In this document: piece by piece, positions 1 through 64,000 of the stretch
Layout: the number at the start of each line of letters is the position of its first letter
How positions within the stretch are numbered: the stretch's first letter is position 1
Assembly (NCBI GenBank): GCA_020724885.1
Contig: DYGD01000002.1
Coordinates: 3,038-67,037, forward strand
DNA: 64,000 bases
Direction of reading: 5' to 3'
DNA from: Candidatus Paceibacter sp.
GTDB lineage: Bacteria > Patescibacteriota > Minisyncoccia > Phycocordibacterales > BOKC01
Notes under the pieces: model-generated
Seen by the model: the letters and a program-made list of their open reading frames with translations, nothing else
Databases searched by the model: none
What the model was told of the DNA's origin: nothing
Position numbers and translations under genes: made by a program

Positions 1-1135
1 TCCCCGATAAGAACAATTAATTCTCTGTGTCGCCACGGAGGTCGGACTATATCATTACCTCACTTTGAACTGTCGCAAAGAATACACTCTCGCAGGCGCC
101 TCATAAGACTCAATGGGTTGTTTGAGAAGCGCTTGCTTTTCAATAGAGGGCCAGAATTTAGACGTGTGCGTTATTTGCACACCGTCTATAAATCCGACAC
201 ACTCGTGAAATCTGCGTATATCTTTCTCGGTTTCTATTTTTACTTTGCCATCCCTTGTCACATTCCGAGCTGTGATGCCCAAAACGCGCAAAAGTTCGGC
301 ATATTCTTTCCGCAGCTGCGGATGTGCACACGCAAGGTACACGCCGCGAATCACCCATTGGGTACCGCCATTCGTGCCTTTACGTCGCGCAACGTAGAGA
401 TTCACTCCTCCGTCGCAACTGAATGCTGCTTTCAGGAAATCTGACGCAACGTCGTGTTGCAGAAGTTCCTGAATCGGCAGATGAGCATCGGTGTGCTCGC
501 CGTTGCGACGCAAAGTCCGGAATGTCCCGAACCTTTTTGTGAATGCGTCTCTCGCTTCTTTAGAATTGACGATTGCGCGATAAAGTCCGTCGCTGGTTTT
601 GCCAAGACGAACGCGAGACGCCGGCAGTGCGAAACACTGCATCATGCATTCTCGGAATATCGCGACGAGTCGCTCCGATTTATTGCTGAAGTAGAACCGC
701 CAACTGCTTTTGCCTTTCGGTGAAAGACAGCCATCGGTATATAGAAGCCCGATTAATATTGCTGTTGCTTGATTCATTGTGAGGTATTCGGCGTATAGTC
801 TCTGAGGATCCTCTTATATGCTAGATAATGTGGGGAACCGGTGTTCCCCAAAAGGTCAGGTTCGGGGCTGATTGATTTTACAGCTACCCCGCAACGTCGG
901 TGAGGTGATCAACCCCTCACACATGGTCATCCCATAGCGCGATGCCCGCACGCCTTGCCATTTCGCTCTGCAGGAGCTACTTTGACTTTTTTACGAACCC
1001 GACCATTATCTAACACACAAAAGTTTCCTGCTGATTGTCCGCACCTGTAACATTTTCACTAACATAATAATTATATCATGTTTAGTAGTTCAGGATTCTC
1101 GGATGTTCCAGCATATAGCCGAATTTACACTCTGA
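1..1135 (-). mobile_element. Intron-like insertion in 16S rRNA (probably group I) carrying a LAGLIDADG ORF; extends past window start
   Basis: 16S homology ends at ~1136. Downstream sequence is not rRNA-like and contains an HE ORF; 3' boundary not in window. Confidence 0.6.
55..777 (-). CDS. LAGLIDADG homing endonuclease (double-motif), intron-encoded in 16S
   Basis: Motifs LIGLLYTDGCL and LKAAFSCDGGV. GC-rich relative to the surrounding genome. Confidence 0.8.
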   Translation of the reverse strand: MNQATAILIGLLYTDGCLSPKGKSSWRFYFSNKSERLVAIFRECMMQCFALPASRVRLGKTSDGLYRAIVNSKEARDAFTKRFGTFRTLRRNGEHTDAHLPIQELLQHDVASDFLKAAFSCDGGVNLYVARRKGTNGGTQWVIRGVYLACAHPQLRKEYAELLRVLGITARNVTRDGKVKIETEKDIRRFHECVGFIDGVQITHTSKFWPSIEKQALLKQPIESYEAPARVYSLRQFKVR

Positions 1136-2210
1136 TGTCGCCATCAGAGGGGACCAGATGCTTGATCCCGTTCGCTACCCACGCTTTCGTGTCTCAGCGT
1201 CAGGAATGCGCCAGTGTACTGCCTTCGCATTTGGTGTTCCCCTAGATATCAACGGATTTCACCCCTACACCTAGAGTTCCGTACACCTCTCGCACCCTCT
1301 AGTCCTGCCGTTTCTCCCGCGCATCTTCGGTTAAGCCGAAGGATTTTACAGGAGACTAACAGAACCGCCTACACACCCTTTACGCCCAATAATTCCGGAT
1401 AACGCTTGGGGCCTCTGTATTACCGCTACTGCTGGCACAGAGTTAGTAGCCCCTTATTCTTCGGGTACTATCAATAAACTTTCTCCCCGACAAAAGGTTT
1501 TTACGTCCCTAAGGACTTCATCAACCACGCGGCGTCGCTCCGTCAGGCTTTCGCCCATTGCGGAAGATTCTCGACTGCGGCCTCCCGTAGGAGTATGGTC
1601 CGTGTCTCAGTACCATCGGTGGGGGTCAGGCTCTCACCTCCCCTAGCCGTCATCGCCTTGGTAGGCCGTTACCCTACCAACTAGCTGATAGCCCGCAGGC
1701 CGCTCCCATAGCGTTCGAAAACTTTGGTATTGCTACAACATCGGGGATTACCCCGCCTTTCGGCGAGCTATACCCGACTATGGGGTGCGTACCTACGTGT
1801 TACTACCTCGTCTGCCGGTTGCCCGTTACCGGGCCCCCTTGACTTGCATGCCTTATCCACGCCGCCAGCGTTCATCCTGAGCTAGGATCAAACTCTTAAT
1901 GAAAATGTTAGAAATTTCCGAAGGAAATTTATTTACATTTTCTTGACCCGCTTAAGTTTTCACGAAGTGAAAATTTTGGCGGGTAATATGTCCACCAAAC
2001 TTTTTGTTTGCACAAAAACTTAGGCGGACAAGAACGGAACAAAACAAAGGATAACATTACCGCGCTTGCGCGCGGAATTTTTAATTCCCAATTCCTAATT
2101 TCTAAATTTGTTCCTAGCTTTTTTGGAATTTTTTTGACTAAACTTGCACTTATTTTTTGAATACATTCTCTATTTTTTGAACATTTCAAATTGTCAAAGA
2201 ACACATCCGG

Positions 2211-2277
2211 TAGTGAGTTTTGGCATCAGTTGAGCGAAGCTCAACTATGTGCTAAAGCACAATGCCAAAATCTACTA
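2211..2277 (-). ncRNA. Structured stem-loop in 16S leader (tagtgagttttggcat ... atgccaaaatctacta) enclosing ttgagcGAAGctcaa hairpin; member of a recurrent hairpin family
   Basis: Inverted repeat read directly from sequence. Lies between the predicted 16S promoter and the mature 5' end. Shares the cacaatgccaaa core with elements at 16078..16221 and 18655..18797. Confidence 0.5.
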
Positions 2278-2309
2278 ACCGGACACACCCTCTTTAAAGA
2301 GGTGGTACT

Positions 2310-2337
2310 AGTATAGACGAAAGGAAATTTGTGTCAA
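2310..2337 (-). promoter_or_regulatory. Sigma70-like promoter for 16S rRNA (TTGACA - 16 nt - TATACT on minus strand)
   Basis: Reverse complement of 2332..2337 is TTGACA and of 2310..2315 is TATACT, with 16-nt spacing. Located ~400 nt upstream of the 16S 5' end on the same strand. Confidence 0.55.
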
Positions 2338-2346
2338 CCCCGACCG

Positions 2347-2371
2347 TGCCGCAAGGCGGCACGGCAAACTC
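2347..2371 (-). terminator. GC hairpin (gtgccgc AAG gcggcac) upstream of 16S promoter, within secF-16S intergenic
   Basis: 9-bp perfect stem seen in sequence; role as terminator of secDF transcription is inferred. Confidence 0.3.
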
Positions 2372-2826
2372 TAAATTCTAATCTCTAAACTCTAAACAAG
2401 TTCAAAGCTCAAAATTCAAAAAGAAAAAACCGCCTAGTTCGGAAGCTGGCGGTCGGGGTCGGAGGTATTTCCACATTCGAGACATCGGTCGGTAATTCCT
2501 CGCAGGTCGTAGCCGCAGGTGAGACAATGGCCAAGCTCTCTCCGACGTACCGTTTGCTAACGTTCTAATTCGAATGAGCAGACCAACGTGACTAAGAGTG
2601 TCGGAAACCCTTAGATTGAAATAAGGACTTGCGATGTCGTTAATTTAGTAAATTAGTAAAAAATATATCAACACTCTTACGACTCAAGATCCAAATGACG
2701 GAGATCGCACCTCCGTCATTTTATAAAATTTAGAAAAGATCTTTCCCCGAAAGCACTTTTTCGCTTTTAGCGAAAAATGCTCGGGCAAGCAATTTTTGCT
2801 ATGCAAAAATTGCTTTAGCCTAAACC

Positions 2827-3756
2827 CTAGTGGCTAGCTTTCTTCCCCATCACCACCAGAAGCGGGCTGGCCAAGAAAATAGAAGAATAAGTTCCGGCAA
2901 TAACGCCAACCATCAAAACCAGGGCAAAATTCCTGGTTACTTCGCCACCAATAAAATAAAGCATCACTAGAACCAGAAAAGTGGTTAGAGAGGTGTTTAT
3001 GGACCTAACGAATGTCTGACCCAAGCTCCGGCCAACTGTTTCCCCAAAATTCTCTTTTGTATGAAGTTCTTGATTTTTTCTTAAATTTTCCCTAACCCTA
3101 TCAAAAACAATAATCGTATCATTGATAGAATAGCCCAAGATTGCCAAAAGCGCCATAACAAACAAGGCGTCAACTTCAGCGCCAATCAAAAACCCCATGA
3201 CTGCAAATATCCCGACCGGAATTATTATATCGTGAGCCAGAGCCAAAATCGCCACCAGACCGTAAATCCAAGAAGAAACAGGTTTGGAAACCGTTCTAAA
3301 AGAAAACGCGATAAAGAGGATTATAGCGATCAACGACAACCCTATGGCAATCCATGCCTTTTTTTTCAACTCCTCGCCGACAATCGGACCGACAAAGTTA
3401 AATCTCTCCTCAACCGCCTCAAACCTACCACCCAAAGACATCGCTTCAAGCAAAACTTCTTTGCCCTTTTCGTCAATCGGAGGAGTTCTCAGGATAAAAC
3501 TTCCATGATCGGAAGACCTCAAGCTGAATTCTCCGATATTCCGTTCCCTTAAAGCCAACCTCAACTCATCAAAACTCGGTGTCTCGCCAACAAAACTTAC
3601 TTCCAATAAAGACCCGCCTCGGAAATCAATTCCAAAATTAAGCCCAAAGTAGATGACAGAAAAGACAGAGGCCAGAACAGCAATCATCGAAATCAAGAAG
3701 AATATTTTTTTGTATTTTATGACAAACATATTTTTACATCCTAGGCCCGCTACCAA
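2827..3756 (-). CDS. secF: Protein-export membrane protein SecF
   Basis: GIDFRGGSLLEVSF motif, multi-TM, follows secD. Confidence 0.9.
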   Translation of the reverse strand: MVAGLGCKNMFVIKYKKIFFLISMIAVLASVFSVIYFGLNFGIDFRGGSLLEVSFVGETPSFDELRLALRERNIGEFSLRSSDHGSFILRTPPIDEKGKEVLLEAMSLGGRFEAVEERFNFVGPIVGEELKKKAWIAIGLSLIAIILFIAFSFRTVSKPVSSWIYGLVAILALAHDIIIPVGIFAVMGFLIGAEVDALFVMALLAILGYSINDTIIVFDRVRENLRKNQELHTKENFGETVGRSLGQTFVRSINTSLTTFLVLVMLYFIGGEVTRNFALVLMVGVIAGTYSSIFLASPLLVVMGKKASH

Positions 3757-5017
3757 ACAAAAAATTTCCTTTTGTTTTTTCGCTTACAACTGAAAGCAGA
3801 AAAGTCCTAGTTACAAGAATGGCTGAAAGCATACTTACTAAAACCCCGATTCCAAAAATCAAAGCGAATCCCTTAATCAGTGAACTGCCAAACCAAAAAA
3901 GAATAATAGCGATAATAACGCTAGAAATATTGCTGTCACGAATTGAAAACCACGCCCTCTTGAATCCTGATTTGATTGAATCACCCAAATTTTTGCCGGC
4001 TTTTAATTCCTCCTTCATCCTCTCGAATATTAAAATGTTTGCGTCAACCGCCATGCCAATGGAAAGAATAAAACCGGCGATACCGGCCGCCGTTATAGTA
4101 ACCGGAATAAACTTAAACAAAGCCAGCATTACTAAAACATAGACAGACAAAGCCAAAATAGCCAAAACTCCAGGTAAGCGATACCAAAAAATGAGAAACG
4201 CGACGACCAAAACAAATCCCCAAAAAGCCGCCTGGACACCGTCTTGGAGGATTTTTTCTCCAAGCGATGGTCCGACACTTTGAGTTGAAACAAGCTCAAT
4301 CGGCACCGGCAAAGCCCCAAAATTCAAATCCCTGACTAATTCCCTAGCTTCTATCGGCGTAAAACCGCCAGAAATTTGGGCTCGCCCATCTCTAATTTCT
4401 TCCCTGATAACTGGCGCTGAAATCACCTCCCCATCAAGGAAAATCGCCAGAATCCGTCCCACATTTTCTTTCGTAATTTTGGAGAACAATTCTCTCCCCT
4501 CCGGATTAAAGGACAGAAGTACCACAGGATCATTTTTGACTTGATCAAAATCCAGAGTTGATCTTTCTAAAAGCCGACCCGTCAAACCGGTATCTTCAAA
4601 GATAATTTCTCCCGAATCCTCCAGGGTGCCCACCGGCGCTAGTTTAAATTCCAGAAGCGGGGTCCTACCGATCATCGCTACCGCTTCTTTTAAGTCAGTA
4701 ACCCCGGGTAATTCCACGATTAATCTCTCGGACTCGCCAACCAAACCACCACTTTCAACTTGGACTATTGGTTCCGAAACACCGAAAATGTTCACCCGCC
4801 GCTCAATTACCTCACGCAAAGAATTCATGGCCCCAGAAATCTCACCTCTTTCCAAACCAGTAGTATCCGCCTCAAAAACCAAATGACTGCCACCGCTAAG
4901 ATCCAAACCATATCTGAAAGGAAATTGAGAATGTTCTGTCTCTGTGCGCTGCACAAAAAGCAGAATTATAACTGCCAAAATTACAATAAAAACCGCTGAG
5001 ATTCGGTACTTCAACAT
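3734..5017 (-). CDS. secD: Protein-export membrane protein SecD
   Basis: GLDLSGGSHLVFEAD motif, periplasmic domain plus 6 TM C-terminal, overlaps secF start. Confidence 0.9.
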   Translation of the reverse strand: MLKYRISAVFIVILAVIILLFVQRTETEHSQFPFRYGLDLSGGSHLVFEADTTGLERGEISGAMNSLREVIERRVNIFGVSEPIVQVESGGLVGESERLIVELPGVTDLKEAVAMIGRTPLLEFKLAPVGTLEDSGEIIFEDTGLTGRLLERSTLDFDQVKNDPVVLLSFNPEGRELFSKITKENVGRILAIFLDGEVISAPVIREEIRDGRAQISGGFTPIEARELVRDLNFGALPVPIELVSTQSVGPSLGEKILQDGVQAAFWGFVLVVAFLIFWYRLPGVLAILALSVYVLVMLALFKFIPVTITAAGIAGFILSIGMAVDANILIFERMKEELKAGKNLGDSIKSGFKRAWFSIRDSNISSVIIAIILFWFGSSLIKGFALIFGIGVLVSMLSAILVTRTFLLSVVSEKTKGNFLFGSGPRM

Positions 5018-5069
5018 AAAGTTAGAGGTACTTATAGCATAACCGAGATTAAATCACAAATTTTTTTAA

Positions 5070-5969
5070 TTACAAATACGCCCTCTTCAGCTCTTCAATC
5101 GCTTCCTCCATCTTAACTTCTGGAGACCAGCCCAAAAGCTCAAACGCCCTGGAATTGTCGGCCAAGGTATCATGCGGTTCAAGTCTGGGTGGAATATATT
5201 CCGTCGGTCCACCAATAAACTCAGCAATCTTATTTATAGAAAAATTTCTACCCGACCCAATATTCAAAACTTCTCCTTGTCCGACCTTTTGACTTTCCAC
5301 GGCTAAGAGGTTAGCTCTGACAACATCATTTACATGGGTAAAATCTCTAGTTTGAGTGCCATCACCGGTAATTGTCATAGGTTTGCCTTCTTGACGCTGT
5401 TTCAAAAACCTCGCGATAACTAAAGCGTAGGCGCCCTCTAAACTAGCCCTAGTACCATAGACGTTAAAATATCTTAAAGAAACGGTCTGCAGACCATAAA
5501 CTGAACTCCAGAGCTGACAATAAAGCTCACCTACATATTTTTGCAAACCATAAGGGCTTTTGGGGCTCGCCGACATTTCTTCCTTGAGTGGCATCACCGG
5601 CTGATCGCCGTAAACCGAACTGGAAGCGGAATACACAAACCTCTCCACTCCAGCATCTTTTGAAGCTACCAGGACATTTAAAGTCCCGCCAGCATTTACC
5701 TCGTTTGTCTCCACCGGGTTTTCGATTGAGTATTGAACCCTTGGTCGAGCCGCTAGGTGAAAAACATATTTAGCGCCAACAAAAATGGACCTGATTGATT
5801 CTAAATCGCGAATATCCAATTTATGAAAGATGGCCTTAGGATTCAAATTTTCTTTTTTACCGCCAGAAAGGTCATCAATGACATTAACTTCAAATCCCCT
5901 ATCTATAAGAGCATCCACTAAATGAGAACCGATAAATCCGGCGCCGCCGGTAACCACTGCTTTCTTCAT
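5070..5969 (-). CDS. NAD-dependent epimerase/dehydratase (UDP-sugar 4-epimerase-like)
   Basis: N-terminal GGAGFIGSHLVDAL Rossmann motif, YxxxK-type SDR extended family. Confidence 0.8.
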   Translation of the reverse strand: MKKAVVTGGAGFIGSHLVDALIDRGFEVNVIDDLSGGKKENLNPKAIFHKLDIRDLESIRSIFVGAKYVFHLAARPRVQYSIENPVETNEVNAGGTLNVLVASKDAGVERFVYSASSSVYGDQPVMPLKEEMSASPKSPYGLQKYVGELYCQLWSSVYGLQTVSLRYFNVYGTRASLEGAYALVIARFLKQRQEGKPMTITGDGTQTRDFTHVNDVVRANLLAVESQKVGQGEVLNIGSGRNFSINKIAEFIGGPTEYIPPRLEPHDTLADNSRAFELLGWSPEVKMEEAIEELKRAYL

Positions 5970-5995
5970 TTTATTTTTTCTTTAATTAAAAAATT

Positions 5996-7321
5996 CTACA
6001 CGCCGTTCGTTATCACTAACGCCTTTAGTGTCTTGAGGCCGATTTTTAAATCAAGCATCAAAGACCGATTCTTGATGTAGTAGAGATCGTAGGAAAGCTT
6101 CGTTTTGGTCTCATCGTAGTTTGGGTCAAACTTCGGCGGATTACGTTGATACAGCTGGGCCCAGCCGGAAAGCCCGGGTTTTATAATATGACGGACATTA
6201 TAATAAGGGACTTTCTTCTCATAAAGTCCAGCAATCTCCGGAATCTCCGGTCTAGGACCTATTAGTGACAAATCACCCTTCAACACATTCCACAATTGGG
6301 GAAGTTCGTCAATTCTTGTCCGCCGTATTAATTTACCGACCATAGTGATTCTTTTGGGTTCTGCGACTGTCATTGACCTGAATTTTACAACCTTAAAAAT
6401 TTTATTGTTTCGACCAACCCTGTTCTGGACAAAAAATAAAGGTCCGCCATCATCCAGCTTGATAGCGATAAAAACAAACGGATAAAATATAAGCGAAAAT
6501 ATACCCAAGGGTAGCGTCGAAACTATATCTATCGTCCTCTTCAAAAAATCAAAAGTTGAGCTGTGGGTCTTTGATATATTTTCAAGAAACCAGTTGTATC
6601 TTAGGAGCGAAAGCGGCACCCGATCAAAAATATCTTCGTAAATTTTATGCATATCTATAAACCTGACTTTCGAAAAAATAAGATTGTAAAAATGGGACAG
6701 GATCGGCTCAACCTTCTCGCTTCTCAAATCAATCGCAATAACTGAAATCTCTTCGGAATAAATTGTCTTCAAAACCTCTTCTTTAAAATCTAAACCCTCA
6801 ATTTCATCCAAATCAACTGACGAAATAAATTGGATCCCATAACGATTATTACTGTTAACCTCTGACCTGAGCTCTTTCATCTCCTCGCCACTACCAACAA
6901 TCATCGCTTTCTGCCTCTTTTGCGGGGTGAAAAAATTCTGCCCCCTCACTCTCCAAAAAAGAATCATAAGAAAAGAAACCGCCAAGTAGATGAACAGGTT
7001 GGTCTTCGGAGTGATGCCAAAGTATGGTATGAAATAAAAGAAGACGATGGCAATTAGAGTATTGATGATTTGGGCATTCAGAATCATACTGGGAAGCCGA
7101 CTCTGGAAAATCAAAGTATGCTTCTCATACAAACCAGCAATAAAGAAAACCAGTAGCCAAACGGCAAAAAGTATGGAAAATGGCTCCAAGTGGTTTAATA
7201 ACAGCTCCCTATTAGGCAGGCCTTGAGACCGAATTAGAAGCATTAGCCAAAGAGAAACTAGGAATATAAAAAGATCCCCCGCGAATAGAAAAAAAGCGTC
7301 TCTTTTACCAAAAAAAGCCAT
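5996..7321 (-). CDS. Polyprenyl-phosphate sugar phosphotransferase (WbaP/WcaJ-like bacterial sugar transferase)
   Basis: N-terminal TM segments; C-terminal ELPQLWNVLKGDLSLIGPRPE sugar-transferase signature. Confidence 0.8.
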   Translation of the reverse strand: MAFFGKRDAFFLFAGDLFIFLVSLWLMLLIRSQGLPNRELLLNHLEPFSILFAVWLLVFFIAGLYEKHTLIFQSRLPSMILNAQIINTLIAIVFFYFIPYFGITPKTNLFIYLAVSFLMILFWRVRGQNFFTPQKRQKAMIVGSGEEMKELRSEVNSNNRYGIQFISSVDLDEIEGLDFKEEVLKTIYSEEISVIAIDLRSEKVEPILSHFYNLIFSKVRFIDMHKIYEDIFDRVPLSLLRYNWFLENISKTHSSTFDFLKRTIDIVSTLPLGIFSLIFYPFVFIAIKLDDGGPLFFVQNRVGRNNKIFKVVKFRSMTVAEPKRITMVGKLIRRTRIDELPQLWNVLKGDLSLIGPRPEIPEIAGLYEKKVPYYNVRHIIKPGLSGWAQLYQRNPPKFDPNYDETKTKLSYDLYYIKNRSLMLDLKIGLKTLKALVITNGV

Positions 7322-7380
7322 ATATTTATAACTATAGTAGAAAAAAGCCCCGAATTGTCAAATATGCTAGGATAAAAGCA

Positions 7381-8574
7381 ATGGTGAACAAAAAAATCCT
7401 ATATATAATCACTAAAGCTGAACCATTCGGCGGCGCCCAGAGATATGTTTTTGATTTGGCAACTAATTTGCCAAAAGAACAATTTCAAGCGGTGGTAACT
7501 TTAGGAGAAGGCAAAACCTTAGAAGAAAAATTACAGAAAGAGGGGGTCAGAACAATCCACCTTAAAAACTCTCAAAGAAACATCAGCCCCCTCAAGGACT
7601 TTTTGCTCTTTTTTGAACTGCTGAAAATTTATAGACGAGAAAAGCCGGATGTTATCCACCTCAACAGCTCCAAAGTCGGTTTCCTCGGCTCCCTCGCCGC
7701 CCAAACTTATTCCCTATACCCTAAACCCCATACCCTAAACCCTAAAATAATTTTCACCGCTCATGGCTGGGCTTTCAACGACAGCCGATTTTTTTTGTCA
7801 AAAATATTCTGGAAATTTCTGCAGTGGCTAACCGTACTTTTAGCTGACCAAACAATCGCGGTTTCAGAAAAAACTAAAAATAATATGAACTGGTCTGGAG
7901 CGAGCGATAAAATCAAAGTTGTTTATAACGGTCTGCCCTCCTTGAATTTTTTGGAAAAAACAGAAGCGCGAATCGAGTTGTCTAAGAAAGACAGACGGTT
8001 AGAAAATATTCCGAAAGACAAAATCTGGATTGGAACAGTTTCCGAATTGCACAGAAACAAAGGCCTGGATTTAATGATTGAGGCATTATCAAAAATCAAA
8101 AACGAGAAGGCCAATTGGGTGTTTATAGTCTGTGGCGAAGGTGAAGAACGAGAGAAGTTAAACCAATTAATTCACCAAAAAGAAATGGGGAGCAAAATTT
8201 TTTTGGTCGGTTTGGTTAAAAATGCCGCCACCTATCTGAAAGCCCTTGATATTTTTACCCTGACTTCGCGAACGGAAGGCCTGCCTTATGCTCTCTTGGA
8301 GGCGGGAGCGGCCGGTCTACCGACAATTGCTTCCAACGTCGGTGGCATACCGGAAGTCATACAGCATGGTAAAAACGGGCTACTTTTTGAAAGAGAAGAT
8401 GTGGGCGAGCTAAAGAGGCAACTAGAAGACACCCTCGGAGATGAAGGAAGAGTGAGTCTTTTCGGAGCCAGTTTGCAAAAAAGTATAGCGGAGAAATTTT
8501 GTCTAGGTAATATGTTAAAATTAACAGAAAGTATTTATTGCTTTAAACACCCACAAAATGGAAGAGGAAAATAA
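7381..8574 (+). CDS. Glycosyltransferase family 4 (GT-B)
   Basis: EGLPYALLEAGAAGLPTIASNVGGIPEV motif typical of GT4. Confidence 0.8.
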   Translation: MVNKKILYIITKAEPFGGAQRYVFDLATNLPKEQFQAVVTLGEGKTLEEKLQKEGVRTIHLKNSQRNISPLKDFLLFFELLKIYRREKPDVIHLNSSKVGFLGSLAAQTYSLYPKPHTLNPKIIFTAHGWAFNDSRFFLSKIFWKFLQWLTVLLADQTIAVSEKTKNNMNWSGASDKIKVVYNGLPSLNFLEKTEARIELSKKDRRLENIPKDKIWIGTVSELHRNKGLDLMIEALSKIKNEKANWVFIVCGEGEEREKLNQLIHQKEMGSKIFLVGLVKNAATYLKALDIFTLTSRTEGLPYALLEAGAAGLPTIASNVGGIPEVIQHGKNGLLFEREDVGELKRQLEDTLGDEGRVSLFGASLQKSIAEKFCLGNMLKLTESIYCFKHPQNGRGK

Positions 8575-8764
8575 AGTTGAATTCTTGGAAGAAGAGGAAA
8601 TAATAAACGAAAAAAGAGGAGTCAGAAAAGCGGCTAGCGCTATGGCTGCGTGGCTTATAAAAAAAAGGATTGCAAGGGATGAAAAGACGGCCAACAAAAT
8701 CTTAGTCGCGATAATAATCGCCGCTTTTTTACTAACCGGTTACATACTGATAAAACAATTCTAA
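8558..8764 (+). CDS. Small hypothetical membrane protein (acidic N-term, one C-terminal TM)
   Basis: ORF only; weak RBS; overlaps GT4 stop. Confidence 0.3.
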   Translation: MEEENKVEFLEEEEIINEKRGVRKAASAMAAWLIKKRIARDEKTANKILVAIIIAAFLLTGYILIKQF

Positions 8765-8786
8765 GATGAAACGATCTAACCAGAAG

Positions 8787-9929
8787 TTATATTAAAACTC
8801 CCTCCTGCTTCTCGTCTTTGTGAAAAGTGCCTCGGTATTTTCTCATACCCATCAATATGCCCAGCGCCGAAAATTCTGCCAAGAGATGAGAGCCACCATA
8901 GCTGGTAAAAGGTAAGGTAATACCGGTAATCGGTAAGAGCCCGACATTTATCCCGACATGAACAGCAAAATGACTGATAAACCAAAAAGTTACTCCGGCG
9001 CCAAAAAGTATTTCAAAATTTGAAGAGCCATAAATCGAATTGCTGATAATCCTCCAAACCAAGACCAAAAAAACGACAGAAAATATCAAGACACCAAACA
9101 AACCCCATTCTTCAGCAAAAGCCGCGAAAATAAAATCGGTTTGGTATTCCGGCAAAAAACGCAAACGCGACTGGGTACCGAAACCAATCCCCTTTCCGAA
9201 CCACTGGCCACTACCGACAGCAATCATGGATTGCAAAGAATGATAGCCGGCGCCTTGGATATCAGCCAGTGGATTAAGAAAAGCGCTTAATCTTTGCTTC
9301 TGATAATCCGCCAGAACAAACACCCACAAAAAAGCAAAAGACAGAACTCCGGCAGTTAAGACCCCAAGAATGTGCTTTTTTGATATTCCCGAGACCATTA
9401 CCATACCAAACCAAACCAAGAAAATAATGATTGAAGAACCAAAATCCGGCTGAAGAAAAATTAAAAGAAACAAAACAAAGGCATAAAGTCCGGAAACCAA
9501 GATGTGCTTAAAGTGGGCAATTTCAATATGCCTTTTGGAAAAAAATTTAGCTAATACAATCACCAGAGCAAGCTTGGCAAAATCAGTCGGCTGAAACGAA
9601 AAAAAACCGAGATCAATCCAGCGCTCAGAACCTTTTACCGTCATACCCAAGAAAGCTAGAGACACGAGTAGCAAAAAGGCGAAAGAAAATATTGATATCG
9701 CAACCACACTCCTTCTTAGAAACCTCCAATCAACCAAGCTAAAAACAAAAAAAACAAGCAACGAGGCAGAAAGCCAGATAATTTGTCTAAAAAAAAACGG
9801 GCTTTCTTCGGAAAAAGAATGCATCGTTACTAATCCAGCGACAGAGAGAAGGAGGGCGGACAAAAGCAAAATCCAATCAATATCAAAAAAACCCCTTATT
9901 TTTGTGTAGACCAAATTAAAGGTCTTCAT
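8787..9929 (-). CDS. FtsW/RodA/SpoVE family peptidoglycan glycosyltransferase (SEDS)
   Basis: ~10 TM with the conserved C-terminal SEDS region. Confidence 0.8.
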   Translation of the reverse strand: MKTFNLVYTKIRGFFDIDWILLLSALLLSVAGLVTMHSFSEESPFFFRQIIWLSASLLVFFVFSLVDWRFLRRSVVAISIFSFAFLLLVSLAFLGMTVKGSERWIDLGFFSFQPTDFAKLALVIVLAKFFSKRHIEIAHFKHILVSGLYAFVLFLLIFLQPDFGSSIIIFLVWFGMVMVSGISKKHILGVLTAGVLSFAFLWVFVLADYQKQRLSAFLNPLADIQGAGYHSLQSMIAVGSGQWFGKGIGFGTQSRLRFLPEYQTDFIFAAFAEEWGLFGVLIFSVVFLVLVWRIISNSIYGSSNFEILFGAGVTFWFISHFAVHVGINVGLLPITGITLPFTSYGGSHLLAEFSALGILMGMRKYRGTFHKDEKQEGVLI

Positions 9930-9932
9930 ATT

Positions 9933-11318
9933 CTAAGAATTATCTACTTCTCTTGTAATAATCTCCACCACCGTCGGTGCTTCTTTGCAGATTTTTTCAG
10001 CCAAGGAGCTGAAAACCGGAAACAGGTCGGAGGAATTGGTGGCACCAAAATAATATTCCGGGCTATGGGCAATCTCCCTCAAGAAATCTTCGTCAATCTG
10101 TTCTTGGCCAAGACCGACCACAAACATCACAGCGCCGACATCTTTAATTGCCAGAGAAATTTCCTTGGCAAGGTAAATCGGATAATCTGGCTGTCCAGTC
10201 ATTTTAGGGTGAGTCGGCACGCCATCGGTAAACAAAACAACCGCTTTTTCGTTTTGGCTTCGTTCAAGTTCAAAAAGAGCAAGCTCCAGACCTTCAGCAA
10301 TATTGGTTTCTTGAGTCCAGACCTCGTCAGGAGTTTCAGCTTTAACAGATATTTTATCCACAGCGTCCTTCGCGCTGGCCGGATCGCCAACCAAAGAAAT
10401 ATCAAGACTGGCTTCTGTCGCAAATGACACTAAACCCACCCTAACATTTGAAAAAAGCTTCTCCAAAAAGCCGAGAGCCGCCCTTTTGGCAGAATTGAGG
10501 GGTTCGGGATTATCAAGATCCCAGTTGTCAAAGACCATACTCCCCGACCTGTCAAAAACCAACATTAAATCAACCGGATTCTCGCATACAAACTCCTGAA
10601 CTTCAAACGGCCTAGGCCAGGTAAAGACAAAACTTTCTCTTGCTCCGGTCCGAAAATCATCAATAAAAGTTCTAGAAGCTCCGATGGCGTTTTTGTTGCC
10701 ATCAAAGACCAGAGCGGCGACCTCTAGCCGATCAATATTAAAAATAGAGACGTTTTCCAGTTGGACATCAAGCCGTGGCGCGCTATCTTCTGCAGTTAAA
10801 TTTTTCCTACCAACCATAATGTCCGGCTGAACACTTTCGTCTTTGTACCAAACAACTTCTTCCAAAAAGATAAAATCAGTCCTAGCAACTCTGCCGTCCG
10901 TCCGGATATTTGGCTCAAAGACAACCGCATTGCGACTATTTGGTATTGAAATTTCACCCCCAGCTTCAGACAAAACTGCGCCGAAAGAATCCAACAATCT
11001 AAACCGGTAAGAAACTTTTTCGGTTGAAGAATTAAAGTTTGGATTCTCCAGAAAAGCGACCGCGCTATAAATCCCCGGGGAAACCTCAAAGGCCCGACTC
11101 CAATGAACAATCGGCTCTCTCACCTCAAAAGGACAAAGTTGCAAACACTCTCCGCCACAGTCAATCCCCAGCTCGCCCTGATTTTGAATGCCGTCAAAAC
11201 AGGTTGGCTTCTGATAAGAAAAAATAAAATAGACGGAAAAAACTATAACAAAAAGCGCGGCAAAAATTACCGACAAATATGTTAATTTCCTTTTAACCGG
11301 CCATTCAAGCGGCTGCAT
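9933..11318 (-). CDS. Membrane-anchored von Willebrand factor A domain protein
   Basis: N-terminal TM; Cys-rich segment CFDGIQNQGELGIDCGGECLQLC; vWA MIDAS motif LVFDRSGSM. Confidence 0.7.
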   Translation of the reverse strand: MQPLEWPVKRKLTYLSVIFAALFVIVFSVYFIFSYQKPTCFDGIQNQGELGIDCGGECLQLCPFEVREPIVHWSRAFEVSPGIYSAVAFLENPNFNSSTEKVSYRFRLLDSFGAVLSEAGGEISIPNSRNAVVFEPNIRTDGRVARTDFIFLEEVVWYKDESVQPDIMVGRKNLTAEDSAPRLDVQLENVSIFNIDRLEVAALVFDGNKNAIGASRTFIDDFRTGARESFVFTWPRPFEVQEFVCENPVDLMLVFDRSGSMVFDNWDLDNPEPLNSAKRAALGFLEKLFSNVRVGLVSFATEASLDISLVGDPASAKDAVDKISVKAETPDEVWTQETNIAEGLELALFELERSQNEKAVVLFTDGVPTHPKMTGQPDYPIYLAKEISLAIKDVGAVMFVVGLGQEQIDEDFLREIAHSPEYYFGATNSSDLFPVFSSLAEKICKEAPTVVEIITREVDNS

Positions 11319-11351
11319 ATAAAAAGAATTATATCAAAAAAAGTCTCGTCT

Positions 11352-11462
11352 GGGTCTTGAGCGCTTTGTGTTGGCGACTAGCTACTCTCCCCTTGCGAGT
11401 ACCATCGCCACTACTGTGCTTAACTTCCGAGTTCGGAATGGAATCGGGTGTACCCACAGCGT
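11352..11462 (-). rRNA. rrf: 5S rRNA
   Basis: Minus-strand sequence CCGATTCCATTCCGAACTCGGAAGTTAAGCACAGTAGTGGCGATGGTACTCGCAAGGGGAGAGTAG matches the 5S consensus. Confidence 0.85.
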
Positions 11463-11852
11463 TTAATCACCAACACAAAAAACTCAAGATTCCAAGAACA
11501 AAAACAGGCAAAACTTTGATTGCATAAAAGAGAGCAAAACCTTGCGATTTTCAAATTTCCCGATGAGATTGATTTATTAGTACGCCTCGGCTCAACACAT
11601 TACTGTGCTTACACCTGGCGCCTATCAACGTGATCATCTCTCACGAATCTTAATGATTCCTAATCTTGGGGTGGGCTTCCCTCTTAGATGCTTTCAGAGG
11701 TTATCCCTTCCGAACTTAGCTACCCAGCGGTGCTCCTGGCGGAACAGCTGGTAGACCAGAGGTTCGTTCCTCGAGGTCCTCTCGTACTATCGAGAACTCC
11801 CCTCAAGAATCAACGCCTGCAGTAGATAGGAGACCAACCTGTCTCACGCAAA

Positions 11853-12160
11853 AGTAGCTCACTAGGCGCTAGGCTTTGGACCTTAGGATCTAGGAACACC
11901 GCCGTTACCGGCGGGATCGGACGATACACTCGCGGTCAATCCGCGGTTGGTTTGTCGTCTCTACAAGGATTTTACTCCTCTCGGTGTTGTCCTTCTAAGG
12001 ATTCCACCGATAACCCCAACTTGTCACTGAATTAGATTCAGTGCCGCCGTGATTTGATTGGTTTCTATCTCTATTCGTAGACGAAAAGTTCGATTACGTC
12101 GTTATGAGCGGATTCAGACGGTACTTATACCGATACTTGACAAAATCTATTTTTATCAGT
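11853..12160 (-). mobile_element. ORF-less intron-like insertion (~305 nt) in 23S near E. coli site ~2585-2593
   Basis: Exon reads GCTGGGTTCAGACCGT [insert] CGTGAGACAGGTTGG versus contiguous E. coli GCTGGGTTTAGAACGTCGTGAGACAGTTCGG. Confidence 0.6.
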
Positions 12161-12289
12161 ATAACTACGGTCTGAACCCAGCTCGCGTACCTTTTTAATT
12201 GGCGAACAGCCAAACCCTTGGAAGCTTCTCCACCTCCAGGATAAGGTGAGCCGACCACTTTCAATCCCCATGTTGCCATGGGAGCAGAC

Positions 12290-13140
12290 TATACCTTTGC
12301 TTATATCCTAACTATAAGCACCAGCGTGTTATGGCAATGTTTTATCAAATTTAATTGAGGCATTTGCCATCTGTTCACTTAAGAACAAGTCGTTACGGGG
12401 CAATACAACCAATCTTGTATTCCATCGGATGGACGATGTATGGTTTTATAAGATTAATCATTTTGAGAGTTTCGGATTTATTTGCATACATCCGAAATCC
12501 TTTGTCACGATCCTTATGGTGAACCATTTGAATACCAAATTTTTTATAAATAGCATTTTCAAGAATTTTTATTTCCTCTAGCACAAAAGAATAAGTGCTG
12601 ATATCAATAATCCCTTTGTTAAAGGATCCGTCGTCCATAATCCATACTGCCATAGATTGAGGATTGAGATCGACTCCGATATCTTTTGGAATTATTTTCC
12701 TACCAACCCTATATCCATCCCCAACATAAAACCTATTGTAGATTTTTGTTAATAATGGATGTCTCACTGTCCTAAACCACCAAGATTTTCGATATTTACT
12801 TCCATTTTCATCATATCGATAACTTATCTTTGGTTCAGTTAGTACCAGGTCTTTCAATACAGAATACTTATACTCTGTATATTCTTTTTGAGCTAATCCC
12901 TGTTCTATTTTGAAGTTAGCATTTACTGCTCCCTTCCCCATTCTCATTGTTCCATCCCCAAGCAAACAACCCACTAAAAGTGAAAGTTGCTCGTCAGTCA
13001 GAAACATTTTTTCTTTAACGGGAATTAAATCCTTGTGCCAATATTTTGTTGCATAGCTTCCCACGGTGTTGACCATACTATAACGCGAATTATAACATGG
13101 CTTTCTCCGTTATGAGCTGATTTAATGTGCATGAAAAATC
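12290..13140 (-). mobile_element. Intron in 23S (near E. coli ~2500, after GGCACCTCGAT) carrying a LAGLIDADG ORF
   Basis: Exon AACAGGCTGGTTCCGCCTAAGAGTCCATATCGACGGCGGAGTTCGGCACCTCGAT is interrupted and resumes at TCGGCTCACC ~12285. Confidence 0.65.
12393..13076 (-). CDS. LAGLIDADG homing endonuclease (intron-encoded)
   Basis: Motifs LLVGCLLGDGTM and AVWIMDDGSF. Confidence 0.8.
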   Translation of the reverse strand: MVNTVGSYATKYWHKDLIPVKEKMFLTDEQLSLLVGCLLGDGTMRMGKGAVNANFKIEQGLAQKEYTEYKYSVLKDLVLTEPKISYRYDENGSKYRKSWWFRTVRHPLLTKIYNRFYVGDGYRVGRKIIPKDIGVDLNPQSMAVWIMDDGSFNKGIIDISTYSFVLEEIKILENAIYKKFGIQMVHHKDRDKGFRMYANKSETLKMINLIKPYIVHPMEYKIGCIAP

Positions 13141-13289
13141 ATACACACGAGAGAATTGTTCGTATTCTCCCCCTCGACATTCGGTATCTATCGAGGTGCC
13201 GAACTCCGCCGTCGATATGGACTCTTAGGCGGAACCAGCCTGTTCATTGTTTTAGCTGGTGAATAGACTATATCATCACCCCGCCTTGG

Positions 13290-14170
13290 CGGGGGACGGC
13301 GTATTAGTATAAATTCTTGTTCGATAGAAATTTATACTCCATTCACAAAAAGTGAATGAGTCGTTACGGGGTCAAAGAGGTGTTTGATTCTCCTAATTTG
13401 TATTGCATTGAAGGTATAACATATTCTCGAATTAGTTCGTGGAGCTTTTTTGTTTCGTTCACTCCAAAAAATAATGCGTAACCCTTCTCTTTTTTGTCGT
13501 AAATTTTTGGTTTTAGGTCAAAATTTTCGACTATTGCATTTTCTAACAATGAAGACTCTTTTTGGGATACTCTGCCGAGATAAATATAGCTAGATTTATC
13601 TCTCAAGTAGTAGTATCCGTCATCCATATACCAAACCGCCAAAGCCAATGGAGCAGTTAATAATTCGGAAATATTTTTCGGCACTTTCTTTTTGCCATCT
13701 TCGTAGAAAATATTTCTCCATTTGCCGATCTCTGGCGAAGCATTGGACTGCCATCGCCAATATCCGTATTGCTTTCTGGTAATCGGATGAATTCTTTCTA
13801 GATGAGACGGTTTTCCTTGGAAAAGGCGCGGGAATTGACTTCCCTTCCAGATTAAATAATCTTTCTGCTTTTCTCCCTGCTCAAATCTAATTCTCGCGTT
13901 TTGAGAACCAGTTTTTTGCAGAAACGCGTCTCCCAACACAGAACCTATTATTATAGATTCCTGCCTTTTGGTTAATTTCATTGTGTTTACATTTTATCAC
14001 CTCTCGACTTCCCACGGGATTGTGCACTCTAAAACTCTTTTGTAAGAGAGACCTGTGCGTTTCCCCCGTTATAAGCCGTTCTTATTCCTGCTCTTGTGGA
14101 TCAAGAAAACAGGAACGCAAGATTTAATCTCGCTTCTCCGCAGATTACTCTGCGGGAGGACAACAAACGC
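13290..14170 (-). mobile_element. Intron in 23S (near E. coli ~2449, after CCCCGGGGA) carrying a LAGLIDADG ORF
   Basis: Exon ...GGATAAAAGCTACCCCGGGGA at ~14171-14200; exon resumes at AACAGGCTGG ~13250. Confidence 0.65.
13364..13981 (-). CDS. LAGLIDADG homing endonuclease (intron-encoded)
   Basis: Motifs IIIGSVLGDAFL and AVWYMDDGYY. Confidence 0.8.
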   Translation of the reverse strand: MKLTKRQESIIIGSVLGDAFLQKTGSQNARIRFEQGEKQKDYLIWKGSQFPRLFQGKPSHLERIHPITRKQYGYWRWQSNASPEIGKWRNIFYEDGKKKVPKNISELLTAPLALAVWYMDDGYYYLRDKSSYIYLGRVSQKESSLLENAIVENFDLKPKIYDKKEKGYALFFGVNETKKLHELIREYVIPSMQYKLGESNTSLTP

Positions 14171-14363
14171 CTTATTTCAGGCGTCATCCCCGGGGTAGCT
14201 TTTATCCGATAATCTTTGGCCGCATCTAAAGCGCGCCAGCGGTTCACTTAGCCCTGCTTTCGCATCTGCTTGAGACGTACCTCTCACAGTTAAGCCAGCT
14301 TATGCCTATACACTATCGGCACGGTTTCCATTCGCGCCTAGCTGACCTTAATGGACTCCTCCG

Positions 14364-14996
14364 TTACTTTTTAGGCAATGTGTTACCCAATTTATATTTC
14401 ATAGAAGGAAGAATGTGCGGCTTAATAAGTTCCTTGAACTTTTTGGCTGACTGAGATTGTATATACAATCTCCAATACTTCCCTTTTTGCTTATGAAGTG
14501 ATGTTTGAAGATCAAACTTATTCTTTAAGATACTCTGAATGCCTTCTAACTCATCTCTACCGTATCCAAGCGTGTGTATTACATATGTTTGATGTCGAGT
14601 AGATTTGAGCGAACCATCATCCATAAACCAGATCGCCAAGCTTAGAGGAGTAAACAACTTCTCAACCACTGTTGGAATAATTTTCTTACCTTCTTGATAA
14701 AAAATCCTTCCAAAACTTCTGAATGCTTCGTGAGAATATGTTCTCACTCCTACATACACCTTTCCATTTTTAACCTTTGTGTATGGTGTGCTTGGTATCC
14801 ATGATTTTAACTCTCGGTAAAGCCATACCAAATATTCATTTTGAGCACCACAGTGTTCAATCTTCAATCTATATGTCTCACCTTTATCCTGAGTCTCAAG
14901 ATGACCGTCTCCAAGTAAAGTGCCAACGATTATTTCTTGCTGGCGCTTCGTCAAGACTAAGCTCTTCTTGAGTTCGCGGATAGCTTTAGTATTCAT
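14364..14996 (-). CDS. LAGLIDADG homing endonuclease (intron-encoded; stop codon lies ~10 nt inside the downstream 23S exon)
   Basis: Motifs IIVGTLLGDGHL and AIWFMDDGSL. Last codons cct aaa aag taa overlap exon sequence CCUAAAAAGUAACGGAGG. Confidence 0.8.
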   Translation of the reverse strand: MNTKAIRELKKSLVLTKRQQEIIVGTLLGDGHLETQDKGETYRLKIEHCGAQNEYLVWLYRELKSWIPSTPYTKVKNGKVYVGVRTYSHEAFRSFGRIFYQEGKKIIPTVVEKLFTPLSLAIWFMDDGSLKSTRHQTYVIHTLGYGRDELEGIQSILKNKFDLQTSLHKQKGKYWRLYIQSQSAKKFKELIKPHILPSMKYKLGNTLPKK

Positions 14997-15355
14997 CGGG
15001 TTCTTGTTTTCACAAGACTCACTGTCGCCAGTGAGATCGGACTATATCTTCATCCTTAATTATAAAGGATGGTTGGTGTTTAGTCTCTACGGGTGTTTAT
15101 GTGCTGGATAGTGAGGGGGAGCGTTAACTGGTAACGCTCCCCCTAGTGAACCCGCCAACATGGTATTTGCCGTAGCATGGAGGACGGGATCCACTATTCA
15201 ACACACAAACTTCCCTCGGAATTGTCTCTTTACAGAGAGTTTTTCCGATATGACCAACTTTTTCCGCCCCGATTCACATCGGGGGGTCCCCCTAATTTGT
15301 TTTTTTCGGAGTCGGAGTAACTCCATGAGGCGCCTGATTTCAAGACACGAAAAAT
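14376..15355 (-). mobile_element. Intron in 23S (domain V region ~E. coli 2250s) carrying a LAGLIDADG ORF; contains a 13-bp GC hairpin (gggggagcgttaac/gttaacgctcccc)
   Basis: Exon GTGGGGCGCTTTCCTTC at ~15356-15372; exon resumes at CCTAAAAAGTAACGGAGGAG ~14376. Boundaries approximate. Confidence 0.55.
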
Positions 15356-15689
15356 CATGTCCTGAAGGAAAGCGCCCCACTTAAACTGCCCACCAGATAA
15401 TGTCCCTTGCCGTTTTTGCCGACGAGGTTAGAACATATCCTTTCACAGAGTGGTATTTCACTGGCGACTCCATGCCGACCGAAACCGGCACTTCAAAGTC
15501 TCCCACCTATGCTACGCAGTAAAAAAATAAGCTCAATATCAAGTTGCAGTAAAGCTCCCGGGGTCTTTTCGTCTAACTGCAGGTAACCGGCATCTTCACC
15601 GGTATTGTATTTTCACCGAGCAAGTCCCCGAGACAGTTGCCCACTCGTTACGCCATTCGTGCACGTCTCTAATTAAGAGACAAGGAATT

Positions 15690-15900
15690 ACGCTCTTCTA
15701 TCCCTTTAACAGAAGGACCATGTCTTCATCTCTGCTTATTAAGCAGAGCGCACGGCGTATGGCCTCTCATATGAGCCGTGATTGGACTATTCTTGTGTCA
15801 CCACAAGAAAGGTAGCTTTCGCATAATTTATTTGTTTATCTCCATAACGATCCCAGTCCTTCTGATTCCCTTAAAAAGAGAATCAGAACCTTAGGATCGT
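15690..15900 (-). mobile_element. ORF-less intron-like insertion (~215 nt) at the classic 23S site 1917 (after CCUAAGGU)
   Basis: Exon GTCGGTCGTAACTATAACGATCCTAAGGT [insert] AGAAGAGCGTAATTCCTTGTC versus contiguous E. coli sequence. Confidence 0.6.
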
Positions 15901-16077
15901 TATAGTTACGACCGACATTCACCAGGGCTTATAACAATCACCAATACATCTTGCGACATATCAACGTCGTTACTTGACCTTCTGGCATTGGTCAGGCGTC
16001 ACCCCCTATACATCCTCTTGCGAGTTCGCAGGGAGCTGTGTTTTTGATAAACAGTCGGCAGGCATACTTTAGCTGCG

Positions 16078-16221
16078 GCCCCCGACACCAACTTTGGCAT
16101 CGTTGCATTGTGTGTTTTCGTAATTTTTGTCGCAATACTTCAGATTTTAAGTAAGAAATTATTACTTACTTTAATCTTTGGAGTTGCAACAAAAACACAA
16201 TGCCAAAGTTGGCGTCGGGGG
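16078..16221 (-). ncRNA. ~145-nt stem-loop insertion / intervening sequence in 23S (variable helix near E. coli ~1720-1750) closed by a 22-bp stem
   Basis: cccccgacaccaactttggcat ... atgccaaagttggcgtcggggg inverted repeat (one G-U); the closing stem and ~40 nt of loop are similar to the element at 18655..18797. Confidence 0.55.
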
Positions 16222-17501
16222 CAGGCCTTATTGCGAACTTACGGCCGCTTTTTTGCCGAGTTCCTTGGGGACCTCTCACTCGTTCGCCTTGGTCTTCTCG
16301 ACCTGACTACCTGTGTCGGTTTTGCGGTACGGTTTGAATCTGCTTAACCTTAGAAGTTTTTCTTGGAAGCGCGCTTTACAAAATTTGATCACCCGAAGGT
16401 TCACATTTTCGTTCTGCTTGGGTTTGTGCCTCCCGGATTTTCCTGGGAAACGCCCTCACAGCGCGAACATAAATCCAATAATATGCTTTGTATACTGCAC
16501 TCCGTCCCTCCATCGAAACAAATTCAAGTCACGGAATATTAACCGTGTGTCCATCACCTTCGGCTTTCGCCATCGGCTTAGGCCCGACTAACCCTTCCCT
16601 GATTATCATCGGGAAGGAAACCTTAGTCTTTCGGCGTCCCGGTTTCTCACCGGGATTGCGGTTACTTGTGCCAACATTCTTACTTCCACACGCTCCAGCA
16701 TGGGTTACCCCTTTGCCTTCAACGCAGAGTGGAATACTCTCCTACCACATGTCAATGCGAAGCACTGACACATCCTCAGTTTCGGTATCATGCTTGAGCC
16801 CCGATTATCTTTGGCGCAAAATCTCTGAATAAGTGAGCTGTTACGCTTTCTTTAAAGGATGGCTGCTTCTAAGCCAACCTCCTTATTGTCAGAGAAATCT
16901 TACAACCTTACGCGCACTTAGCATGAATTTAGGGACCTTAACTAGAGATCTGGGCTGTTTCCCTTTTGACCAATGGAGCTTAGCCCCCACAGTCTAACTG
17001 CCAGATTCTGGCTGCGAGTATTCGGAGTTTGATAGGTTTGACGAGGTTTCCCCCTATTCAAACCTTCCAGTGCTCTACCCCCCGCAGAAACATCTGACGC
17101 TAACCCTAAAGCTATTTCGGAGAGAACCAGCTATTACCAAGTTCGATTAGCTTTTCACTGCTTACCACAAGTCATCCGATGGAGTCGCACGACCAACCGG
17201 TTCGGGCCTCCGCACGCCTTTCGGCGCACTTCACCCTGCTCATGGCAAGATCACTTGGCTTCGGGTCTCATGTATACGACTATTATTTCGCGCTTTTAAC
17301 ACTCGGTTTCCCTGTGGCTCCACCCAGTCAAGGGCTTAGCCAGCCGCATACATAAACTCGTTGGCTCATTCTTCAATAGGCACGCCGTGATGGCTCCCCG
17401 CTTTTGAGTTGTAGAAAACTCTACTTCCCAAAAGTGGGGAGCCACTCCGACTCCTTGTAGGCATATGGTTTCAGGTCTATTTCACCGCCCTCACCGGGCT
17501 G

Positions 17502-17541
<40 letters not shown>

Positions 17542-18625
17542 TCTAACGATATTTAGCCTTACCGGTTAGTTCCGGCAGATTCACCCGAGCTATTGATGTC
17601 TCGAGTTACTCAAGAATAGCAACCAAGGAGTTTTTCTTGTTTTCGCCTACAGGGCTATCACCTCCTGGGGCTTCTCTTTCCAGAGAATTCGGCTAACAAA
17701 AAAATATTTTTTACTCCTCTGGCTAGGCCGTGTTGCTATCTTACAACCCCCCTCCCCAGTTTTGAATTATGGAAATTTCCATATCTCAAAACTGGGGAGG
17801 GGTTTGGGCTCTTTCCTTTTCGCTCGCCGCTACTAAGAAAATTCCTATTGGTCTCTTTTCCTCCGGGTACTGAAATGTTTTACTTCCCCGGGTTTGCATC
17901 TCGAACTGGTCGAGATTTCCGCCAAAAGCGGAAGGGTTTCCCCATTCGGACATCTCCGGATCAAAGGTTGCTAGGCACCTCCCCGAAGCATATCGCCGCC
18001 AAGCCGCGTCCTTCATCGCTCGTTAGAACCTAGGCATCCACCATACGCCCTTGAATTCCCATCAGGAAATTCAAAAACCGCTGTCAATGCGAAGCATTGA
18101 CCGCGGACACACGCAGACAGGACGCAGAAATACGCAGAAATCTAACTCGAAACCACATGGCTACGAATCAAGATTCTGCGACCTTCTGCGTTCGTTCTGC
18201 GATATTCTGCGGTCAGTGCTTCGCACTGACATTTTTGCTCTCTTTTATACAATCAATCTGCGCAAAGCGCAGATTTGCCTGTCCCGAAACCCTATCTTCC
18301 GAAAGAATTCCGGGATAATCTGTCTACAACAAATAAAGACCCCTCGACTACGCTCGGAGTAAACTCCTTAGTAATCAAAAGTTTTGTTGTGACAGGATTT
18401 TGTCTGCGATATCGGGCTATGCCCAACTCGCGGAACTTTTGTCAAACAACATTCCTTCATCCATTCTGGCTCTATCTTCCGGCCAAATTTCTGTTGTTTA
18501 ACAGAAATTTGGCCGAGAGACAAAAAAACCGCCTTTTAAGCGGATTTGACTATCACATAACGATAAAATCACCGTCTCCGCTTGAGTTTTGATATTAAAA
18601 AATTTATTAACATAACTTTATTCTA

Positions 18626-18653
18626 ATTATAGGAAACCGAAGAAAGAAGTCAA
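18626..18653 (-). promoter_or_regulatory. Sigma70-like promoter for 23S-5S transcript (TTGACT - 16 nt - TATAAT on minus strand)
   Basis: Reverse complement of 18648..18653 is TTGACT and of 18626..18631 is TATAAT, with 16-nt spacer, ~550 nt upstream of the 23S 5' end. The leader is rich in hairpins (gtcaatgcGAAGcattgac, gtcagtgcTTCGcactgac, atctgcgcAAAgcgcagat, ggccaaatttctgttGTTTaacagaaatttggcc). Confidence 0.55.
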
Positions 18654-18654
18654 G

Positions 18655-18797
18655 CCCCCGCACCTACTTTACCATCGTTGTGTTATGTTTTGAAAAATTT
18701 TTGTCGCACAACTTCAGAACAAGGTGAATAAATTTGTTCTGCTGGAATTCCCTAAATGCAACAAAACACAATGGCAAAGTAGGTGTGGAGGCAAGCC
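18655..18797 (-). repeat. Second copy of the 16078..16221 hairpin element, immediately upstream of the 23S promoter
   Basis: cacctactttaccatcgttgtgtt ... aacacaatggcaaagtaggtg inverted repeat. Internal tttttgtcgcacaacttcaga and gcaacaaaacacaatggcaaagt blocks align with 16120-16215. Confidence 0.55.
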
Positions 18798-18812
18798 CTT
18801 TCCCAGAAGAAA

Positions 18813-18833
18813 GCCCGGGGTATTACCCCGGGC
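18813..18833 (-). terminator. Hairpin gcccggggt-att-accccgggc followed by U-rich tract on minus strand; terminator of gene 18855..19553
   Basis: 9-bp GC stem, then ttctt after the stem on the minus strand. Confidence 0.5.
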
Positions 18834-18854
18834 CTCTCTGCCGGATTTAAGATA

Positions 18855-19553
18855 CTAGTTCTTCTCGGAAATTTCTTCTCTCAACTTAGACAAAAAGTCT
18901 GAAGCCGAATTTTGACCGCCAAGACCAAATGCCAAACCAAGACCCAAAGCTAAAGCGATAATAACTCCAGTAAACAACATTTGAACGAAGTAAGCAGCGA
19001 TTCCAAGTTGTTCCAGAGCAATAAAGACAGCGAAAATCCAGATAGACCATTTAGTTACGCTCCCCAAGAAATTTGCCGCTTTAAGGTGCGCCGAGCGGGC
19101 AGAAGCAGAAACAATCTTTTGCATTACATCAGCAATTACAACAGCAACAAGAAGAATCAACACGGAAACGATAACTTGTGGCAAATAGAACAAAACAACA
19201 TCTTTCAAGAACTCGTTGACTTGGGTCAATCTCAATGTTTCAAAGGCGGCGACAAGAAAGACGATTATTACAAACCACTTCACTAAGCCACCAATAAAGC
19301 GACCAGAGTCAAGACGTACTCCACCCCTTTGTAGCCAACCCTCAAGGCCGGCCTTCCTTAACGCCTCATCAACCTTGAGTGATTTCATAACTTGATAAAC
19401 AACTCTCCCGAAGACGGCCCCCACGAGCCAGCCAACAATGATTATCAGTAAAGCGGTTATTAGCATCGGCAAAAAACCGATAACTCCCGCCCACATATTT
19501 TGGAACGACATTATTATAGTGTCGCTTCCAAAAAAATTTGTAGTTTCAATCAT
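18855..19553 (-). CDS. Membrane protein with repeated conserved-TM-helix units (MscS-associated 'conserved TM helix' type)
   Basis: Several TM helices with repeated xVxxhhxxLxxxL pattern; assignment by pattern only. Confidence 0.45.
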   Translation of the reverse strand: MIETTNFFGSDTIIMSFQNMWAGVIGFLPMLITALLIIIVGWLVGAVFGRVVYQVMKSLKVDEALRKAGLEGWLQRGGVRLDSGRFIGGLVKWFVIIVFLVAAFETLRLTQVNEFLKDVVLFYLPQVIVSVLILLVAVVIADVMQKIVSASARSAHLKAANFLGSVTKWSIWIFAVFIALEQLGIAAYFVQMLFTGVIIALALGLGLAFGLGGQNSASDFLSKLREEISEKN

Positions 19554-19778
19554 ATTTATCGTTTTTTGGGCTAGATTTCTCTAAGAGAAAGAGCCCTTTT
19601 GGATAATTACTGCAATCGCCAGTGCAGTACTTTGGTTAATAACTAATAAAAACTTGCTCAATCATCAAATTATTGAGCCAAATTACTTCAGTGCAATTTT
19701 AACATTTTAAAAGAGGGTAATAGAAAAAGGTGTGGATAACTTCCCATCCTTGCCGAATCCTTTTCTAGTATGAGCACC

Positions 19779-20390
19779 CTATATCTCTACCTCAATCTTA
19801 TTAAGGACCTTTCTGTGCGGGTAATCAAGTACATCCCTGACCAATTTGTCACAAACGCCCAGTCGGTAAAGAAATTCGCTTGTCTCAAAAAAGCTGTATT
19901 TCAGCTCTTTCCCGACCACAGATTCAATTTCGGACATAATTGAGTTCACAACCGGCCTTTTCAGCTTGTCGCCGACAACCAGAACATCTAATCGGCTCTC
20001 CCAATCTTGTATAAAAACCCCAGACAAGATGACGAGTTTTATAATACCTGCCCGTTTGATCTTCTCTACAATCTCTTGATATTGAGTCGGCGGAATATGG
20101 ACCAGAAAATTCTGTAGTGGCTCCAGAAAAGGAAATTTATCGTTTAAAATCCAGCCCTGAATTCTCTTTTTCCTCGGTTTTTTTGCAACCAAAATTTCCC
20201 TAGTAAAATACTTTCTTCTTATCAAACCGACTCTTTCCAAATTAGAAATTTCAGACCTGATTTTCCCCGATTGGACCTTGGTTCTGGCCGTAATCTCCTT
20301 GGCATCAAAAACCGCTTGAGGGTTAAAAAGAAAAAGTCGCATCAATTTGACCTTTTGCGAACTCCCGAATATCTTTTCTAAGGTGTCCAT
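19779..20390 (-). CDS. Hypothetical protein with N-terminal winged-HTH-like region
   Basis: KLMRLFLFNPQAVFDAKEITARTKVQSGKIRSEISNLERVGLIRRK resembles wHTH; C-terminal part uncharacterised. Confidence 0.4.
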   Translation of the reverse strand: MDTLEKIFGSSQKVKLMRLFLFNPQAVFDAKEITARTKVQSGKIRSEISNLERVGLIRRKYFTREILVAKKPRKKRIQGWILNDKFPFLEPLQNFLVHIPPTQYQEIVEKIKRAGIIKLVILSGVFIQDWESRLDVLVVGDKLKRPVVNSIMSEIESVVGKELKYSFFETSEFLYRLGVCDKLVRDVLDYPHRKVLNKIEVEI

Positions 20391-20449
20391 CCTCTAATAT
20401 TACCATAATAAATTGCCTTCGTGGCTTTATAGAGGTAACATATGAATGA

Positions 20450-20770
20450 ATGACTAGTGAATATTTTAGAGAATTTCTGGCAGAAATCAACGGCCTAGAA
20501 CAGGTCTGGAAGAGCGACTCCGAAAATGCCAAATGGTCCGGCGGAGTCAGAATTTTTGTCAGCGTTTTGAAAAAAGATGGACGATACGAAATCAGGACCG
20601 GGACTGAAGACGAGGCCGAACTAGACAAGCAATTATCAGGCAAGGGGTTGGGTAGCTGGCAAGAGGTAGCTCCAACCATCCAAATTGCCGATAATGAAGA
20701 GAAAGCGGTTGAAATCGCCCAAAAAATGATTGAGGACAAGGATAACTGGCTCTCCGAAAATTACAATTAA
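20450..20770 (+). CDS. Hypothetical acidic protein
   Basis: Hydrophilic ORF with plausible composition; the antisense overlapping ORF was rejected. Confidence 0.4.
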   Translation: MTSEYFREFLAEINGLEQVWKSDSENAKWSGGVRIFVSVLKKDGRYEIRTGTEDEAELDKQLSGKGLGSWQEVAPTIQIADNEEKAVEIAQKMIEDKDNWLSENYN

Positions 20771-20852
20771 AATCCACCGAATAGGTGGATTTTAATACTG
20801 GCACAGAATTCCCCGATGCTCTGCATCGGGTTTCAGGCAGGGCTAAACTTTA

Positions 20853-21275
20853 TTACTTCAACTCCACTTTACCTCCCGCTTCTTCCACTTTCTTCTTAAT
20901 TTCTTCCGCCTCTTCTTTCTTTACCCCTTCTTTTAGAACCTTTGGAGCGCCGTCAACCAAATCCTTTGCTTCTTTCAAACCAAGCCCCAGGACTTCCTTT
21001 ACTACCTTTATAACGGCAATCTTCTGAGCGCCACCGTCAACAAGCTCAACGTTGAAAGATGACTTCTCTTCAGCTCCGGCGGCACCCCCAGCTCCTGGAG
21101 CAGCTACCGCCACCGCAGCCGCTGAAACTCCGAATTTTTTCTCAAACAATTTGACTAGCTCGTTGAGATCCAAAACAGACATTTTTTCAATAGATTCAAC
21201 TACTGTTTTGAATTTTTCTGGAACTTCAACTTGAGTTTCTTCCTCTTTTTTTTCTTCTTTATTTTCTTCAGACAT
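20853..21275 (-). CDS. rplL: 50S ribosomal protein L7/L12
   Basis: Ala-rich hinge [20 protein letters not shown] and C-terminal [23 protein letters not shown]. Confidence 0.9.
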
Positions 21276-21308
21276 GTTTTTTACTTTAAATTAATTACTT
21301 GTTAATAA

Positions 21309-21800
21309 CTATTCCCTGCCTTCCGCGATTTTGCTAATTGCTATCGCCAAGCCCTGTATAGGTGAATTGATAACGTTTACAAACTGCGCATAAAGAGTTT
21401 GCTTTGACGGAATCTTGGAAAGAGAGACCATTTCTTCTTGGCCCAAAAGTCGGCCTTCAAAAATTCCACCTGTTATCGAAAACTTATCTTTGTACTCTTT
21501 CTGGACGGCGTTTGTCTGTCGCCCCGCCTCAAGCGGTTCAACGTCTTTGGCATAAACCAAGCTAATTTCCCCCGGAAGTTCCGGAATCTCCCTAAAACCG
21601 CTTTCAGTCAAGGCCTTTTTGACCAGAGTTTTCTTCGCCACACGATAGGAGACGCCTGCTTCTTTCATTTTTCTCCTTAAAGAAGTCGTCTCCGTTACAT
21701 TTAATCCATGGAAATTAGTGAAAACCACCTCCGCCCCAGAAGCGAAAATCTTTTTCAAATCTTCAATAACAGAAAACTTTTTTTGCTTTGATACAGCCAC
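21309..21800 (-). CDS. rplJ: 50S ribosomal protein L10
   Basis: L10 family N-terminal region; immediately upstream of rplL. Confidence 0.85.
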   Translation of the reverse strand: MAVSKQKKFSVIEDLKKIFASGAEVVFTNFHGLNVTETTSLRRKMKEAGVSYRVAKKTLVKKALTESGFREIPELPGEISLVYAKDVEPLEAGRQTNAVQKEYKDKFSITGGIFEGRLLGQEEMVSLSKIPSKQTLYAQFVNVINSPIQGLAIAISKIAEGRE

Positions 21801-22080
21801 GAATAATACAATTTTAAATTAAATAACAGCTCGACCTTTTCTAATCCTTTATAATCAAGGCCGAAAACAAAAAAGAAATAACCTCGAGAGGGCTTGTTGC
21901 GAGCTTCGCTCGCATGCCTCTTGTCTTTGGCCTTATGTTTCCAATTATACAGAAAAACCTAATCTGGTCAAATTTAAACAGACAGGATAAAAATTATAAC
22001 TATACTGGCCGAGATGATTAGAAGAAAGCCGGCCAAAAAACGAAAAAAGGATCTGCTGAAATATTTCTTCATTTCAACCT

Positions 22081-22902
22081 CTAGTATACTATCTCAAACT
22101 CCCTACGGAAAGACCCACCCGGGCCGCCATGCTGTGTCGGCAAGGTGTGTTGGATGTTGGCCTCATCAACCGCACGAACCGCTTTGTTATTCAAAAAGAT
22201 TTTGGCGTCAAAAAGTTCTCCGGCAGCAGTATTTTCTCCTCGGGGCTTAACATAGACCGCAAATGTCCTCGAGCTATTTCTCGGAATAACATAAGAAAAG
22301 CCACCAAAACGGAGAGTGTATTCTCCTCTTACATCTTCAAAAAAGTCACCCGGTTTCGGGTCAATACTCACCAATGTCTTGCCACCAGCTACCAAAGTGA
22401 TCTCTTCAGCGTAGCGCCAAATTTTTTTGTCAAAGGTAACATCAACACGTCTAACCTCAATATCAGAACGCATCGGTTTAACCACAAAAGACAGCAGGGT
22501 GCTTCTGAAACTATTGCCAATATTCATTCTTACCGAATAAGCACTGTAACTTGGCTCCAACACCACCACAGCTTCACGGCTGGAAATTGGCGGTGCAAAA
22601 CCTTGCCCCGAAAAAATGCCCAGAACCTGGCCTTGAGGATAAAACTGCACAAAATTCAGCGACGCCTCTTGAATAAGAGAATTGAGAACTATAGAGATTC
22701 TCTGAATTTCCGGCTTGGCCGATTCAGGAGTTATCCTGCCTGATTGAATATCGTTGCTTAAATTTGCCAACATCAAAGAGACAACCCCCAATTCTCTTTG
22801 AAGTTCGGATAGAGAAATTGTGGCTTCTGCCTTTTTAGAATCAAAAGATACGAAAACTACAAAAATGGCCAAAAACAAAGTTAATTTTCCTAAATTTTCC
22901 AT
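22081..22902 (-). CDS. Secreted hypothetical protein
   Basis: Signal peptide MENLGKLTLFLAIFVVFVSFDSKKAEA. Confidence 0.5.
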   Translation of the reverse strand: MENLGKLTLFLAIFVVFVSFDSKKAEATISLSELQRELGVVSLMLANLSNDIQSGRITPESAKPEIQRISIVLNSLIQEASLNFVQFYPQGQVLGIFSGQGFAPPISSREAVVVLEPSYSAYSVRMNIGNSFRSTLLSFVVKPMRSDIEVRRVDVTFDKKIWRYAEEITLVAGGKTLVSIDPKPGDFFEDVRGEYTLRFGGFSYVIPRNSSRTFAVYVKPRGENTAAGELFDAKIFLNNKAVRAVDEANIQHTLPTQHGGPGGSFRREFEIVY

Positions 22903-22967
22903 AATTTACATTATACACCATCAGAGATAAAAAGTCAATTTTGAAGACGAAATGCGATAAAATTCAA

Positions 22968-23010
22968 CGCACAAAACCCCCGCTTGAGCGGGGGTTTTGT
23001 GCGTTTTTTC
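22968..23010. terminator. Rho-independent terminator (16-bp stem cgcacaaaacccccgc / gcgggggttttgtgcg plus TTTTTT)
   Basis: Perfect hairpin read from sequence, followed by ttttttc on plus; A-run upstream makes it potentially bidirectional. Confidence 0.7.
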
Positions 23011-23040
23011 TTTCACAAGCGAACAACAAATTTTATTGAT

Positions 23041-24285
23041 CTATTTTCCGTTTTTCTTTTTGAAAAGCCAGAAAACCACAAGCGCGACAACAATGGCTAG
23101 AATGATCCAAACCCAGAGAGAATTCCTTTTCCCACCGCTTTCGTTATCACCAGTCACGTTTTCAGACAGACCTTCCTGCGACAACACTTCTTCTTCAATT
23201 GGAGCTCCCTCGTTTAAAACTTGGGCTTCAACAAATTCCCCCAAAACAGAACCCGATTCTATCGTTGAGCCAGAATCCGGTATCTGTGCCAGTTTTTTAT
23301 CAAGTTCTGACTGGAGCAGAGCTATAAGTTGACTTAATAAATCAATCAAATCTGAACGAATTTCGTCCAAATAATCTCCGGAGTATGCGCCCAGGACAGA
23401 CCCGCCAGGATTAAAAGCGAAACCACCGGAACTAGAAGAACCGCCACCCGAAGAACCGCTATCGCCGTCGCCATCACCGCCATCATCATCGTCATCGTTA
23501 GAACCGCCACCCTTGCCGTCATCAATTTCTATCCCATCAACCGGCCCGTCTGCCTCACCGTCTTCGCTGCCACCTGGATCAGGAAAGACATACTCCATTC
23601 CGTCTCTGCAATCCTGCCAGACGACTAGGAAATAATCCAGGTCGTCTGATTCTAAAGAACCACTTTCGTTAAAATCAGCCGATTTTTCACCGGCATTATA
23701 GGCATTAAGAAAAGCTAAGATATCCAAAGAATTATAGACCCCATCGCCGTTAAAATCTGCTCGCAGGCAGTCCTTGCAATCAATCCATGAATCTAAGAAT
23801 AGGTGAAAATCGGCTTCATCTACAACCCCATTCCCATCCATATCTGTGGACAAATCCTCCACGTTCCAAGCATTCAGAAAATCCAGAATATCCCTGGAAT
23901 CAACCACCAAATCTCCGTTAAAGTCAGCCACAAAACACTGCGATGGCAGTTCTTCATCCTCTTCTCCACTACCTCCACCCAAAACGGGGTTTGTAATCAC
24001 AGAAGCTACAGGTGGTGGTTCTGATAGATTGGTATCCGAATCAAATCCCTCTTGATCAATTGTTCCGACTGGCAACTCTGGCGATCCGAAAAGATCTTCT
24101 TGTTGCTCGCTGTCTGTCAAGATCTGTGATTCTTCTATCGCTGATATCGCCAACTCAACAGGTGTCAATTCTGCGGTCTTGTCTGGGGCAACTGACGACA
24201 GTTCCGCTCCCGAAAATGCTGGCAATGAGACAACCGAAAGAGCCACAACAAAGAAAATCGCTAGCTTAAATTTTTTATCTTTCAT
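23041..24285 (-). CDS. Cell-surface protein with four dockerin-like Ca-binding repeats, acidic G/S/D-rich linker and C-terminal TM anchor
   Basis: Signal peptide; repeats ADFNGDLVVDSRDILDFLNAW, DMDGNGVVDEADFHLFLDSW, ADFNGDGVYNSLDILAFLNAY, ADFNESGSLESDDLDYFLVVW; C-terminal WVWIILAIVVALVVFWLFKKKNGK. Confidence 0.6.
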   Translation of the reverse strand: MKDKKFKLAIFFVVALSVVSLPAFSGAELSSVAPDKTAELTPVELAISAIEESQILTDSEQQEDLFGSPELPVGTIDQEGFDSDTNLSEPPPVASVITNPVLGGGSGEEDEELPSQCFVADFNGDLVVDSRDILDFLNAWNVEDLSTDMDGNGVVDEADFHLFLDSWIDCKDCLRADFNGDGVYNSLDILAFLNAYNAGEKSADFNESGSLESDDLDYFLVVWQDCRDGMEYVFPDPGGSEDGEADGPVDGIEIDDGKGGGSNDDDDDGGDGDGDSGSSGGGSSSSGGFAFNPGGSVLGAYSGDYLDEIRSDLIDLLSQLIALLQSELDKKLAQIPDSGSTIESGSVLGEFVEAQVLNEGAPIEEEVLSQEGLSENVTGDNESGGKRNSLWVWIILAIVVALVVFWLFKKKNGK

Positions 24286-24470
24286 AATTTTTAGTGTGCT
24301 AATAATAATTTCTACTTTTCCCTTAATGAGCCAGAGACGAACCAGCTCAATTCAAAAAGGGCACTATCAATAAAGACCACTTTTACATTAAAGCAAATGG
24401 CAAAAAAAATCAACTATGGGGGTATTGCCGAGATTATAGAAGACCGCTATTCAGGTAAGGTTTCAAAAAC

Positions 24471-24498
24471 AAAAAACCCCGCTTTCGCGGGGTTTTTT
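24471..24498. terminator. Terminator hairpin aaaaaaccccgc-tttc-gcggggtttttt
   Basis: Perfect stem with flanking A/T runs on both sides. Confidence 0.65.
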
Positions 24499-24506
24499 GT
24501 TGGCCA

Positions 24507-24539
24507 CAGCCACGATTTTGCTTCGCAAAATCGTGGCTG
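24507..24539. terminator. Second tandem hairpin (15-bp stem cagccacgattttgc / gcaaaatcgtggctg, 3-nt loop)
   Basis: Perfect inverted repeat read from sequence. Confidence 0.4.
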
Positions 24540-24594
24540 GGCTTTGGCTTAGAACGCCCTTACAGAGAACGAGCTAAGCGCGAATTCCAAAGCT

Positions 24595-26643
24595 TTACGG
24601 GAAGGTTACATCAGATGTCCTCCAGTCAGATTCTCCGTCCATGAAGGTTGCGTTCGCGACGCTTGTTTCGCCAGCTGCTACCCAGTTTGCTCTTGAGAAT
24701 TGCATTGCATACAATCCCGAAGTAAACGCGGTTCCAGCAGAAGTTCTACCTTGCAGTTGAGCGGTGATATCAAAAGATATCGTAGTTCCTTCGCTCAATC
24801 GGCAAGTGTTTGTTCCTTCAGAGACGCACTGTGAAGGAAGAGTGTAGGCGGTTGAAGTCGCGGCAGAACTTAATGTGGCATCATGAGCGCCGTTTCTGTA
24901 AACCTTGAAGCTCGGAGTTACGTCAGAACCGCTTGAGAAGAACGGTGCTGTGGTTGAGGCCGGGCCTCCGATCAAAACATCGCCTCCTCTGGCAGTTACT
25001 GAAACCCTAAAGGTTGCAGTAATCGTGGAAGTTGACAAGCTATCCCCGCTACTACCTTGAGGTACTCCCGAAGTTGTCACGCTCCTTGAACTCAAAGAGA
25101 TCTCCAGACCAACATTTCTGACAGATTGAGTGAAGCCGGTTACGGTTCCAGACATAGAAGCGTTATCTCCTTTTGAGTTTTCAGCAACAACTGCGTTAGC
25201 CCCAGAAGTTGAAACCGTGCCGTGGAAAGTGGCCGGGGTTGCGTCAGCATTCCTGACATCAATCTTTACAGTAAGGGTCTTGGTTGAATCTTTAGGAATT
25301 ACAAAATCAATGTCAGAGAAAGTGGCAACACTGCTTGTAACCGAAGCGCTGTCTATTTCGGTATTACCGTCATAAAGATAAGCGGTCTGCGCTGTTGCGG
25401 CGCCAGCACCACCCTTTACTACTCCGACCGGAAGGTCAGTGATGGTAATATCGTCTTTTTCGGCTTTAACGTCAAACGAGAACAAAGTCATTTTGTCTAA
25501 CTCATCATCGTTTGAACCGTCAGAAGCAACGACTTCGGCTTTCTTTGCAGAGTTGGCGTTCAAAGACACTTTCAAAGTGGCTGAATCAGACAAGGCCTTT
25601 GACAAGGTGACTGTTCTTGAGACATCAGAGCCGGTTGACGGGCTGTATTGGTTGATACCGGCTCCATCAACACCTCTTACTCCGTCGTTGGCCAATCTAA
25701 CTCTGCCTCTAGCTGAATCAGCATTGATGTTAGTTACATCGCTGGAATCAAAAGTTCCGTGGGTGTCAGCTTTGATAACAAGAGTCCTTGAATTGCCAAC
25801 TGGTACCAGAAGATTGAAGCCGGTGATTGTGACATAGTAGGTGCTTCCTTCTTTAACAACATTTGAAGAATTCAAGTCAAAAGAAGTCAAAACATTGCTT
25901 CCGTCAGTAACATGAAATCTTCTGTAGATTTTGTTGTAGATTTCGGTGTTAGTTCCAAGATCCAACTTTACTCTTTGAACCGCAATGTCAGAATTCTTTG
26001 CTTCAATTTTCATTCCAAGAATAGGAGCCATTGTGTCTCCTTCATACAAGGTTGAGATCAACCCGGCATTTGAAGAAGAAACGGTCAATGTTCCTTCAAC
26101 TCCCGGAGTAGTGATTCCGGTAGAACCACCGGTAGTTTCTTGTTCACATCTGAAACCTGCTGGTTGCAAAGGAACTTCAACAAATCCGGCTGGACAATTT
26201 CCACTTCCGCTTCCGCTTGAACCAGATCCAGAGCTAGAACCCGCTACATCGGCATATCTTGCCCGTGAGATTGGTCCGAAGAATCCAACGGCCGGAGAAA
26301 CTCCATTAGCGGCTTGCCATGCGGCAACAGCAGCTTGAGTTTGGCTTCCGAAATATCCGGTAGCCCCGGCTGGAATACTGAATCCAGCGCTAATAAGGTA
26401 GTTCTGCAAGCAAGTTACATCGGCTCCACTTGAGCCAACAGTCAAGCTTCTAGAGAAGGAGCAAGCGCCTGAAGAACCGGAGCCACCCCCTTGCAGAGCT
26501 GCTAGTTGCGACTGCAGTTGCGCAATCAACGCCTTCAGATCATCAACTGTCTGAGCTTGAGCGTCGTTTGTGGCGACTCCAATGGCGCCAAAGACCATCA
26601 CGAGACCCAACAAACCTGCGACTATTTTAAATTTTAAACTCAT
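24595..26643 (-). CDS. Large secreted Ser/Thr/Gly-rich protein with putative peptidoglycan-binding (PG_binding_1-like) domain
   Basis: Signal peptide, coiled segment LKALIAQLQSQLAALQ, CLQNYLISAGF...GYFGSQTQAAVAAWQAANG motif, long low-complexity beta-rich region. Confidence 0.5.
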   Translation of the reverse strand: MSLKFKIVAGLLGLVMVFGAIGVATNDAQAQTVDDLKALIAQLQSQLAALQGGGSGSSGACSFSRSLTVGSSGADVTCLQNYLISAGFSIPAGATGYFGSQTQAAVAAWQAANGVSPAVGFFGPISRARYADVAGSSSGSGSSGSGSGNCPAGFVEVPLQPAGFRCEQETTGGSTGITTPGVEGTLTVSSSNAGLISTLYEGDTMAPILGMKIEAKNSDIAVQRVKLDLGTNTEIYNKIYRRFHVTDGSNVLTSFDLNSSNVVKEGSTYYVTITGFNLLVPVGNSRTLVIKADTHGTFDSSDVTNINADSARGRVRLANDGVRGVDGAGINQYSPSTGSDVSRTVTLSKALSDSATLKVSLNANSAKKAEVVASDGSNDDELDKMTLFSFDVKAEKDDITITDLPVGVVKGGAGAATAQTAYLYDGNTEIDSASVTSSVATFSDIDFVIPKDSTKTLTVKIDVRNADATPATFHGTVSTSGANAVVAENSKGDNASMSGTVTGFTQSVRNVGLEISLSSRSVTTSGVPQGSSGDSLSTSTITATFRVSVTARGGDVLIGGPASTTAPFFSSGSDVTPSFKVYRNGAHDATLSSAATSTAYTLPSQCVSEGTNTCRLSEGTTISFDITAQLQGRTSAGTAFTSGLYAMQFSRANWVAAGETSVANATFMDGESDWRTSDVTFP

Positions 26644-26753
26644 TTTTAATAATTATTCTCTCTCCGTTTACTGATAAAGTTTTTGGAGAGAAACTTATAA
26701 CTAATAACTAACCGAACTTCGACAAAAGCCCGGCTTTGTGCTGATAAATTTCC

Positions 26754-26803
26754 TTTCCAGCACCAGTTTTGGGTTCGCGCGAACCCAAAACTGGTGCTGG
26801 AAA
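26754..26803. repeat. 50-nt perfect palindrome (tttccagcaccagttttgggttcgc|gcgaacccaaaactggtgctggaaa)
   Basis: Read directly; lies in a ~700-nt non-coding AT-rich region between two minus-strand genes. Confidence 0.8.
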
Positions 26804-27345
26804 CTGACTAATAATTTTTAACTAATTTTTAGATTTTCTCGACTTAAGCAAATCTAAAAAAATTAGTTTACAAATTTTTAACTGAAATCCAGAAGATCAG
26901 TAATTAAGCAGAGTCAACGGTCATTTCAGAAAATTTTAATTAACAATTTTTAATTTTTCAGAATATTTAATTTTCAAAGGACACAACCATTCAGCCCGCC
27001 AGTAATCCTCTAAATAAACAAGACCAATCAGGCAAACAATTAAGACGTTGGCGACTTGCATTACTTACAGAATTCACAATCTTCTTGACGCATCCAACAC
27101 AAAACCAGTATATCACAAAATACGCCAAAAACAAGCAGTGCGGCAAAAACTGTCCGAACTTAAATCCTTGCTAAATTTTACACCAAGAAGGTTGCTATAT
27201 CCAAAAGATTTAGTGTGGATAACTTAAAGATAACTTAAACTAGGGTTCAGGGTTTAGCCACTAACCAATAGGGAAGCACAAGTGGAACCTTCTGCTACTA
27301 GTCGCCAGTGGCTAGTGGCTAAATCCTAGTCGACAGTGGCTAGCC

Positions 27346-28218
27346 CTAGAGATTCAATGAATACCTACTCCAACGACGCTCCCCTTCTTTCTTCAAAACT
27401 CCGCCATTTACCATCAAAATAAGCTCTCTTTGTATAGTTTTTTCACTACAGTCCTTTATTTTGTCTGATATGTCCTTTATAGATGCTTCTTTGATGTCTT
27501 TTATCACATCTAGAATTTTAATTTGTCTTTTATTTTTTCTGTCTTTCTTTTCAACCCTATTCATTAAATGCCCATTATCCACAACCTTGCGCGTCGGAAC
27601 AGCCAGGTTGTCTAATGGATCTCCATAGTCAATCTTTTTCAGATCTTTTCCAATATCCAAACCCGACAACTTAGCGCCAGATGATTCATTCCGTGAATTA
27701 AAATCAGACGGACCCTCCGGAGACAAATCTAAAGCTTCCTCTTCTATTTCTAAGCCATCTACGTAAGATCTGGCTAATTCAAAAAGCTTTTCCAACTCAC
27801 TTTTTATAACTCTAAAATTCATTTCAGAAACAAGTCCGGAAAGAAAAGACGTCTCTAACAAAGAAGAGATCTTTAAGAGATCCGACCTCCAAATCTCCAA
27901 CCATTGTTTTTTGCCATTTTTTACAACTCCGTTTTTAATAGAAGAAGAAGAATTTAAAATCCCCAACGCGCTCTTCTTAAGGCCGATCCTTAACGGCTCA
28001 CCGGTGTCCAATAGACCCGTCAAAAGATAGACAGCCGATACAACCCTTACTGTCTTTTTGTGGAACGAAGAAAGTTTATCGTCCTTTAGATTTATTAATC
28101 TGTCCTTTAAAGAAATCTGATTTCCGCCTTCGTAATTAAGGGTATTTTCTGGGTATCTTTTTATTTGTCCTTTTTCTGACATATTGTGTCCTTTTAAAAA
28201 GCTCTGGTAAAAAAACAA
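27346..28218 (-). CDS. Hypothetical protein with C-terminal winged-HTH DNA-binding domain
   Basis: C-terminal ILDVIKDIKEASIKDISDKIKDCSEKTIQRELILMVNGGVLKKEGERRW; divergent from ftsK. Confidence 0.4.
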   Translation of the reverse strand: MFFYQSFLKGHNMSEKGQIKRYPENTLNYEGGNQISLKDRLINLKDDKLSSFHKKTVRVVSAVYLLTGLLDTGEPLRIGLKKSALGILNSSSSIKNGVVKNGKKQWLEIWRSDLLKISSLLETSFLSGLVSEMNFRVIKSELEKLFELARSYVDGLEIEEEALDLSPEGPSDFNSRNESSGAKLSGLDIGKDLKKIDYGDPLDNLAVPTRKVVDNGHLMNRVEKKDRKNKRQIKILDVIKDIKEASIKDISDKIKDCSEKTIQRELILMVNGGVLKKEGERRWSRYSLNL

Positions 28219-28484
28219 ATGTCTTTTTAAATTTTTGGAAACTTTGAAAAAGACATTATATTCATAAAAGACAACAATTGCAAGGTTTCATCTTAATCCT
28301 ATAAAAAAGCCTGCTCCGACCGAGTGCATGATTAAAGATTTCGCCTTATCGCAGGGCAATCACACAGGAATCTAAAAGATAAAAAGATGAATAGATCACG
28401 GGTCCGGAGCCGAATCCGTGTGGGGTTTTGTGTGTTATCATTGTATTGATTATCTAAAATGTTTAAACCAAAAAATATTTTAAA

Positions 28485-30695
28485 ATGGGCAAAAAAAGGA
28501 AGAAAAACATTAAACGAGATTCGGAAAGATATTCATTTATCCGGACAGAAACATTCCAAAGTATATTAGCGGTCTTAATGTTTGTTGCCGCAATTTTCAT
28601 CTCTTTGGCTTTTTTTGGAAAAGCCGGAGTGGTTGGTGCCACTGTCGCAAAAATACTAAAACCTTTACTCGGGTGGGGTTATTTTATTTTGCCACTGATA
28701 TTCATCATTATCGGAGCGTCTTTCCTACTATCCGTTCAGAAGAGAATCGCCCTACCTCAAATTCTAGGGGGCGTGTTGTTTTTTCTCTCTGGTATGGGGG
28801 CGCTGGAGATAATTTTTGAAGATAAGGGTGGAAAAATCGGTGGATTAGTAGCTGCCCCCACGTTAAAACTTTTTGATGTTTTGGTGGCAACGATTTTATT
28901 GTTTTCGCTTATCATCATATCTCTAATTATTATCTTTGAATCAAAACTGAGATTTCTATACTTTCTGAATCTTTTTGTAAACCTAAAGAAGTTCTTTTCT
29001 AAAGATAAAGGGGAAAGTGACCACGAGATTGATAATGTCAAAATCAATGGAAATGTTGAAACCCAGAATGCAGAGAACGACCAAGACGAAAACGAAAACT
29101 CAAAACAAATAAAAGAAAGTCCCAAGAAAGACGGGGATAAAAAATCTGCTGCCAGCAAAAAAACCGATGACGACATTTCCATCAATCTCAACAAAGTCAG
29201 TATAAGTGGGATGGTTTACAAGGCGCCGACACTCGACCTCTTGTCCCGTGATACCGGCAAGCCGGGTGTCGGCGACATTAAGGCCAACGCAAATATCATT
29301 AAAAGAACGCTCCAGAATTTCGGTATCCATGTGGAGATGGACGAAATAACGATTGGACCAACCGTTACTCGCTACGCCTTAAAGCCGGCTGAAGGCGTTA
29401 AACTTTCCAGGATTGTCGGACTGCAAAACGACTTGGCTCTGGCTCTAGCCGCCCATCCAATTAGAATAGAAGCCCCAATTCCGGGCAAATCGCTGGTTGG
29501 AATTGAAATACCGAACAGCATAAAAACCACAGTTGGTCTTGGCAGTATTCTTTCCGAAAAAGATTTTCAAAACTCTCCGAAACCTCTTTTCATCGCCTTG
29601 GGCAAAGCAATCTCGGGTAAAGCCCACTTTGATGATGTCGCCAGAATGCCACACCTGCTTATCGCCGGTGCAACCGGTAGTGGCAAAAGCGTGATGGTCC
29701 ATTCGCTTATCACTTCCCTGCTTTACAGAAATTCTCCAGAAAATTTGAAACTTATTCTGATTGACCCAAAAAGAGTGGAACTAACTTTATACAACAAAAT
29801 TCCGCACCTTCTAACTCCGGTTTTGACCGATCCCAAAAAAGCTATACTAGCTCTGAAATGGGCGGCTAAAGAGATGGATCGGCGCTACGATATTTTGGAA
29901 GCCGAAAAGGTCAGAGACATCGGTTCTTACCACAAAAATGTCTTGGAGCCGGCTTTGAAAAAACAAAAGGGTGGGGCCGGTGACACTGATTTGCCGGAAG
30001 CAATGCCTTATATTGTTGTCGTCATAGACGAATTGGCCGACATAATGACCAATTACCCGCGTGAAATGGAAGCGGCCGTGGTCCGTTTGGCGCAAATGTC
30101 CAGAGCGGTCGGCATTCACCTTGTTTTATCCACCCAGAGACCTTCAGTCAATGTCATCACCGGACTTATAAAAGCCAACATCCCGACAAGAATAGCGCTC
30201 CAGGTCGCCAGCCAGATTGACTCCCGCACTATTCTTGATATGGCTGGAGCAGAAAAACTCTTGGGGGCCGGCGATATGCTGTTCCTCTCAAGCGAAATGT
30301 CAAAGCCACACAGAATTCAAACGGCATACATTTCGGAAACAGAAGTAAAAGAAGTCGTCAAATTTATATCTGAAAATAATCCAAGCGACGGTATGTCTTT
30401 AGATATCAACCTTGAGACAGCCCAGAGCGCCGTTGAAATTGGCACCGACGGAGGCGACGGCGAGGAGGATGATCTCTACGAAGAAGCCCGAGAGCTGGTC
30501 TTAAAGGCAGGCAAGGCCTCTACTTCTTATCTGCAAAGACGTCTAAGAATCGGCTATGCCAGGGCCGCCCGGTTGATTGATATGTTAGAAGAAAGAGGTG
30601 TGGTCGGCGCCGGTGAGGGCTCAAAACCGCGCGAAGTTTTGTCAGCAAACAATGGCGGTCAGGTGCCAGAAGAAGATGACCTTCAATATAATTAA
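28485..30695 (+). CDS. ftsK: DNA translocase FtsK/SpoIIIE
   Basis: N-terminal TM segments, Walker A AGATGSGKS, Walker B VVVIDELAD, C-terminal gamma wHTH (STSYLQRRLRIGYARAARLIDMLEE). Confidence 0.9.
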   Translation: MGKKRKKNIKRDSERYSFIRTETFQSILAVLMFVAAIFISLAFFGKAGVVGATVAKILKPLLGWGYFILPLIFIIIGASFLLSVQKRIALPQILGGVLFFLSGMGALEIIFEDKGGKIGGLVAAPTLKLFDVLVATILLFSLIIISLIIIFESKLRFLYFLNLFVNLKKFFSKDKGESDHEIDNVKINGNVETQNAENDQDENENSKQIKESPKKDGDKKSAASKKTDDDISINLNKVSISGMVYKAPTLDLLSRDTGKPGVGDIKANANIIKRTLQNFGIHVEMDEITIGPTVTRYALKPAEGVKLSRIVGLQNDLALALAAHPIRIEAPIPGKSLVGIEIPNSIKTTVGLGSILSEKDFQNSPKPLFIALGKAISGKAHFDDVARMPHLLIAGATGSGKSVMVHSLITSLLYRNSPENLKLILIDPKRVELTLYNKIPHLLTPVLTDPKKAILALKWAAKEMDRRYDILEAEKVRDIGSYHKNVLEPALKKQKGGAGDTDLPEAMPYIVVVIDELADIMTNYPREMEAAVVRLAQMSRAVGIHLVLSTQRPSVNVITGLIKANIPTRIALQVASQIDSRTILDMAGAEKLLGAGDMLFLSSEMSKPHRIQTAYISETEVKEVVKFISENNPSDGMSLDINLETAQSAVEIGTDGGDGEEDDLYEEARELVLKAGKASTSYLQRRLRIGYARAARLIDMLEERGVVGAGEGSKPREVLSANNGGQVPEEDDLQYN

Positions 30696-30696
30696 A

Positions 30697-31074
30697 ATGA
30701 ATAGAGGTAAAGATTTCCAAGTAAAAAATGCTCTGACGCTCTTGTTTATTTTAATAATCGCCGGCTATTCCCTCTTTGAGGCCAGAGGTATAATTAGCGG
30801 GCCATCATTAGAAGTCCACGAACCAAAAAATGGCAGCGGATTTAAACAAAGCTTGATGACAGTTTCCGGCACGGCAAAAAAAATAGTTTTTTTAAGCATA
30901 AACGATCATCCGACTTCAACCGATGAAAAAGGCGGGTTTGAGGAGAGGGTTCTTTTGGCGCCGGGATACAATACCCTAAAAGTAAAAGTCGAGGACAGGT
31001 TGGGGCGAGAAAAGATAAAAATATACGAATTGGTGTATAATTTAGAAAATAACACGACACTAATCCACGAATGA
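30697..31074 (+). CDS. Small membrane-anchored hypothetical protein (start re-assigned to ATG just after ftsK stop)
   Basis: TM LTLLFILIIAGYSLF then soluble domain; ORF-track start at 30598 would overlap ftsK. Confidence 0.4.
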   Translation: MNRGKDFQVKNALTLLFILIIAGYSLFEARGIISGPSLEVHEPKNGSGFKQSLMTVSGTAKKIVFLSINDHPTSTDEKGGFEERVLLAPGYNTLKVKVEDRLGREKIKIYELVYNLENNTTLIHE

Positions 31075-31149
31075 GCACGAATAACGCGAATAGAAATTTG
31101 TGTCATTCGTCTGCCGAAGGCGGGCAGGTAAATTTGTGTCAAGATAATT

Positions 31150-32190
31150 ATGACTAAAACTAAAGAATCTAAAAAAGCGGGGGGCGAAACTAAAAATATT
31201 GACGCTACTTTGAAAGATATAAAATCAAGGTTCGGAGAAGAAGCGATAATGAAACTCGGCGAAAAGCCAAAAGTCAATGTTGATGCCATACCGACCGGCT
31301 CTATCGGCCTAGACGCGGCGCTCGGAGTCGGCGGTGTGCCAAGAGGGCGAATTATTGAAATCTACGGACCAGAATCTTCTGGAAAAACCACCTTGTCTCT
31401 CCACATTGTGGCTGAGGCCCAAAAGCGCGGCGGAATCTGCGCATTTATTGATGCCGAACACGCTATGGATCCGGAATATTCAAAAAAGATAGGGGTTAAA
31501 ATTGACGAACTCTTGATTTCCCAACCGGATACGGGTGAGCAAGCGCTGGAAATTGTTGAGTCGCTAGTCCGTTCCGGAAAAATTGATGTGATTGTGGTTG
31601 ATTCAGTCGCGGCCCTGACTCCCAAAGATGAAATAGAGGGTGAGATGGGGGCGCATCACGTCGGCAAGCAAGCGCGACTTATGTCTCAAGCGCTCCGCAA
31701 ACTGACCGCGATTGTCGCAAAAAGTAAAACTATTGTGATTTTCATCAATCAAATCAGGATGCAAATCGGCGTGATGTTTGGGAACCCGGAGACCACCCCT
31801 GGCGGCAAAGCTCTAAAATTTTATACTTCGGTCAGAATTGATGTCAGAAGAATCGCTCAGATTAAAAAAGGAGAAGAAATTATGGGCTCGCGGGTCAGAG
31901 CCAAAGTGGTTAAAAATAAAGTGGCGGCGCCGTTTCGCCAGACCGAGTTTGATTTGATGTATAACGAAGGAATTTCCAAAGAAGGAGAAATAATGGCTTT
32001 GGGAGAAAAATTGAAAGTCATTGAAAAATCAAGCGGTGGTTCCTACAGCTACCTGCCTGACGGCAAGGCAGGCGGAGAGATTAAACTTGGCCGTGGTTAT
32101 GACGCCGCCCGCCAATTCTTAAAAAGTGAGCCCAAAATCTCCGGGGAGATTTTGAAAAAAATCAAAGAAAAACTAGCTGAAAAAGCCTAG
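31150..32190 (+). CDS. recA: Recombinase RecA
   Basis: GPESSGKTT Walker A, L1/L2 loop region, full-length alignment pattern. Confidence 0.95.
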
Positions 32191-32309
32191 CTTGTTACAA
32201 CACGCGTCTTAAAACAGCTAGAATATCAGAAAAATTGACCTGCGACTTTCGCCCACGCGGAATGCAAACCTTGCAATTAAAGCCGGTTTGATATAAGTTA
32301 TTCCCCATT

Positions 32310-32873
32310 ATGCTCCAATACAACGAGATAACAGAAAAAAAGGTCATAGAATTAGACGGCGAACCGTATGAGGTTTTGAGCTCTCATGTCTTTCGCAAAC
32401 AACAGAGAAAACCTGTAAACGCCACAAAATTGAAAAACCTTGTCACCGGTAAAGTCACCGAGCGCTCTTTTCATGTCTCAGAAAAAGCCGAAGAAGCAGA
32501 CCTGAATCTCCAAGAGATCAAATATCTTTACAATAATCGAGGCGAATTCTGGTTTTGTGACAAAGATAATCCCAAAGATCGATTCAACCTCCCGGAAGAG
32601 TTGATTGGATCGCAAGTAAAATTCTTAAAGGAAAATTCGGTAATTGACGCCATGGTATTTAACGAAAAAATAATCGGCCTAAAAATGCCGATAAAAGCGG
32701 ATTTAAAAGTTACTGAAGCCCACCCGGCGGTCAAAGGCAACACTGCGCAAGGCGCCACAAAAGAAGCGGTTTTAGAAACCGGCGTCACTATTCAAGTCCC
32801 TCTTTTTGTCAAGGAAGGAGACATTGTGCGAGTCAATACCGAAACCGGACAGTATGTTGAGAGAGTAAACTAA
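32310..32873 (+). CDS. efp: Translation elongation factor P
   Basis: Three-domain EF-P pattern ending VPLFVKEGDIVRVNTETGQYVERV. Confidence 0.9.
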   Translation: MLQYNEITEKKVIELDGEPYEVLSSHVFRKQQRKPVNATKLKNLVTGKVTERSFHVSEKAEEADLNLQEIKYLYNNRGEFWFCDKDNPKDRFNLPEELIGSQVKFLKENSVIDAMVFNEKIIGLKMPIKADLKVTEAHPAVKGNTAQGATKEAVLETGVTIQVPLFVKEGDIVRVNTETGQYVERVN

Positions 32874-32876
32874 CCC

Positions 32877-33012
32877 ATACAACCTATACAACCTATACAA
32901 CAAAATCAGCGAATAAATCCCCCCCCCTTCGCCTTGCCAGCTTGGCACCTCCTTTAGGAAAGGGAGAATAGAAGCCAACGGATTTGAGCGGTTGTTGGTT
33001 GTATAGGTTGTA
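32877..33012. repeat. Long imperfect inverted repeat (catacaacctatacaacctatacaacaa ... ttgttggttgtataggttgtagaggttgttgg) between convergent efp and rpsR
   Basis: Arms read from sequence; the right arm shares an 18-mer (ggttgtagaggttgttgg) with an in-frame repeat inside argS (52950..52985). Confidence 0.7.
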
Positions 33013-33023
33013 GAGGTTGTTGG

Positions 33024-33269
33024 CTACTTCTGCACGTATGGCAGAAGTCCCATAAAACGAGCTCTCTTTATTGCCAAAGAAAGTTTGCGTTGGTTTTTGG
33101 CAGAAACGCCCGTTCTTTTTCTGGCCAAAATCCGACCATGTGGATTAAGAAATTTCTTCAGGATTTCAACATCCTTGTAATCAACGTGTCTTATATTATT
33201 TTGGGTGAAAAAACATTGGGTCATATTTTTGTTGGACATTAGTTTACTAGATCTTGGAATTTGGGTCAA
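33024..33269 (-). CDS. rpsR: 30S ribosomal protein S18
   Basis: S18 family pattern [29 protein letters not shown]. Confidence 0.9.
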
Positions 33270-33310
33270 GTTGATTTTCCCTAACGCTTAGCGCCTAATT
33301 TCCAAAAAAC

Positions 33311-33754
33311 CTAGAAAGGTATGTCATCCGGATTAACTTCTTCCTCTGGATACGCAATCTCGCCTTCGTCTTTTGAACCGCTCTCAGATTTTACTTCTTC
33401 TTTCTTAGGACCCTCACTAAAACCACCGGCTTTCGGACCAAATTGAACTCGATCGGCGACAATTTCAGTGCGATACCTCTTGTTGCCGTCTTGGCCGTCC
33501 CAGCTTCTGGTTTGGATCCTCCCTTCCACCAACACATTTTGGCCTTTTTTCAAATATTGGGCTGATGTTTCTGCCTGCCTACCAAAAACCACAATATTAT
33601 GATACTCGGTGCTTTCCTGTTTCGCTCCATCCTTATCTCTCCAGACCCGATTGGTAGCTACTCCCAAAGTACAGACCGCAGTCCCAGAAGGTAAAGATTT
33701 AAGTTCCGGGTCTCTGGTCAAGTTTCCTATTATTATAGCTTTGTTTAAATACAT
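33311..33754 (-). CDS. ssb: Single-stranded DNA-binding protein (start set at MYLNK; ORF extends to 33802)
   Basis: OB-fold MYLNKAIIIGNLTRDPELK..., acidic C-terminal tail DDIPF. Confidence 0.9.
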   Translation of the reverse strand: MYLNKAIIIGNLTRDPELKSLPSGTAVCTLGVATNRVWRDKDGAKQESTEYHNIVVFGRQAETSAQYLKKGQNVLVEGRIQTRSWDGQDGNKRYRTEIVADRVQFGPKAGGFSEGPKKEEVKSESGSKDEGEIAYPEEEVNPDDIPF

Positions 33755-34092
33755 CCCGTTGTAAGATTTAGGATTGTTAAATTTTTCGACTTCTGTTTGC
33801 AAAATAATCTCTTAATCTTTTTCTTAGCATGCTTCTTCCTTGTGTAGATTTAAGATATTTCTCTCGTCTTCTGACATCAGATTACCCTCTGCAACCTTCC
33901 ACATAAACATACTTCCAGGGTTTTTATTTCCTAGTCGAAAAATTTAACCCTTAATTATGTTCTTCCAAACGTCTTTTTAGATTATTGGTAAACCCGATGT
34001 GCAATTCACTAGTTTTTGAATTATCTATGACATAGACGAAGAACATAATCTATCCTAAATTCTACGACGGGATACATATCCTAAATTTGAAA

Positions 34093-34629
34093 TCAACCAG
34101 TAGACACCAATTTCTCAATACTTTTATCAAGTTCTTCTGGAGACACTTCTTCTGATTTTGAGCTTACTTCAGCAGTAGCCGGACCTGCGCCTCTCGCCTC
34201 CCTGTCTCTCTTCATCGTCAACTTATGAGAATAAATGGTATTCTCTCTAACCGTATCCAACAAAATAAATCTTATAACATTCAGATTATTTTGGAAAGAA
34301 GAATTAACCACCGGAACTTCAGATGGTTTTAATTCAAACTTTACCCAGCCAAAGTAGGCCTGATTGTATTTTTGATTTTTATTGTCAATTTTTTTGACCA
34401 TTGTGTAAGCTAAGGGTCTCAATTTTGGAAAATCTTCGGAAATAAAAAAACCGCCCCGCTCTTCTATAACGGATTTTAAAGCAGATACTTCTTCAGGCAA
34501 TTTTTCTTCGGCAACTGTCGGAGCTAAAAGAAAGCCAATTTCATAGACCTTCAGGCCGTCATTTTCGGACCCGTCTTCGGTCATATTTTCGTCTCTTTTT
34601 TCTTCGTCCATAGGCAGATAGGTTAGCAT
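34093..34629 (-). CDS. rpsF: 30S ribosomal protein S6 (with N- and C-terminal extensions)
   Basis: VYEIGFLLAPT...LRPLAYTMVKK core; rpsF-ssb-rpsR gene order. Confidence 0.8.
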   Translation of the reverse strand: MLTYLPMDEEKRDENMTEDGSENDGLKVYEIGFLLAPTVAEEKLPEEVSALKSVIEERGGFFISEDFPKLRPLAYTMVKKIDNKNQKYNQAYFGWVKFELKPSEVPVVNSSFQNNLNVIRFILLDTVRENTIYSHKLTMKRDREARGAGPATAEVSSKSEEVSPEELDKSIEKLVSTG

Positions 34630-34653
34630 ATAAGCAGGAAATTAGCAACGAAT

Positions 34654-35478
34654 TCAACAAATGACCATAGACCTTAATTTCTCTGTGTTTCCATGCTTCA
34701 ACACTCCTAAATACGAAGTAATGGTTTCCGGCTTCGGATTTCCTTTTATTCTCTTTATCACTCTCCTCCTAGTCGCCGTCCTCAACACCCGGTGTTTGGG
34801 AAAATTCACCCAGCCCAGGAAATCAACTCCGGAAGCGAAGGTTTTTATATAGACCTTATCAGGATGCAAGTTCAATTTGAGCTTGGTTTCAAGAAATTCT
34901 TTGATTTTTGGAATTAAATGTTCAAGTTCTGCTTTGTTGTCTGAAAGAAACACAAAATCATCGGCGTAGCGGATGTAGTATTTTTGTTTGAGTTGGTGTT
35001 TAACAAATTGGTCAAACTCGTTCATATAGACATTGACCAGAAGTTGGGAGGTTAGGTTCCCCAGAGGCAGGCCTTTATTTGGCATTCCAGAGTTGAAGCT
35101 TTTGATGATTGTTTCCAGAAGTTCAATCACTTCCGGTTCAAGGCGGTGTTTCTTTAGAATTTCAATTAGAATGTCTTGGTCAATAGAAGCAAAGAACTTT
35201 CTGATGTCGCACTTCAAGACCCAAGAGGTTCTGGTGTTGTTTTTGCTGACTTTAAAGAAGAATCTCTGGAATCTGGCGATGGCTTTGTGAGTGCCTTTGC
35301 CTATCCGGCAGGAGTATGAATCGGCGATGAATTTTTTATCAAAAAAGGGATAGAGTTGTCGGTAGATGGCGTGGTGGAGCAGGCGGTCCTTGACGCTGGC
35401 TTTGTGGATGGTGCGGGGCTTGGGGTCGGAGATGTTGAATGAATGGTAACTTCCATGCTCATAAGTTAAATTTTTCAA
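34654..35478 (-). CDS. Reverse transcriptase, DGR-type (diversity-generating retroelement RT)
   Basis: Complete RT motifs 1-7: KPRTIHKASVKDRLLHHAI (1), FIADSYSCRIGKGTHKAI (2), LKCDIRKFFASIDQDIL (3), GLPLGNLTSQLLVNVYM (4, LGxxxSQ signature of DGR RTs instead of QGxxxSP), YIRYADDFVFL (5), LKLNLHPDKVYIKT (6), GVDFLGW (7). No maturase/En domain; 274 aa. Confidence 0.8.
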   Translation of the reverse strand: MKNLTYEHGSYHSFNISDPKPRTIHKASVKDRLLHHAIYRQLYPFFDKKFIADSYSCRIGKGTHKAIARFQRFFFKVSKNNTRTSWVLKCDIRKFFASIDQDILIEILKKHRLEPEVIELLETIIKSFNSGMPNKGLPLGNLTSQLLVNVYMNEFDQFVKHQLKQKYYIRYADDFVFLSDNKAELEHLIPKIKEFLETKLKLNLHPDKVYIKTFASGVDFLGWVNFPKHRVLRTATRRRVIKRIKGNPKPETITSYLGVLKHGNTEKLRSMVIC

Positions 35479-35707
35479 ATCTTCATGAAGGGAAAAGACA
35501 TTATCGGCAAGTTTAAGAGAAAACTCTTGAACATCCTTTCTGTTTTGGGCACACGCCCGTTTGTTTCGCCAGAGGACTAACCACCGTGGTAGTCATAGCC
35601 AGAAAACCTCGTCCGCCGGCTGGCGGATTTCAAGACCTTTTGGCTATGACCACTTTTTTCGCAACAGCACTTCAAAGAACAAAAACTGCTTATATGATAC
35701 ACGAAAC

Positions 35708-36658
35708 CTATATTTTGTCAAGGTTAAAAAACTTTACCGCATTTTGCACCAGAGCGGTGCGGACTTTGAAAAAGTCCGCACCGCGTATTTCCGCGATTTT
35801 CTTAACGACTTCTTTGACGTAAATCGGCTCGTTTCTCCGGCCCCGAAACGGCTCTGGCGCCACATACGGACAATCGGTCTCAGCCATTATCCTGTCTAGC
35901 GGCGCGTTTTTTATAATTTCATCATACTGCCGAGCAAATGTAATCACGCCGGTAAAAGACAGAAAAAAACCGGCATCCAAAATTTCTTTAGCTTCGTCCC
36001 AAGAGCCGGCAAAGAAATGGAAGTTAGCCGGAACTTTGGCTTCGGACCTTAAAATTTCTAACGCCTCTCTGTAAGCCGAGCGATCAGAGCCGTTTCGAAC
36101 GTGAAGCATTAGAGGTTTCCCGACCTTGTTTGCTAAAGCGATTTGTTGAGAGAAAGCTTCGCGTTGTTTTTTTTCGGTTTCCGGTGTGCATCTATAATAA
36201 TCCAGCCCGCACTCGCCTATTCCAACCACTTTGGGATGACTTGCCATACTATGATATTTCATTATATCAAAGCGTTCGCCACGAGAGGCAAATTCTTTGC
36301 TACCGGCGCCAAGTTCTTTTTCATCGTGGAATGATTTGTCGGTGTGAATCGGATGAACGCCAACAATAGCATACACCCCCACACCTTTCCTCCGATAGTA
36401 TTCTACGCGCTCCGACTTTGTCGGAGCAATCGGAGGAAAGGTGTGGGGGTAAACCCCTTCTTCATATTTTTCGGCAAGTTCCACGGCCGACTTTGAAGTA
36501 TCTTTCTGCGTGCCGACATTTATCATCCAGACCTTGTTATCCAAAGCGCGTTTTATAACCTCCTCTCGGTCTTCATCATAAGCGGCAAAATTAACGTGAG
36601 CGTGGATATCAATGTATTCAGGCATAAGATTAGGGTTTAGGATACGGTCAATAGCCAA
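35708..36658 (-). CDS. tatD: TatD-family metal-dependent DNase/hydrolase
   Basis: HAHVNF, GIGECGLDYY, LHVRNG, ETDCPYVAP motifs. Confidence 0.85.
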   Translation of the reverse strand: MAIDRILNPNLMPEYIDIHAHVNFAAYDEDREEVIKRALDNKVWMINVGTQKDTSKSAVELAEKYEEGVYPHTFPPIAPTKSERVEYYRRKGVGVYAIVGVHPIHTDKSFHDEKELGAGSKEFASRGERFDIMKYHSMASHPKVVGIGECGLDYYRCTPETEKKQREAFSQQIALANKVGKPLMLHVRNGSDRSAYREALEILRSEAKVPANFHFFAGSWDEAKEILDAGFFLSFTGVITFARQYDEIIKNAPLDRIMAETDCPYVAPEPFRGRRNEPIYVKEVVKKIAEIRGADFFKVRTALVQNAVKFFNLDKI

Positions 36659-36663
36659 TGAGG

Positions 36664-38100
36664 TTAATCTTTTCTTGGAAAAAGCGGTTTTTCCGGAATT
36701 TTGTTTTCCTTTACGGCTTTTTTTATTGTATCAGAAGTGATAGGCATTACAGGATTCAACATTCTGCCAATCGTATATAACCCAATCACAAGCTCTTTTA
36801 TAATCTCTTTTGCTTTTTCAGGATCGGTCTTTACCACTTTAAAGGGCTCCGTTTCTTGAATTTTTAAATCAAGCTCTCCTATTTTCTGCCATATGATATT
36901 TGTCGCCCCTTGAATGTTAAATTCGTCCAACGCATCTTTAAAATTTTGAGGAATTGTGTTTTTAGGAATTTCTGGCGCCAACTGCAAATTAGTTTCTGCC
37001 ATCTTCATAACCCTTGAAACCAAATTCCCCAAACCATTGGCGAGGTCGGCATTATAAGCGGTTTTGAATTTTTCAAAAGTAAATTCGCTGTCTTCAAATG
37101 GATGAACATGGCGAGCGAGATAAAAACGCAGAGAGTCGGTGCCATATTCTTTAATAATTTCAAGCGGGTCAATGGTATTGCCCAAGCTTTTGCTCATTTT
37201 TACTGCTCCATCGCCCAAAATAAAGCCGTTTATAATAATTTGCTTACTTGGCGAAAGTTCAGCTGACATTAACATCGCTTGCCACATTGCCGACTGTTGG
37301 CGAAGATTGTCCTTGCCGCAATATTGAGTCACCGGCCACCATTTATTGAATTGCTCTAAATCATTGGGCCAGCCGATTGTCGAAATGTAATTTACCAAAG
37401 CGTCAAACCAGACATACATCACATGATCCGGATCATCCGGCACTTCCACCCCCCAAGGCATTTTGCTTTTTAAGCGGGAAATACTGAAATCTTCAAGTCC
37501 TCTCTCAACAAAACGCCTTATTTCATTGAACCGGAAATCAGGAATCACAAACCCGGGATTTTTCTCGTAAAAATCCAAAAGCGATTTTTGATATTTGGAA
37601 AATCGGAAAAAATAATTTTCTTCCTCAAGAATCTCAATTTCCAACGCGGGGTGCTCGGGACATTTGCCGACAATTAGTTCGGAGTCGGTTTTCTCCAGTT
37701 CACAACCGACGCAGTACTTAATTCTGTAGCTTTTCTTGTATATGTCGCCTTTCCTTTCACAAATTTTCCAAAATTCTTGCGCCGCTTTTTTATGATAAGG
37801 ATCAGTCGTTCTTATAAAATTCAGGTCTTCCGTCATCCCAAGTTTTTTGACAAAACTCTTAAATTTGTCGGCGTATTCATCAACATATTCCTGTGGGTCT
37901 TTTCCTAGCTCAAGCGCTTTGCGATAAATCTTTAAACCATGCTCATCGGTGCCAGTATTAAGAAAAACATCAAAACCGCTTAGTTTTTTGTAGCGTGCGA
38001 TAATATCCGCCCGAACAAATTCCAAAGCATGCCCAAGGTGCGGCTCAGCATTAACATAGGGCAGGGTGGTGGTGATGTAGAAGGTTTTTTCTTGCGCCAC
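36664..38100 (-). CDS. metG: Methionyl-tRNA synthetase
   Basis: HLGHALEFV (HIGH-type) and KMSKSLGN motifs. Confidence 0.95.
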   Translation of the reverse strand: MAQEKTFYITTTLPYVNAEPHLGHALEFVRADIIARYKKLSGFDVFLNTGTDEHGLKIYRKALELGKDPQEYVDEYADKFKSFVKKLGMTEDLNFIRTTDPYHKKAAQEFWKICERKGDIYKKSYRIKYCVGCELEKTDSELIVGKCPEHPALEIEILEEENYFFRFSKYQKSLLDFYEKNPGFVIPDFRFNEIRRFVERGLEDFSISRLKSKMPWGVEVPDDPDHVMYVWFDALVNYISTIGWPNDLEQFNKWWPVTQYCGKDNLRQQSAMWQAMLMSAELSPSKQIIINGFILGDGAVKMSKSLGNTIDPLEIIKEYGTDSLRFYLARHVHPFEDSEFTFEKFKTAYNADLANGLGNLVSRVMKMAETNLQLAPEIPKNTIPQNFKDALDEFNIQGATNIIWQKIGELDLKIQETEPFKVVKTDPEKAKEIIKELVIGLYTIGRMLNPVMPITSDTIKKAVKENKIPEKPLFPRKD

Positions 38101-38110
38101 GGGTTATTTT

Positions 38111-39193
38111 TTATTTAGAAGAATTAGGGGAGCCAGAACTTTTGGAGACAGTAGCGTGCTTTCTCTTATCCATATCTTCCAGAAAGACCATCACCACCGC
38201 GGCCAATGGAACCGAAATCAAAATTCCCAAAAAGCCGGCGAGCTTAAAGCCGACTACCAAAGACAGAATAACCACAATCGGCGACAGGCCCACAACTTTC
38301 TTGACAACCAGAGGGTAAATAAGTTGGCTTTCAAACTGCTGGATAATGACGTAGAGACCAACAACAATCAGAGCCACGGTCAATCCACCATCTAAAAAAC
38401 CCAAAGCGATAGCCGGCACCGCAGCAATAATCGGCCCAAAAACCGGAATAATTTCCATCAGAGCCGCCAAAAAAGCCAGAAGCAGAGCGTTGGGAATTCC
38501 GAGAAGCAAAAGGCCTAAGTAAGTTAAAACACCGACAATGACCGCCAAAACGATTTGCCCCTGCACCCAAAGACCGATCTTGACTTCCGAACGGCGCCAT
38601 AAGTCCAAAACGTATTCTTCGTATTTAATCGGCGTCACTAATCGCAAAAATCTGGAAACCCCGCCCTCCTGGACTGATAGATAGAAAGACAGAACAATAA
38701 TCAAAACAAAAGATAGCATGCCGCCAAAGAAGATTGAGGCGGCGCCGAGAAAATTAAAACTGCCGGAAAGCGCCAAATTGGCTTGATTGATAGCTTCTCG
38801 GAGAGAGAAGTCACGAATTACCGACTGGCCGAAGAAGCCATCCTGCAGGGGGTTCCAAACTTCCAATTCAGTCAAATGCGCCGGTAAATCTTTGAGCAAA
38901 GTGGTGGTCTCGCTCAAAAGCGGGATGAGTAAGAAATAAAAAGAAACAGCGAAAATCAGTCCTGCTAAAAGATAAACAATCAAAACTGCCATCACCCGCG
39001 GCACTTTGTATTTTTTAAACCAGCGGGTAGCCGGCTCTACGGCCGAAGCGATTAGAATAGCGGTCAAAACCACCAAAACCAAATCGCGCAGGACAAACAA
39101 AGCCCAAAAAAGAATCAGAATGAAAATTACTTTGAAAATACTGCTGGCCGAGATGTTGAGCATAGAAATATTGTAGCACAAACCCGACACCAA
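38111..39193 (-). CDS. AI-2E family transporter (PerM/UPF0118 permease)
   Basis: 8-TM topology with C-terminal conserved region; pattern-level assignment. Confidence 0.7.
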   Translation of the reverse strand: MVSGLCYNISMLNISASSIFKVIFILILFWALFVLRDLVLVVLTAILIASAVEPATRWFKKYKVPRVMAVLIVYLLAGLIFAVSFYFLLIPLLSETTTLLKDLPAHLTELEVWNPLQDGFFGQSVIRDFSLREAINQANLALSGSFNFLGAASIFFGGMLSFVLIIVLSFYLSVQEGGVSRFLRLVTPIKYEEYVLDLWRRSEVKIGLWVQGQIVLAVIVGVLTYLGLLLLGIPNALLLAFLAALMEIIPVFGPIIAAVPAIALGFLDGGLTVALIVVGLYVIIQQFESQLIYPLVVKKVVGLSPIVVILSLVVGFKLAGFLGILISVPLAAVVMVFLEDMDKRKHATVSKSSGSPNSSK

Positions 39194-39262
39194 TACACGA
39201 ATTCACCCTCTTAACTTTCAAAGAAAGTTTGGCGGGTAAGAGCAAATGACATGAATATTTTT

Positions 39263-39295
39263 GCCCCCGAATTTTGCGGAGCAAAATTCGGGGGC
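39263..39295. terminator. Hairpin gcccccgaattttgc-GGAG-gcaaaattcgggggc
   Basis: 15-bp perfect stem; U-tract on the plus-strand 5' side only. Confidence 0.4.
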
Positions 39296-39402
39296 AATCC
39301 GCGCTAATCCGCGTCTGCTATTTGCGAATTAAATGTAATAAAAAAGGACAGGAGGTGAATCCTGTCCAGGAGGCCATTGGATGTGTATTTCATGGACATC
39401 GA

Positions 39403-39795
39403 TCATCGAGGCAGGAGGTCTGCCATTTGCCTGACAAGGATCCGAGCCATGTCGTTGAATCGTGGATCAGCTTCCTTGACCGGAATATGACGAAATTCCA
39501 TCAGAGCAGCCAACTGAATCTTTTCAGGTTGACAACGGCCAGAATCCGGGCACACCCACAGATCACCGCCCAGGCGAGGATTACGGACGAAAAACCCTTG
39601 AAGAACACACACGTCCCCGCGGTACTCCAACAGGTCTCCCTCACTCACTCCTTCCCAAGACGTACCCTTCGTCATCTCGTCCACAGCGTCTCTTGTCTTC
39701 TTGTCCATAGTTATCAACTCCGTAAGCGTAAGCACACTCCTGAAACCAGAAAGCGACCATCGCTTTCCGCGAACATCTAACCAGGCATTATCCAT
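39403..39795 (-). CDS. Hypothetical protein, GC-rich (probably horizontally acquired), immediately downstream of higA
   Basis: 130-aa ORF with protein-like composition; local GC clearly above genome background; the opposite-strand ORF was rejected. Confidence 0.45.
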   Translation of the reverse strand: MDNAWLDVRGKRWSLSGFRSVLTLTELITMDKKTRDAVDEMTKGTSWEGVSEGDLLEYRGDVCVLQGFFVRNPRLGGDLWVCPDSGRCQPEKIQLAALMEFRHIPVKEADPRFNDMARILVRQMADLLPR

Positions 39796-39829
39796 AAACC
39801 ACGAATTTTGTCAAATTTTTTTAGAAGAC

Positions 39830-40147
39830 CTAAACCAATTTTAATTCCTTACCAACGGTCCGAGCTACTTTTTGCAGAGTGGCAACAGATAAATTATGTC
39901 GGCCGCTTTCCAAACGGGAAATTACCGATTGCGGCATTTTGGCCCGTTTGGCAACTTCTTTCTGGGTCAAGCGATGAATTAACCGCGCTTCTCTGATTTG
40001 TCGCGCCAGTTTCAATTGATTTACTCTCTCGTTATATGCCTCGCGAAATTTTTTAGAACGAAGTTTTTTCTCTAGAATCTCTTCCAAAGAATATGATTTG
40101 AGAGTCAATAGTTTTTTATTTTTTTGTCTGATTTTAATTGTTTGCAT
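39830..40147 (-). CDS. higA: XRE-family HTH antitoxin (HigA-like)
   Basis: HTH LTQKEVAKRAKMPQSVISRLESG; follows toxin gene with 5-nt spacing. Confidence 0.75.
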   Translation of the reverse strand: MQTIKIRQKNKKLLTLKSYSLEEILEKKLRSKKFREAYNERVNQLKLARQIREARLIHRLTQKEVAKRAKMPQSVISRLESGRHNLSVATLQKVARTVGKELKLV

Positions 40148-40152
40148 ATTTT

Positions 40153-40458
40153 TTAATTTATTAACTTGTTAATTTTCTCCGCATAATCTATTTCCCGCTT
40201 TGGGGTCTTTTGGCTTTTTTTGACAAAACCATTGGTGACATAAACAGAACCGCTGCGGATAAAAAACAAAATTCGGTATTTTCTAACAATAAGTTCTTTA
40301 ATTTTACCCTTCAATATTTTTACCTTGATTATCTCAAAATCACTTTGCTTCACTGCTCCTAAATCAGCCAAAATATCTGCTTGATCTTTACTTGGTAAAG
40401 AATCAATAAATTTTTTTGCTGACTCCAGAATTTGCAACTGATATTCAGACCTATTCAT
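40153..40458 (-). CDS. higB: RelE/ParE-superfamily toxin, HigB/Gp49-like
   Basis: ~100 aa, KYRILFFIRSGSVYVTNGFVKKSQKTPKREI, toxin-first order typical of HigBA. Confidence 0.65.
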   Translation of the reverse strand: MNRSEYQLQILESAKKFIDSLPSKDQADILADLGAVKQSDFEIIKVKILKGKIKELIVRKYRILFFIRSGSVYVTNGFVKKSQKTPKREIDYAEKINKLIN

Positions 40459-40535
40459 TTTTGTTCAAAACAAATATAGCAAATATGCTATATTAAGTCA
40501 ACAAGTTTCCTGTGGATATCTTGCGTGAATAAGAG

Positions 40536-41804
40536 TTAGAGCTTGAAGATTTTCTGGAGAGAGTTTTTGTTAATATCCTGACCGATAACAGCCAGATTGA
40601 GTTTATGATTTTGAAAAATTTCTTTGGCGATTTTTTGGATGTCGCGAGCAGAAACTTTTTTTATTTCTTTCGCCATATCTTGCGGTGTTTCAAGCGAATG
40701 TTTCAAGACCTCTTGATAACCGAAAAACTCGGCCGTAGCGTCTGACGTCTCAAGACCTAAAAATAAATTGCCAATCAAATAATCTTTGGCTTTTTGCAAT
40801 TCGTTGGCCGGCACTACTTCATTTTCCAGCCGGCGAAATTCCTCTAAAATCGCATTTACAACCTCCTCAACTCTTTTTTTATCAACCCCGCAAGCCACAC
40901 CCAAATAACCGTGGTCGGTGTATTCGTCGGTAAATGACTTAACATAATAGCCAACCCCCATTTCTTCGCGAAGTTTCTGGAACAATCGACTGCTCATTCC
41001 ACTACCTAAAATAGTATTCAAGACCTTAAGCGCCGGAATTTTAGGGCTCTTTATCGGGTATGCTCTGGCACCTAAAATCAAATGGGTTTGGTCGGTCTGC
41101 TTTTGTTTGATTAAAATTTGCGGACTCCCCTGCTTTTCAACTACCTTCGGTTTGCTCTGGCGGTTTCGGTGAGACAAGTCGGCAAAAGCTCTTTTGGCTT
41201 CACGCTCCACCTCTTTTTGGTCAAAATTTCCGGCGACAATCAAAGTGGTGGTGTTGGCCAGATAATGCTTTTTCCGATAATTCACAAAATCCTCCCGCTT
41301 CATACTCCTCACGGTTTCTCTGGTGCCGGCAATGTTCCAACCGGCCGGCTGGTCGCCATAAAGAAGTGACATAAACAAATCGTAAATGTGCCTTTGCGGC
41401 GTATCTTCATACATATTTATTTCTTCAACAATCACACCCTTCTCTTTCTCCATTTCTTCTGTCGGAAAAGTCGGGTTTAGATACAAGTCGGAAATTATGT
41501 CTATGAGTTTGCGAAGGTGTTTCGGATGGGCTTTGGCGTAGTAGCCGGTAAATTCTTGAGCTGTAAAAGCATTATATTGCGAACCGATAGAATCCAGCTC
41601 TCGGCTAATATCTATGGCCTTTGGTCTTTTAATTGTGCCTTTAAAACACATATGCTCCAAAAAGTGCGACAAGCCACTTATTTTTTTGTTCTCATATTTT
41701 GAGCCGGCCTCAACCATTATCAAAACCGTCACCGCCGGATTATCCTTATGCGGCACGGTGATAAGGCGCAGGCCGTTTGGCAGAATTTGTTTTTTGTAGC
41801 GCAT
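40536..41804 (-). CDS. M16 family zinc peptidase (insulinase-like)
   Basis: Inverted zinc motif HFLEHMCF...E. Confidence 0.85.
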   Translation of the reverse strand: MRYKKQILPNGLRLITVPHKDNPAVTVLIMVEAGSKYENKKISGLSHFLEHMCFKGTIKRPKAIDISRELDSIGSQYNAFTAQEFTGYYAKAHPKHLRKLIDIISDLYLNPTFPTEEMEKEKGVIVEEINMYEDTPQRHIYDLFMSLLYGDQPAGWNIAGTRETVRSMKREDFVNYRKKHYLANTTTLIVAGNFDQKEVEREAKRAFADLSHRNRQSKPKVVEKQGSPQILIKQKQTDQTHLILGARAYPIKSPKIPALKVLNTILGSGMSSRLFQKLREEMGVGYYVKSFTDEYTDHGYLGVACGVDKKRVEEVVNAILEEFRRLENEVVPANELQKAKDYLIGNLFLGLETSDATAEFFGYQEVLKHSLETPQDMAKEIKKVSARDIQKIAKEIFQNHKLNLAVIGQDINKNSLQKIFKL

Positions 41805-41815
41805 CAGGTAAAAGA

Positions 41816-43042
41816 TTAACCTAATTTCGTAAATTGCAAAATTTCCCCGCTCAATACCCTTTCTTGCTCGCCGGTATCACGATCACGAATTGTTACCGTG
41901 TCGTCCTCAAGTGTTTGAAAATCAATCGTGACGCAAAAAGGCGTGCCGATTTCATCTTGCCTTCGATAACGTTTGCCGATATTGCCGTTGTCGTCAAAAA
42001 TATCTGTTAGCTTTGAGCTGTTAGCTTTTAGTTTCTGGTAAATTCCCCTGGCTTTTTCCACCAACTGCGGCTTGTTGCGTAAAAGCGGAAAAACAGCGAT
42101 TTGCACCGGCGCGATTTCCGGCTTTAGACGCAAAACTATCCTCTTTTCACCGTTCATTTCATCTTCATCATAAGCTGACACTAGCAGAGCCAAAACCAGT
42201 CGATCTAGACCGAAAGACGGCTCAATGCAATGAGGCACAAATTTTTCTTTGGTTTCTTCGTCAAAATAGCTTAAATCAGCAGAACTGGCTTCCATATGGC
42301 TTTTTAAATCAAAGTCGGTCCGGTAAGCCAAACCGCAAAGCTCTTTCCGGCCGAATGGAAAATCAAATTCAAAGTCAATTGTTCGTTTGGAATAATGGGC
42401 GCGTTCTTTATCAGGCACTTCAAGTTCGTGGAGTCGCGCCGGATCAACACCGATGTTTTCAATCCACCCCTTCATTTCTTTCCGCCACTCTTCAAAAAAT
42501 TCTTGCCAGTTTTTTTCTTTAATGAAATATTCAATCTCCATTTGTTCAAATTCTCTAGTCCGAAAGATAAAATCCCGAGGTGAAATTTCGTTTCGGAAGG
42601 CCTTGCCGATTTGGGCGATACCAAAAGGTAGAGCGGGGCTGAAGGCATCTAAATAATTTTTAAAATTAGCGAAGATTCCTTGCGCGGTTTCCGGCCGGAG
42701 ATAAGAAGTCACAGCATCTTCGCCGGCGCCAACCGAGGTCTGAAACATAGTGTTGAACCTGCCCCCGTCTTGCGTCGGATCGGAAAATCCAGACACATGG
42801 CCTGATGTCTCCCAAACCTTTGGATTCAAAATAATCGCGGAATCAATCCCAAACAAATCTTCCCGACCTCTGACAAATTTCTGCCACCAAAGATTCTTAA
42901 TATTCTGCTTCAACATCAAACCGTAATGCCCGTAGTCCCAAAACCCCGCGAAACCACCGTAAATTTCAGAACCGGGAAAAACAAATCCGCGACGTTTACA
43001 GAGAGAAACAATTTTTTGCATCAAGTCCGTTTTATCCTCCAT
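41816..43042 (-). CDS. glyQS: Glycyl-tRNA synthetase, alpha2 dimeric type
   Basis: Class II motifs; FVFPGSEIYGGFAGFWDYGHYG N-terminus typical of GlyQS. Confidence 0.9.
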   Translation of the reverse strand: MEDKTDLMQKIVSLCKRRGFVFPGSEIYGGFAGFWDYGHYGLMLKQNIKNLWWQKFVRGREDLFGIDSAIILNPKVWETSGHVSGFSDPTQDGGRFNTMFQTSVGAGEDAVTSYLRPETAQGIFANFKNYLDAFSPALPFGIAQIGKAFRNEISPRDFIFRTREFEQMEIEYFIKEKNWQEFFEEWRKEMKGWIENIGVDPARLHELEVPDKERAHYSKRTIDFEFDFPFGRKELCGLAYRTDFDLKSHMEASSADLSYFDEETKEKFVPHCIEPSFGLDRLVLALLVSAYDEDEMNGEKRIVLRLKPEIAPVQIAVFPLLRNKPQLVEKARGIYQKLKANSSKLTDIFDDNGNIGKRYRRQDEIGTPFCVTIDFQTLEDDTVTIRDRDTGEQERVLSGEILQFTKLG

Positions 43043-43053
43043 TTTTTTTTGAT

Positions 43054-45018
43054 TTAGGGCGACTCTACCCGACCCATTTGAAATGAATAAATGGGATCGG
43101 TATTAATCCTGATAGTTGCTGGCGGTTTTCGGTCTGAGACCTCGCTCCCAGTAAAAATATCGCGCCCAACTGAAAAAACTTCACCAACCAATTCCGGCTC
43201 TTTATTAACCTGGCTTAAGCTTGGAGAAAATCTCAATTGAAAAGCCACTTCCAAAGGCGCGTTCACAACGCCTTGGCCGGCCGGCAACCGATTTACACTC
43301 CACTTAATAATACGGGTTTCGGGATCAAATTTCAAATCTGCCGAAGACGGACTGAATCTACCCAACCATTCCACATACACAGGCAAAACAGCGCTGGCTT
43401 CAAAACCCTCAACATCGTTTATATTATTCACCGCCGACCAAATAATAGTATAAGTAGTTGTTCTTTCGGCCACTGGAGGTAGCGGACCGGAATTAACAAA
43501 TGGCCCTATGGAATAAACTGCGCGCGAGCCAACTGACATATTTGTCTCAATTTTTATCGGTCTCGTGGAAGAAATCGTGACTTCTTCCGGCGGACGACCT
43601 TCCAGGAGCCGTGTCCCGACAATTACGGCTTCAAGATCAACGCGAGAATTTCTTAAATTTTCCCAATCTCGAGCGGTAAAATTATTGATCTTGAAAGAAA
43701 AATCAAAAACACCCCCCTGGCCGGCGCGAACCTTTAGGAGCTCAGAAAAAGTGTTCTTGTCCCAAACCACGGAATTATCCTGCGAGCGATAAAATCCTCT
43801 GCGATCCGGCAACACAGACGCCCTGTCCCAACCGTTGCCGTCGAAAGATAGAACGACAGAAACATCATTCAGGTCGTCTGGTAGATTGTTGCGCCAATTA
43901 ACCTGACCGCGAATAGTGTTACCGAGCTTGCTTACATATTCGCCAGATCCGGAGCCATCAATTGTCAAAGATAAATCAGCCGCGGGTTGCCTCACGAAGA
44001 TTGACTCGTTTTGAGAAACAAGCTCTGTACCAATCAACCGCTCATCGTTTTGATTTTGTATTCCAACTGAATACCTGAAATTTTTTTCTTCTCCTTCTCG
44101 ACCGACAATAATGCCGTTTATCAAGATCTCTTTCCTCTGACGCGGTTCTAAATCACCCAAAAACCAGATCCTGTTATCAAAAGTAGGGGCTGGATTGGAA
44201 CTGCTGAAAGAAAAATCATCTGGATATTCGGCGACCAACATCGCATTTTTTAAAGCAAAATTAGAGTTTGAAACAATTGTGACGCTTGTCCCGATATTTT
44301 GTCCAGACCGCGCCTCCGGCAAAGCGGAGATAAAGACCGAAACTGGGGAAGAACGGAGTTCAACTTTATAAATTTTTTCTTTCGTAAAAACACTGCGTCC
44401 TTCACCTGTCCGATATTGAACCGTAATCTTAATTTCCTTGACACTCTGAGCGGAACCGAAAAGAACCGCCTCAAAAACTTTTGAAAATCTGCCTGTTTTC
44501 GGGGCCAAAATCCCAATATCATCTTCTTGCCGTAAAATTGGTCTTTGGAGATCTTCGGGGTCGCGAGTTTCTTCCGGATATTCCAAAATCAAAACCACAT
44601 CCTCCAAAGGTATCCTATTTCTATTCAAAACCGAGACATCCAGAGAGATTCGCTCGCCGGCTTCTACTGAAGTCACCCCTCTGACCTCAATAGAAATCTT
44701 GTCAGGACTAACACGATTAAAACCAAGAAAGACCGAGAGCATTGCAACTGCTGTAGCCAAAAACGCAAAAACTACCGAAGAGATAAGTGTCCTCTTCAAA
44801 ATCGACGGGGAAATCCTTAATTTTTTCTTTTGTTTTTTAGGTTCTGTGGGCGTCCAAGTTTTTTGGGCCTGAGGTTCATTTTTCCGCAAACCATGCTTAA
44901 ATTGCCTCAAAACCGGCGGGCGGCCCTGGGCGTAAAGTTCTCGTTCCAACCGATTTATAGCATCTGGCTTGTCGTCCTGTTCAGAGTTGCCATTTTGGTT
45001 TTTTCTTTCTTCATCCAT
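43054..45018 (-). CDS. Large membrane-anchored hypothetical protein (single N-terminal TM, ~550-aa extracytoplasmic region)
   Basis: TM LISSVVFAFLATAVAMLSVFLGF; no recognisable domains. Confidence 0.45.
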   Translation of the reverse strand: MDEERKNQNGNSEQDDKPDAINRLERELYAQGRPPVLRQFKHGLRKNEPQAQKTWTPTEPKKQKKKLRISPSILKRTLISSVVFAFLATAVAMLSVFLGFNRVSPDKISIEVRGVTSVEAGERISLDVSVLNRNRIPLEDVVLILEYPEETRDPEDLQRPILRQEDDIGILAPKTGRFSKVFEAVLFGSAQSVKEIKITVQYRTGEGRSVFTKEKIYKVELRSSPVSVFISALPEARSGQNIGTSVTIVSNSNFALKNAMLVAEYPDDFSFSSSNPAPTFDNRIWFLGDLEPRQRKEILINGIIVGREGEEKNFRYSVGIQNQNDERLIGTELVSQNESIFVRQPAADLSLTIDGSGSGEYVSKLGNTIRGQVNWRNNLPDDLNDVSVVLSFDGNGWDRASVLPDRRGFYRSQDNSVVWDKNTFSELLKVRAGQGGVFDFSFKINNFTARDWENLRNSRVDLEAVIVGTRLLEGRPPEEVTISSTRPIKIETNMSVGSRAVYSIGPFVNSGPLPPVAERTTTYTIIWSAVNNINDVEGFEASAVLPVYVEWLGRFSPSSADLKFDPETRIIKWSVNRLPAGQGVVNAPLEVAFQLRFSPSLSQVNKEPELVGEVFSVGRDIFTGSEVSDRKPPATIRINTDPIYSFQMGRVESP

Positions 45019-45041
45019 ACAAAGAAAATTTTATCATAAAA

Positions 45042-45638
45042 CTAAATCAACTGACTGGCTCGAAGTGATTGGTTTATTTCCTTAATTGCTGCCCGGCGCC
45101 AGGAACTAAAAACATCCAAGTCGCCAGGAGAAATCTTCCGCCCGGACAAAAGACCGCGCCAAGGACCGCCTTCCCCAAGATATCCGAGAGAATCCAGCAA
45201 TTTCAACACAGCTATGCATTCAAAGTTCCTTAGATTATCACCCGTCAATTCATTCTCCAAAAGAAAATGAATATCATTACGAATCACATCAAACAAAAGC
45301 GGGTTTGACTGATCTGCCGGCAATAATTTCAAAAGCAGAGCTGAAAATCTTGAAACAAATAAAACCTTTTCCTTCGATTGCCAGCTAAGTAAAAAATACA
45401 AATTAAAAAAAGTGAAAGCATCGGTAATTTTCCAACCATTCTTGCCTTTAATAAAGGTAAATCTACCGACAGAATAGTCGGTTAAAGCCGGTTTAAGTTT
45501 TGAGTGTGGGGCCCGGGCACTTTGCGCCCGGGCATAAATCAATCCCAACTCGCGAGTAAAAATTTTATATATTTTACTGGCTTCGCCGGAATTAAAATTT
45601 GCCAAAACAAAGCCAGAAGTATGATATTTGTGATACAT
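45042..45638 (-). CDS. recO: DNA repair protein RecO-like
   Basis: N-terminal OB region GFVLANFNSGEASKIYKIFTRELGLIYARAQSAR; size ~200 aa. Confidence 0.55.
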   Translation of the reverse strand: MYHKYHTSGFVLANFNSGEASKIYKIFTRELGLIYARAQSARAPHSKLKPALTDYSVGRFTFIKGKNGWKITDAFTFFNLYFLLSWQSKEKVLFVSRFSALLLKLLPADQSNPLLFDVIRNDIHFLLENELTGDNLRNFECIAVLKLLDSLGYLGEGGPWRGLLSGRKISPGDLDVFSSWRRAAIKEINQSLRASQLI

Positions 45639-48600
45639 TTATAACTCGTCCAACTTAATGCCGCTTTCAGCGAACTTAATTTTAACTTTAGTCTGTCTGT
45701 AAATTTCTTTCTCCGAACCGCTTATAAAATTTTCCAAACCACGGTCAAAGACAAATTCAACTTCTTCGTTCGGTTTTAGATTTTTTTTCTTTCTTAAATC
45801 TTGAATCTGGCGAATAAGATCTCTTAGGAGTCCTTTCTTTTTCAATTCAGGAGTGATATTGGTATCAAGCATAACATCATTTTCTTGGCTTGAATCAAAA
45901 ACAATAATTTCAACATTAACCTCATCCTTAATGATTTTTAATAAATCCTCTAAGTATTTTAAATTTTCGTCTTTTAAGATCAGCTTTCCTAAAGGTTGGC
46001 GCACTTTTACACCTGCTCTAGCTCTGGCCTCAAGCGCCTTAGAAGTAATTTGTCTTACAATTTTCATGTCTTCAATTATCTTTTGATCAACCTCGCCCGC
46101 TACTGGCCAGTTTTCCAAATGGACACTTTCTTTTTTGCCTACAAAGTTCAGCTCCTGATAAATCCGCTCGGCTAAAAACGGCGTAAACGGGGCCATGAGT
46201 TTTGAAAGCTCAAGCAAAACAAAGCTCAATGTCTCCACCGCCTCTCTTCGGCTGTCTTCTGCTCTAAATCTGTCTCGCGAGCGGCGAACATACCAAGTTG
46301 AAAAATCGTCAACAAAATCAGCTATCGGACGCGTCGCTCTATCAAGCTCGTAATTTTCCAAAGATTTTGTAATTTCTTTGATCAGCTGATTGAGCCGCGC
46401 GAGAACCCATCCATCCAAAACATTTTTAGAATTTGTAGCGACACTGGCTGCCAACCCCTGATTTTCATACAACTTGTAAAACTGCAAGACATTTCCGAGA
46501 CGCAAAAGAACCTTTTGCATTGTTTCTTGCACTCCTTTTTCCGAAAAATTTAAGTCCTGGCCACGGACGACCGGCGAAGACAGGAGGTACAGACGTAGCG
46601 CATCGGCGCTATATTTGTTTGCAACCTCCAAAGGGTCTGGGTAATTCTTCAGCCGCTTGGACATTTTTTGCCCGTCTTCCGCCAAAATTGTTCCGTTAAC
46701 CACAACCGTTTTATAGGAACTTTTGCCGAAAAGTAAAGTGCCTAAAACAAGCATTGAATAAAACCAACCGCGGGTTTGGTCAAGGCCTTCGGCGATAAAA
46801 TCGGCCGGATAACCTTTAGACCTTCGCAAAAATCCGGACTTAGGATTAAATTCAATAAGATTTTCAAAAGGATAATGTTTTTGGGCGTAAGGCATTGAAC
46901 CGGATTCAAACCAGCAATCAAAAACTTCCGGCACCCTCTTCATCTTGCTACCGCACCTGCAAGACAACTTTATTTCATCAATAAACGGCCGGTGCAATTC
47001 AAGCTCAAAATTTTCATTTCTGGGCAAAGGAGAATATTCTATTTCTTTAAACTGGCCGGTCGTAACATAATCTTCATACTTGTCTTTAACTCTGGCCGAA
47101 GTTTTGCTGTCCCAACCCAAGGCGCCCGCTTCCATCATCCAAATCGGATATTCATGACTGACAACTAAAATAGTTTTATTTTTAAACCGTTTTTCCAAAT
47201 CGGTAAGAAAATTGCAAACTCTGATTTTAACATCTAGCAAATTTTCACCGTCGGGCGGTCTTTTGGAAAACTTTTCCAAAGTAGAAGAAAAATGTTTTCT
47301 GTATTCTTCAATCGGACGAAGATTAAATTCACCGGAATTTATTTCTCTGATTCTCTCGTCAAAAATTATTTTTTCTTTTGGAAATCCTGTTTCGGAAGCG
47401 ATAATTTCGGCCGTTTCCCTAGTTCTGGCAAAGTCAGAAGAAAAAATGGTGTCTATTTTCTTGCCTCTAAGTTTGGCGGCAACGGTTTGCGCTTCTTGCC
47501 TGCCCTTCTCGGTCAGATTATGCGGATTCTCCGGTCGGCCGCTAACAATGTTTTTAGCATTGCTTTCAGCCTCGCCGTGGCGAATCAAAATATAGCGATT
47601 ACCACTTTTTTCACAATTTGCTGAAAGCTCGCCCACCGAACCAACAAATTTTTTTTCCTCGCATTTTTCGCATTCCCAAACTGGAATCGGCGCGCCCCAA
47701 AAACGACTGCGAGAAATTGACCAATCTTTGGCCTCCGAAAGCCAATTGCCGAAGCGATATTTGCCGACCTCTTCCGGCACCCACCTGATTTTTTTATTTT
47801 CCGAAACCAGCTTTTCGCGATGTTTTGAGACCTCAACAAACCACGAGTTTGAGCCGTAGTTCAAAAGTGGCGTGTCGCAACGCCAGCAGTGAGGATAAGA
47901 ATGCGAAACTTTTCTCTTTGAGAATAAGAGTCCTTTATGCGCTAGATGTTTTATAATTTCAATGTCGGTTTTTTGATTGTCCTCTTTCGGCTTCGCGCTC
48001 ATTCCGGAAAATTCCTCAATCTCCGACTTAAATTTGCCACTAATATCCACATGCTGAACGAATGGTAAATTTTCTCTGCGTTGCAATTCATAATCTTCCG
48101 AGCCGAAAGCCGGCGCGACGTGAACAATGCCCGTCCCCTCTTCAAGAGAAACGAAATCGGCACTGTAAACCTTCCAGCCGTTTTCTCGGCTTTTTAGTTT
48201 TTTGTCACTTGAGTAATAATCAAAAAGTGGCTCGTATTCAAGACCAATTAATTTCTTGCCTTTGAATTCTTCAACAATTTCAAATCTTTTATCAGCAAAA
48301 ATTTCCTCCGCCCGATTTTTGGCAACAACATACTCTCCGTCTTCAAGTTTTGCTTTGACATAATCAATGTCAGAATTAACCGCTAAAGCGACATTCCCCG
48401 GCAATGTCCACGGTGTTGTCGTCCAAGCTAGCAAGTAAGTTTTGCCGTGTTTTGGAATTTCGAATTTGGAATTTATTTGTGATTTGGCGCTTGTGATTTG
48501 GAATTTAGCAACAACTGATATATCAGTCACGTCGCGATATCCTTGTGCAACTTCAAAGTTGGAAAGAGTGGTTTCGCAACGCGGACAAAGGTGCATTGAC

Positions 48601-49157
48601 TTAAATCCCTCATACACCACACCTTTTTGAAAAAGGGTTTTGAAAGCCCACCAGACCGACTCGGTGTAGGTCCAGTCCATTGTCCGGTAGTCGTTTTCCA
48701 TATCCACCCACCGGCCGAAGCGCGGAATTTGTTTGCGCCACTCATCGGCATAACGCAAAACGCTTTCGCTAGCAATTTGATTAAATTTGTCCAATCCGTA
48801 GTCAATTATTTCTTTTTTTGACTTCAGATTTAGCTCGCCTTCAACCAAGTTTTCAACCGGTAGGCCATGGCAATCCCAGCCCCACCGTCTCGGCACATAG
48901 TAACCTTGCATAGTTTTGAAACGAGGAATAACATCTTTTATCGTTCCGGCCAAAATATGGCCGTAGTGCGGCAAGCCGGTCGCAAAAGGCGGTCCGTCAT
49001 AAAATATAAACTCCTTGCCCGCAGAAGCTATGGCTTTGGCGGGACCTATTGGAGATGTCTTCTGCAGAGTTTTTTCAAAAATTTTATTTTCCCGCCAAAA
49101 TTGTAGAATTTCTTCCTCATTTTCCGAAAGCGGGTTTTTCTTAGTTTCTTCGGGCAT
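45639..49157 (-). CDS. ileS: Isoleucyl-tRNA synthetase with an internal histidine-phosphatase (phosphoglycerate-mutase family) domain insertion
   Basis: HIGH-type PHYGHIL, KMSKRLKN. Between ...GAPIPVWECEKCE and ...RCGSKMKRVPEVFDCWFESGSMPYAQ lies a ~220-aa insertion with ILIRHGEAESN, SSDFARTRETAEII and VVSHEYPI motifs. Confidence 0.9.
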   Translation of the reverse strand: MPEETKKNPLSENEEEILQFWRENKIFEKTLQKTSPIGPAKAIASAGKEFIFYDGPPFATGLPHYGHILAGTIKDVIPRFKTMQGYYVPRRWGWDCHGLPVENLVEGELNLKSKKEIIDYGLDKFNQIASESVLRYADEWRKQIPRFGRWVDMENDYRTMDWTYTESVWWAFKTLFQKGVVYEGFKSMHLCPRCETTLSNFEVAQGYRDVTDISVVAKFQITSAKSQINSKFEIPKHGKTYLLAWTTTPWTLPGNVALAVNSDIDYVKAKLEDGEYVVAKNRAEEIFADKRFEIVEEFKGKKLIGLEYEPLFDYYSSDKKLKSRENGWKVYSADFVSLEEGTGIVHVAPAFGSEDYELQRRENLPFVQHVDISGKFKSEIEEFSGMSAKPKEDNQKTDIEIIKHLAHKGLLFSKRKVSHSYPHCWRCDTPLLNYGSNSWFVEVSKHREKLVSENKKIRWVPEEVGKYRFGNWLSEAKDWSISRSRFWGAPIPVWECEKCEEKKFVGSVGELSANCEKSGNRYILIRHGEAESNAKNIVSGRPENPHNLTEKGRQEAQTVAAKLRGKKIDTIFSSDFARTRETAEIIASETGFPKEKIIFDERIREINSGEFNLRPIEEYRKHFSSTLEKFSKRPPDGENLLDVKIRVCNFLTDLEKRFKNKTILVVSHEYPIWMMEAGALGWDSKTSARVKDKYEDYVTTGQFKEIEYSPLPRNENFELELHRPFIDEIKLSCRCGSKMKRVPEVFDCWFESGSMPYAQKHYPFENLIEFNPKSGFLRRSKGYPADFIAEGLDQTRGWFYSMLVLGTLLFGKSSYKTVVVNGTILAEDGQKMSKRLKNYPDPLEVANKYSADALRLYLLSSPVVRGQDLNFSEKGVQETMQKVLLRLGNVLQFYKLYENQGLAASVATNSKNVLDGWVLARLNQLIKEITKSLENYELDRATRPIADFVDDFSTWYVRRSRDRFRAEDSRREAVETLSFVLLELSKLMAPFTPFLAERIYQELNFVGKKESVHLENWPVAGEVDQKIIEDMKIVRQITSKALEARARAGVKVRQPLGKLILKDENLKYLEDLLKIIKDEVNVEIIVFDSSQENDVMLDTNITPELKKKGLLRDLIRQIQDLRKKKNLKPNEEVEFVFDRGLENFISGSEKEIYRQTKVKIKFAESGIKLDEL
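46985..47615 (-). other. Histidine phosphatase (RHG branch-1) domain inserted in IleS (aa ~505-725)
   Basis: RHGE[ST]xxN, SSDxxRxxxTA and SHE motifs in order. Confidence 0.7.
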
Positions 49158-49233
49158 AAAAACAATTTTATCACTTTTGTAATGACTTACAAAAACAAAA
49201 CTCCCCCGCGCAAGCAGGAGAGAAAGAAGAGAT

Positions 49234-49349
49234 TTGCGAGGAGAGCGGGGTTGTTCCGGTTCCAGTCGTTGTCGAGCCAGTTCCAGTTGACCTTGACGCG
49301 GTTGCCGTTCCAGATGAGGTAGGCAACCTTGCGATTGCCGCCGGACTCC
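49234..49349 (-). repeat. DGR template repeat (TR), 116 bp, in the leader of ileS
   Basis: Minus strand reads ...AAT CGC AAG ... AAC GGC AAC ... AAC TGG AAC TGG ... AAC GAC TGG AAC CGG AAC AAC CCC GCT CTC CTC GCA A (Asn/AAC-rich); identical to VR except at adenines. Confidence 0.85.
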
Positions 49350-49622
49350 TGTTGTGTGTGAAGCGCCGTCCGTGCCACCACCCAGCGTGAATGATTTTTA
49401 TCAATCTTCTGGATTGAATCTTATGCCGCATCTCAAATGCGAGAGCGCTTCAAACCAAGTTCCTTCATTTTTTGAAGTTACCCGCATACCACTCTCCCTG
49501 AAGCCTTGACCACAGGAACTCTCGATATACGGATACTGGTTTCGGTAGCCGGAAGCCGTAACCGCCGGTAACTATTCACCTAATACCGCTTTTATTTATA
49601 TCAAATTTTTTGAGGTACGAAA

Positions 49623-49643
49623 ATGCCGCGCACTGCGTGCGCG
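49623..49643 (-). promoter_or_regulatory. GC hairpin gccgcgcac-tgc-gtgcgcggc ~70 nt downstream of VR (candidate DGR-associated hairpin/cruciform)
   Basis: 9-bp perfect GC stem read from sequence; role inferred from position relative to VR. Confidence 0.4.
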
Positions 49644-49697
49644 GCACAAGATCCAATGGCCAAAGTGCCAAAGCACAGAAACCAAAGGATCAAGAGT

Positions 49698-50249
49698 TCA
49701 AAAATCAAAGGAACTTGCGAGGAGAGCGGGGCAGTCCCGGCGCCAGTCGTCGCCGAGCCAGCGCCAGAGGACCAAGACGCGGTCGCCGTACCAGACGAGG
49801 TAGGCAACCCTGCGACGGCCGCCGGACTCCCGGACAGAACCCCACAGGGAAACCACCTTGTCTTTGAACTCGTCCGGGTAAGTCGTCGGATTGTCGAGCC
49901 AGCCCTTGACCTCCGGGCTCTCCAATGAGCTAGCGCGCTTGATCATACCGGTCTGATCAAGATGTCTAAAGAGTTCAAATCCATCAATCACCCCTCCGCC
50001 TTCTTGTGTTGGATGGAAGTAGAGTTCGTAATCAGGAGGCATCAGCGCCTCGCGAAGCGTTCTGGTGAGAGAACCCTGATTTGTGATCCATCCCTGGGCC
50101 ACATCAGGATCCATGTCTCGAGGCAGACCCCGCGCAACCGCAGACATCAGTTCAGAGAACTGATCAATTCCCATCAGTCCTCCCCGTCCTTCTTTCTTTT
50201 TCCTACCCATTCCGAATTCTCCTTTCTGGCTTACCTCTGATTCGGCCAC
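49698..50249 (-). CDS. DGR target protein with C-terminal variable region (GC-rich gene; probable start at Met26, 50174, preceded by GGAGG)
   Basis: C-terminus ESGGRRRVAYLVWYGDRVLVLWRWLGDDWRRDCPALLA corresponds to TR-encoded ESGGNRKVAYLIWNGNRVKVNWNWLDNDWNRNNPALLA; no signal peptide. Confidence 0.75.
   Translation of the reverse strand: MAESEVSQKGEFGMGRKKKEGRGGLMGIDQFSELMSAVARGLPRDMDPDVAQGWITNQGSLTRTLREALMPPDYELYFHPTQEGGGVIDGFELFRHLDQTGMIKRASSLESPEVKGWLDNPTTYPDEFKDKVVSLWGSVRESGGRRRVAYLVWYGDRVLVLWRWLGDDWRRDCPALLASSFDF
49715..49830 (-). repeat. DGR variable repeat (VR), 116 bp, 3' end of target gene
   Basis: Aligned base-for-base with TR; ~22 mismatches, every one at a TR adenine (coding strand), e.g. 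AAT->CGT, AAC->TAC/GAC/CTC/CGC/TGC, AAG->TTG; ends with GC-rich CCCCGCTCTCCTCGCAA (IMH-like). Confidence 0.85.
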
Positions 50250-50331
50250 AAGCCAAACTTAAGGCATACCATTTTTTCCGAGCTGGAGTATAACATAAAG
50301 TATCCCAAAATGTCAAATAGAAAAGTTCTAT

Positions 50332-50362
50332 AAAATGTGCAACACCAGGTGTTGCACATTTT
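50332..50362 (-). terminator. Palindrome aaaatgtgcaacacc-a-ggtgttgcacatttt followed by U-rich tract (terminator of 50432..51754; possibly also operator upstream of DGR target)
   Basis: 15-bp arms, perfect. Confidence 0.55.
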
Positions 50363-50431
50363 ATGAATTCGCATGAGCAACGTTTGTAATGGAGATGTTG
50401 CTAAAAATAAAACCTAAGTAATGACTGAAGC

Positions 50432-51754
50432 TTAGTACAGAGTCCGCCAAGCATAGTTATTTGTCGCGTCTTTGGCACAAACAGAAACATTGTCTTTTAC
50501 ACCGGTTGCTCCTTGCTCAAACCAAAAAGTGCCACGGAAAGTCACCGAGCAAGCGGGCCTGGTATTTGCCGGAGGTAAGACCTTTACTCCACCGCTAACC
50601 TCCAACTTGGTCCCCGGATTGGTTGTGCCGATGCCAATATTTCCATTGCTATTTATCATAAACTCCGGGATCTGGCTTTGATCTTGTCTGATAGTAAAAG
50701 AACCCTGGCGAGTGCCGTCATTACTTACTTCCCAATTTCCTTCTCTGTTTACTAGTTTAACCAAAGAATTTTCTTGGACACCTCCAGATTCTATTAAAAT
50801 ACCCGACCAACCATCCGGACGGAAAATATGTAGTTTAAAAACTGGTTGAGTAGTACCTAATCCGACATTACCATTCGGAGCTATTCTTAAATGCTCTGCA
50901 TTATTAGTGCCTAAGCGAAGATAGCCGTTTTCATAATTCCAAATGGTGGCATTTACTTGATTATTGTTTACTCCAACCAACAAACCATCGTTTGCGCCAT
51001 GTCCGGTCACATTGTTAGTAAACAACGCGGAACTTTCACCTGTGCCATCAACAGCGACATGAAGTTTTCTAAAAGGATTTTCTGTGCCAATACCCAGCTG
51101 GCCTTCAAAAGAACTGTTATTATTTAGATACTGCCTAAAACTGCCGACCGAGACAACTCCTTGTCCAAAAGTGCTAATACCAAAAACTCCAGTGCCATGT
51201 TGACTAGACCCCATTATTCCCTTTCCAAACTCGCTAACTCCTTTTATTCCTGCTCCTGCGATAAAAGGGTTTTTACTATATCCATATATAGCAGTAGGAG
51301 TCTCCGGGCCGTTAGGACCATCTACTTCTTCTACCGCAACTACCTCTAATTTTATCGGGAGAGGTGGTGTCCAGTCATCGCCAATATGAACCAGTCCGCC
51401 AAAGTTTTTTAGAAAACTATCCGCCACCCACTTCTTACCATCACACCTGACTGTTTGCCCTAATATTCCAACCGGAAGAGGTGTCTGACCGCACAAACTT
51501 TTCACATCCACCGGGTCCACTCTATTTAACAAGTCATCTTTTTGTTCAATTAAGCGATGGGTATCTGCCTGTGTTTGATTAGATAATTGCGCCGGACGAA
51601 GCAACCTGACATTGGTTACTTGGCCCAAAAAATTTCCCATCAATTCTTGAAATCGCTCTAGCAAAGTCGCTTGTTCAGCTTGATTTTGAGCATTAACCGG
51701 AAGAAAAGGAAGAACCATGCCTAAAACCAAAACTGCCATTAAAAATTTTTTCAT
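50432..51754 (-). CDS. Secreted protein with tail-fibre-like repeats (GxxGIGTTNPxxKLxV) upstream of DGR target
   Basis: Signal peptide MKKFLMAVLVLGMVLPFLPVNAQ; repeats NGNVGLGTTQPVFKLHI and NGNIGIGTTNPGTKLEV. Confidence 0.5.
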   Translation of the reverse strand: MKKFLMAVLVLGMVLPFLPVNAQNQAEQATLLERFQELMGNFLGQVTNVRLLRPAQLSNQTQADTHRLIEQKDDLLNRVDPVDVKSLCGQTPLPVGILGQTVRCDGKKWVADSFLKNFGGLVHIGDDWTPPLPIKLEVVAVEEVDGPNGPETPTAIYGYSKNPFIAGAGIKGVSEFGKGIMGSSQHGTGVFGISTFGQGVVSVGSFRQYLNNNSSFEGQLGIGTENPFRKLHVAVDGTGESSALFTNNVTGHGANDGLLVGVNNNQVNATIWNYENGYLRLGTNNAEHLRIAPNGNVGLGTTQPVFKLHIFRPDGWSGILIESGGVQENSLVKLVNREGNWEVSNDGTRQGSFTIRQDQSQIPEFMINSNGNIGIGTTNPGTKLEVSGGVKVLPPANTRPACSVTFRGTFWFEQGATGVKDNVSVCAKDATNNYAWRTLY

Positions 51755-51799
51755 TAATTTTTATTTAATAAACTAATAAAGAAAGACCTTAAAATTAAA

Positions 51800-53518
51800 C
51801 TACATTTTCTCCGGCACCTCAATCCCCAATAGCCACAATCCATTTTGGAGAGTAATAAAAACCGCTTCGGTTAAGGCAATTTTATAAGGAGAATTTTTGT
51901 CTGTTTTATCCACAATTTTTTCTTTAGCGTAAAAGCCGTTGAACTCGCCGGCCAGCTCAATCAAATATGTAGCCAATTTTTGCGGCGCAAATTCTTTCGC
52001 CGCCTCTTCCACCACTTCCGGAAACTTATAAAGTAATCTTTCTACATTATTTATCTCCGTTGATTCAGAATTGGCAGACGGCTTAATCTTTTCCTGCCCG
52101 GCTTTTTCTAAAACTGATTTGGCGCGCACCGCCGAATACTGCAAGTACGGACCGGAGTCGCCCTCAAACGAGAGCGATTTTTCAAAATCAAAAACAATAT
52201 TTTTGCCCGGCGCTTGTTTTAAAATTGAATACTTGAGCGCGGCAACGGCAACTTTGTCGGCAACATCTTCTTTATTTTCTATCTCACGCTCCGCCATTTT
52301 TTGAAGAGCCAGATTATGAAGCTGATTTAAAAGCTCTTCCCCGCCAATGATGTTGCCGGTCCGCGAAGACATCCGGCCTTCGGAAAGACGCAAGCGACCG
52401 TGAGACAAGTGTTCAATTTTTCCTTTGAGTTTAGGAAAAACAAATTCAGACGCTTTAACAACCACTTTATAATATTCGGACTGCTCAACATCGGTAACAG
52501 TAATGGAACGGTCAAATTTAAAAAACTTGCGCTTCAATTCAATTAACCCTAAATCTTTAGCTTCATAAGTCGGCAGGCCTTCGGAATTTATGAAAACGCG
52601 GGTGTGAAGGCCTGATTTCTCACCAGATAAAATTATTGCATTTTCACTTTTCTCAAACATGCCTTCAGCTAAAAATTTGGCGACCAATTTCCGGCCGACT
52701 TCTCCCGCTTCGCTTTCAAAAAAACTGGCGTCAAATTTGCTACCGAGCCGAGTGTAAATTTTTTTAAAATGACTAAGAGAGAGCTCCAGTCCTTTTTTAT
52801 AAATTTCGTTTATCTCCGGGTCGCTCTGTTCGTAGATTTTTTTGTTTATTTCTACAATTTCTTTTCTAGCTGCCTCATCTGCTTCATAAGCTCTATCCCC
52901 TTCCGCATACGCTTTTCCAAGAATTTCTATCGTAAGCTGTTGACTGCTCGTTGTAGAGGTTGTTGGTTGTAGAGGTTGTTGGTTGATTAATGCCCAAACC
53001 ACCTTGGCAACATGAAGCCCGACATCGCCGTGATAAGTCGCTCTTTTAAGTTTTGGCCCTTCCGCTTCAATAAGGCGAGAAACTGCTTCACCGACAATGT
53101 TGTTTACCAAGTGGCCAATATGAAAAACTTTAAAAGGATTCGGCTGGGTGTATTCAATTATTATTTTCTGTCCAACTAGATTCTTGTTCAAACCAAAATC
53201 TTTTTTCTCTTTTAGAATTTCTTTTGTTGAAGAAATAAAAAAATCTTTTGAAAGATAAAAATTTATAAATCCCGGCCCGGCGATTTCGATTTTTTGCAAA
53301 AAATCGAAATCGCCCTGGGTTCGCCGAAGAATAGACACGATTTTCTCCGCCAACTCTCTTGGGTTTTTGCCTAAATCTTTGGCATATAAAAGCGAAACAT
53401 TGGATGAAAAATCGCCGTGAGAAATTTCGGCCGGGTGCTCAAGCTCCACTTTTGGATTTTCTACCCCAAAATCTTCCAGCGCCCTCTTTATTAAATTTTC
53501 CAATTTTTCTTTAATCAC
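51800..53518 (-). CDS. argS: Arginyl-tRNA synthetase (carries an in-frame repeat insertion QQPLQPTTSTTSSQQ)
   Basis: HIGHLVNNIVGEAVSRL (HIGH) and MSSRTGN (KMSKS-equivalent) motifs. Confidence 0.9.
   Translation of the reverse strand: MIKEKLENLIKRALEDFGVENPKVELEHPAEISHGDFSSNVSLLYAKDLGKNPRELAEKIVSILRRTQGDFDFLQKIEIAGPGFINFYLSKDFFISSTKEILKEKKDFGLNKNLVGQKIIIEYTQPNPFKVFHIGHLVNNIVGEAVSRLIEAEGPKLKRATYHGDVGLHVAKVVWALINQQPLQPTTSTTSSQQLTIEILGKAYAEGDRAYEADEAARKEIVEINKKIYEQSDPEINEIYKKGLELSLSHFKKIYTRLGSKFDASFFESEAGEVGRKLVAKFLAEGMFEKSENAIILSGEKSGLHTRVFINSEGLPTYEAKDLGLIELKRKFFKFDRSITVTDVEQSEYYKVVVKASEFVFPKLKGKIEHLSHGRLRLSEGRMSSRTGNIIGGEELLNQLHNLALQKMAEREIENKEDVADKVAVAALKYSILKQAPGKNIVFDFEKSLSFEGDSGPYLQYSAVRAKSVLEKAGQEKIKPSANSESTEINNVERLLYKFPEVVEEAAKEFAPQKLATYLIELAGEFNGFYAKEKIVDKTDKNSPYKIALTEAVFITLQNGLWLLGIEVPEKM
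52950..52985. repeat. Tandem 18-mer repeat gttgtagaggttgttgg x2 inside argS, shared with intergenic repeat at 32981..33012
   Basis: Exact 18-mer match between the two loci. Confidence 0.75.
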
Positions 53519-53595
53519 TATGAAATTTTAGCACACCAAAAGAAAGGGGCTGGTGCTTCACACCAAACCCCGATGGGAGAGTGTCTGACGACGCT

Positions 53596-53868
53596 TCATC
53601 GCTTTCTTCGGCAACCGCGTCGGGTGCACTGTTGTCCTCGGATGTACCTTTTGCAGTTTTGGAGAAGAATTTCCTCCGGCAAGTCCATCCTGCCGGCGCC
53701 GCCGGCGACTTCAGGTAATGCGCGGTTATACAATCGGCAATCCAGGAGCCAACAGCGAGCGTTCCCCTCCGCTCTCTTGTGAGAGCGAATCAGTTCCCTT
53801 AAGCGCCGGATCTCCTGCCCCCTTTGTCCAGAAGTCATTTTTTTGATATCCGGATCGAGTTTTCCCAC
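53596..53868 (-). CDS. Small basic hypothetical protein in GC-rich island (GTG start after GGAGG)
   Basis: 90-aa ORF, Arg/Lys-rich C-terminus, SD GGAGG 4 nt upstream of GTG; preceded by GTTCCG repeat array 53890..53935. Confidence 0.35.
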   Translation of the reverse strand: MGKLDPDIKKMTSGQRGQEIRRLRELIRSHKRAEGNARCWLLDCRLYNRALPEVAGGAGRMDLPEEILLQNCKRYIRGQQCTRRGCRRKR

Positions 53869-54004
53869 CAGACACCTCCTTCAGTGTGTTGCGTGTTCCG
53901 TGTCCTGTTCCGTGTTCCGTTTCTTGTTCCACTTCTCAATATATCATATTTCGCTTATCTAAAATTATCTAAAAAACCACTTCTACCCAACAAAAATAAC
54001 GAAA

Positions 54005-54828
54005 TAACGACATCGTAAGTCATTATTTTTTAATCTTCCAAAATTAAATCCTTAATATCAAAAATATTCTCTGAGTCAAGCTCTTTCAACCATTCGGCTA
54101 TACCTTTTTTGTAATTTTTTGCTCCACCCCAGAAATCATTTAAAAGATTGCGTTGAGTTACTGAAGGGAAATTTTTATTGTCCATATAATCCAGATGGCT
54201 AGACCAGCGATAACTGTTTAAAAATTTCATAGCTTCGCGGACACTTCTTAATTCTCCGCTTCGCCATTCTTTAAATTTTAGATCAAGTGGATTCAAATGA
54301 ATATAGTATGGTAGATGAATAAAATGAGCATCGTTATTAACAATAATTGACTTATATCTTCCTTCAAATAAGGTGCCCGTTCTTTTATAACGTTCGTTGA
54401 AATACTTAGCGTAGCCGATATTTAATTTTTTCATAAACTGCGAAATGCCTCGCTCTATTCTCGGTCGCAGAAGCAAGTGGTAGTGATTAGGCATCAAACA
54501 AAAAGCAAGAAGATCAACCAGTAATTTTCTCGGTCGCTTTTTCACATTAATATGATGACTTACGATGTTGTTATTTTGAGAAAAGCGGTGAAATGAATTA
54601 TTTACCGGTTGTTGATCGTTAAATTCAAATAAGTCGTGGATAAATCTCATTCGATCACGATCATCCATAAAAATTTTTCGTCGATCAACACCCCGACTCA
54701 AAACATGATAAATCTCGCTCATATCATATTATGACAATTAATCTTTTTTTATTTAAATAATTTGATTTCTTTTAAATTTTAACCAAATTAATAATAACAT
54801 ACCACTACAACAAACATAACGACTTACG
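54005..54828 (-). mobile_element. IS200/IS605-family-like insertion sequence (Y1 HUH transposase plus subterminal palindromic ends)
   Basis: Near-identical imperfect palindromes ataacgacatcgtaagtcattat (54005..54027) and ataacgacttacgatgtcattat (54806..54828; reverse-complement-related) flank the tnpA ORF; element ~0.82 kb. Confidence 0.6.
54030..54722 (-). CDS. tnpA: IS200-like / REP-associated tyrosine (Y1 HUH) transposase
   Basis: N-terminal YHVLSRGVDRRKIF, HUH motif HYHLLL, downstream EGRYKS tyrosine. Confidence 0.7.
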   Translation of the reverse strand: MSEIYHVLSRGVDRRKIFMDDRDRMRFIHDLFEFNDQQPVNNSFHRFSQNNNIVSHHINVKKRPRKLLVDLLAFCLMPNHYHLLLRPRIERGISQFMKKLNIGYAKYFNERYKRTGTLFEGRYKSIIVNNDAHFIHLPYYIHLNPLDLKFKEWRSGELRSVREAMKFLNSYRWSSHLDYMDNKNFPSVTQRNLLNDFWGGAKNYKKGIAEWLKELDSENIFDIKDLILED

Positions 54829-54947
54829 ATGTCATTATATTTGATATTAAAATAGGAGATGTTTTTCTAAGCTTCTATAATCTCCTAATTTTTGTTTTTT
54901 ACTCTAATATCCTCCCCTATTAGCTATTGGATTGAAGTGGTTTAAGC

Positions 54948-55376
54948 TTATTTCCTCCCCGTGCTTCCCCACCGACCCTCGCCACGACTGGATGTAGAGA
55001 GTTCTTCAACTTGCTCAAAAGCAACAATCTCCACCGGACAAACCACCAATTGAGCGATTTTGTCGCCTTTTTCAATTTTGTATGGTTCGGAGCCCAGATT
55101 AACCAAATGAACATTATACTCGCCACGATAACCGGCATCATAAACCCCACCCATGGTTGAAAGACCGGCTTTGGCCATACTGCCTTTATCCCAAATCAAC
55201 GCCGCATATCCTTCCGGAAATTCCATAGCAAACCCGAGAAAAAAAATGTGGTGTTCGCCCGAATTTAAAACTTTGTCTTCCAAAGAATACAAATCCATTC
55301 CTACATCGCCCGGATGAGCATAGGAAGGAAGTTTGGACTCTGGATTTAATATTTTTATTTTAAAAATTTGAGGCAT
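54948..55376 (-). CDS. dut: dUTP diphosphatase (start set at MPQIFKIKIL; ORF extends to 55505)
   Basis: Motifs AGYRGE and RGEGRWGSTG. Confidence 0.85.
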   Translation of the reverse strand: MPQIFKIKILNPESKLPSYAHPGDVGMDLYSLEDKVLNSGEHHIFFLGFAMEFPEGYAALIWDKGSMAKAGLSTMGGVYDAGYRGEYNVHLVNLGSEPYKIEKGDKIAQLVVCPVEIVAFEQVEELSTSSRGEGRWGSTGRK

Positions 55377-55508
55377 AAGTAATTTTGGATATTTGAATAA
55401 GTAAACAAATGAATAACAGAATTTTAACATGGAATGAAAAAGGCGCCCGCGACCGGAGGGGGTCACAGGCGCCGTTGGAGAGAACACAGAGTACGAGCTC
55501 TTCATTCG

Positions 55509-56087
55509 TCAGAAGAAGACGATCACGATAGTTGGTTTTTTGAATCTGCAGGTGTTGTTTGTGGAGTCGGTGCATTCCTGCACCTTCTCGCACCGGAGTC
55601 GTGTACAGCCCATGCTGATCCCATCGTCGCAATCGCATGCGTCTGCGACGATGACATTGGCCTTTCCCTGCGCCATGAAGAACTGCTTGGCCTTCATGGC
55701 GACCAGAGAGCCGTCCACGAAGTGGATGTCAATCCACATCGTGATTCTCCCGCCTTCCAAGCCAACGTCGGCCTCGATTGCGAAGATGTCGCTCGCCTCC
55801 GGATCGGGCGAGATAGCGAGGAAGGTGATGCGGTCGGTTTCGACATTGACCGCCTGCTCGGCAGTCGTGAACTCCACCGAGCCGTAGCCGTTGGAGACGC
55901 TGATCTGGATGCCATCCCAGCTGATGCGGAGACCGCCTTCCAGGTAGAAGAGATCCCCGATGGGGATCTCTTCCTGGATTGTGGAGACGGGAGTCGGCTC
56001 GTCAGAGTAGACCACCTGCCCGCTCACGAGGAGCGGACAGAACATCATGGCGACAACCGCCACCAGAATCGAGAGGACTTGCTTCAT
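55509..56087 (-). CDS. Secreted Cys-rich hypothetical protein in GC-rich island
   Basis: Signal peptide MKQVLSILVAVVAMMFCPLLVSGQ; C-terminal CDCDDGISMGCTRLRCEKVQEC; GC far above background. Confidence 0.45.
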   Translation of the reverse strand: MKQVLSILVAVVAMMFCPLLVSGQVVYSDEPTPVSTIQEEIPIGDLFYLEGGLRISWDGIQISVSNGYGSVEFTTAEQAVNVETDRITFLAISPDPEASDIFAIEADVGLEGGRITMWIDIHFVDGSLVAMKAKQFFMAQGKANVIVADACDCDDGISMGCTRLRCEKVQECTDSTNNTCRFKKPTIVIVFF

Positions 56088-56117
56088 GGTTTTTCACTCC
56101 TTGTGTTTTGTCTTGAC

Positions 56118-57092
56118 TCACTCACGGATGTCCCACTCGTACGTCCGAGTGGTCAGCAGACCGGACTGGTATTTTCCTTTCCGGTTGTGGATTCTGAAGT
56201 TCTCCTTTCCGACCATAAGCCCGGTCTCGGCATCCAGGAAGTAGGTGTTGGCGCCGAAAGACACACCGTGGTGTCCTTCTTCAGCGTCCTCTTCGACATC
56301 GTCGTAGAACAGACAGTAGGCCCTGTAGAGTTTGCGACCACTTGGATCAGTCACCGAGTCCAGTAACTGACCTCGGCTGGCGATGACTTTGGCGATGCTG
56401 TCGGCTTCGCCGTTCTGCCAGATCACCCAGGCCTCGGCGTTGGCGCCACAGGCAGCTGGCAGTCCGACAAGCGCCGGATTGCCCAAGACATTCTCCGCTT
56501 GGTCAATCCATTCCTCGTCGTAGAAATCCGACAAGGGGAACGATCCGGACTGCCAAGTGATTCTATTAGACTGCGAAGTGGAACCGTTCAGGAGATTTTC
56601 CACCGAACCGACCGGCCGACCAGTGTCCTCATCCGCCTTGATGCAGATCACAGAAACCGGTTCATCAGAGATGTCGGGTCGGTAGACCTTCGACTCCAAG
56701 CTTCTTGGTGTTGTAGAGATGAATGAGACGATTCTGATCGAGATGTATGTGCCCTTCTCGCCAGCCGCGAGCGCTTGTTGGCTAGCCACTCGGGCATCTC
56801 TTTCTCCAAATTCTCCGTCTTCAAGACCCATTTCGTAGTAGATGACGTCCTCGGTCATCTTGATCTGTATCTCGTGAGACGAGTTGACCGCCTCACGGAA
56901 CCGCTCCGCGAGAATCTTGGCGTCCATCTCTTCCGTAGAGGTGGCGGCCGGTGGCGCGCTCTGATTGGTCTCCTCATCCTGCTGAGGACCGGTAGGATTA
57001 ACCAACAGAGCAAGCACCGCCAAAACCGCAGAGACCGTTTGTGCTTTCATATATGCTCTCCCTTTTCGAGGTGCAGGCAAACCAACCATCAA
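56118..57092 (-). CDS. Secreted hypothetical protein in GC-rich island
   Basis: Signal peptide MKAQTVSAVLAVLALLVNPTGP; GC-rich. Confidence 0.45.
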   Translation of the reverse strand: MMVGLPAPRKGRAYMKAQTVSAVLAVLALLVNPTGPQQDEETNQSAPPAATSTEEMDAKILAERFREAVNSSHEIQIKMTEDVIYYEMGLEDGEFGERDARVASQQALAAGEKGTYISIRIVSFISTTPRSLESKVYRPDISDEPVSVICIKADEDTGRPVGSVENLLNGSTSQSNRITWQSGSFPLSDFYDEEWIDQAENVLGNPALVGLPAACGANAEAWVIWQNGEADSIAKVIASRGQLLDSVTDPSGRKLYRAYCLFYDDVEEDAEEGHHGVSFGANTYFLDAETGLMVGKENFRIHNRKGKYQSGLLTTRTYEWDIRE

Positions 57093-57197
57093 CCGAAACG
57101 CTCGGTTGCGATTAGTTTTAAGTCCATTTTCAGTATAGGAAGTTGGGGCAGCTTGTCAAGAGGTAGATTCAGGGCTGGGGATTACCGCTTCGAGTTC

Positions 57198-58370
57198 TTA
57201 ATTTCTTAAAATTTTATCAATATGTCGAGCTACCCGAATCATATCCTTCTCCGTCTTGCCACGAGTCGTTTCAGCCGCCGTGCCGAGCCGGATGCCAGAT
57301 GGGTCAATCGGACTTCTGGTGTCAAACGGGATGGTATTTTTGTTGACGATAATTCCGGCTTTTTCAAGTTTGTCGCTCGCAACTTTCCCGCTGATTCCTC
57401 TTCCATCCATCCAAACATCCACCAAAATTAAATGGGAATCAGTGCCACCGGAAATTATCCTCCAGCCCGACCGCGAAAGTTCATTGCTTAAAACTTTTGC
57501 ATTTTTAATAACTTGCTTGGCGTATTTTTTAAATTCGGGCGACATCGCTTCTTTGAGCGCAACAGCCGTCGCCGCGATTTGGTTCAAATGCGGCCCACCC
57601 TGAAGACCCGGAAAAACCGCTTTATCAATTTTTTTATTTAATTCCCTCTCATCAACTTTTGAAAAAATCATTGCTGCGCGGGGGCCACGCAAAGTTTTAT
57701 GAACGGTTGTCGTTACAACATCGGCATACAAAAAAGGCGACGGATAAACTCCGCCGGCAATCAGCCCGGCAATATGAGACATATCCACCATCAAAAACGC
57801 GCCACAACTATTTGCAATTTCTCTGAATTTTTTCCAATCAATTAAACGCGGATACGCGGTAAAACCGGCAACGATGATTTTTGGCTTTTCTTTTTGAGCA
57901 ATCTTTTTTAGTTCATCGTAATCCAAAACTTCCGTATTTTTATCAACTCCGAAAGACACTTGCCGCCAAATTTTACCGGTTGCCGACACCTTATGACCGT
58001 GGGTTAAGTGTCCGCCGTGGTCCAAAGACATTCCCATTATCTTCCCTCCGGTCGGGACAAGAGCCAAATAAACCACTAAATTTGCCGGACTGCCGGAAAG
58101 TGGCTGAACATTAACTGCCCACTCTTCCGGATTTAATCTAAAAAGTTTAAGCGCTCTTTTTTGGGCTAAAATTTCAATTTTGTCTGAAATTTCGTTACCG
58201 CCATAGTAGCGGAAATTCGGATAACCTTCGGCATATTTATTAGTCAATTCGGAGCCGAGAGATTTCAAAACATCTTTTGAAACATAATTCTCGGAAGCAA
58301 TTAAATTTATAACGTTTTTCTGCCTCTTGTTCTCGGCTTTGATGAGTTTTTCTACTTCTTTATCTTGCAT
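57198..58370 (-). CDS. glyA: Serine hydroxymethyltransferase
   Basis: LIASENY and VVTTTVHKTLRGPR (PLP-lysine region) motifs. Confidence 0.9.
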   Translation of the reverse strand: MQDKEVEKLIKAENKRQKNVINLIASENYVSKDVLKSLGSELTNKYAEGYPNFRYYGGNEISDKIEILAQKRALKLFRLNPEEWAVNVQPLSGSPANLVVYLALVPTGGKIMGMSLDHGGHLTHGHKVSATGKIWRQVSFGVDKNTEVLDYDELKKIAQKEKPKIIVAGFTAYPRLIDWKKFREIANSCGAFLMVDMSHIAGLIAGGVYPSPFLYADVVTTTVHKTLRGPRAAMIFSKVDERELNKKIDKAVFPGLQGGPHLNQIAATAVALKEAMSPEFKKYAKQVIKNAKVLSNELSRSGWRIISGGTDSHLILVDVWMDGRGISGKVASDKLEKAGIIVNKNTIPFDTRSPIDPSGIRLGTAAETTRGKTEKDMIRVARHIDKILRN

Positions 58371-58435
58371 CCGAATTATGATAGCACAGCAACAGACACC
58401 CTGCCCCGCCAGAATCCCAGTAAAAGGAGCATTAC

Positions 58436-58645
58436 ATGGGTGAGAAAGATTTGGGAATCTGCACTTGTTCTTGCCATGAAGACGCCAACCGAAGCTGTCG
58501 CCAATGTGAGCAATGTGTGGAATGTCCTTCTTGCGAAACGTTCTTCACAGGACACAAACCCCTTGAGAGGCATCAGGATCCATGCAAAATGGCTCAAAAG
58601 CGATTTTCTCAACATCTCGCCAAGAAAATTCACAGAAAACGCTAG
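58436..58645 (+). CDS. Small Cys-rich (8 Cys) hypothetical protein, probable zinc-ribbon
   Basis: CTCSCH...CRQCEQCVECPSCE; AAAGGAG RBS 8 nt upstream of ATG. Confidence 0.4.
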   Translation: MGEKDLGICTCSCHEDANRSCRQCEQCVECPSCETFFTGHKPLERHQDPCKMAQKRFSQHLAKKIHRKR

Positions 58646-58718
58646 CACGGCACCGACTCAAGCGACCGCTAGACAGGTCACTTTTTTCATATCTAAAATC
58701 TTAGTCAAAAACCACATA

Positions 58719-58752
58719 TTAACAATTTGTCACGGCCGTGTTAAATTGTTAA
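58719..58752. promoter_or_regulatory. 34-nt near-perfect palindrome ttaacaatttgTcacggccgtgTTAaattgttaa upstream of 58870..59391
   Basis: Degenerate copy of the perfect palindrome at 59559..59592. Confidence 0.6.
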
Positions 58753-58869
58753 TATTGTAAAAAATGTTAGAATACTATTAAAAGACAGATAGATTTTGGA
58801 TAGAAATAAAGGAAAGAAACAAAAGAGAAAAAAGAAAAGTAAGAAAATCAAAAAAGTGAAATTAAAATT

Positions 58870-59391
58870 ATGATATACAGAGGAACATTTACCGAGATAC
58901 TTCTTAAAATTTTACTCTACAAAACTCATACTTTTCGACAGGTGGAGGAAATGGTGAGAAGACATCGGCAGTTTGAAGATGTTTCCACCGACTCTATTCG
59001 AAGCACCCTTTCCCGACTTAAAAAGAAAAAGTTGGCGGTAAAAACATCGGCCGGCTGGTCGGCCAGTAATCTGGCTTTGGCTACCTTAGGAAGCAGGAGT
59101 GATTTTAACAAGATTAGCCGTCAGGCGACAAAAAACAATCAGAAAGGAAAATCGAGAGGAAAAGAAGTGGATGAAGACAGAATGATTGTAATGTATGACA
59201 TTCCGGAAAAACTAAGAAGTAAACGTGATCGATTGAGAGACGGATTAAAAATTCTAGGTTTCAAACAAAAGCAGCAAAGTGTCTGGATTGGACCGGCTCC
59301 TTTGCCTCGCGAATTTGTAGAGTTCCTTGGAGAATTAAGAATATTAAAATATATAAACTTTTTTCAGGTTAAGAGTGAAGATATTGTGTAA
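58870..59391 (+). CDS. wHTH + Cas2-like (ferredoxin-fold) domain protein, PaaX-like minimal regulator
   Basis: C-terminal RMIVMYDIPEKLRSKRDRLRDGLKILGFKQKQQSVWIG follows the Cas2 pattern (hVhYDh....RR..h...L...G.R.Q.SV); N-terminal winged-helix-like region. Confidence 0.5.
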   Translation: MIYRGTFTEILLKILLYKTHTFRQVEEMVRRHRQFEDVSTDSIRSTLSRLKKKKLAVKTSAGWSASNLALATLGSRSDFNKISRQATKNNQKGKSRGKEVDEDRMIVMYDIPEKLRSKRDRLRDGLKILGFKQKQQSVWIGPAPLPREFVEFLGELRILKYINFFQVKSEDIV

Positions 59392-59558
59392 GAAAAAGTA
59401 AAAAAACAAAAAGGAGTAAAAAAGTTTCTTATTTAATCCCGCCACAGAATTCTCCATAGCCCGGCCAGTGAGATAGTTTATTTCTTATAAGATTACAATT
59501 CCAATTTGATATTTATTCTCAATCTTTTCTTATCTCATTTCTTATCTCATTCTCAATC

Positions 59559-59592
59559 TTAACAATTTGCCACGGCCGTGGCAAATTGTTAA
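59559..59592. promoter_or_regulatory. 34-nt perfect palindrome ttaacaatttgccacggccgtggcaaattgttaa downstream of 58870..59391
   Basis: Perfect dyad read from sequence. Confidence 0.7.
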
Positions 59593-59733
59593 GGTGTGAT
59601 TTTTAATTAATTTTGATCACTAATTAGTAGCCATTTAGTTACTATTTTAATCAATTTTCAAGCTGTGGAATCTCAACCAAACTCAATCAAACCATACGGA
59701 AGAAGGATGGAAGGATAATTAAGACAGATAATT

Positions 59734-60423
59734 TTAAAGGATTCTTTCAACTATATTAAAGACCTTCTCGTTAATTTGCTCCGGCAACATACAGATCGGA
59801 CCTTTGCAGCAAGAGATTTTCTTCCAGTTTTTATTTATTTTTGCCAAATACAGGGCGCTGTTTCGGGAATCCTTGAGATGGAGCAAATTGTCTTCGGCAA
59901 CATCACGCTTGCCATTGAGATATTTCTTGCTTTTTTGGGCAACTTTTTTCTGAAGCCACATTTTGCTGACCTCAAACGGCACGTCAAGATAGATAACTAA
60001 ATCCGGCCTCGGAATTTCAAAAATCCCGTATTCCATTTTGTCCAACCATTCCAAAAATTTCTTTCTTTCAGTTGCGGACTTGATTTTCCCGCCCTGATGA
60101 ATTTGGTTAGCGCTGACATAACGATCGGAAATTACAATAAATCCAGCGTCAAGCCAGCTTCTAATTTGCCTGCTTGATTCAAAGCGGTCAGCCGCGTAAA
60201 GAACCGAAGCCACCCGCGGGTCGGTCTGAATAAAGTCGCCAAACTTACCACTTAAATAATTACCAATCAGCTCGCCGAAAAAGTTATCGTAGTAACGCGG
60301 AAAATCAATCGTTTTTACCTTGTATCCTTCTTTTTTAAGACGCTCGGCCAAAAGCGTAGTCTGAGTGGCCTTCCCCGAACCATCAATGCCGTCAATAACT
60401 ATGAGCTTCCCTTTCATTAGCAT
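59734..60423 (-). CDS. tmk: Thymidylate kinase
   Basis: P-loop IVIDGIDGSGKAT; dTMP kinase family pattern. Confidence 0.85.
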   Translation of the reverse strand: MLMKGKLIVIDGIDGSGKATQTTLLAERLKKEGYKVKTIDFPRYYDNFFGELIGNYLSGKFGDFIQTDPRVASVLYAADRFESSRQIRSWLDAGFIVISDRYVSANQIHQGGKIKSATERKKFLEWLDKMEYGIFEIPRPDLVIYLDVPFEVSKMWLQKKVAQKSKKYLNGKRDVAEDNLLHLKDSRNSALYLAKINKNWKKISCCKGPICMLPEQINEKVFNIVERIL

Positions 60424-60468
60424 AGATGATACCAGATGAATAATTAATTATGCTAAGATGTCCTGTAA

Positions 60469-61401
60469 ATGTTTGAAAATATCGCAAATATGAGGCCGGT
60501 TTCGGAAAGAAAAGCCGACATCCAATATCAGGGATTGTTGGAAGAAATTTTGAAAAAGGGCGTTAAATCCAAAAGCCAGCAAGGGGTGGACGCCTTGACA
60601 GTCATCGGTCCGAAAAATCTTCGCTTCAAGCTTGAAAACGGCTTTCCTATCATCAACGAGCGCAACATGGCTCCGAAAGAATCAGACCGCCTCCCGGTTA
60701 CAATCTGGAAGCAGGCAATCGGAGAAATTTTTGCTTTTGTAAACGGCGCCAGAACATTAGAGCAAATCCGTTCTTTTGGATGCAATTGGTGGGACCCTTG
60801 GGCGACAGAAGATAAATGTAGAAGCAGAGGCCTTGAAACCGGAGATTTAGGACCGGGTTCTTACGGTGCCGCCTTTCACGACTTTCCTACAACAGAGGGA
60901 GAATCATATAATCAATTTGGCGGAATTGTTCAGCAAATAAAAGAAAGACCTCACCTGCGAACTCATTTTATAACCCCTTGGGTACCACAATACACGGCGA
61001 GAATTGAAGGTAGACAGCAAAAAGTAACCATATGCCCATGCCACGGCTGGGTGCATATACGAGTTATAGACAACAAATTGACTTTGCATATGATACAGCG
61101 ATCTGCTGATGTGCCAGTGGGAGTTCCTTCAAATATGGTGCAATACGCGGCTCTCACAATGGCTATAGCGCACGTTACTGGCACGGTTCCCTATGAATTC
61201 GTGCACAGCTTTTCTGACGCTCACATTTATGTAAATCAGGTAGACGCAGTAAAAACCATGCTTGAAAGAGAACCTAAACCTTTGGCTACAATGAAAATTA
61301 ACACTAAAAAGAAAAGTTTATTTGATTTCAGAAAAGATGATTTTGAACTTTCGGACTACAATCCGCATCCGGGGATAAAGGCAATACCGGTGGCTATTTA
61401 A
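60469..61401 (+). CDS. thyA: Thymidylate synthase (ThyA type)
   Basis: Catalytic Cys region VTICPCHGWVHIRV and QRSADVPVGVPSNMVQYA. Confidence 0.9.
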   Translation: MFENIANMRPVSERKADIQYQGLLEEILKKGVKSKSQQGVDALTVIGPKNLRFKLENGFPIINERNMAPKESDRLPVTIWKQAIGEIFAFVNGARTLEQIRSFGCNWWDPWATEDKCRSRGLETGDLGPGSYGAAFHDFPTTEGESYNQFGGIVQQIKERPHLRTHFITPWVPQYTARIEGRQQKVTICPCHGWVHIRVIDNKLTLHMIQRSADVPVGVPSNMVQYAALTMAIAHVTGTVPYEFVHSFSDAHIYVNQVDAVKTMLEREPKPLATMKINTKKKSLFDFRKDDFELSDYNPHPGIKAIPVAI

Positions 61402-61407
61402 AATACT

Positions 61408-61917
61408 ATGGAGACAAAAAAACCCCGCATCAGTGTAGTGGTCGCCATTGGAAAAAATAACAGAGCCATAGGAAACAACAATAAGCTCCTTTGGCACATA
61501 CCAGAAGACCTAAAGCGCTTTAAAAGCATTACTTTGGGGCACCCGGTTATTATGGGCCGTAAAACTTTTGAATCAATTTTGGAAATTTTAGGCAAGCCCC
61601 TGCCGGGAAGAAAAAATATAGTCGTAACCAGACAAAAAGATTATGATGGTAGAGGCGCAGATGTAGTAAACTCTCTTGAAGAAGGAATAGCTCTGGCGAA
61701 AAAAGAAGAAAAAGAAGAAATATTTATAGGAGGGGGCCAGAAAATCTATGAAGAAGCTATGCCTCTAGTTGATAGAATTTATTTAACTGTAGTGGAATCA
61801 GAAAAAGAAGGAGACGCCTTTTTCCCAGAATATGAGCAGATATTCAAACGAGTTCTGGAAAGAGAAGAGGGGGGTTACAAAGGTCTGAAATATTTATGGC
61901 TAATTCTTGAAAGATGA
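61408..61917 (+). CDS. folA: Dihydrofolate reductase
   Basis: ISVVVAIGKNNRAIGNNNKLLWHIPEDLKRFK and GGGQKIYEEAMP motifs. Confidence 0.9.
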   Translation: METKKPRISVVVAIGKNNRAIGNNNKLLWHIPEDLKRFKSITLGHPVIMGRKTFESILEILGKPLPGRKNIVVTRQKDYDGRGADVVNSLEEGIALAKKEEKEEIFIGGGQKIYEEAMPLVDRIYLTVVESEKEGDAFFPEYEQIFKRVLEREEGGYKGLKYLWLILER

Positions 61918-62429
61918 CCAATAAAGATCCAAAAAACAGATTCATAAACATGGATCTCATAAGACGTGAAGACCAAAAAATGGTTATGGAAGAAATAAAA
62001 AAGCAGGGACACTGCCCTTTTTGCCGTGAAAATTTAGACAAGTACCACAAAAATCCTATTTTAAAAGAAGGGAAATTCTGGCTTTTAACTGAAAACCAGT
62101 GGCCTTACGAAAAAGTAAAGCATCAGCTTTTGGCAATTTACAAAACCCACATCGAGCATTTGGAAGAAATAGACCCTGAAGCAGGGAAAGAGCTTATAGA
62201 GCTTTTCGCCGAAGAGAGTAAAAAAAGAAATGTGGAAGGAGGGGGGATAGCAATGCGCTTTGGTTCATCAGAGCACGGAAATTACGGCTCATCCGTCTTG
62301 CACATACACGCGCATCTCATAGAACCGGATCTAGAAAATCTGGAAGAAACGGAGGCGTGGAGGTTTAAGTTCGGCCAGCCGAAAAATTACAGAAAAGGCG
62401 GTGTGGAAACAAAACCGCAAGATAATTGA
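61914..62429 (+). CDS. HIT-family hydrolase/phosphorylase (Cys-x2-Cys plus HIHAHLI)
   Basis: CPFCRE and histidine triad LHIHAHLI. Confidence 0.7.
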   Translation: MTNKDPKNRFINMDLIRREDQKMVMEEIKKQGHCPFCRENLDKYHKNPILKEGKFWLLTENQWPYEKVKHQLLAIYKTHIEHLEEIDPEAGKELIELFAEESKKRNVEGGGIAMRFGSSEHGNYGSSVLHIHAHLIEPDLENLEETEAWRFKFGQPKNYRKGGVETKPQDN

Positions 62430-62485
62430 CTCGGCCTTAGAAAAAAGTAAAATATGCCGAGGTTCTTTCACTCACACTTAGCGCT

Positions 62486-63127
62486 TTGAGAGCGAGGAGG
62501 TGTTTTTTGACAAGTGTCCAAGAACTCCGACAAAAGTTCCGTGTGCCGGGAATAAATGACCCCGAAACGCTGGTCCATATCGCCAGATCTCGAAGATACA
62601 GCCAACACTGCAAGATGGTAGAAAACGCCCTCGCCGGCAAATGCCCCTTCTGCCAGATTGATCAAGAACACAACCAGGTAATCCTTGAAACCCAATTCTG
62701 GACTGCCGTCCACTGCAACCCGCCAGAAGATCACACCAGATTCCACGTGCTCTTCATACCCAAACGCCACATAACTAATTCAGAAGCTCTCAATGAAGAT
62801 GAGTGGATCGAGCTGCGCTCCATCCGCGAGCAAGTGCGACAGAGGTTGGATTACCAAAGCCGTGGCTTGTTCATACGGGACGGCGACGCTCGACGATCTG
62901 CCGGAACAATAGCACATCTACACATCCATGAAATAGTTCCCGACGGAACCGGCCGTGTGGAGTTAACCCTCTACAAGGGAGATGAGGACGAAATCAGGGG
63001 CCTTCAGAGAGCGATAGTCTACGAGAAGCTCCGCCAAGCGGGAATCCGCCCAGACGAATCTTCGGTTCTCGCCCGAAACGTTCTCTCGCCGGAGGAACAT
63101 GAGCTGGTAGCAGATCGCCTCGGGTGA
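62486..63127 (+). CDS. Second HIT-family protein, GC-rich paralogue
   Basis: CPFCQID and histidine triad HLHIHEIV; GC above background. Confidence 0.65.
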   Translation: MRARRCFLTSVQELRQKFRVPGINDPETLVHIARSRRYSQHCKMVENALAGKCPFCQIDQEHNQVILETQFWTAVHCNPPEDHTRFHVLFIPKRHITNSEALNEDEWIELRSIREQVRQRLDYQSRGLFIRDGDARRSAGTIAHLHIHEIVPDGTGRVELTLYKGDEDEIRGLQRAIVYEKLRQAGIRPDESSVLARNVLSPEEHELVADRLG

Positions 63128-63187
63128 AAAGCGAAGACAGAGTGTTCAAGCCCAGCCCGGTTCGCAAAACGAGCCGGGCTTTTGTTT

Positions 63188-63997
63188 TTATCCAAAATCA
63201 ACAAAAATTATTTCTACCCCTTGGCTTTTGAGAATGCTCTCTTGATCCAAAACCGAATAGCCGCCGGAATAAAATAATTTTTTTATTCCCGAAAAAGCAA
63301 TTTGTTTCGCACATGGAGGACAAGGAAAAGTGGAGACATACATACTTGTACCTTCAAGAGAAATACCTTTCTTTGCCGCTTCTGCAATAAGACCGGCTTC
63401 TGAATGTAAAACGCTTGAATACTCAACCCCCACCCCCTTATGAAGAGTATTTCGAGGATCGCCATGCGCATAGGGTGTGTGCTCAGAAGGAACATGCTTG
63501 TTGTGGGTTATTAAAATTATCTTCCCATCTTTTACAACAGCCGCCCCTATTCTTCTCCACCAGTCAGAGCTTTTGTCCGCCTCTCTCTCTAGTTTTTCAA
63601 TAATTTTTTTATCAAATTCTTCTACGGAAATTTTTTGATCTGCTTCAACTGGTTTTTTTTCCATCACTTTATGCTTATCCCAACGGAGAAAAACATCATC
63701 AAAATCAACATTCTCTCCGACAAGGTTGTTGGTGGCGAAAGACCTTGAAACATCTTCTTCCGGCAATACGATTTTGAACCTTCTCCCCAAAATCCCTTTT
63801 AAAGACCCTGCTTTTAAGACGCGGACTTCATCAAAAATTTTCCAGCTCTCAATCGCTGTCTTTAGCAGGTCTGGCTGAATAGACCTGATTTCTTTGTCCA
63901 AATAGTCAGGCCAGCCCGCAATGTCAGAATCAATCAGAAACAAAATTCTTGCGTCCGCGTGCTTCCTGAAGAAACGATAATAACCTTCATGAAGCAC
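63188..63997 (-). CDS. dCMP/cytidine deaminase-family protein with N-terminal extension domain
   Basis: HSEAGLIAEA ... PCPPCAKQI zinc-binding deaminase motifs. Confidence 0.8.
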   Translation of the reverse strand: MLHEGYYRFFRKHADARILFLIDSDIAGWPDYLDKEIRSIQPDLLKTAIESWKIFDEVRVLKAGSLKGILGRRFKIVLPEEDVSRSFATNNLVGENVDFDDVFLRWDKHKVMEKKPVEADQKISVEEFDKKIIEKLEREADKSSDWWRRIGAAVVKDGKIILITHNKHVPSEHTPYAHGDPRNTLHKGVGVEYSSVLHSEAGLIAEAAKKGISLEGTSMYVSTFPCPPCAKQIAFSGIKKLFYSGGYSVLDQESILKSQGVEIIFVDFG

Positions 63998-64000
63998 CGG

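Follow-up and report, generated by a model that had tools for sequence, protein, structure and literature searches.

The isoleucyl-tRNA synthetase (IleRS) gene of this Parcubacteria-like CPR bacterium clearly encodes a further enzyme: the CP3 subdomain of the synthetase, a peripheral zinc knuckle, hosts a complete and apparently active histidine phosphatase. Because the synthetase and editing motifs are intact alongside the phosphatase residues, a single polypeptide is predicted to hold three active sites: synthetic, editing and phosphatase. The pairing of phosphatase with IleRS is conserved and takes two alternative layouts in the same syntenic slot, nested as here or as separate genes in sister lineages. 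We suggest, with a probability of roughly 40%, that this pairing is functional rather than accidental, and that the phosphatase meets a phosphorylated substrate at the synthetase.

The host synthetase and the insertion site

The gene lies on the minus strand of the window, the 64,000-nucleotide stretch of DNA analysed here, and is organised as follows.

45639..49157 (-): ileS ORF, complete, 1172 aa; type-2 (eukaryote/archaea-like) IleRS with nested phosphatase (from TIGR00392, structure alignment and model)
47619..49157 (-): N-terminal part of IleRS, aa 1-513 (first Rossmann half, CP core, CP1 editing domain, CP2, start of CP3)
48957-48968 (-): HIGH motif, as HYGH, aa 64-67 (translation check)
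47661..47672 (-): first CP3 zinc-knuckle Cys pair, CEKC, aa 496-499 (at least 90% conserved, alignment A1)
47007..47618 (-): inserted module, aa 514-717, 204 aa (missing from solved IleRS structures and from insert-less sister-lineage IleRS)
46953..46961 (-): second CP3 zinc-knuckle Cys pair, CRC, aa 733-735 (alignment and translation)
46653-46667 (-): KMSKS motif, as KMSKR, aa 831-835 (translation check)
45639..47006 (-): C-terminal part of IleRS, aa 718-1172 and stop (remaining CP3, second Rossmann half with KMSKR, anticodon-binding domain, DUF5915 C-terminal domain)

The host clearly has the sequence characteristics of a true, housekeeping-type IleRS. The protein scores 897.1 bits against the isoleucine--tRNA ligase equivalog TIGR00392 (cutoff 621.4), the match being divided in two by the insert, and its gene is the only ileS within the 64-kb window, located in a housekeeping block. 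The CP1 editing motifs, TTTPWT (aa 246-251) and D355, are intact and are kept in 118-120 of 121 orthologs; together with HYGH and KMSKR, they are conserved in 107-120 of the 121 or show only conservative variants. Structure prediction of the full protein, proposed as a check in the first-pass annotation of this DNA, gave a confident AlphaFold model of IleRS fold (mean pLDDT 85, pTM 0.76; insert part ~93-96) that superposes on IleRS2 and yeast IleRS in Foldseek. The relation to the mupirocin-resistance enzymes MupA and MupB is only that of a type-2 IleRS (NF000257/NF000258, 754-757 bits against an 'exception' cutoff of 1900). The family of IleRS with a GNAT domain (NF040702, ileS_w_GNAT) is matched at 302 against a cutoff of 1999, and a GNAT Pfam match is absent from this protein.

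We give almost no credence to an artefact, whether an assembly chimera, frameshift-joined genes or a mis-called ORF, and have rejected this explanation, for which nothing speaks beyond the general risk of metagenome assembly. The ORF is uninterrupted, the model folds confidently as a single protein, the identical 1172-aa sequence is found in NCBI, JGI and Logan assemblies, and the same architecture recurs in hundreds of independent assemblies.

The boundaries of the insert are visible in alignments to IleRS with and without a solved structure. Residues 8-513 of the query align to residues 8-476 of the P. megaterium IleRS2 chain (8c8u) and residues 718-1141 to residues 485-900, leaving ~204 residues (aa 514-717) where 8c8u has ~8. 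As had been proposed at first reading, the module is inserted within IleRS and not appended. An insert-less IleRS from a sister lineage (L081) aligns until query residue 511 and resumes at 704. The insert sits between the Cys pairs at 496-499 and 733-735. The peptides originally quoted were located in the minus-strand translation: FWGAPIPVWECEKCE at aa 486-500, ILIRHGEAESN at aa 523-533, SSDFARTRETAEII at aa 574-587, VVSHEYPI at aa 665-672 and the 26-residue downstream IleS block at aa 734-759; the span 46985-47615, given for the module with no strand named, corresponds to aa 515-724 on this strand. The accompanying statement that canonical IleRS has only a short connective peptide at this site was mistaken, as the site is the CP3 subdomain, ~60 aa long in C. 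albicans IleRS and zinc-binding (Zn motif) in T. thermophilus IleRS (PMC7191050).

Identity of the inserted domain

By its sequence and modelled fold, the predicted domain is a branch-1 histidine phosphatase, a PhoE/PspA/CobC-like phosphomonoesterase and not a phosphoglycerate mutase. Its features are these.

47091..47591 (-): His_Phos_1 (PF00300) match, aa 523-689
47574..47582 (-): RHG motif, R526, nucleophile H527 and G528 (invariant in 121 of 121 orthologs)
47424..47426 (-): R578, second phosphate-binding arginine (121/121)
47343..47345 (-): E605, general acid/base (121/121 fusions; 92% of stand-alone proteins have Asp instead)
47154..47156 (-): H668, second catalytic histidine, followed by the clade-specific motif SH-x-x-P-I-W (121/121)

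The Pfam search suggested in the first-pass annotation recovered His_Phos_1 at 126.3 bits (gathering score 21.7, E=1.5e-36, profile positions 2-168 of 194), and the branch-1 motifs stand in the order that had been read from the sequence. Modelled alone, the insert (pLDDT 93, pTM 0.89) adopts the alpha/beta phosphoglycerate-mutase-like fold and matches PspA (4ij5/4ij6), PhoE (1h2e) and CobC (6e4b) in Foldseek with probability 1.00 and target-normalised TM of 0.72-0.80. In this superfamily, a histidine of the H527 type attacks the phosphomonoester, which leaves the enzyme with a phospho-histidine; residues equivalent to R526, R578, H668 and N533 hold the phosphate, and the counterpart of E605 donates a proton to the leaving group before activating water. 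N533 is likewise invariant in 121 of 121 orthologs, and all seven catalytic or phosphate-binding residues are kept in every one of them.

This conservation bears on whether the fold might be purely structural, binding or regulatory, for example a phospho-ligand sensor that tunes IleRS. Histidine-phosphatase folds do have non-catalytic or unclear roles elsewhere, the TFIIIC tau55 domain being an example. However, identity to orthologs is 44% over the insert, 60% over the remaining protein and 72% over the catalytic core, and the seven residues stay fixed while the insert diverges. The stand-alone family has them too (with only E to D and N to Q changes), the tandem copies checked retain RH(G/A), and an acid/base residue would be superfluous in a pure ligand sensor. 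We consider a non-catalytic module very unlikely.

The label 'phosphoglycerate-mutase family', used at first reading, is appropriate for the superfamily and does not hold for the enzyme family. Membership in the dPGM, CobC and PspA families was tried in turn and dropped, since scores lay under the equivalog cutoffs: 96.6 against 225, 49.7 against 316, 43.7 against 320 and 71.1 against 261 for dPGM (NF038349, PRK01295, PRK01112 and PRK03482), 88.4 against 162.9 for the alpha-ribazole phosphatase CobC (TIGR03162), and 84.1 against 350 for the phosphoserine phosphatase PspA (NF045917). The domain might still be a replacement phosphoglycerate mutase, catalysing the dPGM reaction of lower glycolysis for those Parcubacteria clades in which a PGM gene is not detected. 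A passage of Jaffe et al. is cited in support, UniProt labels one stand-alone relative (A0A1G2ETB8) 'Phosphoglycerate mutase', and among NCBIfam His_Phos models the insert scores best against dPGM_arch; its matches also include the small S. pombe dPGM (1fzt). Nevertheless, the stand-alone forms, like the insert, fall far below all dPGM cutoffs, phosphatases rank above mutases in the fold search, and a glycolytic enzyme would not obviously need the RNA-binder-like charge of the stand-alone forms. The motif after the catalytic Glu also argues against a mutase, being the PhoE-type G-x-F/W-D/E-G-K and not the E-R-H-Y-G...K of dPGM. A replacement mutase therefore seems decidedly improbable to us.

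Spread of the fusion and its stand-alone relatives

Far from being rare, the fusion is the usual form of IleRS across a very large CPR clade. It occurs in at least 556 GTDB species of Parcubacteria/Paceibacteria-type Patescibacteria, and the ortholog survey that had been recommended found the same insertion in 120 of the 120 full-length matches listed, its position unchanged in representatives of the exhaustive search. The architecture was at first called unusual, which is true against characterised IleRS and untrue within this clade. Fusions were found with a full-length query; a 275-aa query gave only proteins of <480 aa. Sequences have been in the public record since the GW2011 genomes (UniProt A0A0G1NYW1), and literature searches for such a fusion turned up no account of a phosphatase within IleRS or another bacterial aminoacyl-tRNA synthetase (aaRS). 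Some fusions carry 2-4 tandem phosphatase copies, every copy checked keeping RH(G/A). One relative (P0165) has GNAT and His_Phos_1 together, with the GNAT at aa 285-415, in the CP1 region and not in CP3. Recurring proteins of ~915-980 aa with the phosphatase at ~260-470 might have represented an IleRS class devoid of the editing domain; we rejected this class, as P0225 is a gene call that lacks its N-terminal part and begins only at query residue 274.

The closest non-fused homologs are products of separate genes (~187-199 aa) in Nealsonbacteria and other Parcubacteria, 38-46% identical to the insert; examples are P0019, P0392 (the UniProt entry A0A1G2ETB8 mentioned above) and P0342 of Parcubacteria DG_72. 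With PADLOC, neither the insert nor P0019 matched a defence system. The stand-alone gene lies upstream of an insert-less ileS in a conserved block, ArgRS, X, IleRS, RecO, and is directly adjacent to ileS in most sampled loci. In four of five sampled lineages it precedes a called insert-less IleRS of 931-960 aa, one of which scores 718.7 against the TIGR00392 cutoff of 621.4. The gap to ileS is 1-11 bp in three lineages, and in L081 a NYN gene, which matches the PADLOC NYN model, stands between; in the fifth lineage (L084) an unverified 907-aa ORF overlaps the end of the stand-alone gene by 4 bp. The order in the window, ArgRS ... IleRS-RecO-654aa-classII aaRS-M16, is that of the same block.

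51800..53518 (-): argS (ArgRS), upstream block member; in sister lineages the stand-alone phosphatase gene lies between argS and ileS
45042..45638 (-): recO-like gene, immediately adjoining the ileS stop codon; downstream block member

In all 80 fusion loci examined, the single His_Phos match within ±6 kb is the one inside ileS. ArgRS is upstream in 51 of the 80, and because the gap is <70 bp in ~20 loci, the argS-ileS slot is empty in these. The two layouts, a separate upstream gene in Nealsonbacteria-like lineages and the nested form in at least 556 species, never occurred together in the loci examined. The IleRS proteins of lineages with the two layouts are only 46-48% identical. In a neighbor-joining tree of 203 domains, inserted and stand-alone families form neighbouring clusters, and the internal branches are very short. 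Both share the clade motifs SH-x-x-P-I-W and F-x-K-R-P-P-x-G-E; the stand-alone family has Asp for the acid/base Glu and Gln for N533, and keeps the remaining catalytic residues.

The two forms differ in charge. Stand-alone proteins have a median pI of 9.96 and a net charge of +18.8, or +8 to +15 per 100 aa, a density close to that of SmpB and IF3 from the same loci and above that of NUDIX (+0.7) and aaRS (+0.7 to +6) proteins, whereas the inserted domains are neutral, with a median charge of ~0. The extra positive charge of the stand-alone forms is clustered in a lid segment (618-637) beside the active site. Inserted domains place the acidic residues E531, E581 and E669 beside their catalytic motifs, an arrangement which, judged from the sequence, does not suggest polyanion binding.

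Proposed role and known systems

The invariance of the catalytic residues in an insert that otherwise diverges, together with the ileS association, the exclusivity of the layouts and the charge of the stand-alone form, leads us to read the pairing as functional. The substrate would most plausibly be a phosphate carried by, or bound together with, tRNA(Ile) or RNA, a nucleotide, or phosphorylated IleRS itself. Tethering to IleRS may replace the intrinsic polyanion affinity that a free, very basic version needs, and the phosphatase chemistry would be separate from aminoacylation and editing. The editing- or alarmone-related activity suggested at first reading finds neither support nor contradiction in these results; CP1 has its editing motifs intact in its own right. 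Several observations argue against such a coupled role. The nearest solved relatives are small-molecule phosphatases, and we know of no histidine phosphatase that acts on RNA ends. Among the aaRS seen here only IleRS has a phosphatase domain, and a paper on yeast IleRS-tRNA names CP3 only in a list of domains, not as a tRNA-contacting element. The stand-alone gene and ileS are neighbours inside a larger conserved housekeeping block, so that their adjacency may reflect history and not function.

Alternatively, it is quite possible that the domain is a hitch-hiking metabolic enzyme, an independent housekeeping phosphomonoesterase for small metabolites whose gene neighboured ileS and was captured into a permissive, variable CP3 loop, the fusion only ensuring co-expression and leaving IleRS unaffected. 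The closest folds and sequences (PspA, PhoE, CobC and the riboflavin-pathway HFP 9mmh) agree with such an origin, as do the variable topology and Zn motif of CP3 among IleRSs (PMC7191050) and the fusion proteins that lack the CP3 cysteines and still carry the insert. The insert evolves faster than its host, the stand-alone adjacency belongs to the larger syntenic block, and the same clade accommodates a GNAT enzyme elsewhere in IleRS. The tandem arrays, with copies that appear catalytically intact by their RH(G/A), as for diversifying enzymes, would be more in keeping with a cargo enzyme than with one held in a precise position. Hitch-hiking leaves unexplained, however, why the stand-alone form has the charge density of an RNA binder when the same-locus NUDIX is neutral, why the ileS association persists in two layouts across synthetases so divergent, and why no fusion locus has a separate copy nearby. 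We weakly favour a phosphatase working with IleRS or tRNA.

In a more specific version of the functional pairing, which we consider unlikely, the phosphatase would serve in repair or as an anti-toxin directed at tRNA or the synthetase, removing a blocking phosphate so that charging resumes. It could strip the CCA end of tRNA(Ile) of a 3'-phosphate or pyrophosphate, or reverse the phosphorylation of IleRS by a kinase toxin. Nealsonbacteria-like lineages would use it in trans, as a very basic protein that binds RNA, and lineages with the nested domain in cis, through IleRS. tRNA-specific 3'-CCA pyrophosphorylation does block aminoacylation, as a toxin and antiphage mechanism (toxSAS FaRel2, acting on tRNAGly and tRNAThr; PMC11559606). 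Intact catalysis, the two-layout pairing and the RNA-binder-like free form are compatible with repair and lend it no specific support.

aaRS are among the most conserved enzymes, and catalytic domains nested in their cores are rare and usually informative, like the editing domains. Here an apparently active third catalytic centre has been maintained in IleRS over hundreds of species of a major bacterial radiation, and unfused lineages keep the same enzyme as a neighbouring gene, which gives a concrete, testable functional link between the phosphatase and IleRS or tRNA(Ile). A substrate linked to RNA or the synthetase would add a previously unseen level to translation quality control or to toxin resistance; repair, if true, would make this an aaRS with a built-in eraser of blocking marks on tRNA or synthetase, a new principle. 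If the role is metabolic (PGM, phosphoserine or other), the domain would close a gap in metabolic reconstructions of CPR bacteria, where enzymes hidden inside other genes are currently missed. In genome annotation, the name 'isoleucine--tRNA ligase' alone hides an enzyme.

Compared with known systems, the host resembles type-2 IleRS (8c8u; 1ile of T. thermophilus; 7d5c and 6ldk of yeast and C. albicans) over its full length (E ~1e-215 to 1e-206) and in fold (Foldseek E ~1e-78, TM to target 0.75-0.83), sharing the HIGH, KMSKS and CP1 editing motifs and the Thermus-type CP-core and CP3 Cys pairs; solved IleRS have no catalytic domain in the ~8 residues at the CP3 site. The insert has the fold, the ~190-200-aa core and the RHG...R...E...H set of the small branch-1 phosphatases PspA (4ij5), PhoE/YhfR (1h2e, 1ebb) and CobC (6e4b, 6nru), its best matches, but is only 21-32% identical to them, scores below every NCBIfam equivalog cutoff, has its own clade motifs and occurs in or next to IleRS. 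The ileS-adjacent family shares its motifs and its slot between argS and ileS, but is separate, very basic (pI ~10) and distinguished by the Asp and Gln substitutions. The fusion is a further case of a known theme, an aaRS with an accessory enzyme domain: LysX joins LysRS to MprF, and IleRS with an N-acetyltransferase (NF040702) is a precedent for a second, unrelated enzyme domain in IleRS, that GNAT being absent here. The RNase H / acid phosphatase of the Rv2228c type (NF005567) also combines a CobC-like phosphatase with a nucleic-acid enzyme. Against the phosphatase half of that fusion the insert scores 88.6 bits, far under the cutoff of 326, and there the phosphatase is fused end to end with RNase H, whereas here it is nested within the synthetase.

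A histidine phosphatase inside CP3 of IleRS

The reading frame that holds the insert is uninterrupted, and every peptide quoted in the first-pass annotation occurs in its translation:

45639..49157, minus strand: ileS, 1172 aa
47007-47618, within ileS: the insert, aa 514-717

NCBIfam identifies the product as IleRS (TIGR00392, 897 bits against a cutoff of 621). Pfam recognizes a split tRNA-synt_1, Anticodon_1 and DUF5915. It also places His_Phos_1 at aa 523-689 with 126 bits, where the gathering score is 21.7 (E=1.5e-36); this bears out the histidine-phosphatase identity first proposed. Residues 8-513 and 718-1141 align to 8-476 and 485-900 of P. megaterium IleRS2, for which structures have been solved, so that ~204 residues stand in place of ~8. 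The full-length AlphaFold2 model (mean pLDDT 85, pTM 0.76; insert blocks 93-96) superposes on IleRS2 and yeast IleRS, and the insert modeled alone reaches pLDDT 93 and pTM 0.89. The alignment on both sides and the confident full-length model uphold the proposed nesting.

The host site is more than the short connective peptide that had been named. Published CP3 boundaries (residues 473-534 in C. albicans IleRS) and the zinc-binding motif in CP3 of T. thermophilus IleRS (both PMC7191050) place the phosphatase within CP3, between the two halves of the zinc knuckle. Cysteine pairs flank it (CEKC 496-499 before, CRC 733-735 after), and the four CP3 cysteines are at least 90% conserved among closer orthologs. 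In the fused relatives P0004, P0007-P0010 and P0225 the knuckle cysteines are gone on both sides and the phosphatase is kept; one CP3 without cysteines reads VWKDTVTGE ... VELVSAAGN.

The closest structural matches to the insert model are PspA, PhoE and CobC, all small phosphatases, and sequence matches agree. The NCBIfam dPGM equivalog, CobC and PspA models all score the insert far below their cutoffs, and by these models it is not recognizable as a phosphoglycerate mutase; the earlier family label was right as to the histidine-phosphatase domain and, as to the mutase, holds only at superfamily level. Phosphoglycerate mutase is reported absent from some Parcubacteria clades (PMC7304191), which would suit the domain as its replacement, but the failed membership tests make this quite improbable.

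Across 121 aligned full-length orthologs (53-78% identical), R526, H527, G528, N533, R578, E605 and H668 are invariant, and the insert evolves faster than any other part of the protein, at a median 44% identity to the query where the remainder has 60% and the catalytic core 72%. Invariant phosphatase residues in such a part bear the mark of selection on phosphatase catalysis. A purely structural role fits poorly with this invariant set, and we consider it very improbable. The IleRS motifs are conserved too (HIGH as HYGH, KMSKS as KMSKR), as are TTTPWT, GTG-x-VH and D355 of CP1 editing, so that one polypeptide is predicted to bear synthetic, editing and phosphatase sites. At the level of sequence and model, the insert is clearly a real and conserved PhoE/PspA/CobC-like phosphatase, with a full predicted catalytic set, inside CP3 of an apparently functional type-2 IleRS.

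A lineage-wide fusion and its stand-alone counterpart

The distribution of the fusion is lineage-wide. At least 556 GTDB species (one genome per species scanned) encode the insert with both IleRS flanks, and PF00300 is present in all 120 full-length matches listed (of 8000 scored), whose source names are Patescibacteria, Parcubacteria, Paceibacterota, and Magasanik-, Wolfe-, Niyogi- and Yonathbacteria; a phosphatase in an aaRS is not the rarity it had seemed. An exhaustive representative search finds the insert at a constant position (~485-710) in proteins of ~1150-1200 aa. An artefactual origin of the fusion was excluded.

The closest non-fused relatives of the insert are proteins of ~187-199 aa from Nealsonbacteria and other Parcubacteria, which share with it the motifs SH-x-x-P-I-W and F-x-K-R-P-P-x-G-E. 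We sampled their gene context in five lineages on long contigs (L081, L084, L085, L086 and L087). In four of the five, the stand-alone gene precedes a called IleRS of 931-960 aa that lacks the insert, directly so in L085, L086 and L087 (gaps of 1-11 bp); in L084 no gene is called in the IleRS position, and a predicted 907-aa ORF overlaps the end of the phosphatase gene by 4 bp. One of these insert-less IleRSs passes TIGR00392, and that of L081 is 46-48% identical to the query with precisely the insert absent. All five loci share a block of SmpB, ArgRS, His_Phos_1, (IleRS), a small ORF, RecO, a DUF7619-like protein and a class II aaRS, which the block in the window equals (ArgRS, IleRS, RecO, a 654-aa protein, class II aaRS, M16 peptidase).

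Each of 80 fusion-bearing loci has a single His_Phos match, within ileS, with no second one nearby. In 51 of them an ArgRS gene precedes ileS in the same orientation, and in ~20 loci fewer than 70 bp separate the two, leaving the phosphatase-gene slot empty. A neighboring gene in sister lineages and a sole nested copy in fusion loci show that phosphatase and IleRS are a conserved genetic pair in two layouts, never found together in the loci examined. In a distance tree the inserted and stand-alone families form neighboring clusters, with the direction of the event not polarized.

The slot between argS and ileS also holds other sequences. In L081 an NYN-domain (LabA-like RNase) gene at 8561-9097, a weak match to the PADLOC NYN model, lies between the phosphatase gene, whose stop it overlaps by 4 bp, and ileS; the other four stand-alone loci lack it. 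In L085, a Nealsonbacteria-like contig, an RVT_1 reverse transcriptase and a bAvd-like gene (4597-5959) separate argS from the phosphatase gene; such a pair is the hallmark of a diversity-generating retroelement. In the window, two ORFs occupy the position that the stand-alone phosphatase has in sister lineages:

45042-45638: RecO gene
~49450-50250, just upstream of ileS: GC 0.53-0.58, against ~0.42 around
49698-50249, minus strand: 183-aa ORF without Pfam match, within the high-GC island
50432-51754: 440-aa ORF without match, adjoining the 183-aa ORF; of 80 related loci, just one has a homolog of the 440-aa protein
51800-53518: ArgRS gene

The high-GC island may be a recent foreign insertion.

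Other features of the window

The rRNA genes (23-1903 and 11369-18050, minus strand) are interrupted in the style of CPR bacteria, with ~9.7 kb between 16S and 23S. ARAGORN finds no tRNA genes in the 64 kb, not even beside the rRNA genes.

23-1174: group I intron call, overlapping the 16S match
1065-1903: 16S match, confined to this stretch yet covering model positions 1-1533
11369-11474: 5S
11569-11813, 12178-12253, 15370-15550 and 15608-18050: 23S, in four pieces
12254-15017: unmatched gap of ~2.8 kb
15018-15367: group I intron in 23S
36664-38100, minus strand: MetRS-like ORF (tRNA-synt_1g), only 478 aa, short for a bacterial MetRS
54030-54722, minus strand: IS200-like Y1 transposase (PF01797, E=1.7e-10), between argS and a dUTPase gene

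Charge of the two forms and possible roles

The stand-alone family is strongly basic (median pI 9.96, net charge +18.8), and the median charge of inserted domains is ~0. Compared with other genes from the same loci, the free phosphatase (+8 to +15 charges per 100 aa) resembles SmpB (+9 to +13) and IF3 (+7 to +12) and exceeds ArgRS and IleRS (+0.7 to +6); a NUDIX enzyme (+0.7) and a transporter (+0.5) carry far less charge. Its gain is concentrated in segment 618-637, which in this superfamily corresponds to a lid that separates the acid/base residue from the GE motif and shapes the substrate pocket; the inserted form has acidic residues beside the catalytic motifs that the free form lacks. On one reading, the free protein must locate a polyanionic partner (RNA or tRNA) alone and the nested domain is delivered by IleRS. 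On another, the two forms diverged in substrate.

We infer, at a probability of roughly 40%, that the pairing is functional, and that the phosphatase would dephosphorylate a phosphomonoester met at IleRS, whether RNA- or tRNA-linked, a nucleotide, or a phospho-protein. More specifically, and in our view improbably, it might clear blocking phosphates from tRNA(Ile) or from IleRS, as an eraser built into the synthetase; toxSAS toxins are documented to block charging by tRNA-specific 3'-CCA pyrophosphorylation (PMC11559606). The main rival, a serious possibility that we nevertheless somewhat doubt, is that the domain is a metabolic phosphatase in its own right, captured into a permissive loop from the neighboring gene. 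Several observations favor it: the nearest solved relatives of the insert act on small molecules, CP3 is variable and has lost its zinc cysteines in some fusions, and P0197, P0321, P0243, P0291, P0296 and P0331 have two, three or four His_Phos_1 copies arrayed in tandem in CP3, every copy with an RH(G/A) motif. A GNAT precedent in IleRS also speaks for it: P0165 (1325 aa, Patescibacteria), named 'GNAT family N-acetyltransferase', is an IleRS with two foreign enzyme domains, of which the GNAT falls in the CP1 region (aa 285-415) and His_Phos_1 occupies aa 664-827.

We found no description of a phosphatase-in-IleRS architecture in the literature searched. The fusion is already in databases, unremarked and uncharacterized; UniProt A0A0G1NYW1, from a GW2011 genome, is annotated merely 'Isoleucine--tRNA ligase'. 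An accessory enzyme domain on an aaRS is a known kind of arrangement, of which this fusion is a new form, and NCBIfam curates a model, 'ileS_w_GNAT' (NF040702), for one of them.

Follow-up and report, generated by a model that had tools for sequence, protein, structure and literature searches.

Palindromic elements inserted in frame in housekeeping genes are known from Rickettsia (PMC10969869). These Rickettsia palindromic elements (RPEs) are whole palindromes of ~150 bp that occur in tens of copies and carry a conserved peptide. Short patches of DNA are also copied from a repeat or a hairpin arm at microhomology, by template-switch or quasipalindrome mutagenesis and by ectopic gene conversion. 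Classical template switching draws on a donor within the hairpin itself or some hundreds of bases off. In this study, we analysed a short repeat found both inside argS and in the hairpin between efp and rpsR on one stretch of 64,000 nucleotides, hereafter called the window. The window belongs to a Parcubacteria-type bacterium of the candidate phyla, as judged from its rRNA operon with group I introns and from the relatives of its ArgS and Efp proteins, which are named Paceibacteria, Zambryskibacteria, Taylorbacteria and similar.

The phenomena nearest to the argS insert are RPEs and template-switch mutagenesis, and it is a demonstrated member of neither. As with RPEs, repeat-derived DNA lies in frame in a housekeeping gene at a site tolerated by the fold, and a related palindromic copy is intergenic (PMC10969869). 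Unlike an RPE, the argS insert holds only 36-42 nt of one arm, and the repeat was found at just two loci of the 64 kb. When argS was set against RPEs and miniature elements of the MITE type, a tolerant in-frame site was found, whereas the second arm and the terminal repeats or duplication were not. The insert resembles template-switch events in that it can be read as a one-step insertion-plus-deletion, with the frame kept only through the total length. It differs from them in that the putative donor is 20 kb distant.

The tandem array in argS

The argS gene encodes an arginine-tRNA ligase of 572 aa and is intact (51800..53518, minus strand). Its start codon is GTG, and the JGI copy of the protein, P0241, differs only by V/M at position 1. 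Since the residues of the HIGH and MSSR(KMSK) motifs are invariant across the ArgS alignment, ArgS very probably works and tolerates the insert, as judged from the sequence. The effect of the insert on ArgS is probably neutral.

The initial annotation described an 18-mer that occurs twice in tandem inside argS. One exact copy was found at 52965-52982; the other, at 52949-52966, has one mismatch and overlaps the first by 2 nt. What is actually repeated is a unit of 16 nt, GTTGTAGAGGTTGTTG on the plus strand, which is present 2.2 times at 52950..52985 within the minus-strand gene. TRF reported a period of 16, 2.2 copies and 100% matches, that is, a perfect head-to-tail array. The array can alternatively be described as 9-nt units (GTTGTAGAG) alternating with 7-nt units (GTTGTTG).

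The low-complexity, in-frame insert QQPLQPTTSTTSSQQ described earlier was borne out; it forms residues 180-194 of ArgS and leaves the ORF intact. On the coding strand, the first copy of the array, CAA CAA CCT CTA CAA C, encodes QQPLQ, and the second, CA ACA ACC TCT ACA AC, encodes TTSTT. The reading frame thus differs between the two 16-nt copies, giving QQPLQ(P) and then (P)TTSTT. The replacing segment, codons Q180-Q193 (52940..52981, minus strand), measures 42 nt, against ~18 nt (KNFDYS) in the relatives compared. This is a net gain of 8 codons at the loop, with the ORF unbroken and the flanks colinear with the orthologues.

The argS gene was compared at the nucleotide level with 5 genes of relatives, which fall into two lineages (L116/L117/L120 and L118/L119); the ArgS proteins of the nearest other lineages are 77-80% identical to that of the window. 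At the loop, the window gene reads ATC AAC CAA CAA CCT CTA CAA CCA ACA ACC TCT ACA ACG AGC AGT CAA CAG CTT. All five compared genes read ATC AAT AAA AAC TTT GAC TAT TCA CAA TTA there and have no insert. The peptide QQPLQPTTSTTSSQQ was absent from each of the 25 aligned ArgS orthologues. The alignment check proposed in the initial annotation therefore came out in favour of an insert that is lineage-specific relative to the ArgS genes compared.

The length and the sequence of this loop are highly variable among 26 Parcubacterial ArgS proteins. In an AlphaFold model of the window ArgS (mean pLDDT 88.3), pLDDT fell below 50 solely at 182-192, within the insert, and at 383-389, in the KMSK loop. 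The insert was modelled as a coil joining the helices 168-179 and 197-213, and the alignment of solved ArgS structures continues through this region. The model and the alignment place the insert in a hypervariable, insertion-tolerant surface loop that is modelled as disordered. The inserted piece itself (~36-42 nt, one arm) has no inverted partner in argS and no predicted structure (fold z -0.1 and -0.6).

The hairpin of the efp/rpsR spacer

The genes efp (32310..32873, plus strand) and rpsR (33024..33269, minus strand, stop codon 33024-33026) form a convergent pair, in which efp is the upstream member and rpsR ends the rpsF-ssb-rpsR run. A hairpin of 150 nt (32874-33023) occupies the entire spacer between them, from stop to stop. 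Its left (5') arm (32874..32904, plus strand) begins 1 nt past the efp stop and consists of 3.3 copies of AACCTATAC. Within the interior (32905..32989, plus strand) lie a C9 run at 32919-32927, the pairing AAATCC/GGATTT that forms an inner stem, and a pair of small hairpins, one with UGCCA/UGGCA and the other with CUCCUUU/AAGGGAG. The right (3') arm (32990..33023, plus strand) reads GGTTGTTG GTTGTATAG GTTGTAGAG GTTGTTGG and abuts the rpsR stop codon. Both arms are composed of AACCTATAC / GTTGTAKAG units and form an outer stem of ~26-30 bp; as an inverted repeat, they pair over 26 nt (32879-32904 with 32995-33020) at 92% complementarity and 90 nt apart. The spacer folds at about -60 kcal/mol on either strand (-60.7 kcal/mol with z = -5.2; z = -4.1 for the other strand).

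The 18-mer had been assigned to the right arm of this inverted repeat, with its reverse complement in the left arm. It does occur exactly in the right arm, at 33006-33023, and the range given for that arm (32981..33012) ended 11 nt short. The relation to the left arm holds for the 9-nt units and fails for the 18-mer, where 3 mismatches were counted.

In the relatives compared, the efp/rpsR spacer is either a terminator or another hairpin. The 57-nt spacer of L139/L140 is a canonical bidirectional terminator, AAATTAAAACACCCGC-TCAAA-GCGGGTGTTTTAATTT, and the spacers of L130, L137 and L126 hold hairpins of 117-226 nt whose sequences are unrelated. Unit-built arms were absent from the four other spacers compared (L126, L130, L137 and L139). 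Since the window hairpin stands at the position of a terminator, and the spacers of relatives carry a terminator or hairpins, we read it as a putative fast-evolving 3'-end or terminator hairpin serving both efp and rpsR. Its arms are read as having turned into tandem 9-mers in the window lineage.

This hairpin is like bidirectional terminators and the SPRITE elements of S. pneumoniae in being a long hairpin between convergent stops, with a canonical terminator at the same place in a relative. It is unlike terminators in that a stem of ~26-30 bp made of tandem 9-mers and a branched interior of 85 nt take the place of a short GC-rich stem with A/U tracts. Of the features of an intrinsic bidirectional terminator, the convergent-stop position was found, and the GC-rich stem and the U-tract were not. 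A search for terminator-like sites gave none in the window spacer, and no T run or U-tract follows the right arm. The missing U-tract counts against the terminator part of the explanation that we favour below. A search of the spacer against Rfam gave nothing at the gathering score and weak matches only (E 3.6 to 5), and membership of a known structured RNA family was rejected.

Sequence shared by argS and the hairpin arm

The 18-mer GGTTGTAGAGGTTGTTGG occurs exactly at 33006-33023 in the right arm and at 52965-52982 in argS, and it is the longest dispersed exact repeat of the window. The match extends to 25 nt when one 9-nt unit is treated as an indel, with CCAACAACCTCTACAA[CCTATACAA]CCAACAACC on the minus strand of the right arm aligned to CCAACAACCTCTACAACCAACAACC in argS. 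The argS array is a closer fit to the right arm than to the left one, it lies on the same strand as the right arm, and the match takes in the CCAACAACC stretch, which is outside the paired stem. Arrays of at least three GTTGT units occur in 64 kb at 32879-32901, 32991-33020 and 52950-52979 only, and none was found in ~100 kb of the relatives' loci. Both features are lineage-specific and are built from the same slippage-prone units, GTTGTTG (7-nt) and GTTGTAKAG (9-nt).

Whether such a match is expected by chance depends on how the question is put. In order-3 Markov simulations that allowed any pair of sites, 0.32 dispersed 18-mers were expected per 64 kb, and at least one appeared in 23% of windows; the 18-mer alone is thus unremarkable window-wide. 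When the question was focused on the argS array, only 2 of 20,000 trials with random composition-matched tandem 16-mers produced an exact match of at least 18 nt to another part of the window (p ~1e-4). The 18-mer pattern gave 5 matches, against 0.06 expected. The 9-mer GGTTGTAKA was not over-represented, as its 5 matches in 64 kb comprise 4 inside the two loci and 1 other. We consider the argS array and the hairpin arm about twice as likely to be truly related as not.

As the two 16-nt copies in argS are read in different frames, a local duplication of 16 nt would have thrown argS, which is essential and single-copy, out of frame. The copies are perfect, as slippage duplication would leave them, and the unit length of 16 nt does not keep the frame. 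The insert must therefore have arrived in one step as a multiple of 3, and a templated patch is favoured over stepwise slippage. We tentatively favour short-patch templated copying from a unit array as the link between the two loci, with a probability of about 0.45.

For this copying, we infer both the mechanism and the direction. A single patch would have been copied from a unit array by replication template switching or by short gene conversion. The hairpin arm may have served as donor and slipped in doing so, or the donor may have been an unseen sister array. One of these would be required, because the units of the argS array run in the order 9-7-9-7 and those of the arm in the order 7-9-9-7; a continuous copy from the present right arm would give just 18-19 nt. 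Priming at CAAC/GTTG microhomology is a conjecture, since with the nearest relatives only 77-80% identical no junction can be mapped at the nucleotide level. The patch would have survived thanks to a length divisible by 3 and to a loop that tolerates insertions. The word "recombinogenic", which the initial annotation had applied to the repeat, is reasonable on this evidence.

The two arrays may instead have arisen separately. The argS array would then be a low-complexity insert rich in Thr, Ser, Gln and Pro, and the hairpin arms would have expanded on their own by slippage. The shared units would merely reflect a common attractor, arrays of the ACAACCTCT type, and the 18-mer identity would be a coincidence. 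The expectation of 0.32 dispersed 18-mers per 64-kb window is in line with this account. The argS insert is also like known low-complexity loop insertions in its composition and in its place in a disordered loop that is hypervariable anyway, and arrays of the 9-nt unit are found in viruses as well. A scan of viral contigs, giant viruses included, with GTTGTAKAGGTTGTAKAGGTTGT gave 23 matches to GTTGTAKAG arrays in unrelated contigs, against ~0.01 by chance on a rough estimate of our own. The repeats flanking these arrays are consistent with tripeptide-coding arrays of the Thr-Thr-Ser or Gln-Pro-Leu type. Since the 9-nt array thus recurs as a coding microsatellite, an independent origin is less unlikely than random-sequence statistics imply. 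None of the 23 viral matches is a hairpin; each consists of a simple tandem array that lacks an inverted partner, and a phage origin was rejected.

Two scans of other DNA also speak for separate origins. The scan of genome contigs with GGTTGTAKAGGTTGTTGG listed more than 115 single matches to the 18-mer in unrelated phyla, and 106 of the 115 listed lie in non-repetitive contexts. A metagenome scan with GTTGTTGGTTGTAKAGGTTGT gave 3 matches, two of which have fragmented ORFs and look eukaryotic.

Several observations stand against separate origins. The window holds just three unit arrays, the two hairpin arms and argS, all of one unit type, and the p-value focused on the argS array is ~1e-4 with a gapped match of 25 nt. 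The insert is absent from 5 argS genes, and the unit arms are absent from 4 efp/rpsR spacers. Unlike a microsatellite insertion, the array has a period that is not a multiple of 3, is read in two frames and shares an identical 18-25 nt with a non-coding arm; a 16-nt duplication in situ breaks the frame of argS. We therefore regard an independent origin as rather unlikely.

If templated copying is right, this would be a clean natural case of a non-coding hairpin arm or microsatellite giving rise, in one step, to new peptide sequence of an essential enzyme, and the variable loops of aminoacyl-tRNA synthetases would absorb such material in bacteria with reduced genomes. It would be a modest case of short-repeat copying, which opens no long-standing question.

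Candidate mobile elements and other repeats

The initial annotation suggested a repeat that is mobile or recombinogenic. A dispersed small mobile hairpin in the style of a MITE, a REPIN or an RPE would make the efp/rpsR hairpin a full copy of a Parcubacterial family and the argS array a fragment or footprint that survived in frame. For such a family, the in-frame palindromic elements of Rickettsia housekeeping genes are a precedent (PMC10969869), and the window hairpin stands where L139 has a simple terminator. In a different Parcubacterium, as judged from its GroEL (L135), a hairpin whose stem measures ~37 base pairs stands at a non-orthologous site, between a CIRCE operator and the groES start. 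Its 3' arm shares a 22-mer exactly with the right arm of the window hairpin, and its fold is much more stable on the strand that carries the GU-rich arm, at -48.8 kcal/mol, than on the other, at -31.8. An unclassified bacterial MAG (L051) carries an intergenic array, GTTGTATAG GTCGTAGAG GTTGTAGAG GTTGTTGG, with a short inverted partner. Under this reading, the sites would be the efp/rpsR terminator in the window, the groES leader in L135 and an intergenic spacer in L051.

However, 64 kb yielded a single full copy plus a one-armed fragment, a blastn-short search of it found no degenerate copies, and the 9-mer is not over-represented. The interiors of the window and L135 hairpins showed no significant similarity (p ~0.1), and the orthologous site in closer relatives is filled by hairpins of unrelated sequence. 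Comparison with relatives showed no target-site duplication or terminal inverted repeats at argS, where the junctions are blurred by divergence, and the insert has no predicted structure. As 64 kb holds no further copies, the argS site shows no target-site duplication and the repeat is not linked to a transposase, the earlier word "mobile", and with it a new mobile element, is unsupported. We hold a dispersed mobile hairpin to be improbable. The fuller claim is that Parcubacteria have a family of small hairpin elements, hitherto undescribed, with arms built from GGTTGT units of 7/9 nt, and that these elements move among non-orthologous sites and leave pieces in frame in essential genes; we hold it to be distinctly improbable. 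A literature search found no description of a comparable repeat family in the phylum. If such a family were real, a selfish or structural class of repeats would be added to the phylum, and it would be the counterpart of the RPEs in the candidate phyla.

The sole nearby transposase gene, Y1_Tnp (IS200-like or RAYT-like, 54030-54722), lies between dut and argS in the window lineage only. It is flanked by an inverted repeat of 27-28 nt (54002-54030 and 54812-54838). The gene lies ~0.5 kb upstream of argS and 1 kb from the insert, and it is like a REP/REPIN-RAYT system in being flanked by inverted short repeats. In contrast to such a system, the GTTGT units bear no relation to the flanking repeat, ATAACGACATCGTAAGTCATTAT, and the GTTGT arrays are not palindromic. 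A REP/RAYT link was rejected, as the Y1 gene has this flanking repeat of its own and the units are absent there.

An assembly artefact, in which the hairpin arms or the array in argS would be mis-assembled repeat collapses or chimeras, is very improbable, because the 572-aa ORF is preserved, both flanks are colinear with the orthologues, and the 18-nt exact match is shorter than the usual assembler k-mers, which exceed 18 nt. The 71-kb NCBI contig and the 102-kb JGI contig of the same organism (Ga0246236_1000113) are identical in sequence at both loci, and they may come from the same reads. Neither repeat is spanned by a Logan assembly; the Logan contigs of this organism end at a perfect palindrome within argS (53285) and at the C9 run of the hairpin loop, and not at the unit arrays.

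Two further classes of short repeat were considered. A DNA uptake sequence (DUS/USS-like, about one per kb) was rejected because the 9-mer is not over-represented. A pair of the diversity-generating (DGR) type was also rejected; the copies of the 18-mer are identical and short, and an adenine-variable pair of ~100 nt would be expected. The window does contain a genuine DGR TR/VR pair (49227-49349 and 49708-49830) with its RT, in which the 18-mer is not involved.

Frames beyond the efp and rpsR stops, and apparent assembly breakpoints

The 150-nt spacer between the convergent genes efp and rpsR (32874-33023) contains a hairpin, and both flanking frames were conceptually translated into it. Past the rpsR stop (TAG), the in-frame continuation would read PTTSTTYTTNN... 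and is open for 84 codons, from 33023 down to 32772 (minus strand). The corresponding continuation past the efp stop (TAA) would read PIQPIQPIQQ... over 27 codons (32874-32954, plus strand). When translated in this way, the hairpin arms and the argS insert give the same tripeptide repeats; readthrough is not evidenced.

For the same organism, independent Logan assemblies were also examined. Every one ended at either of two sites, the C9 run in the loop of the efp/rpsR hairpin (32919-32927) or the region ending at 53285, a perfect palindrome within argS (TTTCGATTTTTTGCAAAAAATCGAAA). Both the C9 run and the argS palindrome look like assembly breakpoints, although the C9 run could be variable in length.

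The efp-ssb stretch and a groES leader hairpin in other genomes

In relatives (L129-L132), the stretch from efp to ssb is a hotspot, and some carry a 23S_rRNA_IVP/bAvd gene there. In the relatives with this gene, rpsR was uncalled in the annotation, yet its sequence is present.

In L135, another Parcubacterium, the region 3556-3705 contains a hairpin of approximately 110 nt with a GU-rich arm, which lies immediately against the start codon of groES and has a CIRCE operator (TTAGCACTG-N9-GAGTGCTAA) upstream of it. On the groES mRNA strand, the hairpin is weaker and rich in mismatches, a form that is, by analogy, reminiscent of an RNA thermometer.

Transposase insertion between dut and argS

At the dut/argS junction, a Y1_Tnp gene (IS200-like or RAYT-like; 54030-54722, minus strand, within 54002-54838) and a GC-rich spacer of approximately 0.5 kb are inserted in this lineage only. 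The Y1_Tnp insertion is bounded by inverted repeats of 27-28 nt (ATAACGACATCGTAAGTCATTAT), and additional copies of this repeat were found at 54549-54577 and 2618-2646. Between the Y1 gene and argS, a GC-rich island (53560-53930) contains 2.3 copies of a 19-nt tandem repeat (TGTTCCGTGTTCCGTGTCC) at 53887-53930, and its small ORFs had no Pfam match.

rRNA operon, palindrome, and diversity-generating retroelement

Window positions 1-18300 contain an rRNA operon that is interrupted by group I introns at two places, 15018-15367 and 23-1174, and its 23S rRNA match is split into several separated pieces. A perfect 50-nt palindrome with 25-nt arms and zero spacer is located at 26754-26803.

The window also contains a diversity-generating retroelement, with a repeat pair, an ORF, and a reverse transcriptase. 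In relatives, the ssb-rpsF gene run has a bAvd-like gene at its efp end. The two 123-nt repeats (49227-49349 and 49708-49830) are 82% identical, and 20 of their 22 mismatches are adenine (minus strand) in the 49227 copy versus any base in the 49708 copy. A 183-aa ORF (49698-50249, minus strand) has this variable copy as its 3' end. The window's only reverse transcriptase (34654-35478, minus strand) adjoins rpsF, 14 kb from the repeat pair and ORF.

Follow-up and report, generated by a model that had tools for sequence, protein, structure and literature searches.

A GC-rich gene pair, a RAYT-like transposase with its hairpins and a small basic gene between glyA and argS in a Paceibacterota genome: probably three independent insertions

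The DNA analysed here (the window, 64,000 nucleotides of contig DYGD01000002.1 from Candidatus Paceibacter sp.) carries, between glyA and argS, the gene dut, a pair of genes (X and Y) on the glyA side of dut, and a Y1 transposase gene and a small gene, orf90, on its argS side. The features to which we refer are the following:

2622..2642, plus strand: solo intergenic hairpin copy TAAGGAC-TTGCGAT-GTCGTTA, the only solo copy in the 64-kb window
53550..53566, minus strand: terminator-like hairpin 3' of orf90
53596..53868, minus strand: orf90, small basic Cys-containing 90-aa protein, GTG start, GC 0.55
53875-53879, minus strand: orf90 ribosome-binding site GGAGG, upstream of the GTG
53886..53930, minus strand: short tandem repeat GGAACAC x5 on the coding strand (TRF period 7, 5.3 copies)
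54004..54026, minus strand: 3'-flank hairpin, inverted relative to the 5' copy, one stem mismatch
54030..54722, minus strand: Y1 HUH transposase, RAYT-like (TnpA_Y1 subclass 2.1-like), 230 aa, GC 0.34
54553..54575, plus strand: degenerate in-frame hairpin copy inside the transposase gene, encoding N-N-I-V-S-H-H, which no longer folds
54816..54838, plus strand: 5'-flank hairpin ATAACGAC-TTACGAT-GTCATTAT, one stem mismatch
54948..55376, minus strand: dut (dUTPase; Pfam dUTPase E 1.2e-24), GC 0.43, host-like; start codon as in the source gene call
55442-57159, minus strand: X-Y cassette, with its own promoter, two genes and its own terminator
55442..55473, minus strand: intrinsic terminator closing X-Y, 13-bp stem with 10 G-C pairs, then TTTTT
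55509..56087, minus strand: Y, 192-aa orphan protein with a signal-peptide-like N-terminus (judged by eye), GC 0.575, GC3 0.79
56118..57050, minus strand: X, 310-aa orphan protein with a signal-peptide-like N-terminus (judged by eye), GC 0.555, GC3 0.66
57132..57159, minus strand: sigma-70-type promoter of X-Y, TTGACA-16-TATACT, 11 of 12 consensus positions

A preliminary description of this DNA had reported jumps in GC content, and these were borne out: 200-nt windows reached 0.51-0.58 at 53500-53900 and 0.49-0.61 at 55400-57100, against a background of 0.428±0.058 (300-nt windows, rRNA operon left out). Likewise, compared with a host reference of 48 ORFs (mean GC3 0.414±0.055), the GC3 of Y (0.79, z 6.9), X (0.66, z 4.5) and orf90 (0.58, z 3.1) was atypical; hence, by both windowed GC and gene GC3, the region is not uniform and is compositionally foreign. 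The host-like composition of dut was confirmed, and the transposase gene has a lower GC content than the host. Abrupt composition shifts in a metagenome-assembled contig, together with a long antisense ORF (55434-56366) that overlaps Y and part of X, might point to assembly chimeras, contamination or structured non-coding RNA as the source of the GC-rich segments. We find this hardly credible, as separately assembled Logan contigs (SRR6488413, SRR5011273) match the window at 100% identity over the argS/orf90/transposase/dut/Y junctions, and the gene order is repeated in eight other contigs from other samples. Moreover, dN/dS in the annotated frames is well under 1 (0.33 for X, compared with L004, and 0.17 for Y), the length of the antisense open stretch is not constant in the relatives (134 to 285 aa), and Rfam returned no matches.

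The 90-aa ORF with the GGAGG-GTG start is genuine; its N-terminus is common to ten homologues at 54-71% identity, and the alignment of this family contains 22 invariant columns. The source annotation places a 68-aa ORF in a different frame here and misses orf90, which is thus a conserved gene gained for annotation. The homologues occupy unrelated genomic contexts, the closest on a contig of 50-56% GC, and orf90 would have landed in the dut-argS spacer from a GC-richer patescibacterial source. The GTTCCG array placed beside this gene survives only as a short 7-nt repeat, GTGTTCC x5.3 at 53886-53930; matches to GTTCCG proper number 30 in the window, vs 28.6 expected, and so show no excess. The repeat (GGAACAC on the coding strand) separates a promoter-like site (53943-53971) from the orf90 ribosome-binding site and so falls in a putative leader. 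It is unstructured as a single strand, and it is absent upstream of the orf90 homologues.

The neighbouring gene had been described as IS200-like and bounded by two palindromes. A Y1 transposase is indeed encoded at 54030-54722 (Pfam Y1_Tnp, E 1.7e-10, 41.5 bits vs a cut-off of 23), and its translation contains H80-Y-H82, Y140-I-H-L-N-P145 and an 'SS' tail; the features that define IS200/IS605 are, however, lacking. With that family (subclass 1.1) the element shares the Y1 HUH core, the end hairpins and a small, AT-rich size. Nevertheless, we rejected IS200/IS605 identity, since the tyrosine motif is Y---NP (YIHLNP) and not Y---Q, the protein has 230 aa with a C-terminal tail rather than the core-only ~150 aa, the ends are inverted copies of one hairpin, where IS200/IS605 elements have differing subterminal hairpins at left and right, on one strand and without inverted repeats, and the gene is present in a single copy with no adjoining tnpB-like ORF (in the window and in L092), unlike the several near-identical copies per genome, often accompanied by tnpB, of that family.

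The palindromes, for their part, are near-identical and imperfect as described (0 expected by chance), although the coordinates had to be corrected, the second lying at 54816-54838 (not 54806-54828) and the first at 54004-54026. The two hairpins are 89% complementary and bracket the transposase gene only. Their consensus is T-AACGAC-TTACGAT-GTCGTT-A, and positions outside it are not conserved, which offers a defined 21-nt substrate for biochemistry. The proposed search for more element ends yielded the degenerate copy inside the gene (54553-54575) and the solo copy at 2622-2642. Transposase homologues carry exact or near-exact internal copies at the equivalent codon position, and the internal copy co-varies with the flanking ones. 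Beyond the window, the hairpin was found in more than 120 metagenome contigs (~20 of the matches may be chance 19-mers, by a rough estimate in which the collection size in bases is uncertain), often flanking homologous genes; 15 of the 80 fetched hairpin contigs carry a transposase homologue. Copies are 75% intergenic, vs ~17% of the sequence, with up to 8 per locus, and some form abutting inverted doublets. The inverted-hairpin flanking is repeated in most of the 14 homologous transposase loci examined, and the homologues that share the hairpin core have 30-64% identity and reside on contigs of 30-59% GC.

Judged from its sequence, the protein is related to the E. coli-type RAYT but is not an equivalog. 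The window's element resembles REPtron or RAYT (TnpA_REP) systems, such as E. coli yafM with its REP sequences (PMC2817692; PMC6006769), in that its Y1 HUH protein has the tyrosine in a class-2 'Y---NP' motif, a short palindromic hairpin stands in inverted orientation on either side of the gene and, as for REPINs, hairpins of this type are dispersed in other contigs, mostly in intergenic DNA, singly or as inverted doublets. Unlike in RAYT systems, the hairpin has no 5' GT[AG]G foot, its conserved unit is only ~21-23 nt, its core is common to proteins only 30-64% identical to the window's, and the protein falls under the NCBIfam equivalog cut-off (NF047646 REP_Tyr_transpos, 38.7 bits vs 80); the 64-kb window holds one solo extragenic copy. 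On inspection of motifs, the transposase resembles RAYT subclass 2.1: it shares NH[YF]H (here NHYH), FQ/FE, Y[IV]HLNP (here YIHLNP) and the 'SS' tail (PMC6006769, Table 1), and its 230 aa compare with a median of 238 (PMC6006769). TnpA_Y1 subclass 2.1, which equals Bertels group 1 or 'TIRYT' (Quentin et al., 2018; PMC6006769), is described as having no REP-like sequences nearby, or GGGG[AT][CG]A[CG] terminal inverted repeats (PMC6006769). In contrast, the window's gene is flanked by AACGAC/GTCGTT hairpins that are also dispersed, with the internal copy N-terminal to the HuH motif. The element would hence extend REP/RAYT-type systems to Patescibacteria and to a subclass described without REP association. 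By analogy with characterised RAYTs, the transposase would bind the hairpin in single-stranded DNA, cleave it there and thereby spread copies of it. The stem mismatches in both flanks and the internal copy that can no longer fold point to an element that may be in decay and no longer active.

The order glyA-[5 to 3895 bp]-dut-argS was seen in 47 Paceibacterota loci. Neither X nor Y occurred in any of the 80 loci fetched for this comparison, and the spacer contents of the fetched loci are not GC-rich outside the X-Y clade. In the window, orf90 and the transposase element together account for ~1.4 kb between dut and argS, a site that is empty in relatives (~75% housekeeping identity), where the gap without these two inserts is 45 bp (e.g., L002). 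Both are hence absent from the same site in relatives, which is not true of X-Y: the order glyA-X-Y-dut-argS, without transposase or orf90, occurs in eight relatives from other samples (L001-L008). Nor do the two secreted-protein genes flank dut, as had been stated; both lie on its glyA side.

These comparisons bear on the proposal that the whole region is one accessory island, built by an IS200/IS605-type element that brought in GC-rich genes, their source being a host or partner organism of higher GC. GC-rich segments do stand on both sides of the Y1 transposase gene, and orf90 and the transposase are both missing from relatives at the dut-argS site, so that a horizontal, lineage-specific insertion is upheld for these two. 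X-Y, however, is neither IS-associated nor recent. It is present in relatives without any transposase, which already contradicts an island that includes it, and orthologues in related genomes are what the preliminary description had itself named as evidence against acquisition. Furthermore, the hairpins enclose the transposase gene alone, transposase homologues elsewhere carry no passenger genes, with no homologue of dut, argS, glyA, X, Y or orf90 near them, orf90 homologues never adjoin such a transposase, and the defining traits of IS200/IS605 are wanting. Of the usual marks of an island, only atypical composition is plain; a boundary with mobility genes, a tRNA or direct repeats is absent (no tRNA gene within the window, no integrase, tRNA or phage gene near X-Y, and no direct repeats found flanking the region). 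We therefore consider a single island very improbable.

The view of one IS-associated island fails because three separate units are present, and we think it probable that the glyA-argS stretch received the X-Y cassette, the transposase element and orf90 as independent insertions. The transposase did not deliver the GC-rich genes. Two unrelated inserts within one 45-bp spacer are nonetheless a coincidence, and would be better accounted for if orf90 and the transposase had arrived together. The glyA-dut-argS neighbourhood, conserved phylum-wide yet insertion-prone, would have been the target for all three units. As to their order, we infer that X-Y, of foreign or horizontally circulating origin, would have adjoined dut before the split from the nearest sampled relatives, and that a RAYT-type transposase with its cognate REP-like hairpin would have inserted later, between dut and argS. 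Comparison with relatives thus set one old locus apart from two later insertions, and it cautions that, in genome scans, a GC jump beside a transposase is not proof of delivery by that transposase. In this ultra-small (Paceibacterota) bacterium the GC-rich region mostly reflects ordinary genome flux, except for the persistence of high GC in X-Y.

X and Y are orphans. X has only two other clusters among 5.8e9 proteins, and three remote relatives by profile search, with no matches in Pfam, NCBIfam, PHROG, PADLOC or PDB; Y has one other cluster (73% identity) and lies directly downstream of X in every case found. No homologues of the pair were found beyond a handful of contigs, and neither protein gave a family or structure match (AlphaFold models, pLDDT 45 and 42, were unusable). 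Y has a beta-rich middle followed by the Cys-rich tail that had been noted earlier (C-x-C...GC...C...C...C; six Cys among the last 45 residues). The promoter recurs at the equivalent place in L001, L004 and L098 as TTGACA-N17-TATAAT, and a hairpin equivalent to the terminator is found in L001 and L004. X-Y would encode a putative cell-surface or secreted pair under diversifying selection, with a putative role in host or phage interaction. Since such organisms live attached to other cells, the pair is a candidate surface or host-interaction determinant.

The pair is GC-rich in every relative found. Its dS (X 1.24, Y 0.99) equals that of the flanking genes (0.94-2.09), so X-Y is as old as its flanks, but only approximately, because dS of ~1-2 nears saturation. 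In a more distant relative a homologous pair also adjoins dut; in L095 its place is between dut and argS rather than, as in the window, between glyA and dut, and the two dut genes share only 45% identity. A single ancient insertion with later rearrangement would account for this as well as two separate insertions would. Recombination is evident between L001 and L004, in which glyA and dut are 99-100% identical in protein and the allele blocks between them only 39%. At the nucleotide level, identity is 100% up to mid-X, then 63-72% to the end of X, mostly 35-57% across Y (67-69% in 2 of 10 windows), and again 92-100% at the Y stop. Hence, X-Y would have diversified by recombinational replacement of allele blocks since it came to adjoin dut.

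A known parallel is the hypervariable surface-protein locus, or 'flexible genomic islet', where homologous recombination in the conserved flanks exchanges one divergent allele block for another. As a general kind rather than a named family, such loci share with X-Y the conserved flanks, divergent blocks, sharp breakpoints, exported products and atypical composition. X-Y differs in that its proteins are orphans without a recognisable domain and its composition departs from that of the host both upwards and downwards: the GC of X homologues is 0.49-0.555 whether the host has 0.40-0.43 GC or, in one case, 0.64 GC; in this last host the gene is a low-GC island.

The high GC of X-Y is not a dwindling trace left by a single transfer. 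When the window is compared with L004, the G/C-vs-A/T state at 4-fold sites of Y is fully randomised (agreement 0.65, saturation 0.67; 129 shared sites, divergence near saturation), and GC4 is nonetheless 0.76-0.82 in both. The GC content would be either renewed by import of alleles from a ~50-57% GC pool or kept up in place through selection or biased gene conversion; neither 5.8e9 proteins nor viral contigs yielded a GC-rich donor pool. The locus could thus be a natural test of whether local GC can be maintained against the mutational bias of a genome. A doubtful reading is that X-Y represents a rare family of exported-protein cassettes kept at ~50-57% GC whatever the host (40-64%), despite complete turnover of their synonymous sites, by a force other than recent transfer, possibly synonymous-site selection or unusually strong GC-biased gene conversion at a hyper-recombining locus. 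We know of no gene-specific compositional equilibrium this large in bacteria.

Slightly less doubtful, though still unlikely, is the rival view that X-Y is a vertically inherited, clade-specific core locus whose high synonymous GC is actively maintained in place by selection on synonymous sites or mRNA properties, or by GC-biased gene conversion at a recombination hotspot. X-Y adjoins dut in all sampled clade members, its dS matches the flanks, and the locus demonstrably recombines. Moreover, the 4-fold GC class of Y is randomised with GC4 kept high, and had it been relaxing towards the composition of the host as fast as the flanks, the ancestral GC4 would have to have been 1.14, which is impossible. 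A second GC-elevated gene, HIT-like (62615-63127), has a syntenic orthologue in L095 that is GC-elevated too. Against this reading, the 4-fold comparison rests on a small sample with near-saturated divergence, and the window's other exported proteins and its ribosomal proteins have host GC3. The GC3 offset (+0.25 to +0.4) is also large; to our knowledge, the effects of gene conversion on GC3 reported in bacteria are far below this range. Finally, the X homologue in the 64%-GC host lies below the GC of that host, which horizontal circulation fits better than local upward pressure, and the X tree is incongruent with host relatedness: X of L095 is 36% identical to X of the 64%-GC contig, vs 25% to that of the window.

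The segment between glyA and argS lies in a window of 43% GC overall; judged by GlyA, its nearest species representatives are MAGs of Paceibacterota/Parcubacteria, with at most 77% identity. It contains two GC-rich orphan genes (X and Y), a small basic gene (orf90) and a Y1 transposase gene bracketed by inverted copies of a hairpin:

57198-58370, minus strand, glyA
56118-57050, minus strand, X
55509-56087, minus strand, Y
54948-55376, minus strand, dut
54030-54722, minus strand, Y1 transposase gene
53596-53868, minus strand, orf90
51800-53518, minus strand, argS
54553-54575, degenerate hairpin copy inside the transposase gene
2622-2642, solo hairpin copy

Both GC jumps reported in the preliminary description were recovered, at 0.51-0.58 for 53500-53900 and 0.49-0.61 across 55400-57100 (200-nt windows) versus 0.428±0.058 elsewhere (300-nt windows), and relative to 48 host ORFs (GC3 0.414±0.055) the GC3 values were 0.79 for Y (z 6.9), 0.66 for X (z 4.5) and 0.58 for orf90 (z 3.1). 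The composition of dut is host-like, as had been claimed, and the transposase gene is AT-richer (GC 0.34). Other parts of that description needed correction: X and Y do not flank dut but both lie on its glyA side, and the supposed GTTCCG array is a 7-nt repeat (5.3 copies, 53886-53930), the hexamer being unenriched within the window.

Among 5.8 billion proteins, X has only two other clusters and Y only one, and all contigs of these clusters (L001-L008, from relatives) show the order glyA-X-Y-dut-argS. The transposase gene and orf90 are absent from this locus in L001-L008, and the dut-argS gap of relatives without them is 45 bp. Because these contigs carry X-Y alone, the transposase gene and orf90 (approximately 1.4 kb) are lineage-specific, while X-Y is common to the group. 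The proposal that 53570-57190 is a single island assembled by an insertion sequence, which the paired GC jumps and the bracketed transposase gene had suggested, is thus contradicted for X-Y, and as a whole it seems to us very improbable. The account best supported by the data, and one that we consider fairly probable, is that of an old X-Y cassette joined later by a RAYT-type element and, also later, by orf90 from a GC-richer source. X-Y would be an old and self-contained cassette that encodes exported proteins, located at an insertion-prone junction and diversifying by recombination, for which we infer a role probably in host or phage interaction; the RAYT-type element with its cognate hairpin, as well as the small conserved orf90, would be later insertions.

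The order glyA-dut-argS is retained across 47 Paceibacterota loci, with a glyA-dut spacer of 5 to 3895 bp whose GC is not elevated outside the clade of the window, and X or Y was found in none of 80 fetched glyA loci. Dut identity to the window ranges from 31 to 69% across these 80 loci and does not follow GlyA identity. Both this neighbourhood and dut itself seem replacement-prone. When 1.84 billion representatives were searched with a profile, three additional remote X relatives emerged. The first (L095-L097) belongs to a host whose ArgS is 67% identical to that of the window, versus at most 53% for the species representatives, making it the nearer relative; here the order is glyA-dut-X'-Y'-argS, with elevated GC in X' and Y' (0.49 and 0.52 versus 0.37-0.43); Dut of L095 is only 45% identical to that of the window. 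The second, an X-Y pair, comes from a short contig (L098), and the third (L223) is an X homologue alone, with a GC of 0.53, forming a low-GC island within a 64%-GC contig.

X-Y is preceded by a promoter (TTGACA-16-TATACT, 57132-57159) and followed by a strong terminator (55442-55473), and relatives carry counterparts of both, which points to a self-contained unit. A near-perfect palindrome (TTCTGCTA-TAATGG-TAGCAGAA) overlaps the -10 box of the X promoter in L098 (approximately 205-250) and also lies upstream of X in L001 and L004, although it is absent from the window; it is kept among cassettes whose X proteins share only 28-29% identity, and it could be an operator. Against L004, dN/dS values of 0.33 (X) and 0.17 (Y) show X and Y to be real genes whose sense frames are under purifying selection. 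An antisense ORF (55434-56366) was rejected as a real gene owing to this selection on the sense frames and to its unconserved length in relatives. Misassembly, or a non-coding RNA as the source of the signal, can be excluded for practical purposes; a search for structured RNA in Rfam was negative over 53300-57400. Synonymous divergence between the window and L004 (dS 1.24 for X and 0.99 for Y; 0.94 for dut, 1.56 for glyA and 2.09 for argS) and identity at 4-fold sites agree that X-Y is as diverged as its flanks, hence the cassette seems to date back to the divergence from the L004 lineage.

Comparison of L001 with L004 shows a mosaic. Their Dut and GlyA proteins are 99-100% identical, their X proteins 87% and their Y proteins 39%; nucleotide identity is 100% until the middle of X, 63-72% over the rest of X, mostly 35-57% across Y (67-69% in two of ten windows), and recovers to 92-100% precisely at the stop codon of Y. 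L008 carries a third combination of X-Y alleles. This pattern reflects replacement of allele blocks through recombination in conserved flanks.

At their N-termini, X and Y each have a basic residue and then a hydrophobic stretch, judged signal-peptide-like by eye. In its family alignment, Y has a beta-rich central part and a tail rich in Cys, and the motif LP.GDLF is conserved. X, Y and orf90 had no match in sequence searches of Pfam, NCBIfam, PHROGs, PADLOC or the PDB, and the AlphaFold models, built on alignments of 2-3 sequences, were unusable (pLDDT 45 for X and 42 for Y). Two other readings of the pair, as a polymorphic toxin-immunity system and as a DGR, were weighed informally and set aside: a toxin domain was not found, conservation of X is highest at its C-terminal end, both N-termini are signal-peptide-like, and the ORFs scanned contained no reverse-transcriptase domain. 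A phage origin was likewise rejected, since IMG/VR contains no relatives of orf90 or Y and only a single viral contig carries the hairpin.

Most of the region reflects ordinary genome flux; the unexplained part is the compositional persistence of X-Y. X homologues range in GC from 0.49 to 0.555, both in hosts with a GC of 0.40-0.43 and in a single host at 0.64. The X tree is incongruent with host relatedness: X of L095 shares 36% identity with the homologue on the 64%-GC contig versus only 25% with X of the window. At the 4-fold sites of Y, the G/C-versus-A/T state is fully randomised between the window and L004 (agreement 0.65, saturation 0.67), on a small sample of 129 shared sites with divergence near saturation, and nevertheless GC4 is 0.76-0.82 in both. 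Relaxation of X-Y towards host composition at the rate of the flanks would require an impossible ancestral GC4 of 1.14. Since the Y sites are randomised and GC4 is still high, the GC of X-Y is not the decaying relic of a single transfer. Either it is reimported repeatedly from an allele pool of approximately 50-57% GC, or selection or biased gene conversion maintains it in situ, the locus being one with demonstrated recombination. Such a donor pool was not observed among the 5.8 billion proteins and viral contigs; a gene-specific GC equilibrium maintained in place is, in our estimation, rather unlikely.

The window has further small GC-rich genes, at 49698-50249, 62615-63127 and 39403-39795. 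Next to thyA, folA and another HIT gene lies the HIT-domain gene 62615-63127 (plus strand, GC 0.54); L095 has a syntenic orthologue of it (618-1232, minus strand) with 37% identity and a GC of 0.49 versus 0.38-0.44, and this is a second instance of GC elevation persisting across lineages. The orphan gene at 49698-50249 (minus strand, GC 0.57, GC3 0.62) has a C-terminal motif, RVAYLVW.G.RV.V.W.WL.DDW...PALLA, repeated in the adjacent degenerate ORF 49187-49381 (minus strand). The L002 gene at the corresponding position is not homologous to it, and a link to a GC-rich gene downstream of argS in L095 was dismissed, no homology being found.

The transposase (230 aa) has the HUH motif H80-Y-H82, the tyrosine motif Y140-IHLNP, LFEGR and an SS tail motif, which fit TnpA_Y1 subclass 2.1 (Table 1 in Quentin et al., 2018; PMC6006769), although the NCBIfam RAYT equivalog cut-off is not reached. 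The IS200 subclass, characterised by a Y---Q motif and a length of approximately 150 aa (PMC6006769), is not matched by this longer YIHLNP protein. The literature searched yielded no connection between RAYTs and Patescibacteria and no mention of the source accessions, and the transposase amounts to one modestly new variant.

The palindromes previously noted on both sides of the gene are present at 54004-54026 and 54816-54838, the second lying 10 nt from the position first reported; they are inverted copies of one sequence, for which zero chance matches are expected. A search for further copies of the element ends added the degenerate internal copy and the solo one. The window hairpins are slightly decayed, with one mismatch per flanking stem and an unfoldable internal copy. 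When AAYGACTTACGATGTCRTT was scanned against metagenome contigs, at least 120 matched; the 80 fetched loci give the consensus T-AACGAC-TTACGAT-GTCGTT-A, outside which the sequence is not conserved. These loci contain 134 copies (at most three mismatches) versus none in shuffled sequence, and 75% of the copies are intergenic versus approximately 17% of the sequence. Abutting inverted doublets also occur; in L124, L137, L160, L162 and other loci the starts are 21 nt apart, giving 42-nt palindromes that resemble minimal REPIN doublets. Transposase homologues (30-64% identity) are present in 15 of the 80 loci, typically between inverted copies, and in none of the 15 does the transposase gene neighbour a homologue of dut, argS or glyA. 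Most of the homologues contain a hairpin copy in frame, located 140-182 nt from the gene start, which encodes N-D-(I/F)-V-S-R-Y. Internal and flanking copies share G...C ends in L138 and L155, the loop TTGCGAT in L117, L135 and L139, and a stem variant in L120; this matching of lineage-specific variants argues that the internal copy may act at the DNA level.

The 90-aa ORF with its GGAGG ribosome-binding site and GTG start proved to have 10 homologues (54-71% identity), with 22 invariant positions, among them N-x-R-C-W, L-Y, C-x-x-Y-I and Q; the source annotation has a 68-aa ORF in a different frame instead. A terminator-like hairpin accompanies the gene, and the heptamer repeat separates a weak promoter-like site from the ribosome-binding site. 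This repeat is absent upstream of the homologues and was discarded as a structured element (no folding, z +0.6). The homologues occur in unrelated patescibacterial contexts, with GC usually equal to or slightly above that of the host, and the nearest lies on a contig of 50-56% GC. Co-travelling of orf90 with the transposase was rejected, the 230-aa neighbour of this nearest homologue being a GTPase. L010 (287-6304) has an orf90 homologue within a stretch of locally higher GC, close to genes for a large serine recombinase and a glycoside hydrolase 19; this stretch may be a prophage or integrative element.

Several other features of the window were noted. Within argS, a perfect 36-nt loop-less palindrome (GGCGATTTCGATTTTTTGCAAAAAATCGAAATCGCC, 53279-53314) encodes GDFDFLQKIEIA in frame. 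Only its right half is found in the L002 and L095 orthologues (K/R-IE-I/V-A), so the left half appears to be an inverted duplicate of the right one, of the kind that a template switch would give; two separately assembled contigs terminate inside this palindrome. Further perfect loop-less palindromes at 26754-26803 (50 nt) and 59558-59593 (36 nt), both outside the listed ORFs of at least 90 aa, may be bidirectional terminators. Upstream of glyA, 58870-59391 (plus strand) encodes a 173-aa protein matching the central Cas2-like domain of PaaX (E 6e-17), its match to CRISPR Cas2 being weak. There are no tRNA genes within the 64-kb window. In the rRNA operon (1-18050), the 16S and 23S genes contain group I introns, the matches to 23S fall into several separate segments, and ORFs of 205-240 aa between the rRNA matches may encode homing endonucleases.

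Follow-up and report, generated by a model that had tools for sequence, protein, structure and literature searches.

A small gene in the window (the whole 64-kb stretch of DNA analysed here) encodes a compact PaaX-like protein, referred to as mini-PaaX hereafter, and is bracketed by two copies of a long palindrome. With moderate confidence, we favour the reading that the product is a homodimeric autorepressor, with one operator embedded in its own promoter and a second operator past its stop codon; the functional steps are proposed from conservation and from analogy with related proteins. The mini-PaaX loci look like an undescribed family of self-contained, self-regulating cassettes in the ultra-small bacteria of the CPR/Patescibacteria, not like a CRISPR remnant. 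A literature search found no account of such cassettes, an absence that is not proof of their being undescribed.

The mini-PaaX gene occupies 58870..59391 on the forward strand, starts with ATG, and encodes 173 amino acids (aa) arranged as a winged helix-turn-helix (wHTH), a basic linker, and a PaaX_M/Cas2-fold domain. The deposited gene call (P0001) begins at Met28 and yields 146 aa; since homologues align across the full 173 aa, the longer ORF has the correct start. The preliminary description had read this ORF as a winged helix followed by a Cas2-like C-terminus in a PaaX-like arrangement, and three results bear this out. One is the clear match of residues 101–170 to the Pfam profile PaaX_M (PF20803; E 6.1e-17, 61.9 bits, cut-off 24), a profile with precomputed matches in 16 of 16 homologues. 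Another is the AlphaFold2 model (pLDDT 80), in which residues 7–65 form the wHTH (H-H-H-beta-beta), residues 80–100 a Lys-rich disordered linker, and residues 104–167 a ferredoxin-like beta-alpha-beta-beta-alpha-beta domain. The last is the Foldseek search of the PDB, where the best full-length match is E. coli PaaX (8a39) and the C-terminal domain matches the Cas2 structures 5zyf, 3exc, and 8ia4. The N-terminal winged helix gave fold or profile matches to those of PaaX, PadR, eS19, and the PhiH1 repressor, while the Pfam profile search reported no match to the PaaX N-terminal domain. Pfam likewise gave no match to PaaX_C, and the protein stops at residue 173, directly past the Cas2-like domain; the score against the PaaX equivalog TIGR02277 (17.5 bits, cut-off 264.55) failed. 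The domain identity is established: a winged helix and a Cas2 fold in a PaaX-like architecture that is devoid of the PaaX C-terminal domain.

The similarity to Cas2 itself is borderline. NCBIfam TIGR01573 scored 25.5 bits, marginally above its cut-off (24.5), and Pfam PF09827 scored 21.2 bits, slightly below its own (23.8); both matches span only about 37–40 residues, and the alignment to Cas2 is limited to beta1-alpha1-beta2. PADLOC returned weak Cas2 matches (E 1e-6 to 4e-3) and no other defence-system model. The C-terminal domain carries the motif MYDIPE...R...R...QSVWIGPAPLP, in which D110 does not vary among 70 diverse members and E113 reaches at least 90% conservation; in the alignment with Cas2, D110 falls on the catalytic Asp. 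No transposase or recombinase domain was found with Pfam, NCBIfam, PHROGs, or PADLOC, the only matches being to PaaX_M and Cas2.

Both palindromes that had been noted around the gene are present. The upstream one, the proposed operator O1 (58716..58755), has its core at 58719-58752 (TTAACAATTTGTCACGGCCGTGTTAAATTGTTAA), its dyad centre between 58735 and 58736, and its position 117 nt 5′ of the ATG. It shows three differences from the perfect copy and two mismatched pairs internally, and it agrees with the family half-site consensus (C-3/G+3, TG at +11/+12, and TTAA at +13..+16). The downstream one, the proposed operator O2 and possibly a terminator (59556..59595), has a perfect 34-bp core at 59559-59592 (TTAACAATTTGCCACGGCCGTGGCAAATTGTTAA) with its dyad centre between 59575 and 59576; it lies 167 nt past the stop codon and is directly followed by GTGATTTTTA. 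Both extend to about 40 bp with one or two mismatched pairs. At three mismatches or fewer, the palindrome occurs exactly twice in the 64 kb, where 0 matches were expected from 100 shuffles. Short tandem repeats (59513..59561; period 17, 2.9 copies, with a nested period of 12, 2.2 copies) lie inside the cassette and abut the downstream palindrome. A 72-nt extension of the inverted repeat was rejected as a terminal inverted repeat in view of the AT-rich, low-complexity flanks and of an alignment in direct orientation that reaches about as far. Seven metagenome contigs share the palindrome core; tblastn and HMM searches found mini-PaaX encoded on none of them, so they represent unrelated organisms and not extra copies of the cassette.

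The best sigma-70-like promoter overlaps the upstream palindrome in the window, as it does in most of the homologous loci, and the autorepressor reading is founded on this overlap. Candidate P1 (58727..58755, forward strand) lies wholly within the palindrome: its −35 box is TTGTCA (58727-58732), its extended −10 box is TGtTAATAT (58747-58755), and the 17-nt spacer contains the CGGCCG core. The same geometry (−35 at −9 and extended −10 at +14/+15 from the dyad) is found in L012, L014, L015, L016, L018, L022, L025, L026, and L031. The alternative candidate P2 (58746..58773, forward strand) has its −35 box TTGTTA (58746-58751) in the right palindrome arm, a 16-nt spacer, and a TG-n-TAGAAT element with the −10 box at 58768-58773; this geometry, called "class B" and defined by a −35 box on the right arm, scores highest in L001, L028, L029, L032-L034, L036, L038, L042, and L047. 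Because the −10 box of homologous loci often ends just 6–11 nt 5′ of the ATG, the mini-PaaX mRNA may often be leaderless.

The bracketing is a trait of the family. In 34 of 44 homologous loci from Patescibacteria, the 5′ and 3′ flanks match each other with Smith-Waterman scores, up to 45, that lie above the 99th percentile of controls made of mismatched pairs (18.4, with a null mean of 10.2), and a palindrome pair is visible by eye in five further loci, giving about 40 of 44. The palindrome is thus confined to this cassette only as far as the window is concerned, since in about 40 other loci the homologous gene lies between a cognate pair. These palindromes are 26–66 bp long and differ in sequence between paralogs; those of the family type were found beside mini-PaaX genes only (441 kb scanned). 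Their dyads are 526–714 bp apart, typically about 530–630 bp, around a gene of about 500 bp, and the downstream copy lies 2–60 nt past the stop codon in most loci; in L035, the second copy lies 475 nt downstream. Perfect copies are more frequent downstream (13/31) than upstream (8/31). Perfect palindromes were also seen to break or fold back assemblies (L002, L003, and L073).

A clear conservation pattern is shared by the upstream and downstream copies: G+3 (98–100%), T+11 (87%), G+12 (77–84%), and T14, A15, and A16 are conserved in both, and the two copies of a locus are nearly always identical at ±3-4 and ±11-17. In 61 palindromes, 86.7% of cells are paired, as compared with 56% in shuffled and 34–43% in slid controls; covariation is scored at 0.735 vs 0.19 (exceeded in 0 of 500 shuffles), and two-sided changes occur in 17 of 18 pairs. 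G·T pairs account for about 3% of cells and show no enrichment among the non-Watson-Crick ones, which indicates that the constraint acts on the symmetry of the DNA duplex, as a homodimer would lead one to expect, rather than on a hairpin in RNA. A strand-asymmetry test of G·T against A·C for an RNA hairpin gave 8 vs 6, too few mismatches. An RNA-level element was also rejected because a search of Rfam returned only a spurious sub-threshold miRNA match to the palindrome and no tRNA or tmRNA was found in the window DNA. The symmetry is tightest at ±10-17 (93–98% paired), where the sequences of paralogs diverge most, a pattern that fits putative specificity-determining contacts co-evolving with each paralog.

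At positions ±9-10 and ±18-20, the copies of a single locus are not the same as each other, yet each is symmetric in itself; across positions 5–17, 16 such compensated between-copy differences were counted against about 2 expected by a rough estimate. Binding of a homodimer would not account for these, which call for either template-switch correction or a function as hairpins. The correction of quasipalindromes by template switching is a described mechanism (PMC7202029). Where the 4-nt centre is asymmetric, one copy has it flipped relative to the other in L015, L032, L034, L036, and L049, and the two stand in direct orientation in other loci.

In the window, the neighbours of the gene are glyA, tmk, thyA, and folA, and homologues occur in unrelated contexts (RuvB/YebC, CysRS, and IleRS/ArgRS). 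The cassette lies between tmk and glyA, on the opposite strand, in the window and in L053, L057, and L059 (tmk 81–82% identical to the window's protein). In close relatives, tmk and glyA are separated by a 41-nt gap (L055 and L056; tmk 80%) or overlap (L060; 76%), and the cassette is accordingly an insertion; this comparison of gene order shows the whole unit (putative O1/promoter, gene, and putative O2) as an apparent insertion into the tmk-glyA operon in the window's lineage. The dTMP gene cluster of relatives also gathers GIY-YIG ORFs and other small inserts. The empty sites of L055, L056, and L060 hold no palindrome or footprint, so that an origin by repeat duplication is unsupported, and no target-site duplication was seen, the flanks being too diverged (tmk 76–82% aa identity) for exact junctions. 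The orientation of neighbours is random (upstream, 21 divergent and 14 tandem; downstream, 18 convergent and 15 tandem), which argues for an autonomous unit and against regulation of the neighbours through a fixed orientation. Some genomes of less than 1 Mb hold 2–4 paralogs, which are 47–61% identical with no near-identical copies among them, while orthologous cassettes are syntenic across species at 84–96% protein identity. The synteny points to vertical inheritance, and together with the age of the paralogs it leaves no sign of recent transposition. A phage or plasmid origin was discarded, as there were no relatives in viral contigs and no PHROG match, and a shared element next to the cassettes was likewise dismissed, the extras of about 0.9 kb located 3′ of both JAZDFV cassettes being unrelated to each other.

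The autorepressor that we favour would work as follows. By analogy with PaaX and Cas2, the Cas2-fold domain would make mini-PaaX a homodimer, and conservation suggests that the dimer binds the 34–40 bp palindrome on both sides of its own gene. The two winged helices would read TGTTAA-like arm motifs 11–17 bp either side of the dyad, with contacts near the dyad to the invariant C-3/G+3 core. As the symmetric arm motifs are about 27 bp apart and off the same face of B-DNA, the flexible linker or DNA bending would be needed. Occupation of the upstream copy, in which the −35 and extended −10 boxes lie wholly or in part, would then repress the gene's own transcription. The weakest step concerns the downstream copy: it would be bound likewise and serve, through looping or by forming a roadblock, as a second operator, and possibly also as a bidirectional hairpin terminator insulating the cassette from its neighbours. 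Of the two options offered in the preliminary description, operator sites of an autoregulated dimeric regulator are the better supported, by the promoter overlap, the conserved positions common to both copies, and the Watson-Crick dyad symmetry. What speaks against the model is that a gene regulating itself alone would do the host no evident good, yet its orthologues have been kept in different species.

The other option, a hairpin-ended mobile cassette with a Cas2-like nuclease or toxin, stood in so far as the unit is a discrete insertion into the conserved tmk-glyA operon; the target-site duplication, solo palindrome, near-identical copies, and antitoxin that would go with it were not found. 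In its general form, this option makes mini-PaaX a site-specific nuclease or recombinase of a selfish element whose ends would be the two palindromes; by cutting or rearranging DNA there, the protein would move the cassette. The winged helix would target the arms and the Cas2-fold dimer would set the invariant Asp/Glu over the CG-rich dyad. We regard it as unlikely, although it would suit the unrelated contexts of homologues, the several paralogs in very small genomes, a one-gene unit with a repeat exactly at either end, the flipped centres, palindromes of up to 66 bp, which exceed the typical need of an operator, and the inserts gathered in the same dTMP gene cluster of relatives. The conservation of D110 and E113, and the alignment of the former with the catalytic Asp, may be counted on the same side; however, D-I-P-E at the beta1/alpha1 junction is a textbook helix N-capping box, and the invariance may be structural. 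The divergence of the paralogs, the vertical inheritance of syntenic orthologues, and empty sites that lack a palindrome or footprint all weigh against it, as do the lack of a known transposase or recombinase domain and of relatives in viral contigs, and the version with a toxin lacks an antitoxin partner. A GC-rich dyad, moreover, disfavours cruciform extrusion. Slightly less probable still is the specific form in which a winged helix and a catalytically active Cas2-fold dimer constitute a new class of gene-sized selfish element that cuts or rearranges DNA at the centres of its own palindromes. If true, such an active dimer would explain the operon insertion, the flipped asymmetric centres, and long palindromes that perfect themselves, and the Cas2 nuclease fold would gain a free-living relative that acts on palindromic repeats without Cas1.

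We also doubt that the palindromes are mainly structural, that is, bidirectional hairpin terminators, insulators, or cruciform DNA duplicated together with a gene whose product acts elsewhere or on RNA and does not have them as its specific binding sites. The window's downstream copy was flagged as terminator-like by a simple scan (18 pairs, loop 4, T-rich tail), and in the RNA fold of the 3′ region its very stable hairpin is the dominant feature (z = −3.6); the usual position of the downstream copies shortly after the stop codon, their more frequent perfection, the A-tract/T-tract outer arms resembling those of bidirectional terminators (L014, L015, L029, and L052), and the compensated between-copy differences could be read in the same way. 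Across the family, however, no consistent T-tract follows the downstream copy, which makes its terminator role doubtful, and the ordinary terminators of the genome differ in having GC-rich stems with loops of 3–5 nt. G·T is tolerated no more than other mismatches, which argues against selection on an RNA stem, and C-3/G+3 and the TG at +11/+12 are kept family-wide whatever the stability of the stem. Upstream copies are kept at divergent neighbours (21 of 35 loci), where there is nothing to terminate, and a generic terminator would not need a separate palindrome for each paralog. Less credible still is a Cas2/VapD-like toxin or a remnant of CRISPR adaptation, with an RNase or DNase effector and the repeats as a relic CRISPR-like pair. 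The marginal TIGR01573 score, the weak PADLOC matches, and repeats of 34–40 bp around an insert, formally like a repeat-spacer-repeat unit, are what it can draw on; the PaaX_M match is far stronger (61.9 vs 21–25 bits), and the Cas2 similarity stays within beta1-alpha1-beta2. As the preliminary description had stated, there is no CRISPR array in the 64-kb window, and neither cas1 nor any other cas gene was found among the neighbours of this locus or of the homologous loci; with empty sites that hold no copy of the repeat, the idea of a CRISPR relic was rejected. Further, the spacing of the dyads admits one gene and no antitoxin, and no defence-system model besides Cas2 was matched.

In comparison with known systems, PaaX is the nearest relative: the E. 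coli protein likewise has an N-terminal winged helix and then a Cas2-like central domain (8a39). PaaX is the phenylacetyl-CoA-responsive repressor of the paa operon, and the inverted repeats that form its operators are likewise spaced and unusually long. PaaX has about 305–316 aa including PaaX_C, whereas mini-PaaX has 173 aa and no PaaX_C; PaaX goes with paa genes, whereas mini-PaaX adjoins glyA, tmk, thyA, and folA and, elsewhere, tRNA synthetases and RuvB, and its palindromes bracket its own gene only. With no paa genes nearby, a CoA-thioester ligand site is not evident in mini-PaaX. Mini-PaaX retains the Cas2-like Asp, which we take E. coli PaaX to lack at that position. As a repressor, PaaX occludes promoters by binding to DNA (PMC4498308). 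Cas2 and VapD share the ferredoxin-like fold, and the Asp of "FDIP" in beta1 and the "QkSV" motif of beta2 have aligned counterparts in Cas2, which is an obligate homodimer; mini-PaaX differs in being fused to a DNA-binding domain, in having no Cas1/CRISPR context, and in falling below the Pfam Cas2 threshold. For a type II toxin-antitoxin system of the VapD kind, an adjacent operon partner would be expected, whereas the brackets of mini-PaaX enclose one gene. Autoregulated repressors such as the controller C-proteins of restriction-modification (R-M) systems and type II antitoxins bind, as homodimers, a dyad site over their own −35/−10 region, as proposed here, and their cognate protein-operator pairs diverge between paralogs as in mini-PaaX; the putative mini-PaaX operator is far longer (34–66 bp), is repeated in full past the stop codon, and has no R-M or toxin cargo gene under its control. 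RAYT/REP and IS200/IS605 elements likewise place one gene between lineage-specific palindromes that differ between paralogs, but mini-PaaX has no HUH/Y1 transposase domain and no evidence of recent mobility. REP palindromes are dispersed genome-wide, whereas those of mini-PaaX number 2 in 64 kb, and all those of the family type in 441 kb lie beside the gene.

The mini-PaaX family comprises at least 3,500 clusters at 50% identity, and the cassette in the window is, on sequence grounds, one of thousands in Patescibacteria, each with its own putative cognate palindrome. As a compact relative of PaaX that keeps the beta1 Asp and beta2 Ser motifs of Cas2, mini-PaaX bears on the recruitment of the Cas2 fold for DNA-related functions. 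The breaks and fold-backs that its palindromes induce in assemblies matter for the quality of metagenome-assembled genomes. With a cognate 34–66 bp palindrome for each paralog, the family would offer a naturally occurring collection of repressor-operator pairs, probably orthogonal, in which protein-DNA co-evolution could be studied cleanly. Patescibacteria have tiny genomes and very few recognised regulators, and one-gene cassettes consisting of a repressor and its operators would form a sizeable part of their regulatory or selfish-DNA repertoire.

The ORF at 58870..59391 (+ strand, 173 aa), which the preliminary description had proposed to join a winged helix to a Cas2 fold, was borne out by a PaaX_M match, an AlphaFold2 model and Foldseek. 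In Pfam, residues 101–170 matched PaaX_M, the "PaaX protein central Cas2-like domain" (E 6.1e-17; 61.9 bits, cut-off 24), and the CRISPR Cas2 model remained slightly under its threshold (21.2 vs. 23.8 bits). In NCBIfam, the Cas2 model TIGR01573 was slightly over its threshold (25.5 vs. 24.5), and the PaaX equivalog TIGR02277 was far from being reached (17.5 vs. 264.55). The AlphaFold2 model (alignment of 16 homologues; pLDDT 80) comprises a winged helix-turn-helix at residues 7–65, a disordered Lys-rich linker at 80–100 and a beta-alpha-beta-beta-alpha-beta domain at 104–167. When the model was compared with the PDB using Foldseek, E. coli PaaX (8a39) was the top whole-chain match, and several Cas2 structures matched the C-terminal domain. 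The protein, here called mini-PaaX, is a member of the broad PaaX_M superfamily, and is neither a PaaX orthologue nor Cas2.

The two 34-bp palindromes previously noted around this ORF were confirmed: a perfect one lies downstream of the gene (59559–59592) and a copy with 3 differences lies upstream (58719–58752). They are the only two matches in the 64-kb window, where 0 are expected by chance. The cassette formed by the gene and the palindromes neighbors glyA (57198..58370, −) and tmk (59734..60423, −), with thyA and folA also nearby. No CRISPR array is present in the 64-kb window, in agreement with the earlier finding of none beside the ORF, nor is any tRNA. Three other long zero-loop palindromes, unrelated to these in sequence, occur in the window, at 17749–17802 (54 bp, 2 mismatches), 26754–26803 (50 bp, perfect) and 53276–53317 (42 bp). 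The first two share the motif CCAGTTTTG, and the second is upstream of a 290-aa ORF (27346..28218, −) with a winged-helix-like C-terminus; the three may represent further private operator/regulator pairs.

The word-indexed search for homologues gave 16 proteins of 145–225 aa, every one containing PaaX_M. In an exhaustive profile search, representatives of 3,512 clusters matched at E ≤ 1e-10, and the best 150 are all 125–230 aa long. A one-genome-per-species scan, whose peptide pattern was itself CPR-derived, found 41 loci; every one is in a metagenome-assembled genome of Patescibacteria/CPR, and several of these genomes have 2–4 mini-PaaX paralogs. At the first three homologous loci inspected, the gene again lies between two long palindromes, with arms unlike those of the window and the core ACGGCCGT or ACGATCGT. 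When the 5′ flank of each gene was aligned with its own 3′ flank, the score exceeded the 99th percentile of control pairs (flanks from different loci) in 34 of the 44 loci. The pair is visible by eye in 5 further loci (L025, L030, L036, L039 and L049), and in L035 the second copy is 475 nt downstream. The palindromes are 26–66 bp long and in many cases perfect, and the dyad-to-dyad spacing is 526–714 bp, except for the 840 bp of the window, the longest because both untranslated regions are expanded. In 441 kb of scanned DNA, palindromes with the family signature adjoin mini-PaaX genes only. The palindrome bracket is, therefore, a trait of the mini-PaaX family and not of the window locus alone.

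Several single loci also deserve mention. L002/L003 is a 1080-nt Logan contig, L002 being a perfect 540 + 540 nt fold-back on the downstream palindrome of the cassette encoding protein P0003, and the Logan contig of L073 stops ~196 nt past the gene, about where the window has its downstream palindrome; perfect family palindromes appear to break or invert short-read assemblies. In L052 (3001–3199), from a genome with three other paralogs, mini-PaaX is recognizable only over its last ~39 residues (a 34-aa ORF), with an intact 46-bp palindrome 34 nt downstream; this looks like a decaying cassette. L065, an unrelated metagenome contig with no detectable mini-PaaX, carries identical ~40-bp palindromes with the core of the window's palindrome (TGTGTTAATTTGCCACGGCCGTGGCAAATTAACACA) at 5984–6007 and 9788–9811, 3.8 kb apart, flanking two large secreted/surface-type ORFs.

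The centre-aligned half-site consensus is 5'-TTAACA-TTTT-NN-RCG-R|Y-CGY-NN-AAAA-TGTTAA-3', and its profile is alike for upstream and downstream copies. Counted from the dyad centre, G+3 (and C−3) is found in 98–100% of half-sites, T+11 in 87% and G+12 in 77–84%. In an ungapped alignment of 61 palindromes with an imposed 18-pair dyad, 86.7% of the cells were paired, as compared with 56% after shuffling and 34–43% with the partner column slid. Two-sided changes were seen in 17 of the 18 dyad pairs, and the covariation score was 0.735 against 0.19 (0 of 500 shuffles as high). G·T accounts for ~3% of the cells, roughly 18% of the non-Watson–Crick cells, as expected from unselected mismatches, so that the symmetry is held in duplex DNA and not in an RNA stem. 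It is tightest at ±10–17 (93–98%) and ±3–4; the former positions also differ most between paralogs, and ±3–4 and ±11–17 are nearly always identical between the two copies of one locus. These features fit a homodimer that reads both half-sites of both copies, its specificity co-evolving separately in each paralog.

A complete sigma-70-like promoter candidate lies inside the upstream palindrome of the window, which extends to about 40 bp (58716–58755) with mismatched pairs: the −35 TTGTCA (58727–58732) and the extended −10 TGtTAATAT (58747–58755) are separated by a 17-nt spacer spanning the CGGCCG core. In a second candidate, the −35 (TTGTTA at 58746) is supplied by the right arm and is followed by a 16-nt spacer and TGtTAGAAT. 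Across loci, the best-scoring promoters near the upstream copy fall into two geometries: class A, with the −35 at −9 and the extended −10 at +14/+15 from the dyad, and class B, with a right-arm −35 and the −10 at +33 to +37. The class B −10 often ends just 6–11 nt ahead of the ATG, which suggests leaderless mRNAs. Judging from the promoter consensus, a palindrome-bound protein would occlude RNA polymerase in both geometries. A promoter-like minus-strand site (TTGCCA-17-TAAGAT with TG; 59584→59556) was also found in the downstream palindrome, directed back into the cassette, and a 37-aa hydrophobic ORF (59344–59457, −) runs antisense to the gene and overlaps its 3′ end; an antisense transcript, or chance, could be behind them.

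The tmk proteins of relatives were used to locate the corresponding loci (identities are to the tmk of the window). In L053 (CP129473.1), L057 and L059 (81–82%), an opposite-strand mini-PaaX cassette lies between tmk and glyA as in the window. In L055 and L056 (80%) the two genes, on one strand, are 41 nt apart with no palindrome, and in L060 (76%) they overlap; the gaps of L069 (79%) and L071 (77%) hold 300–366 nt of different GC-rich sequence. Since tmk and glyA are close or overlapping in three relatives, the intervening cassette appears, from this comparison, to be a discrete insertion into the tmk-glyA operon. Small GIY-YIG ORFs (61–99 aa) occur beside thyA in several relatives (L054 2406–2591; L057/L058 2331–2591; L069 1653–1916; L071 1662–1961) and not in others (e.g., L053 and L055). 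Together with the variable gap, they suggest a hot spot of selfish insertions in the dTMP-synthesis cluster.

Other features were also noted. A 69-aa Cys-rich ORF (MGEKDLGICTCSCHEDANRSCRQCEQCVECPSCETFF...; 58436–58645, +) without a Pfam match is located in the interval from glyA to the cassette and is not enclosed by the palindromes; it is part of a GC-richer stretch (58371–58718). The L069 gap (3190–3500), which has no mini-PaaX, carries a similar C.C.CH...C..C..C.EC..C pattern on the corresponding strand, split by a frameshift; the ORF could be an inserted element or a small zinc-ribbon gene in its own right. The region 55000–57100 has a GC content of 50–55% (~40% elsewhere) and contains ORFs of 324 aa (56118..57092, −) and 192 aa (55509..56087, −), with no Pfam match, in the slot where relatives carry two hypothetical genes after glyA. 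A 123-nt direct repeat (82% identity) occurs at 49227–49349 and 49708–49830, the copies being 481 nt apart. In the genome JAZDFV, ~0.9 kb follows both cassettes (L015 3583–4587; L022 3460–4521) and is missing from the orthologous CG23 Jorgensenbacteria loci; the two inserts are unrelated to one another.

An insertion of this kind could be a nuclease-driven mobile element, and D110, invariant in 70 diverse members, falls opposite the Cas2 catalytic Asp in the alignment; E113 is conserved in at least 90% of them, and R123, S137 and G141 likewise. Where beta1 meets alpha1, D-I-P-E also forms a classic helix N-capping box, so the D110/E113 conservation fits a catalytic or a structural role alike; it cannot tell the two apart, and no nuclease activity can be deduced from it. 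Ongoing mobility is argued against by the divergence of paralogs within one genome (47–61% identity only), by orthologous cassettes with conserved flanks in related species (L014/L015 91%, L018/L022 84%, L038/L042 96%), by random orientation relative to neighbors and by the absence of relatives in the viral contigs searched. We regard this explanation as unlikely. Also against ongoing mobility, the mini-PaaX of the window shares 59% identity with the protein at the same position in L053 and 60% with the other paralog of that genome; with tmk at 81–82%, sequence change in this family is much faster than in tmk. That the protein is a toxin of the Cas2/VapD kind or the locus a CRISPR relic, to which the borderline Cas2 scores might point, is highly improbable, the PaaX_M score being much the higher and no CRISPR array being present.

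That the palindromes are purely structural is distinctly doubtful. In the window, a simple terminator scan picks up the downstream copy, which is also the dominant element when the 3′ region is folded as RNA, and perfect palindromes are found downstream in 13 of 31 cases vs. 8 of 31 upstream. Across the family, neither a consistent T-tract after the downstream copy nor G·U tolerance was found. Where the two copies of a locus differ, the changed positions keep their symmetry within the copy at a rate above that predicted for independent mutation (positions 5–17: 16 compensated and 78 uncompensated cases, with ~2 compensated expected by estimate), and asymmetric centres are flipped between copies (GGTC/GACC, TATC/GATA) in L015, L032, L034, L036 and L049. 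Template-switch correction of quasipalindromes, a documented mechanism perfecting inverted repeats (PMC7202029), could account for both the excess and the flips. 

The downstream palindrome usually lies 2–60 nt past the stop codon (167 nt in the window). Because conservation at the recognition positions is equally strong in the two copies, a second operator is the most economical reading, acting perhaps via looping or as a roadblock/insulator; this role is where the model is least secure, and transcription termination is a possible secondary one.

No description of mini-PaaX cassettes was found in the searchable literature. Mini-PaaX would repress its own gene through an operator embedded in its own promoter, and the locus is probably an autonomous, autoregulated repressor cassette, with this operator and a second one after the stop codon, inserted in the tmk-glyA operon.
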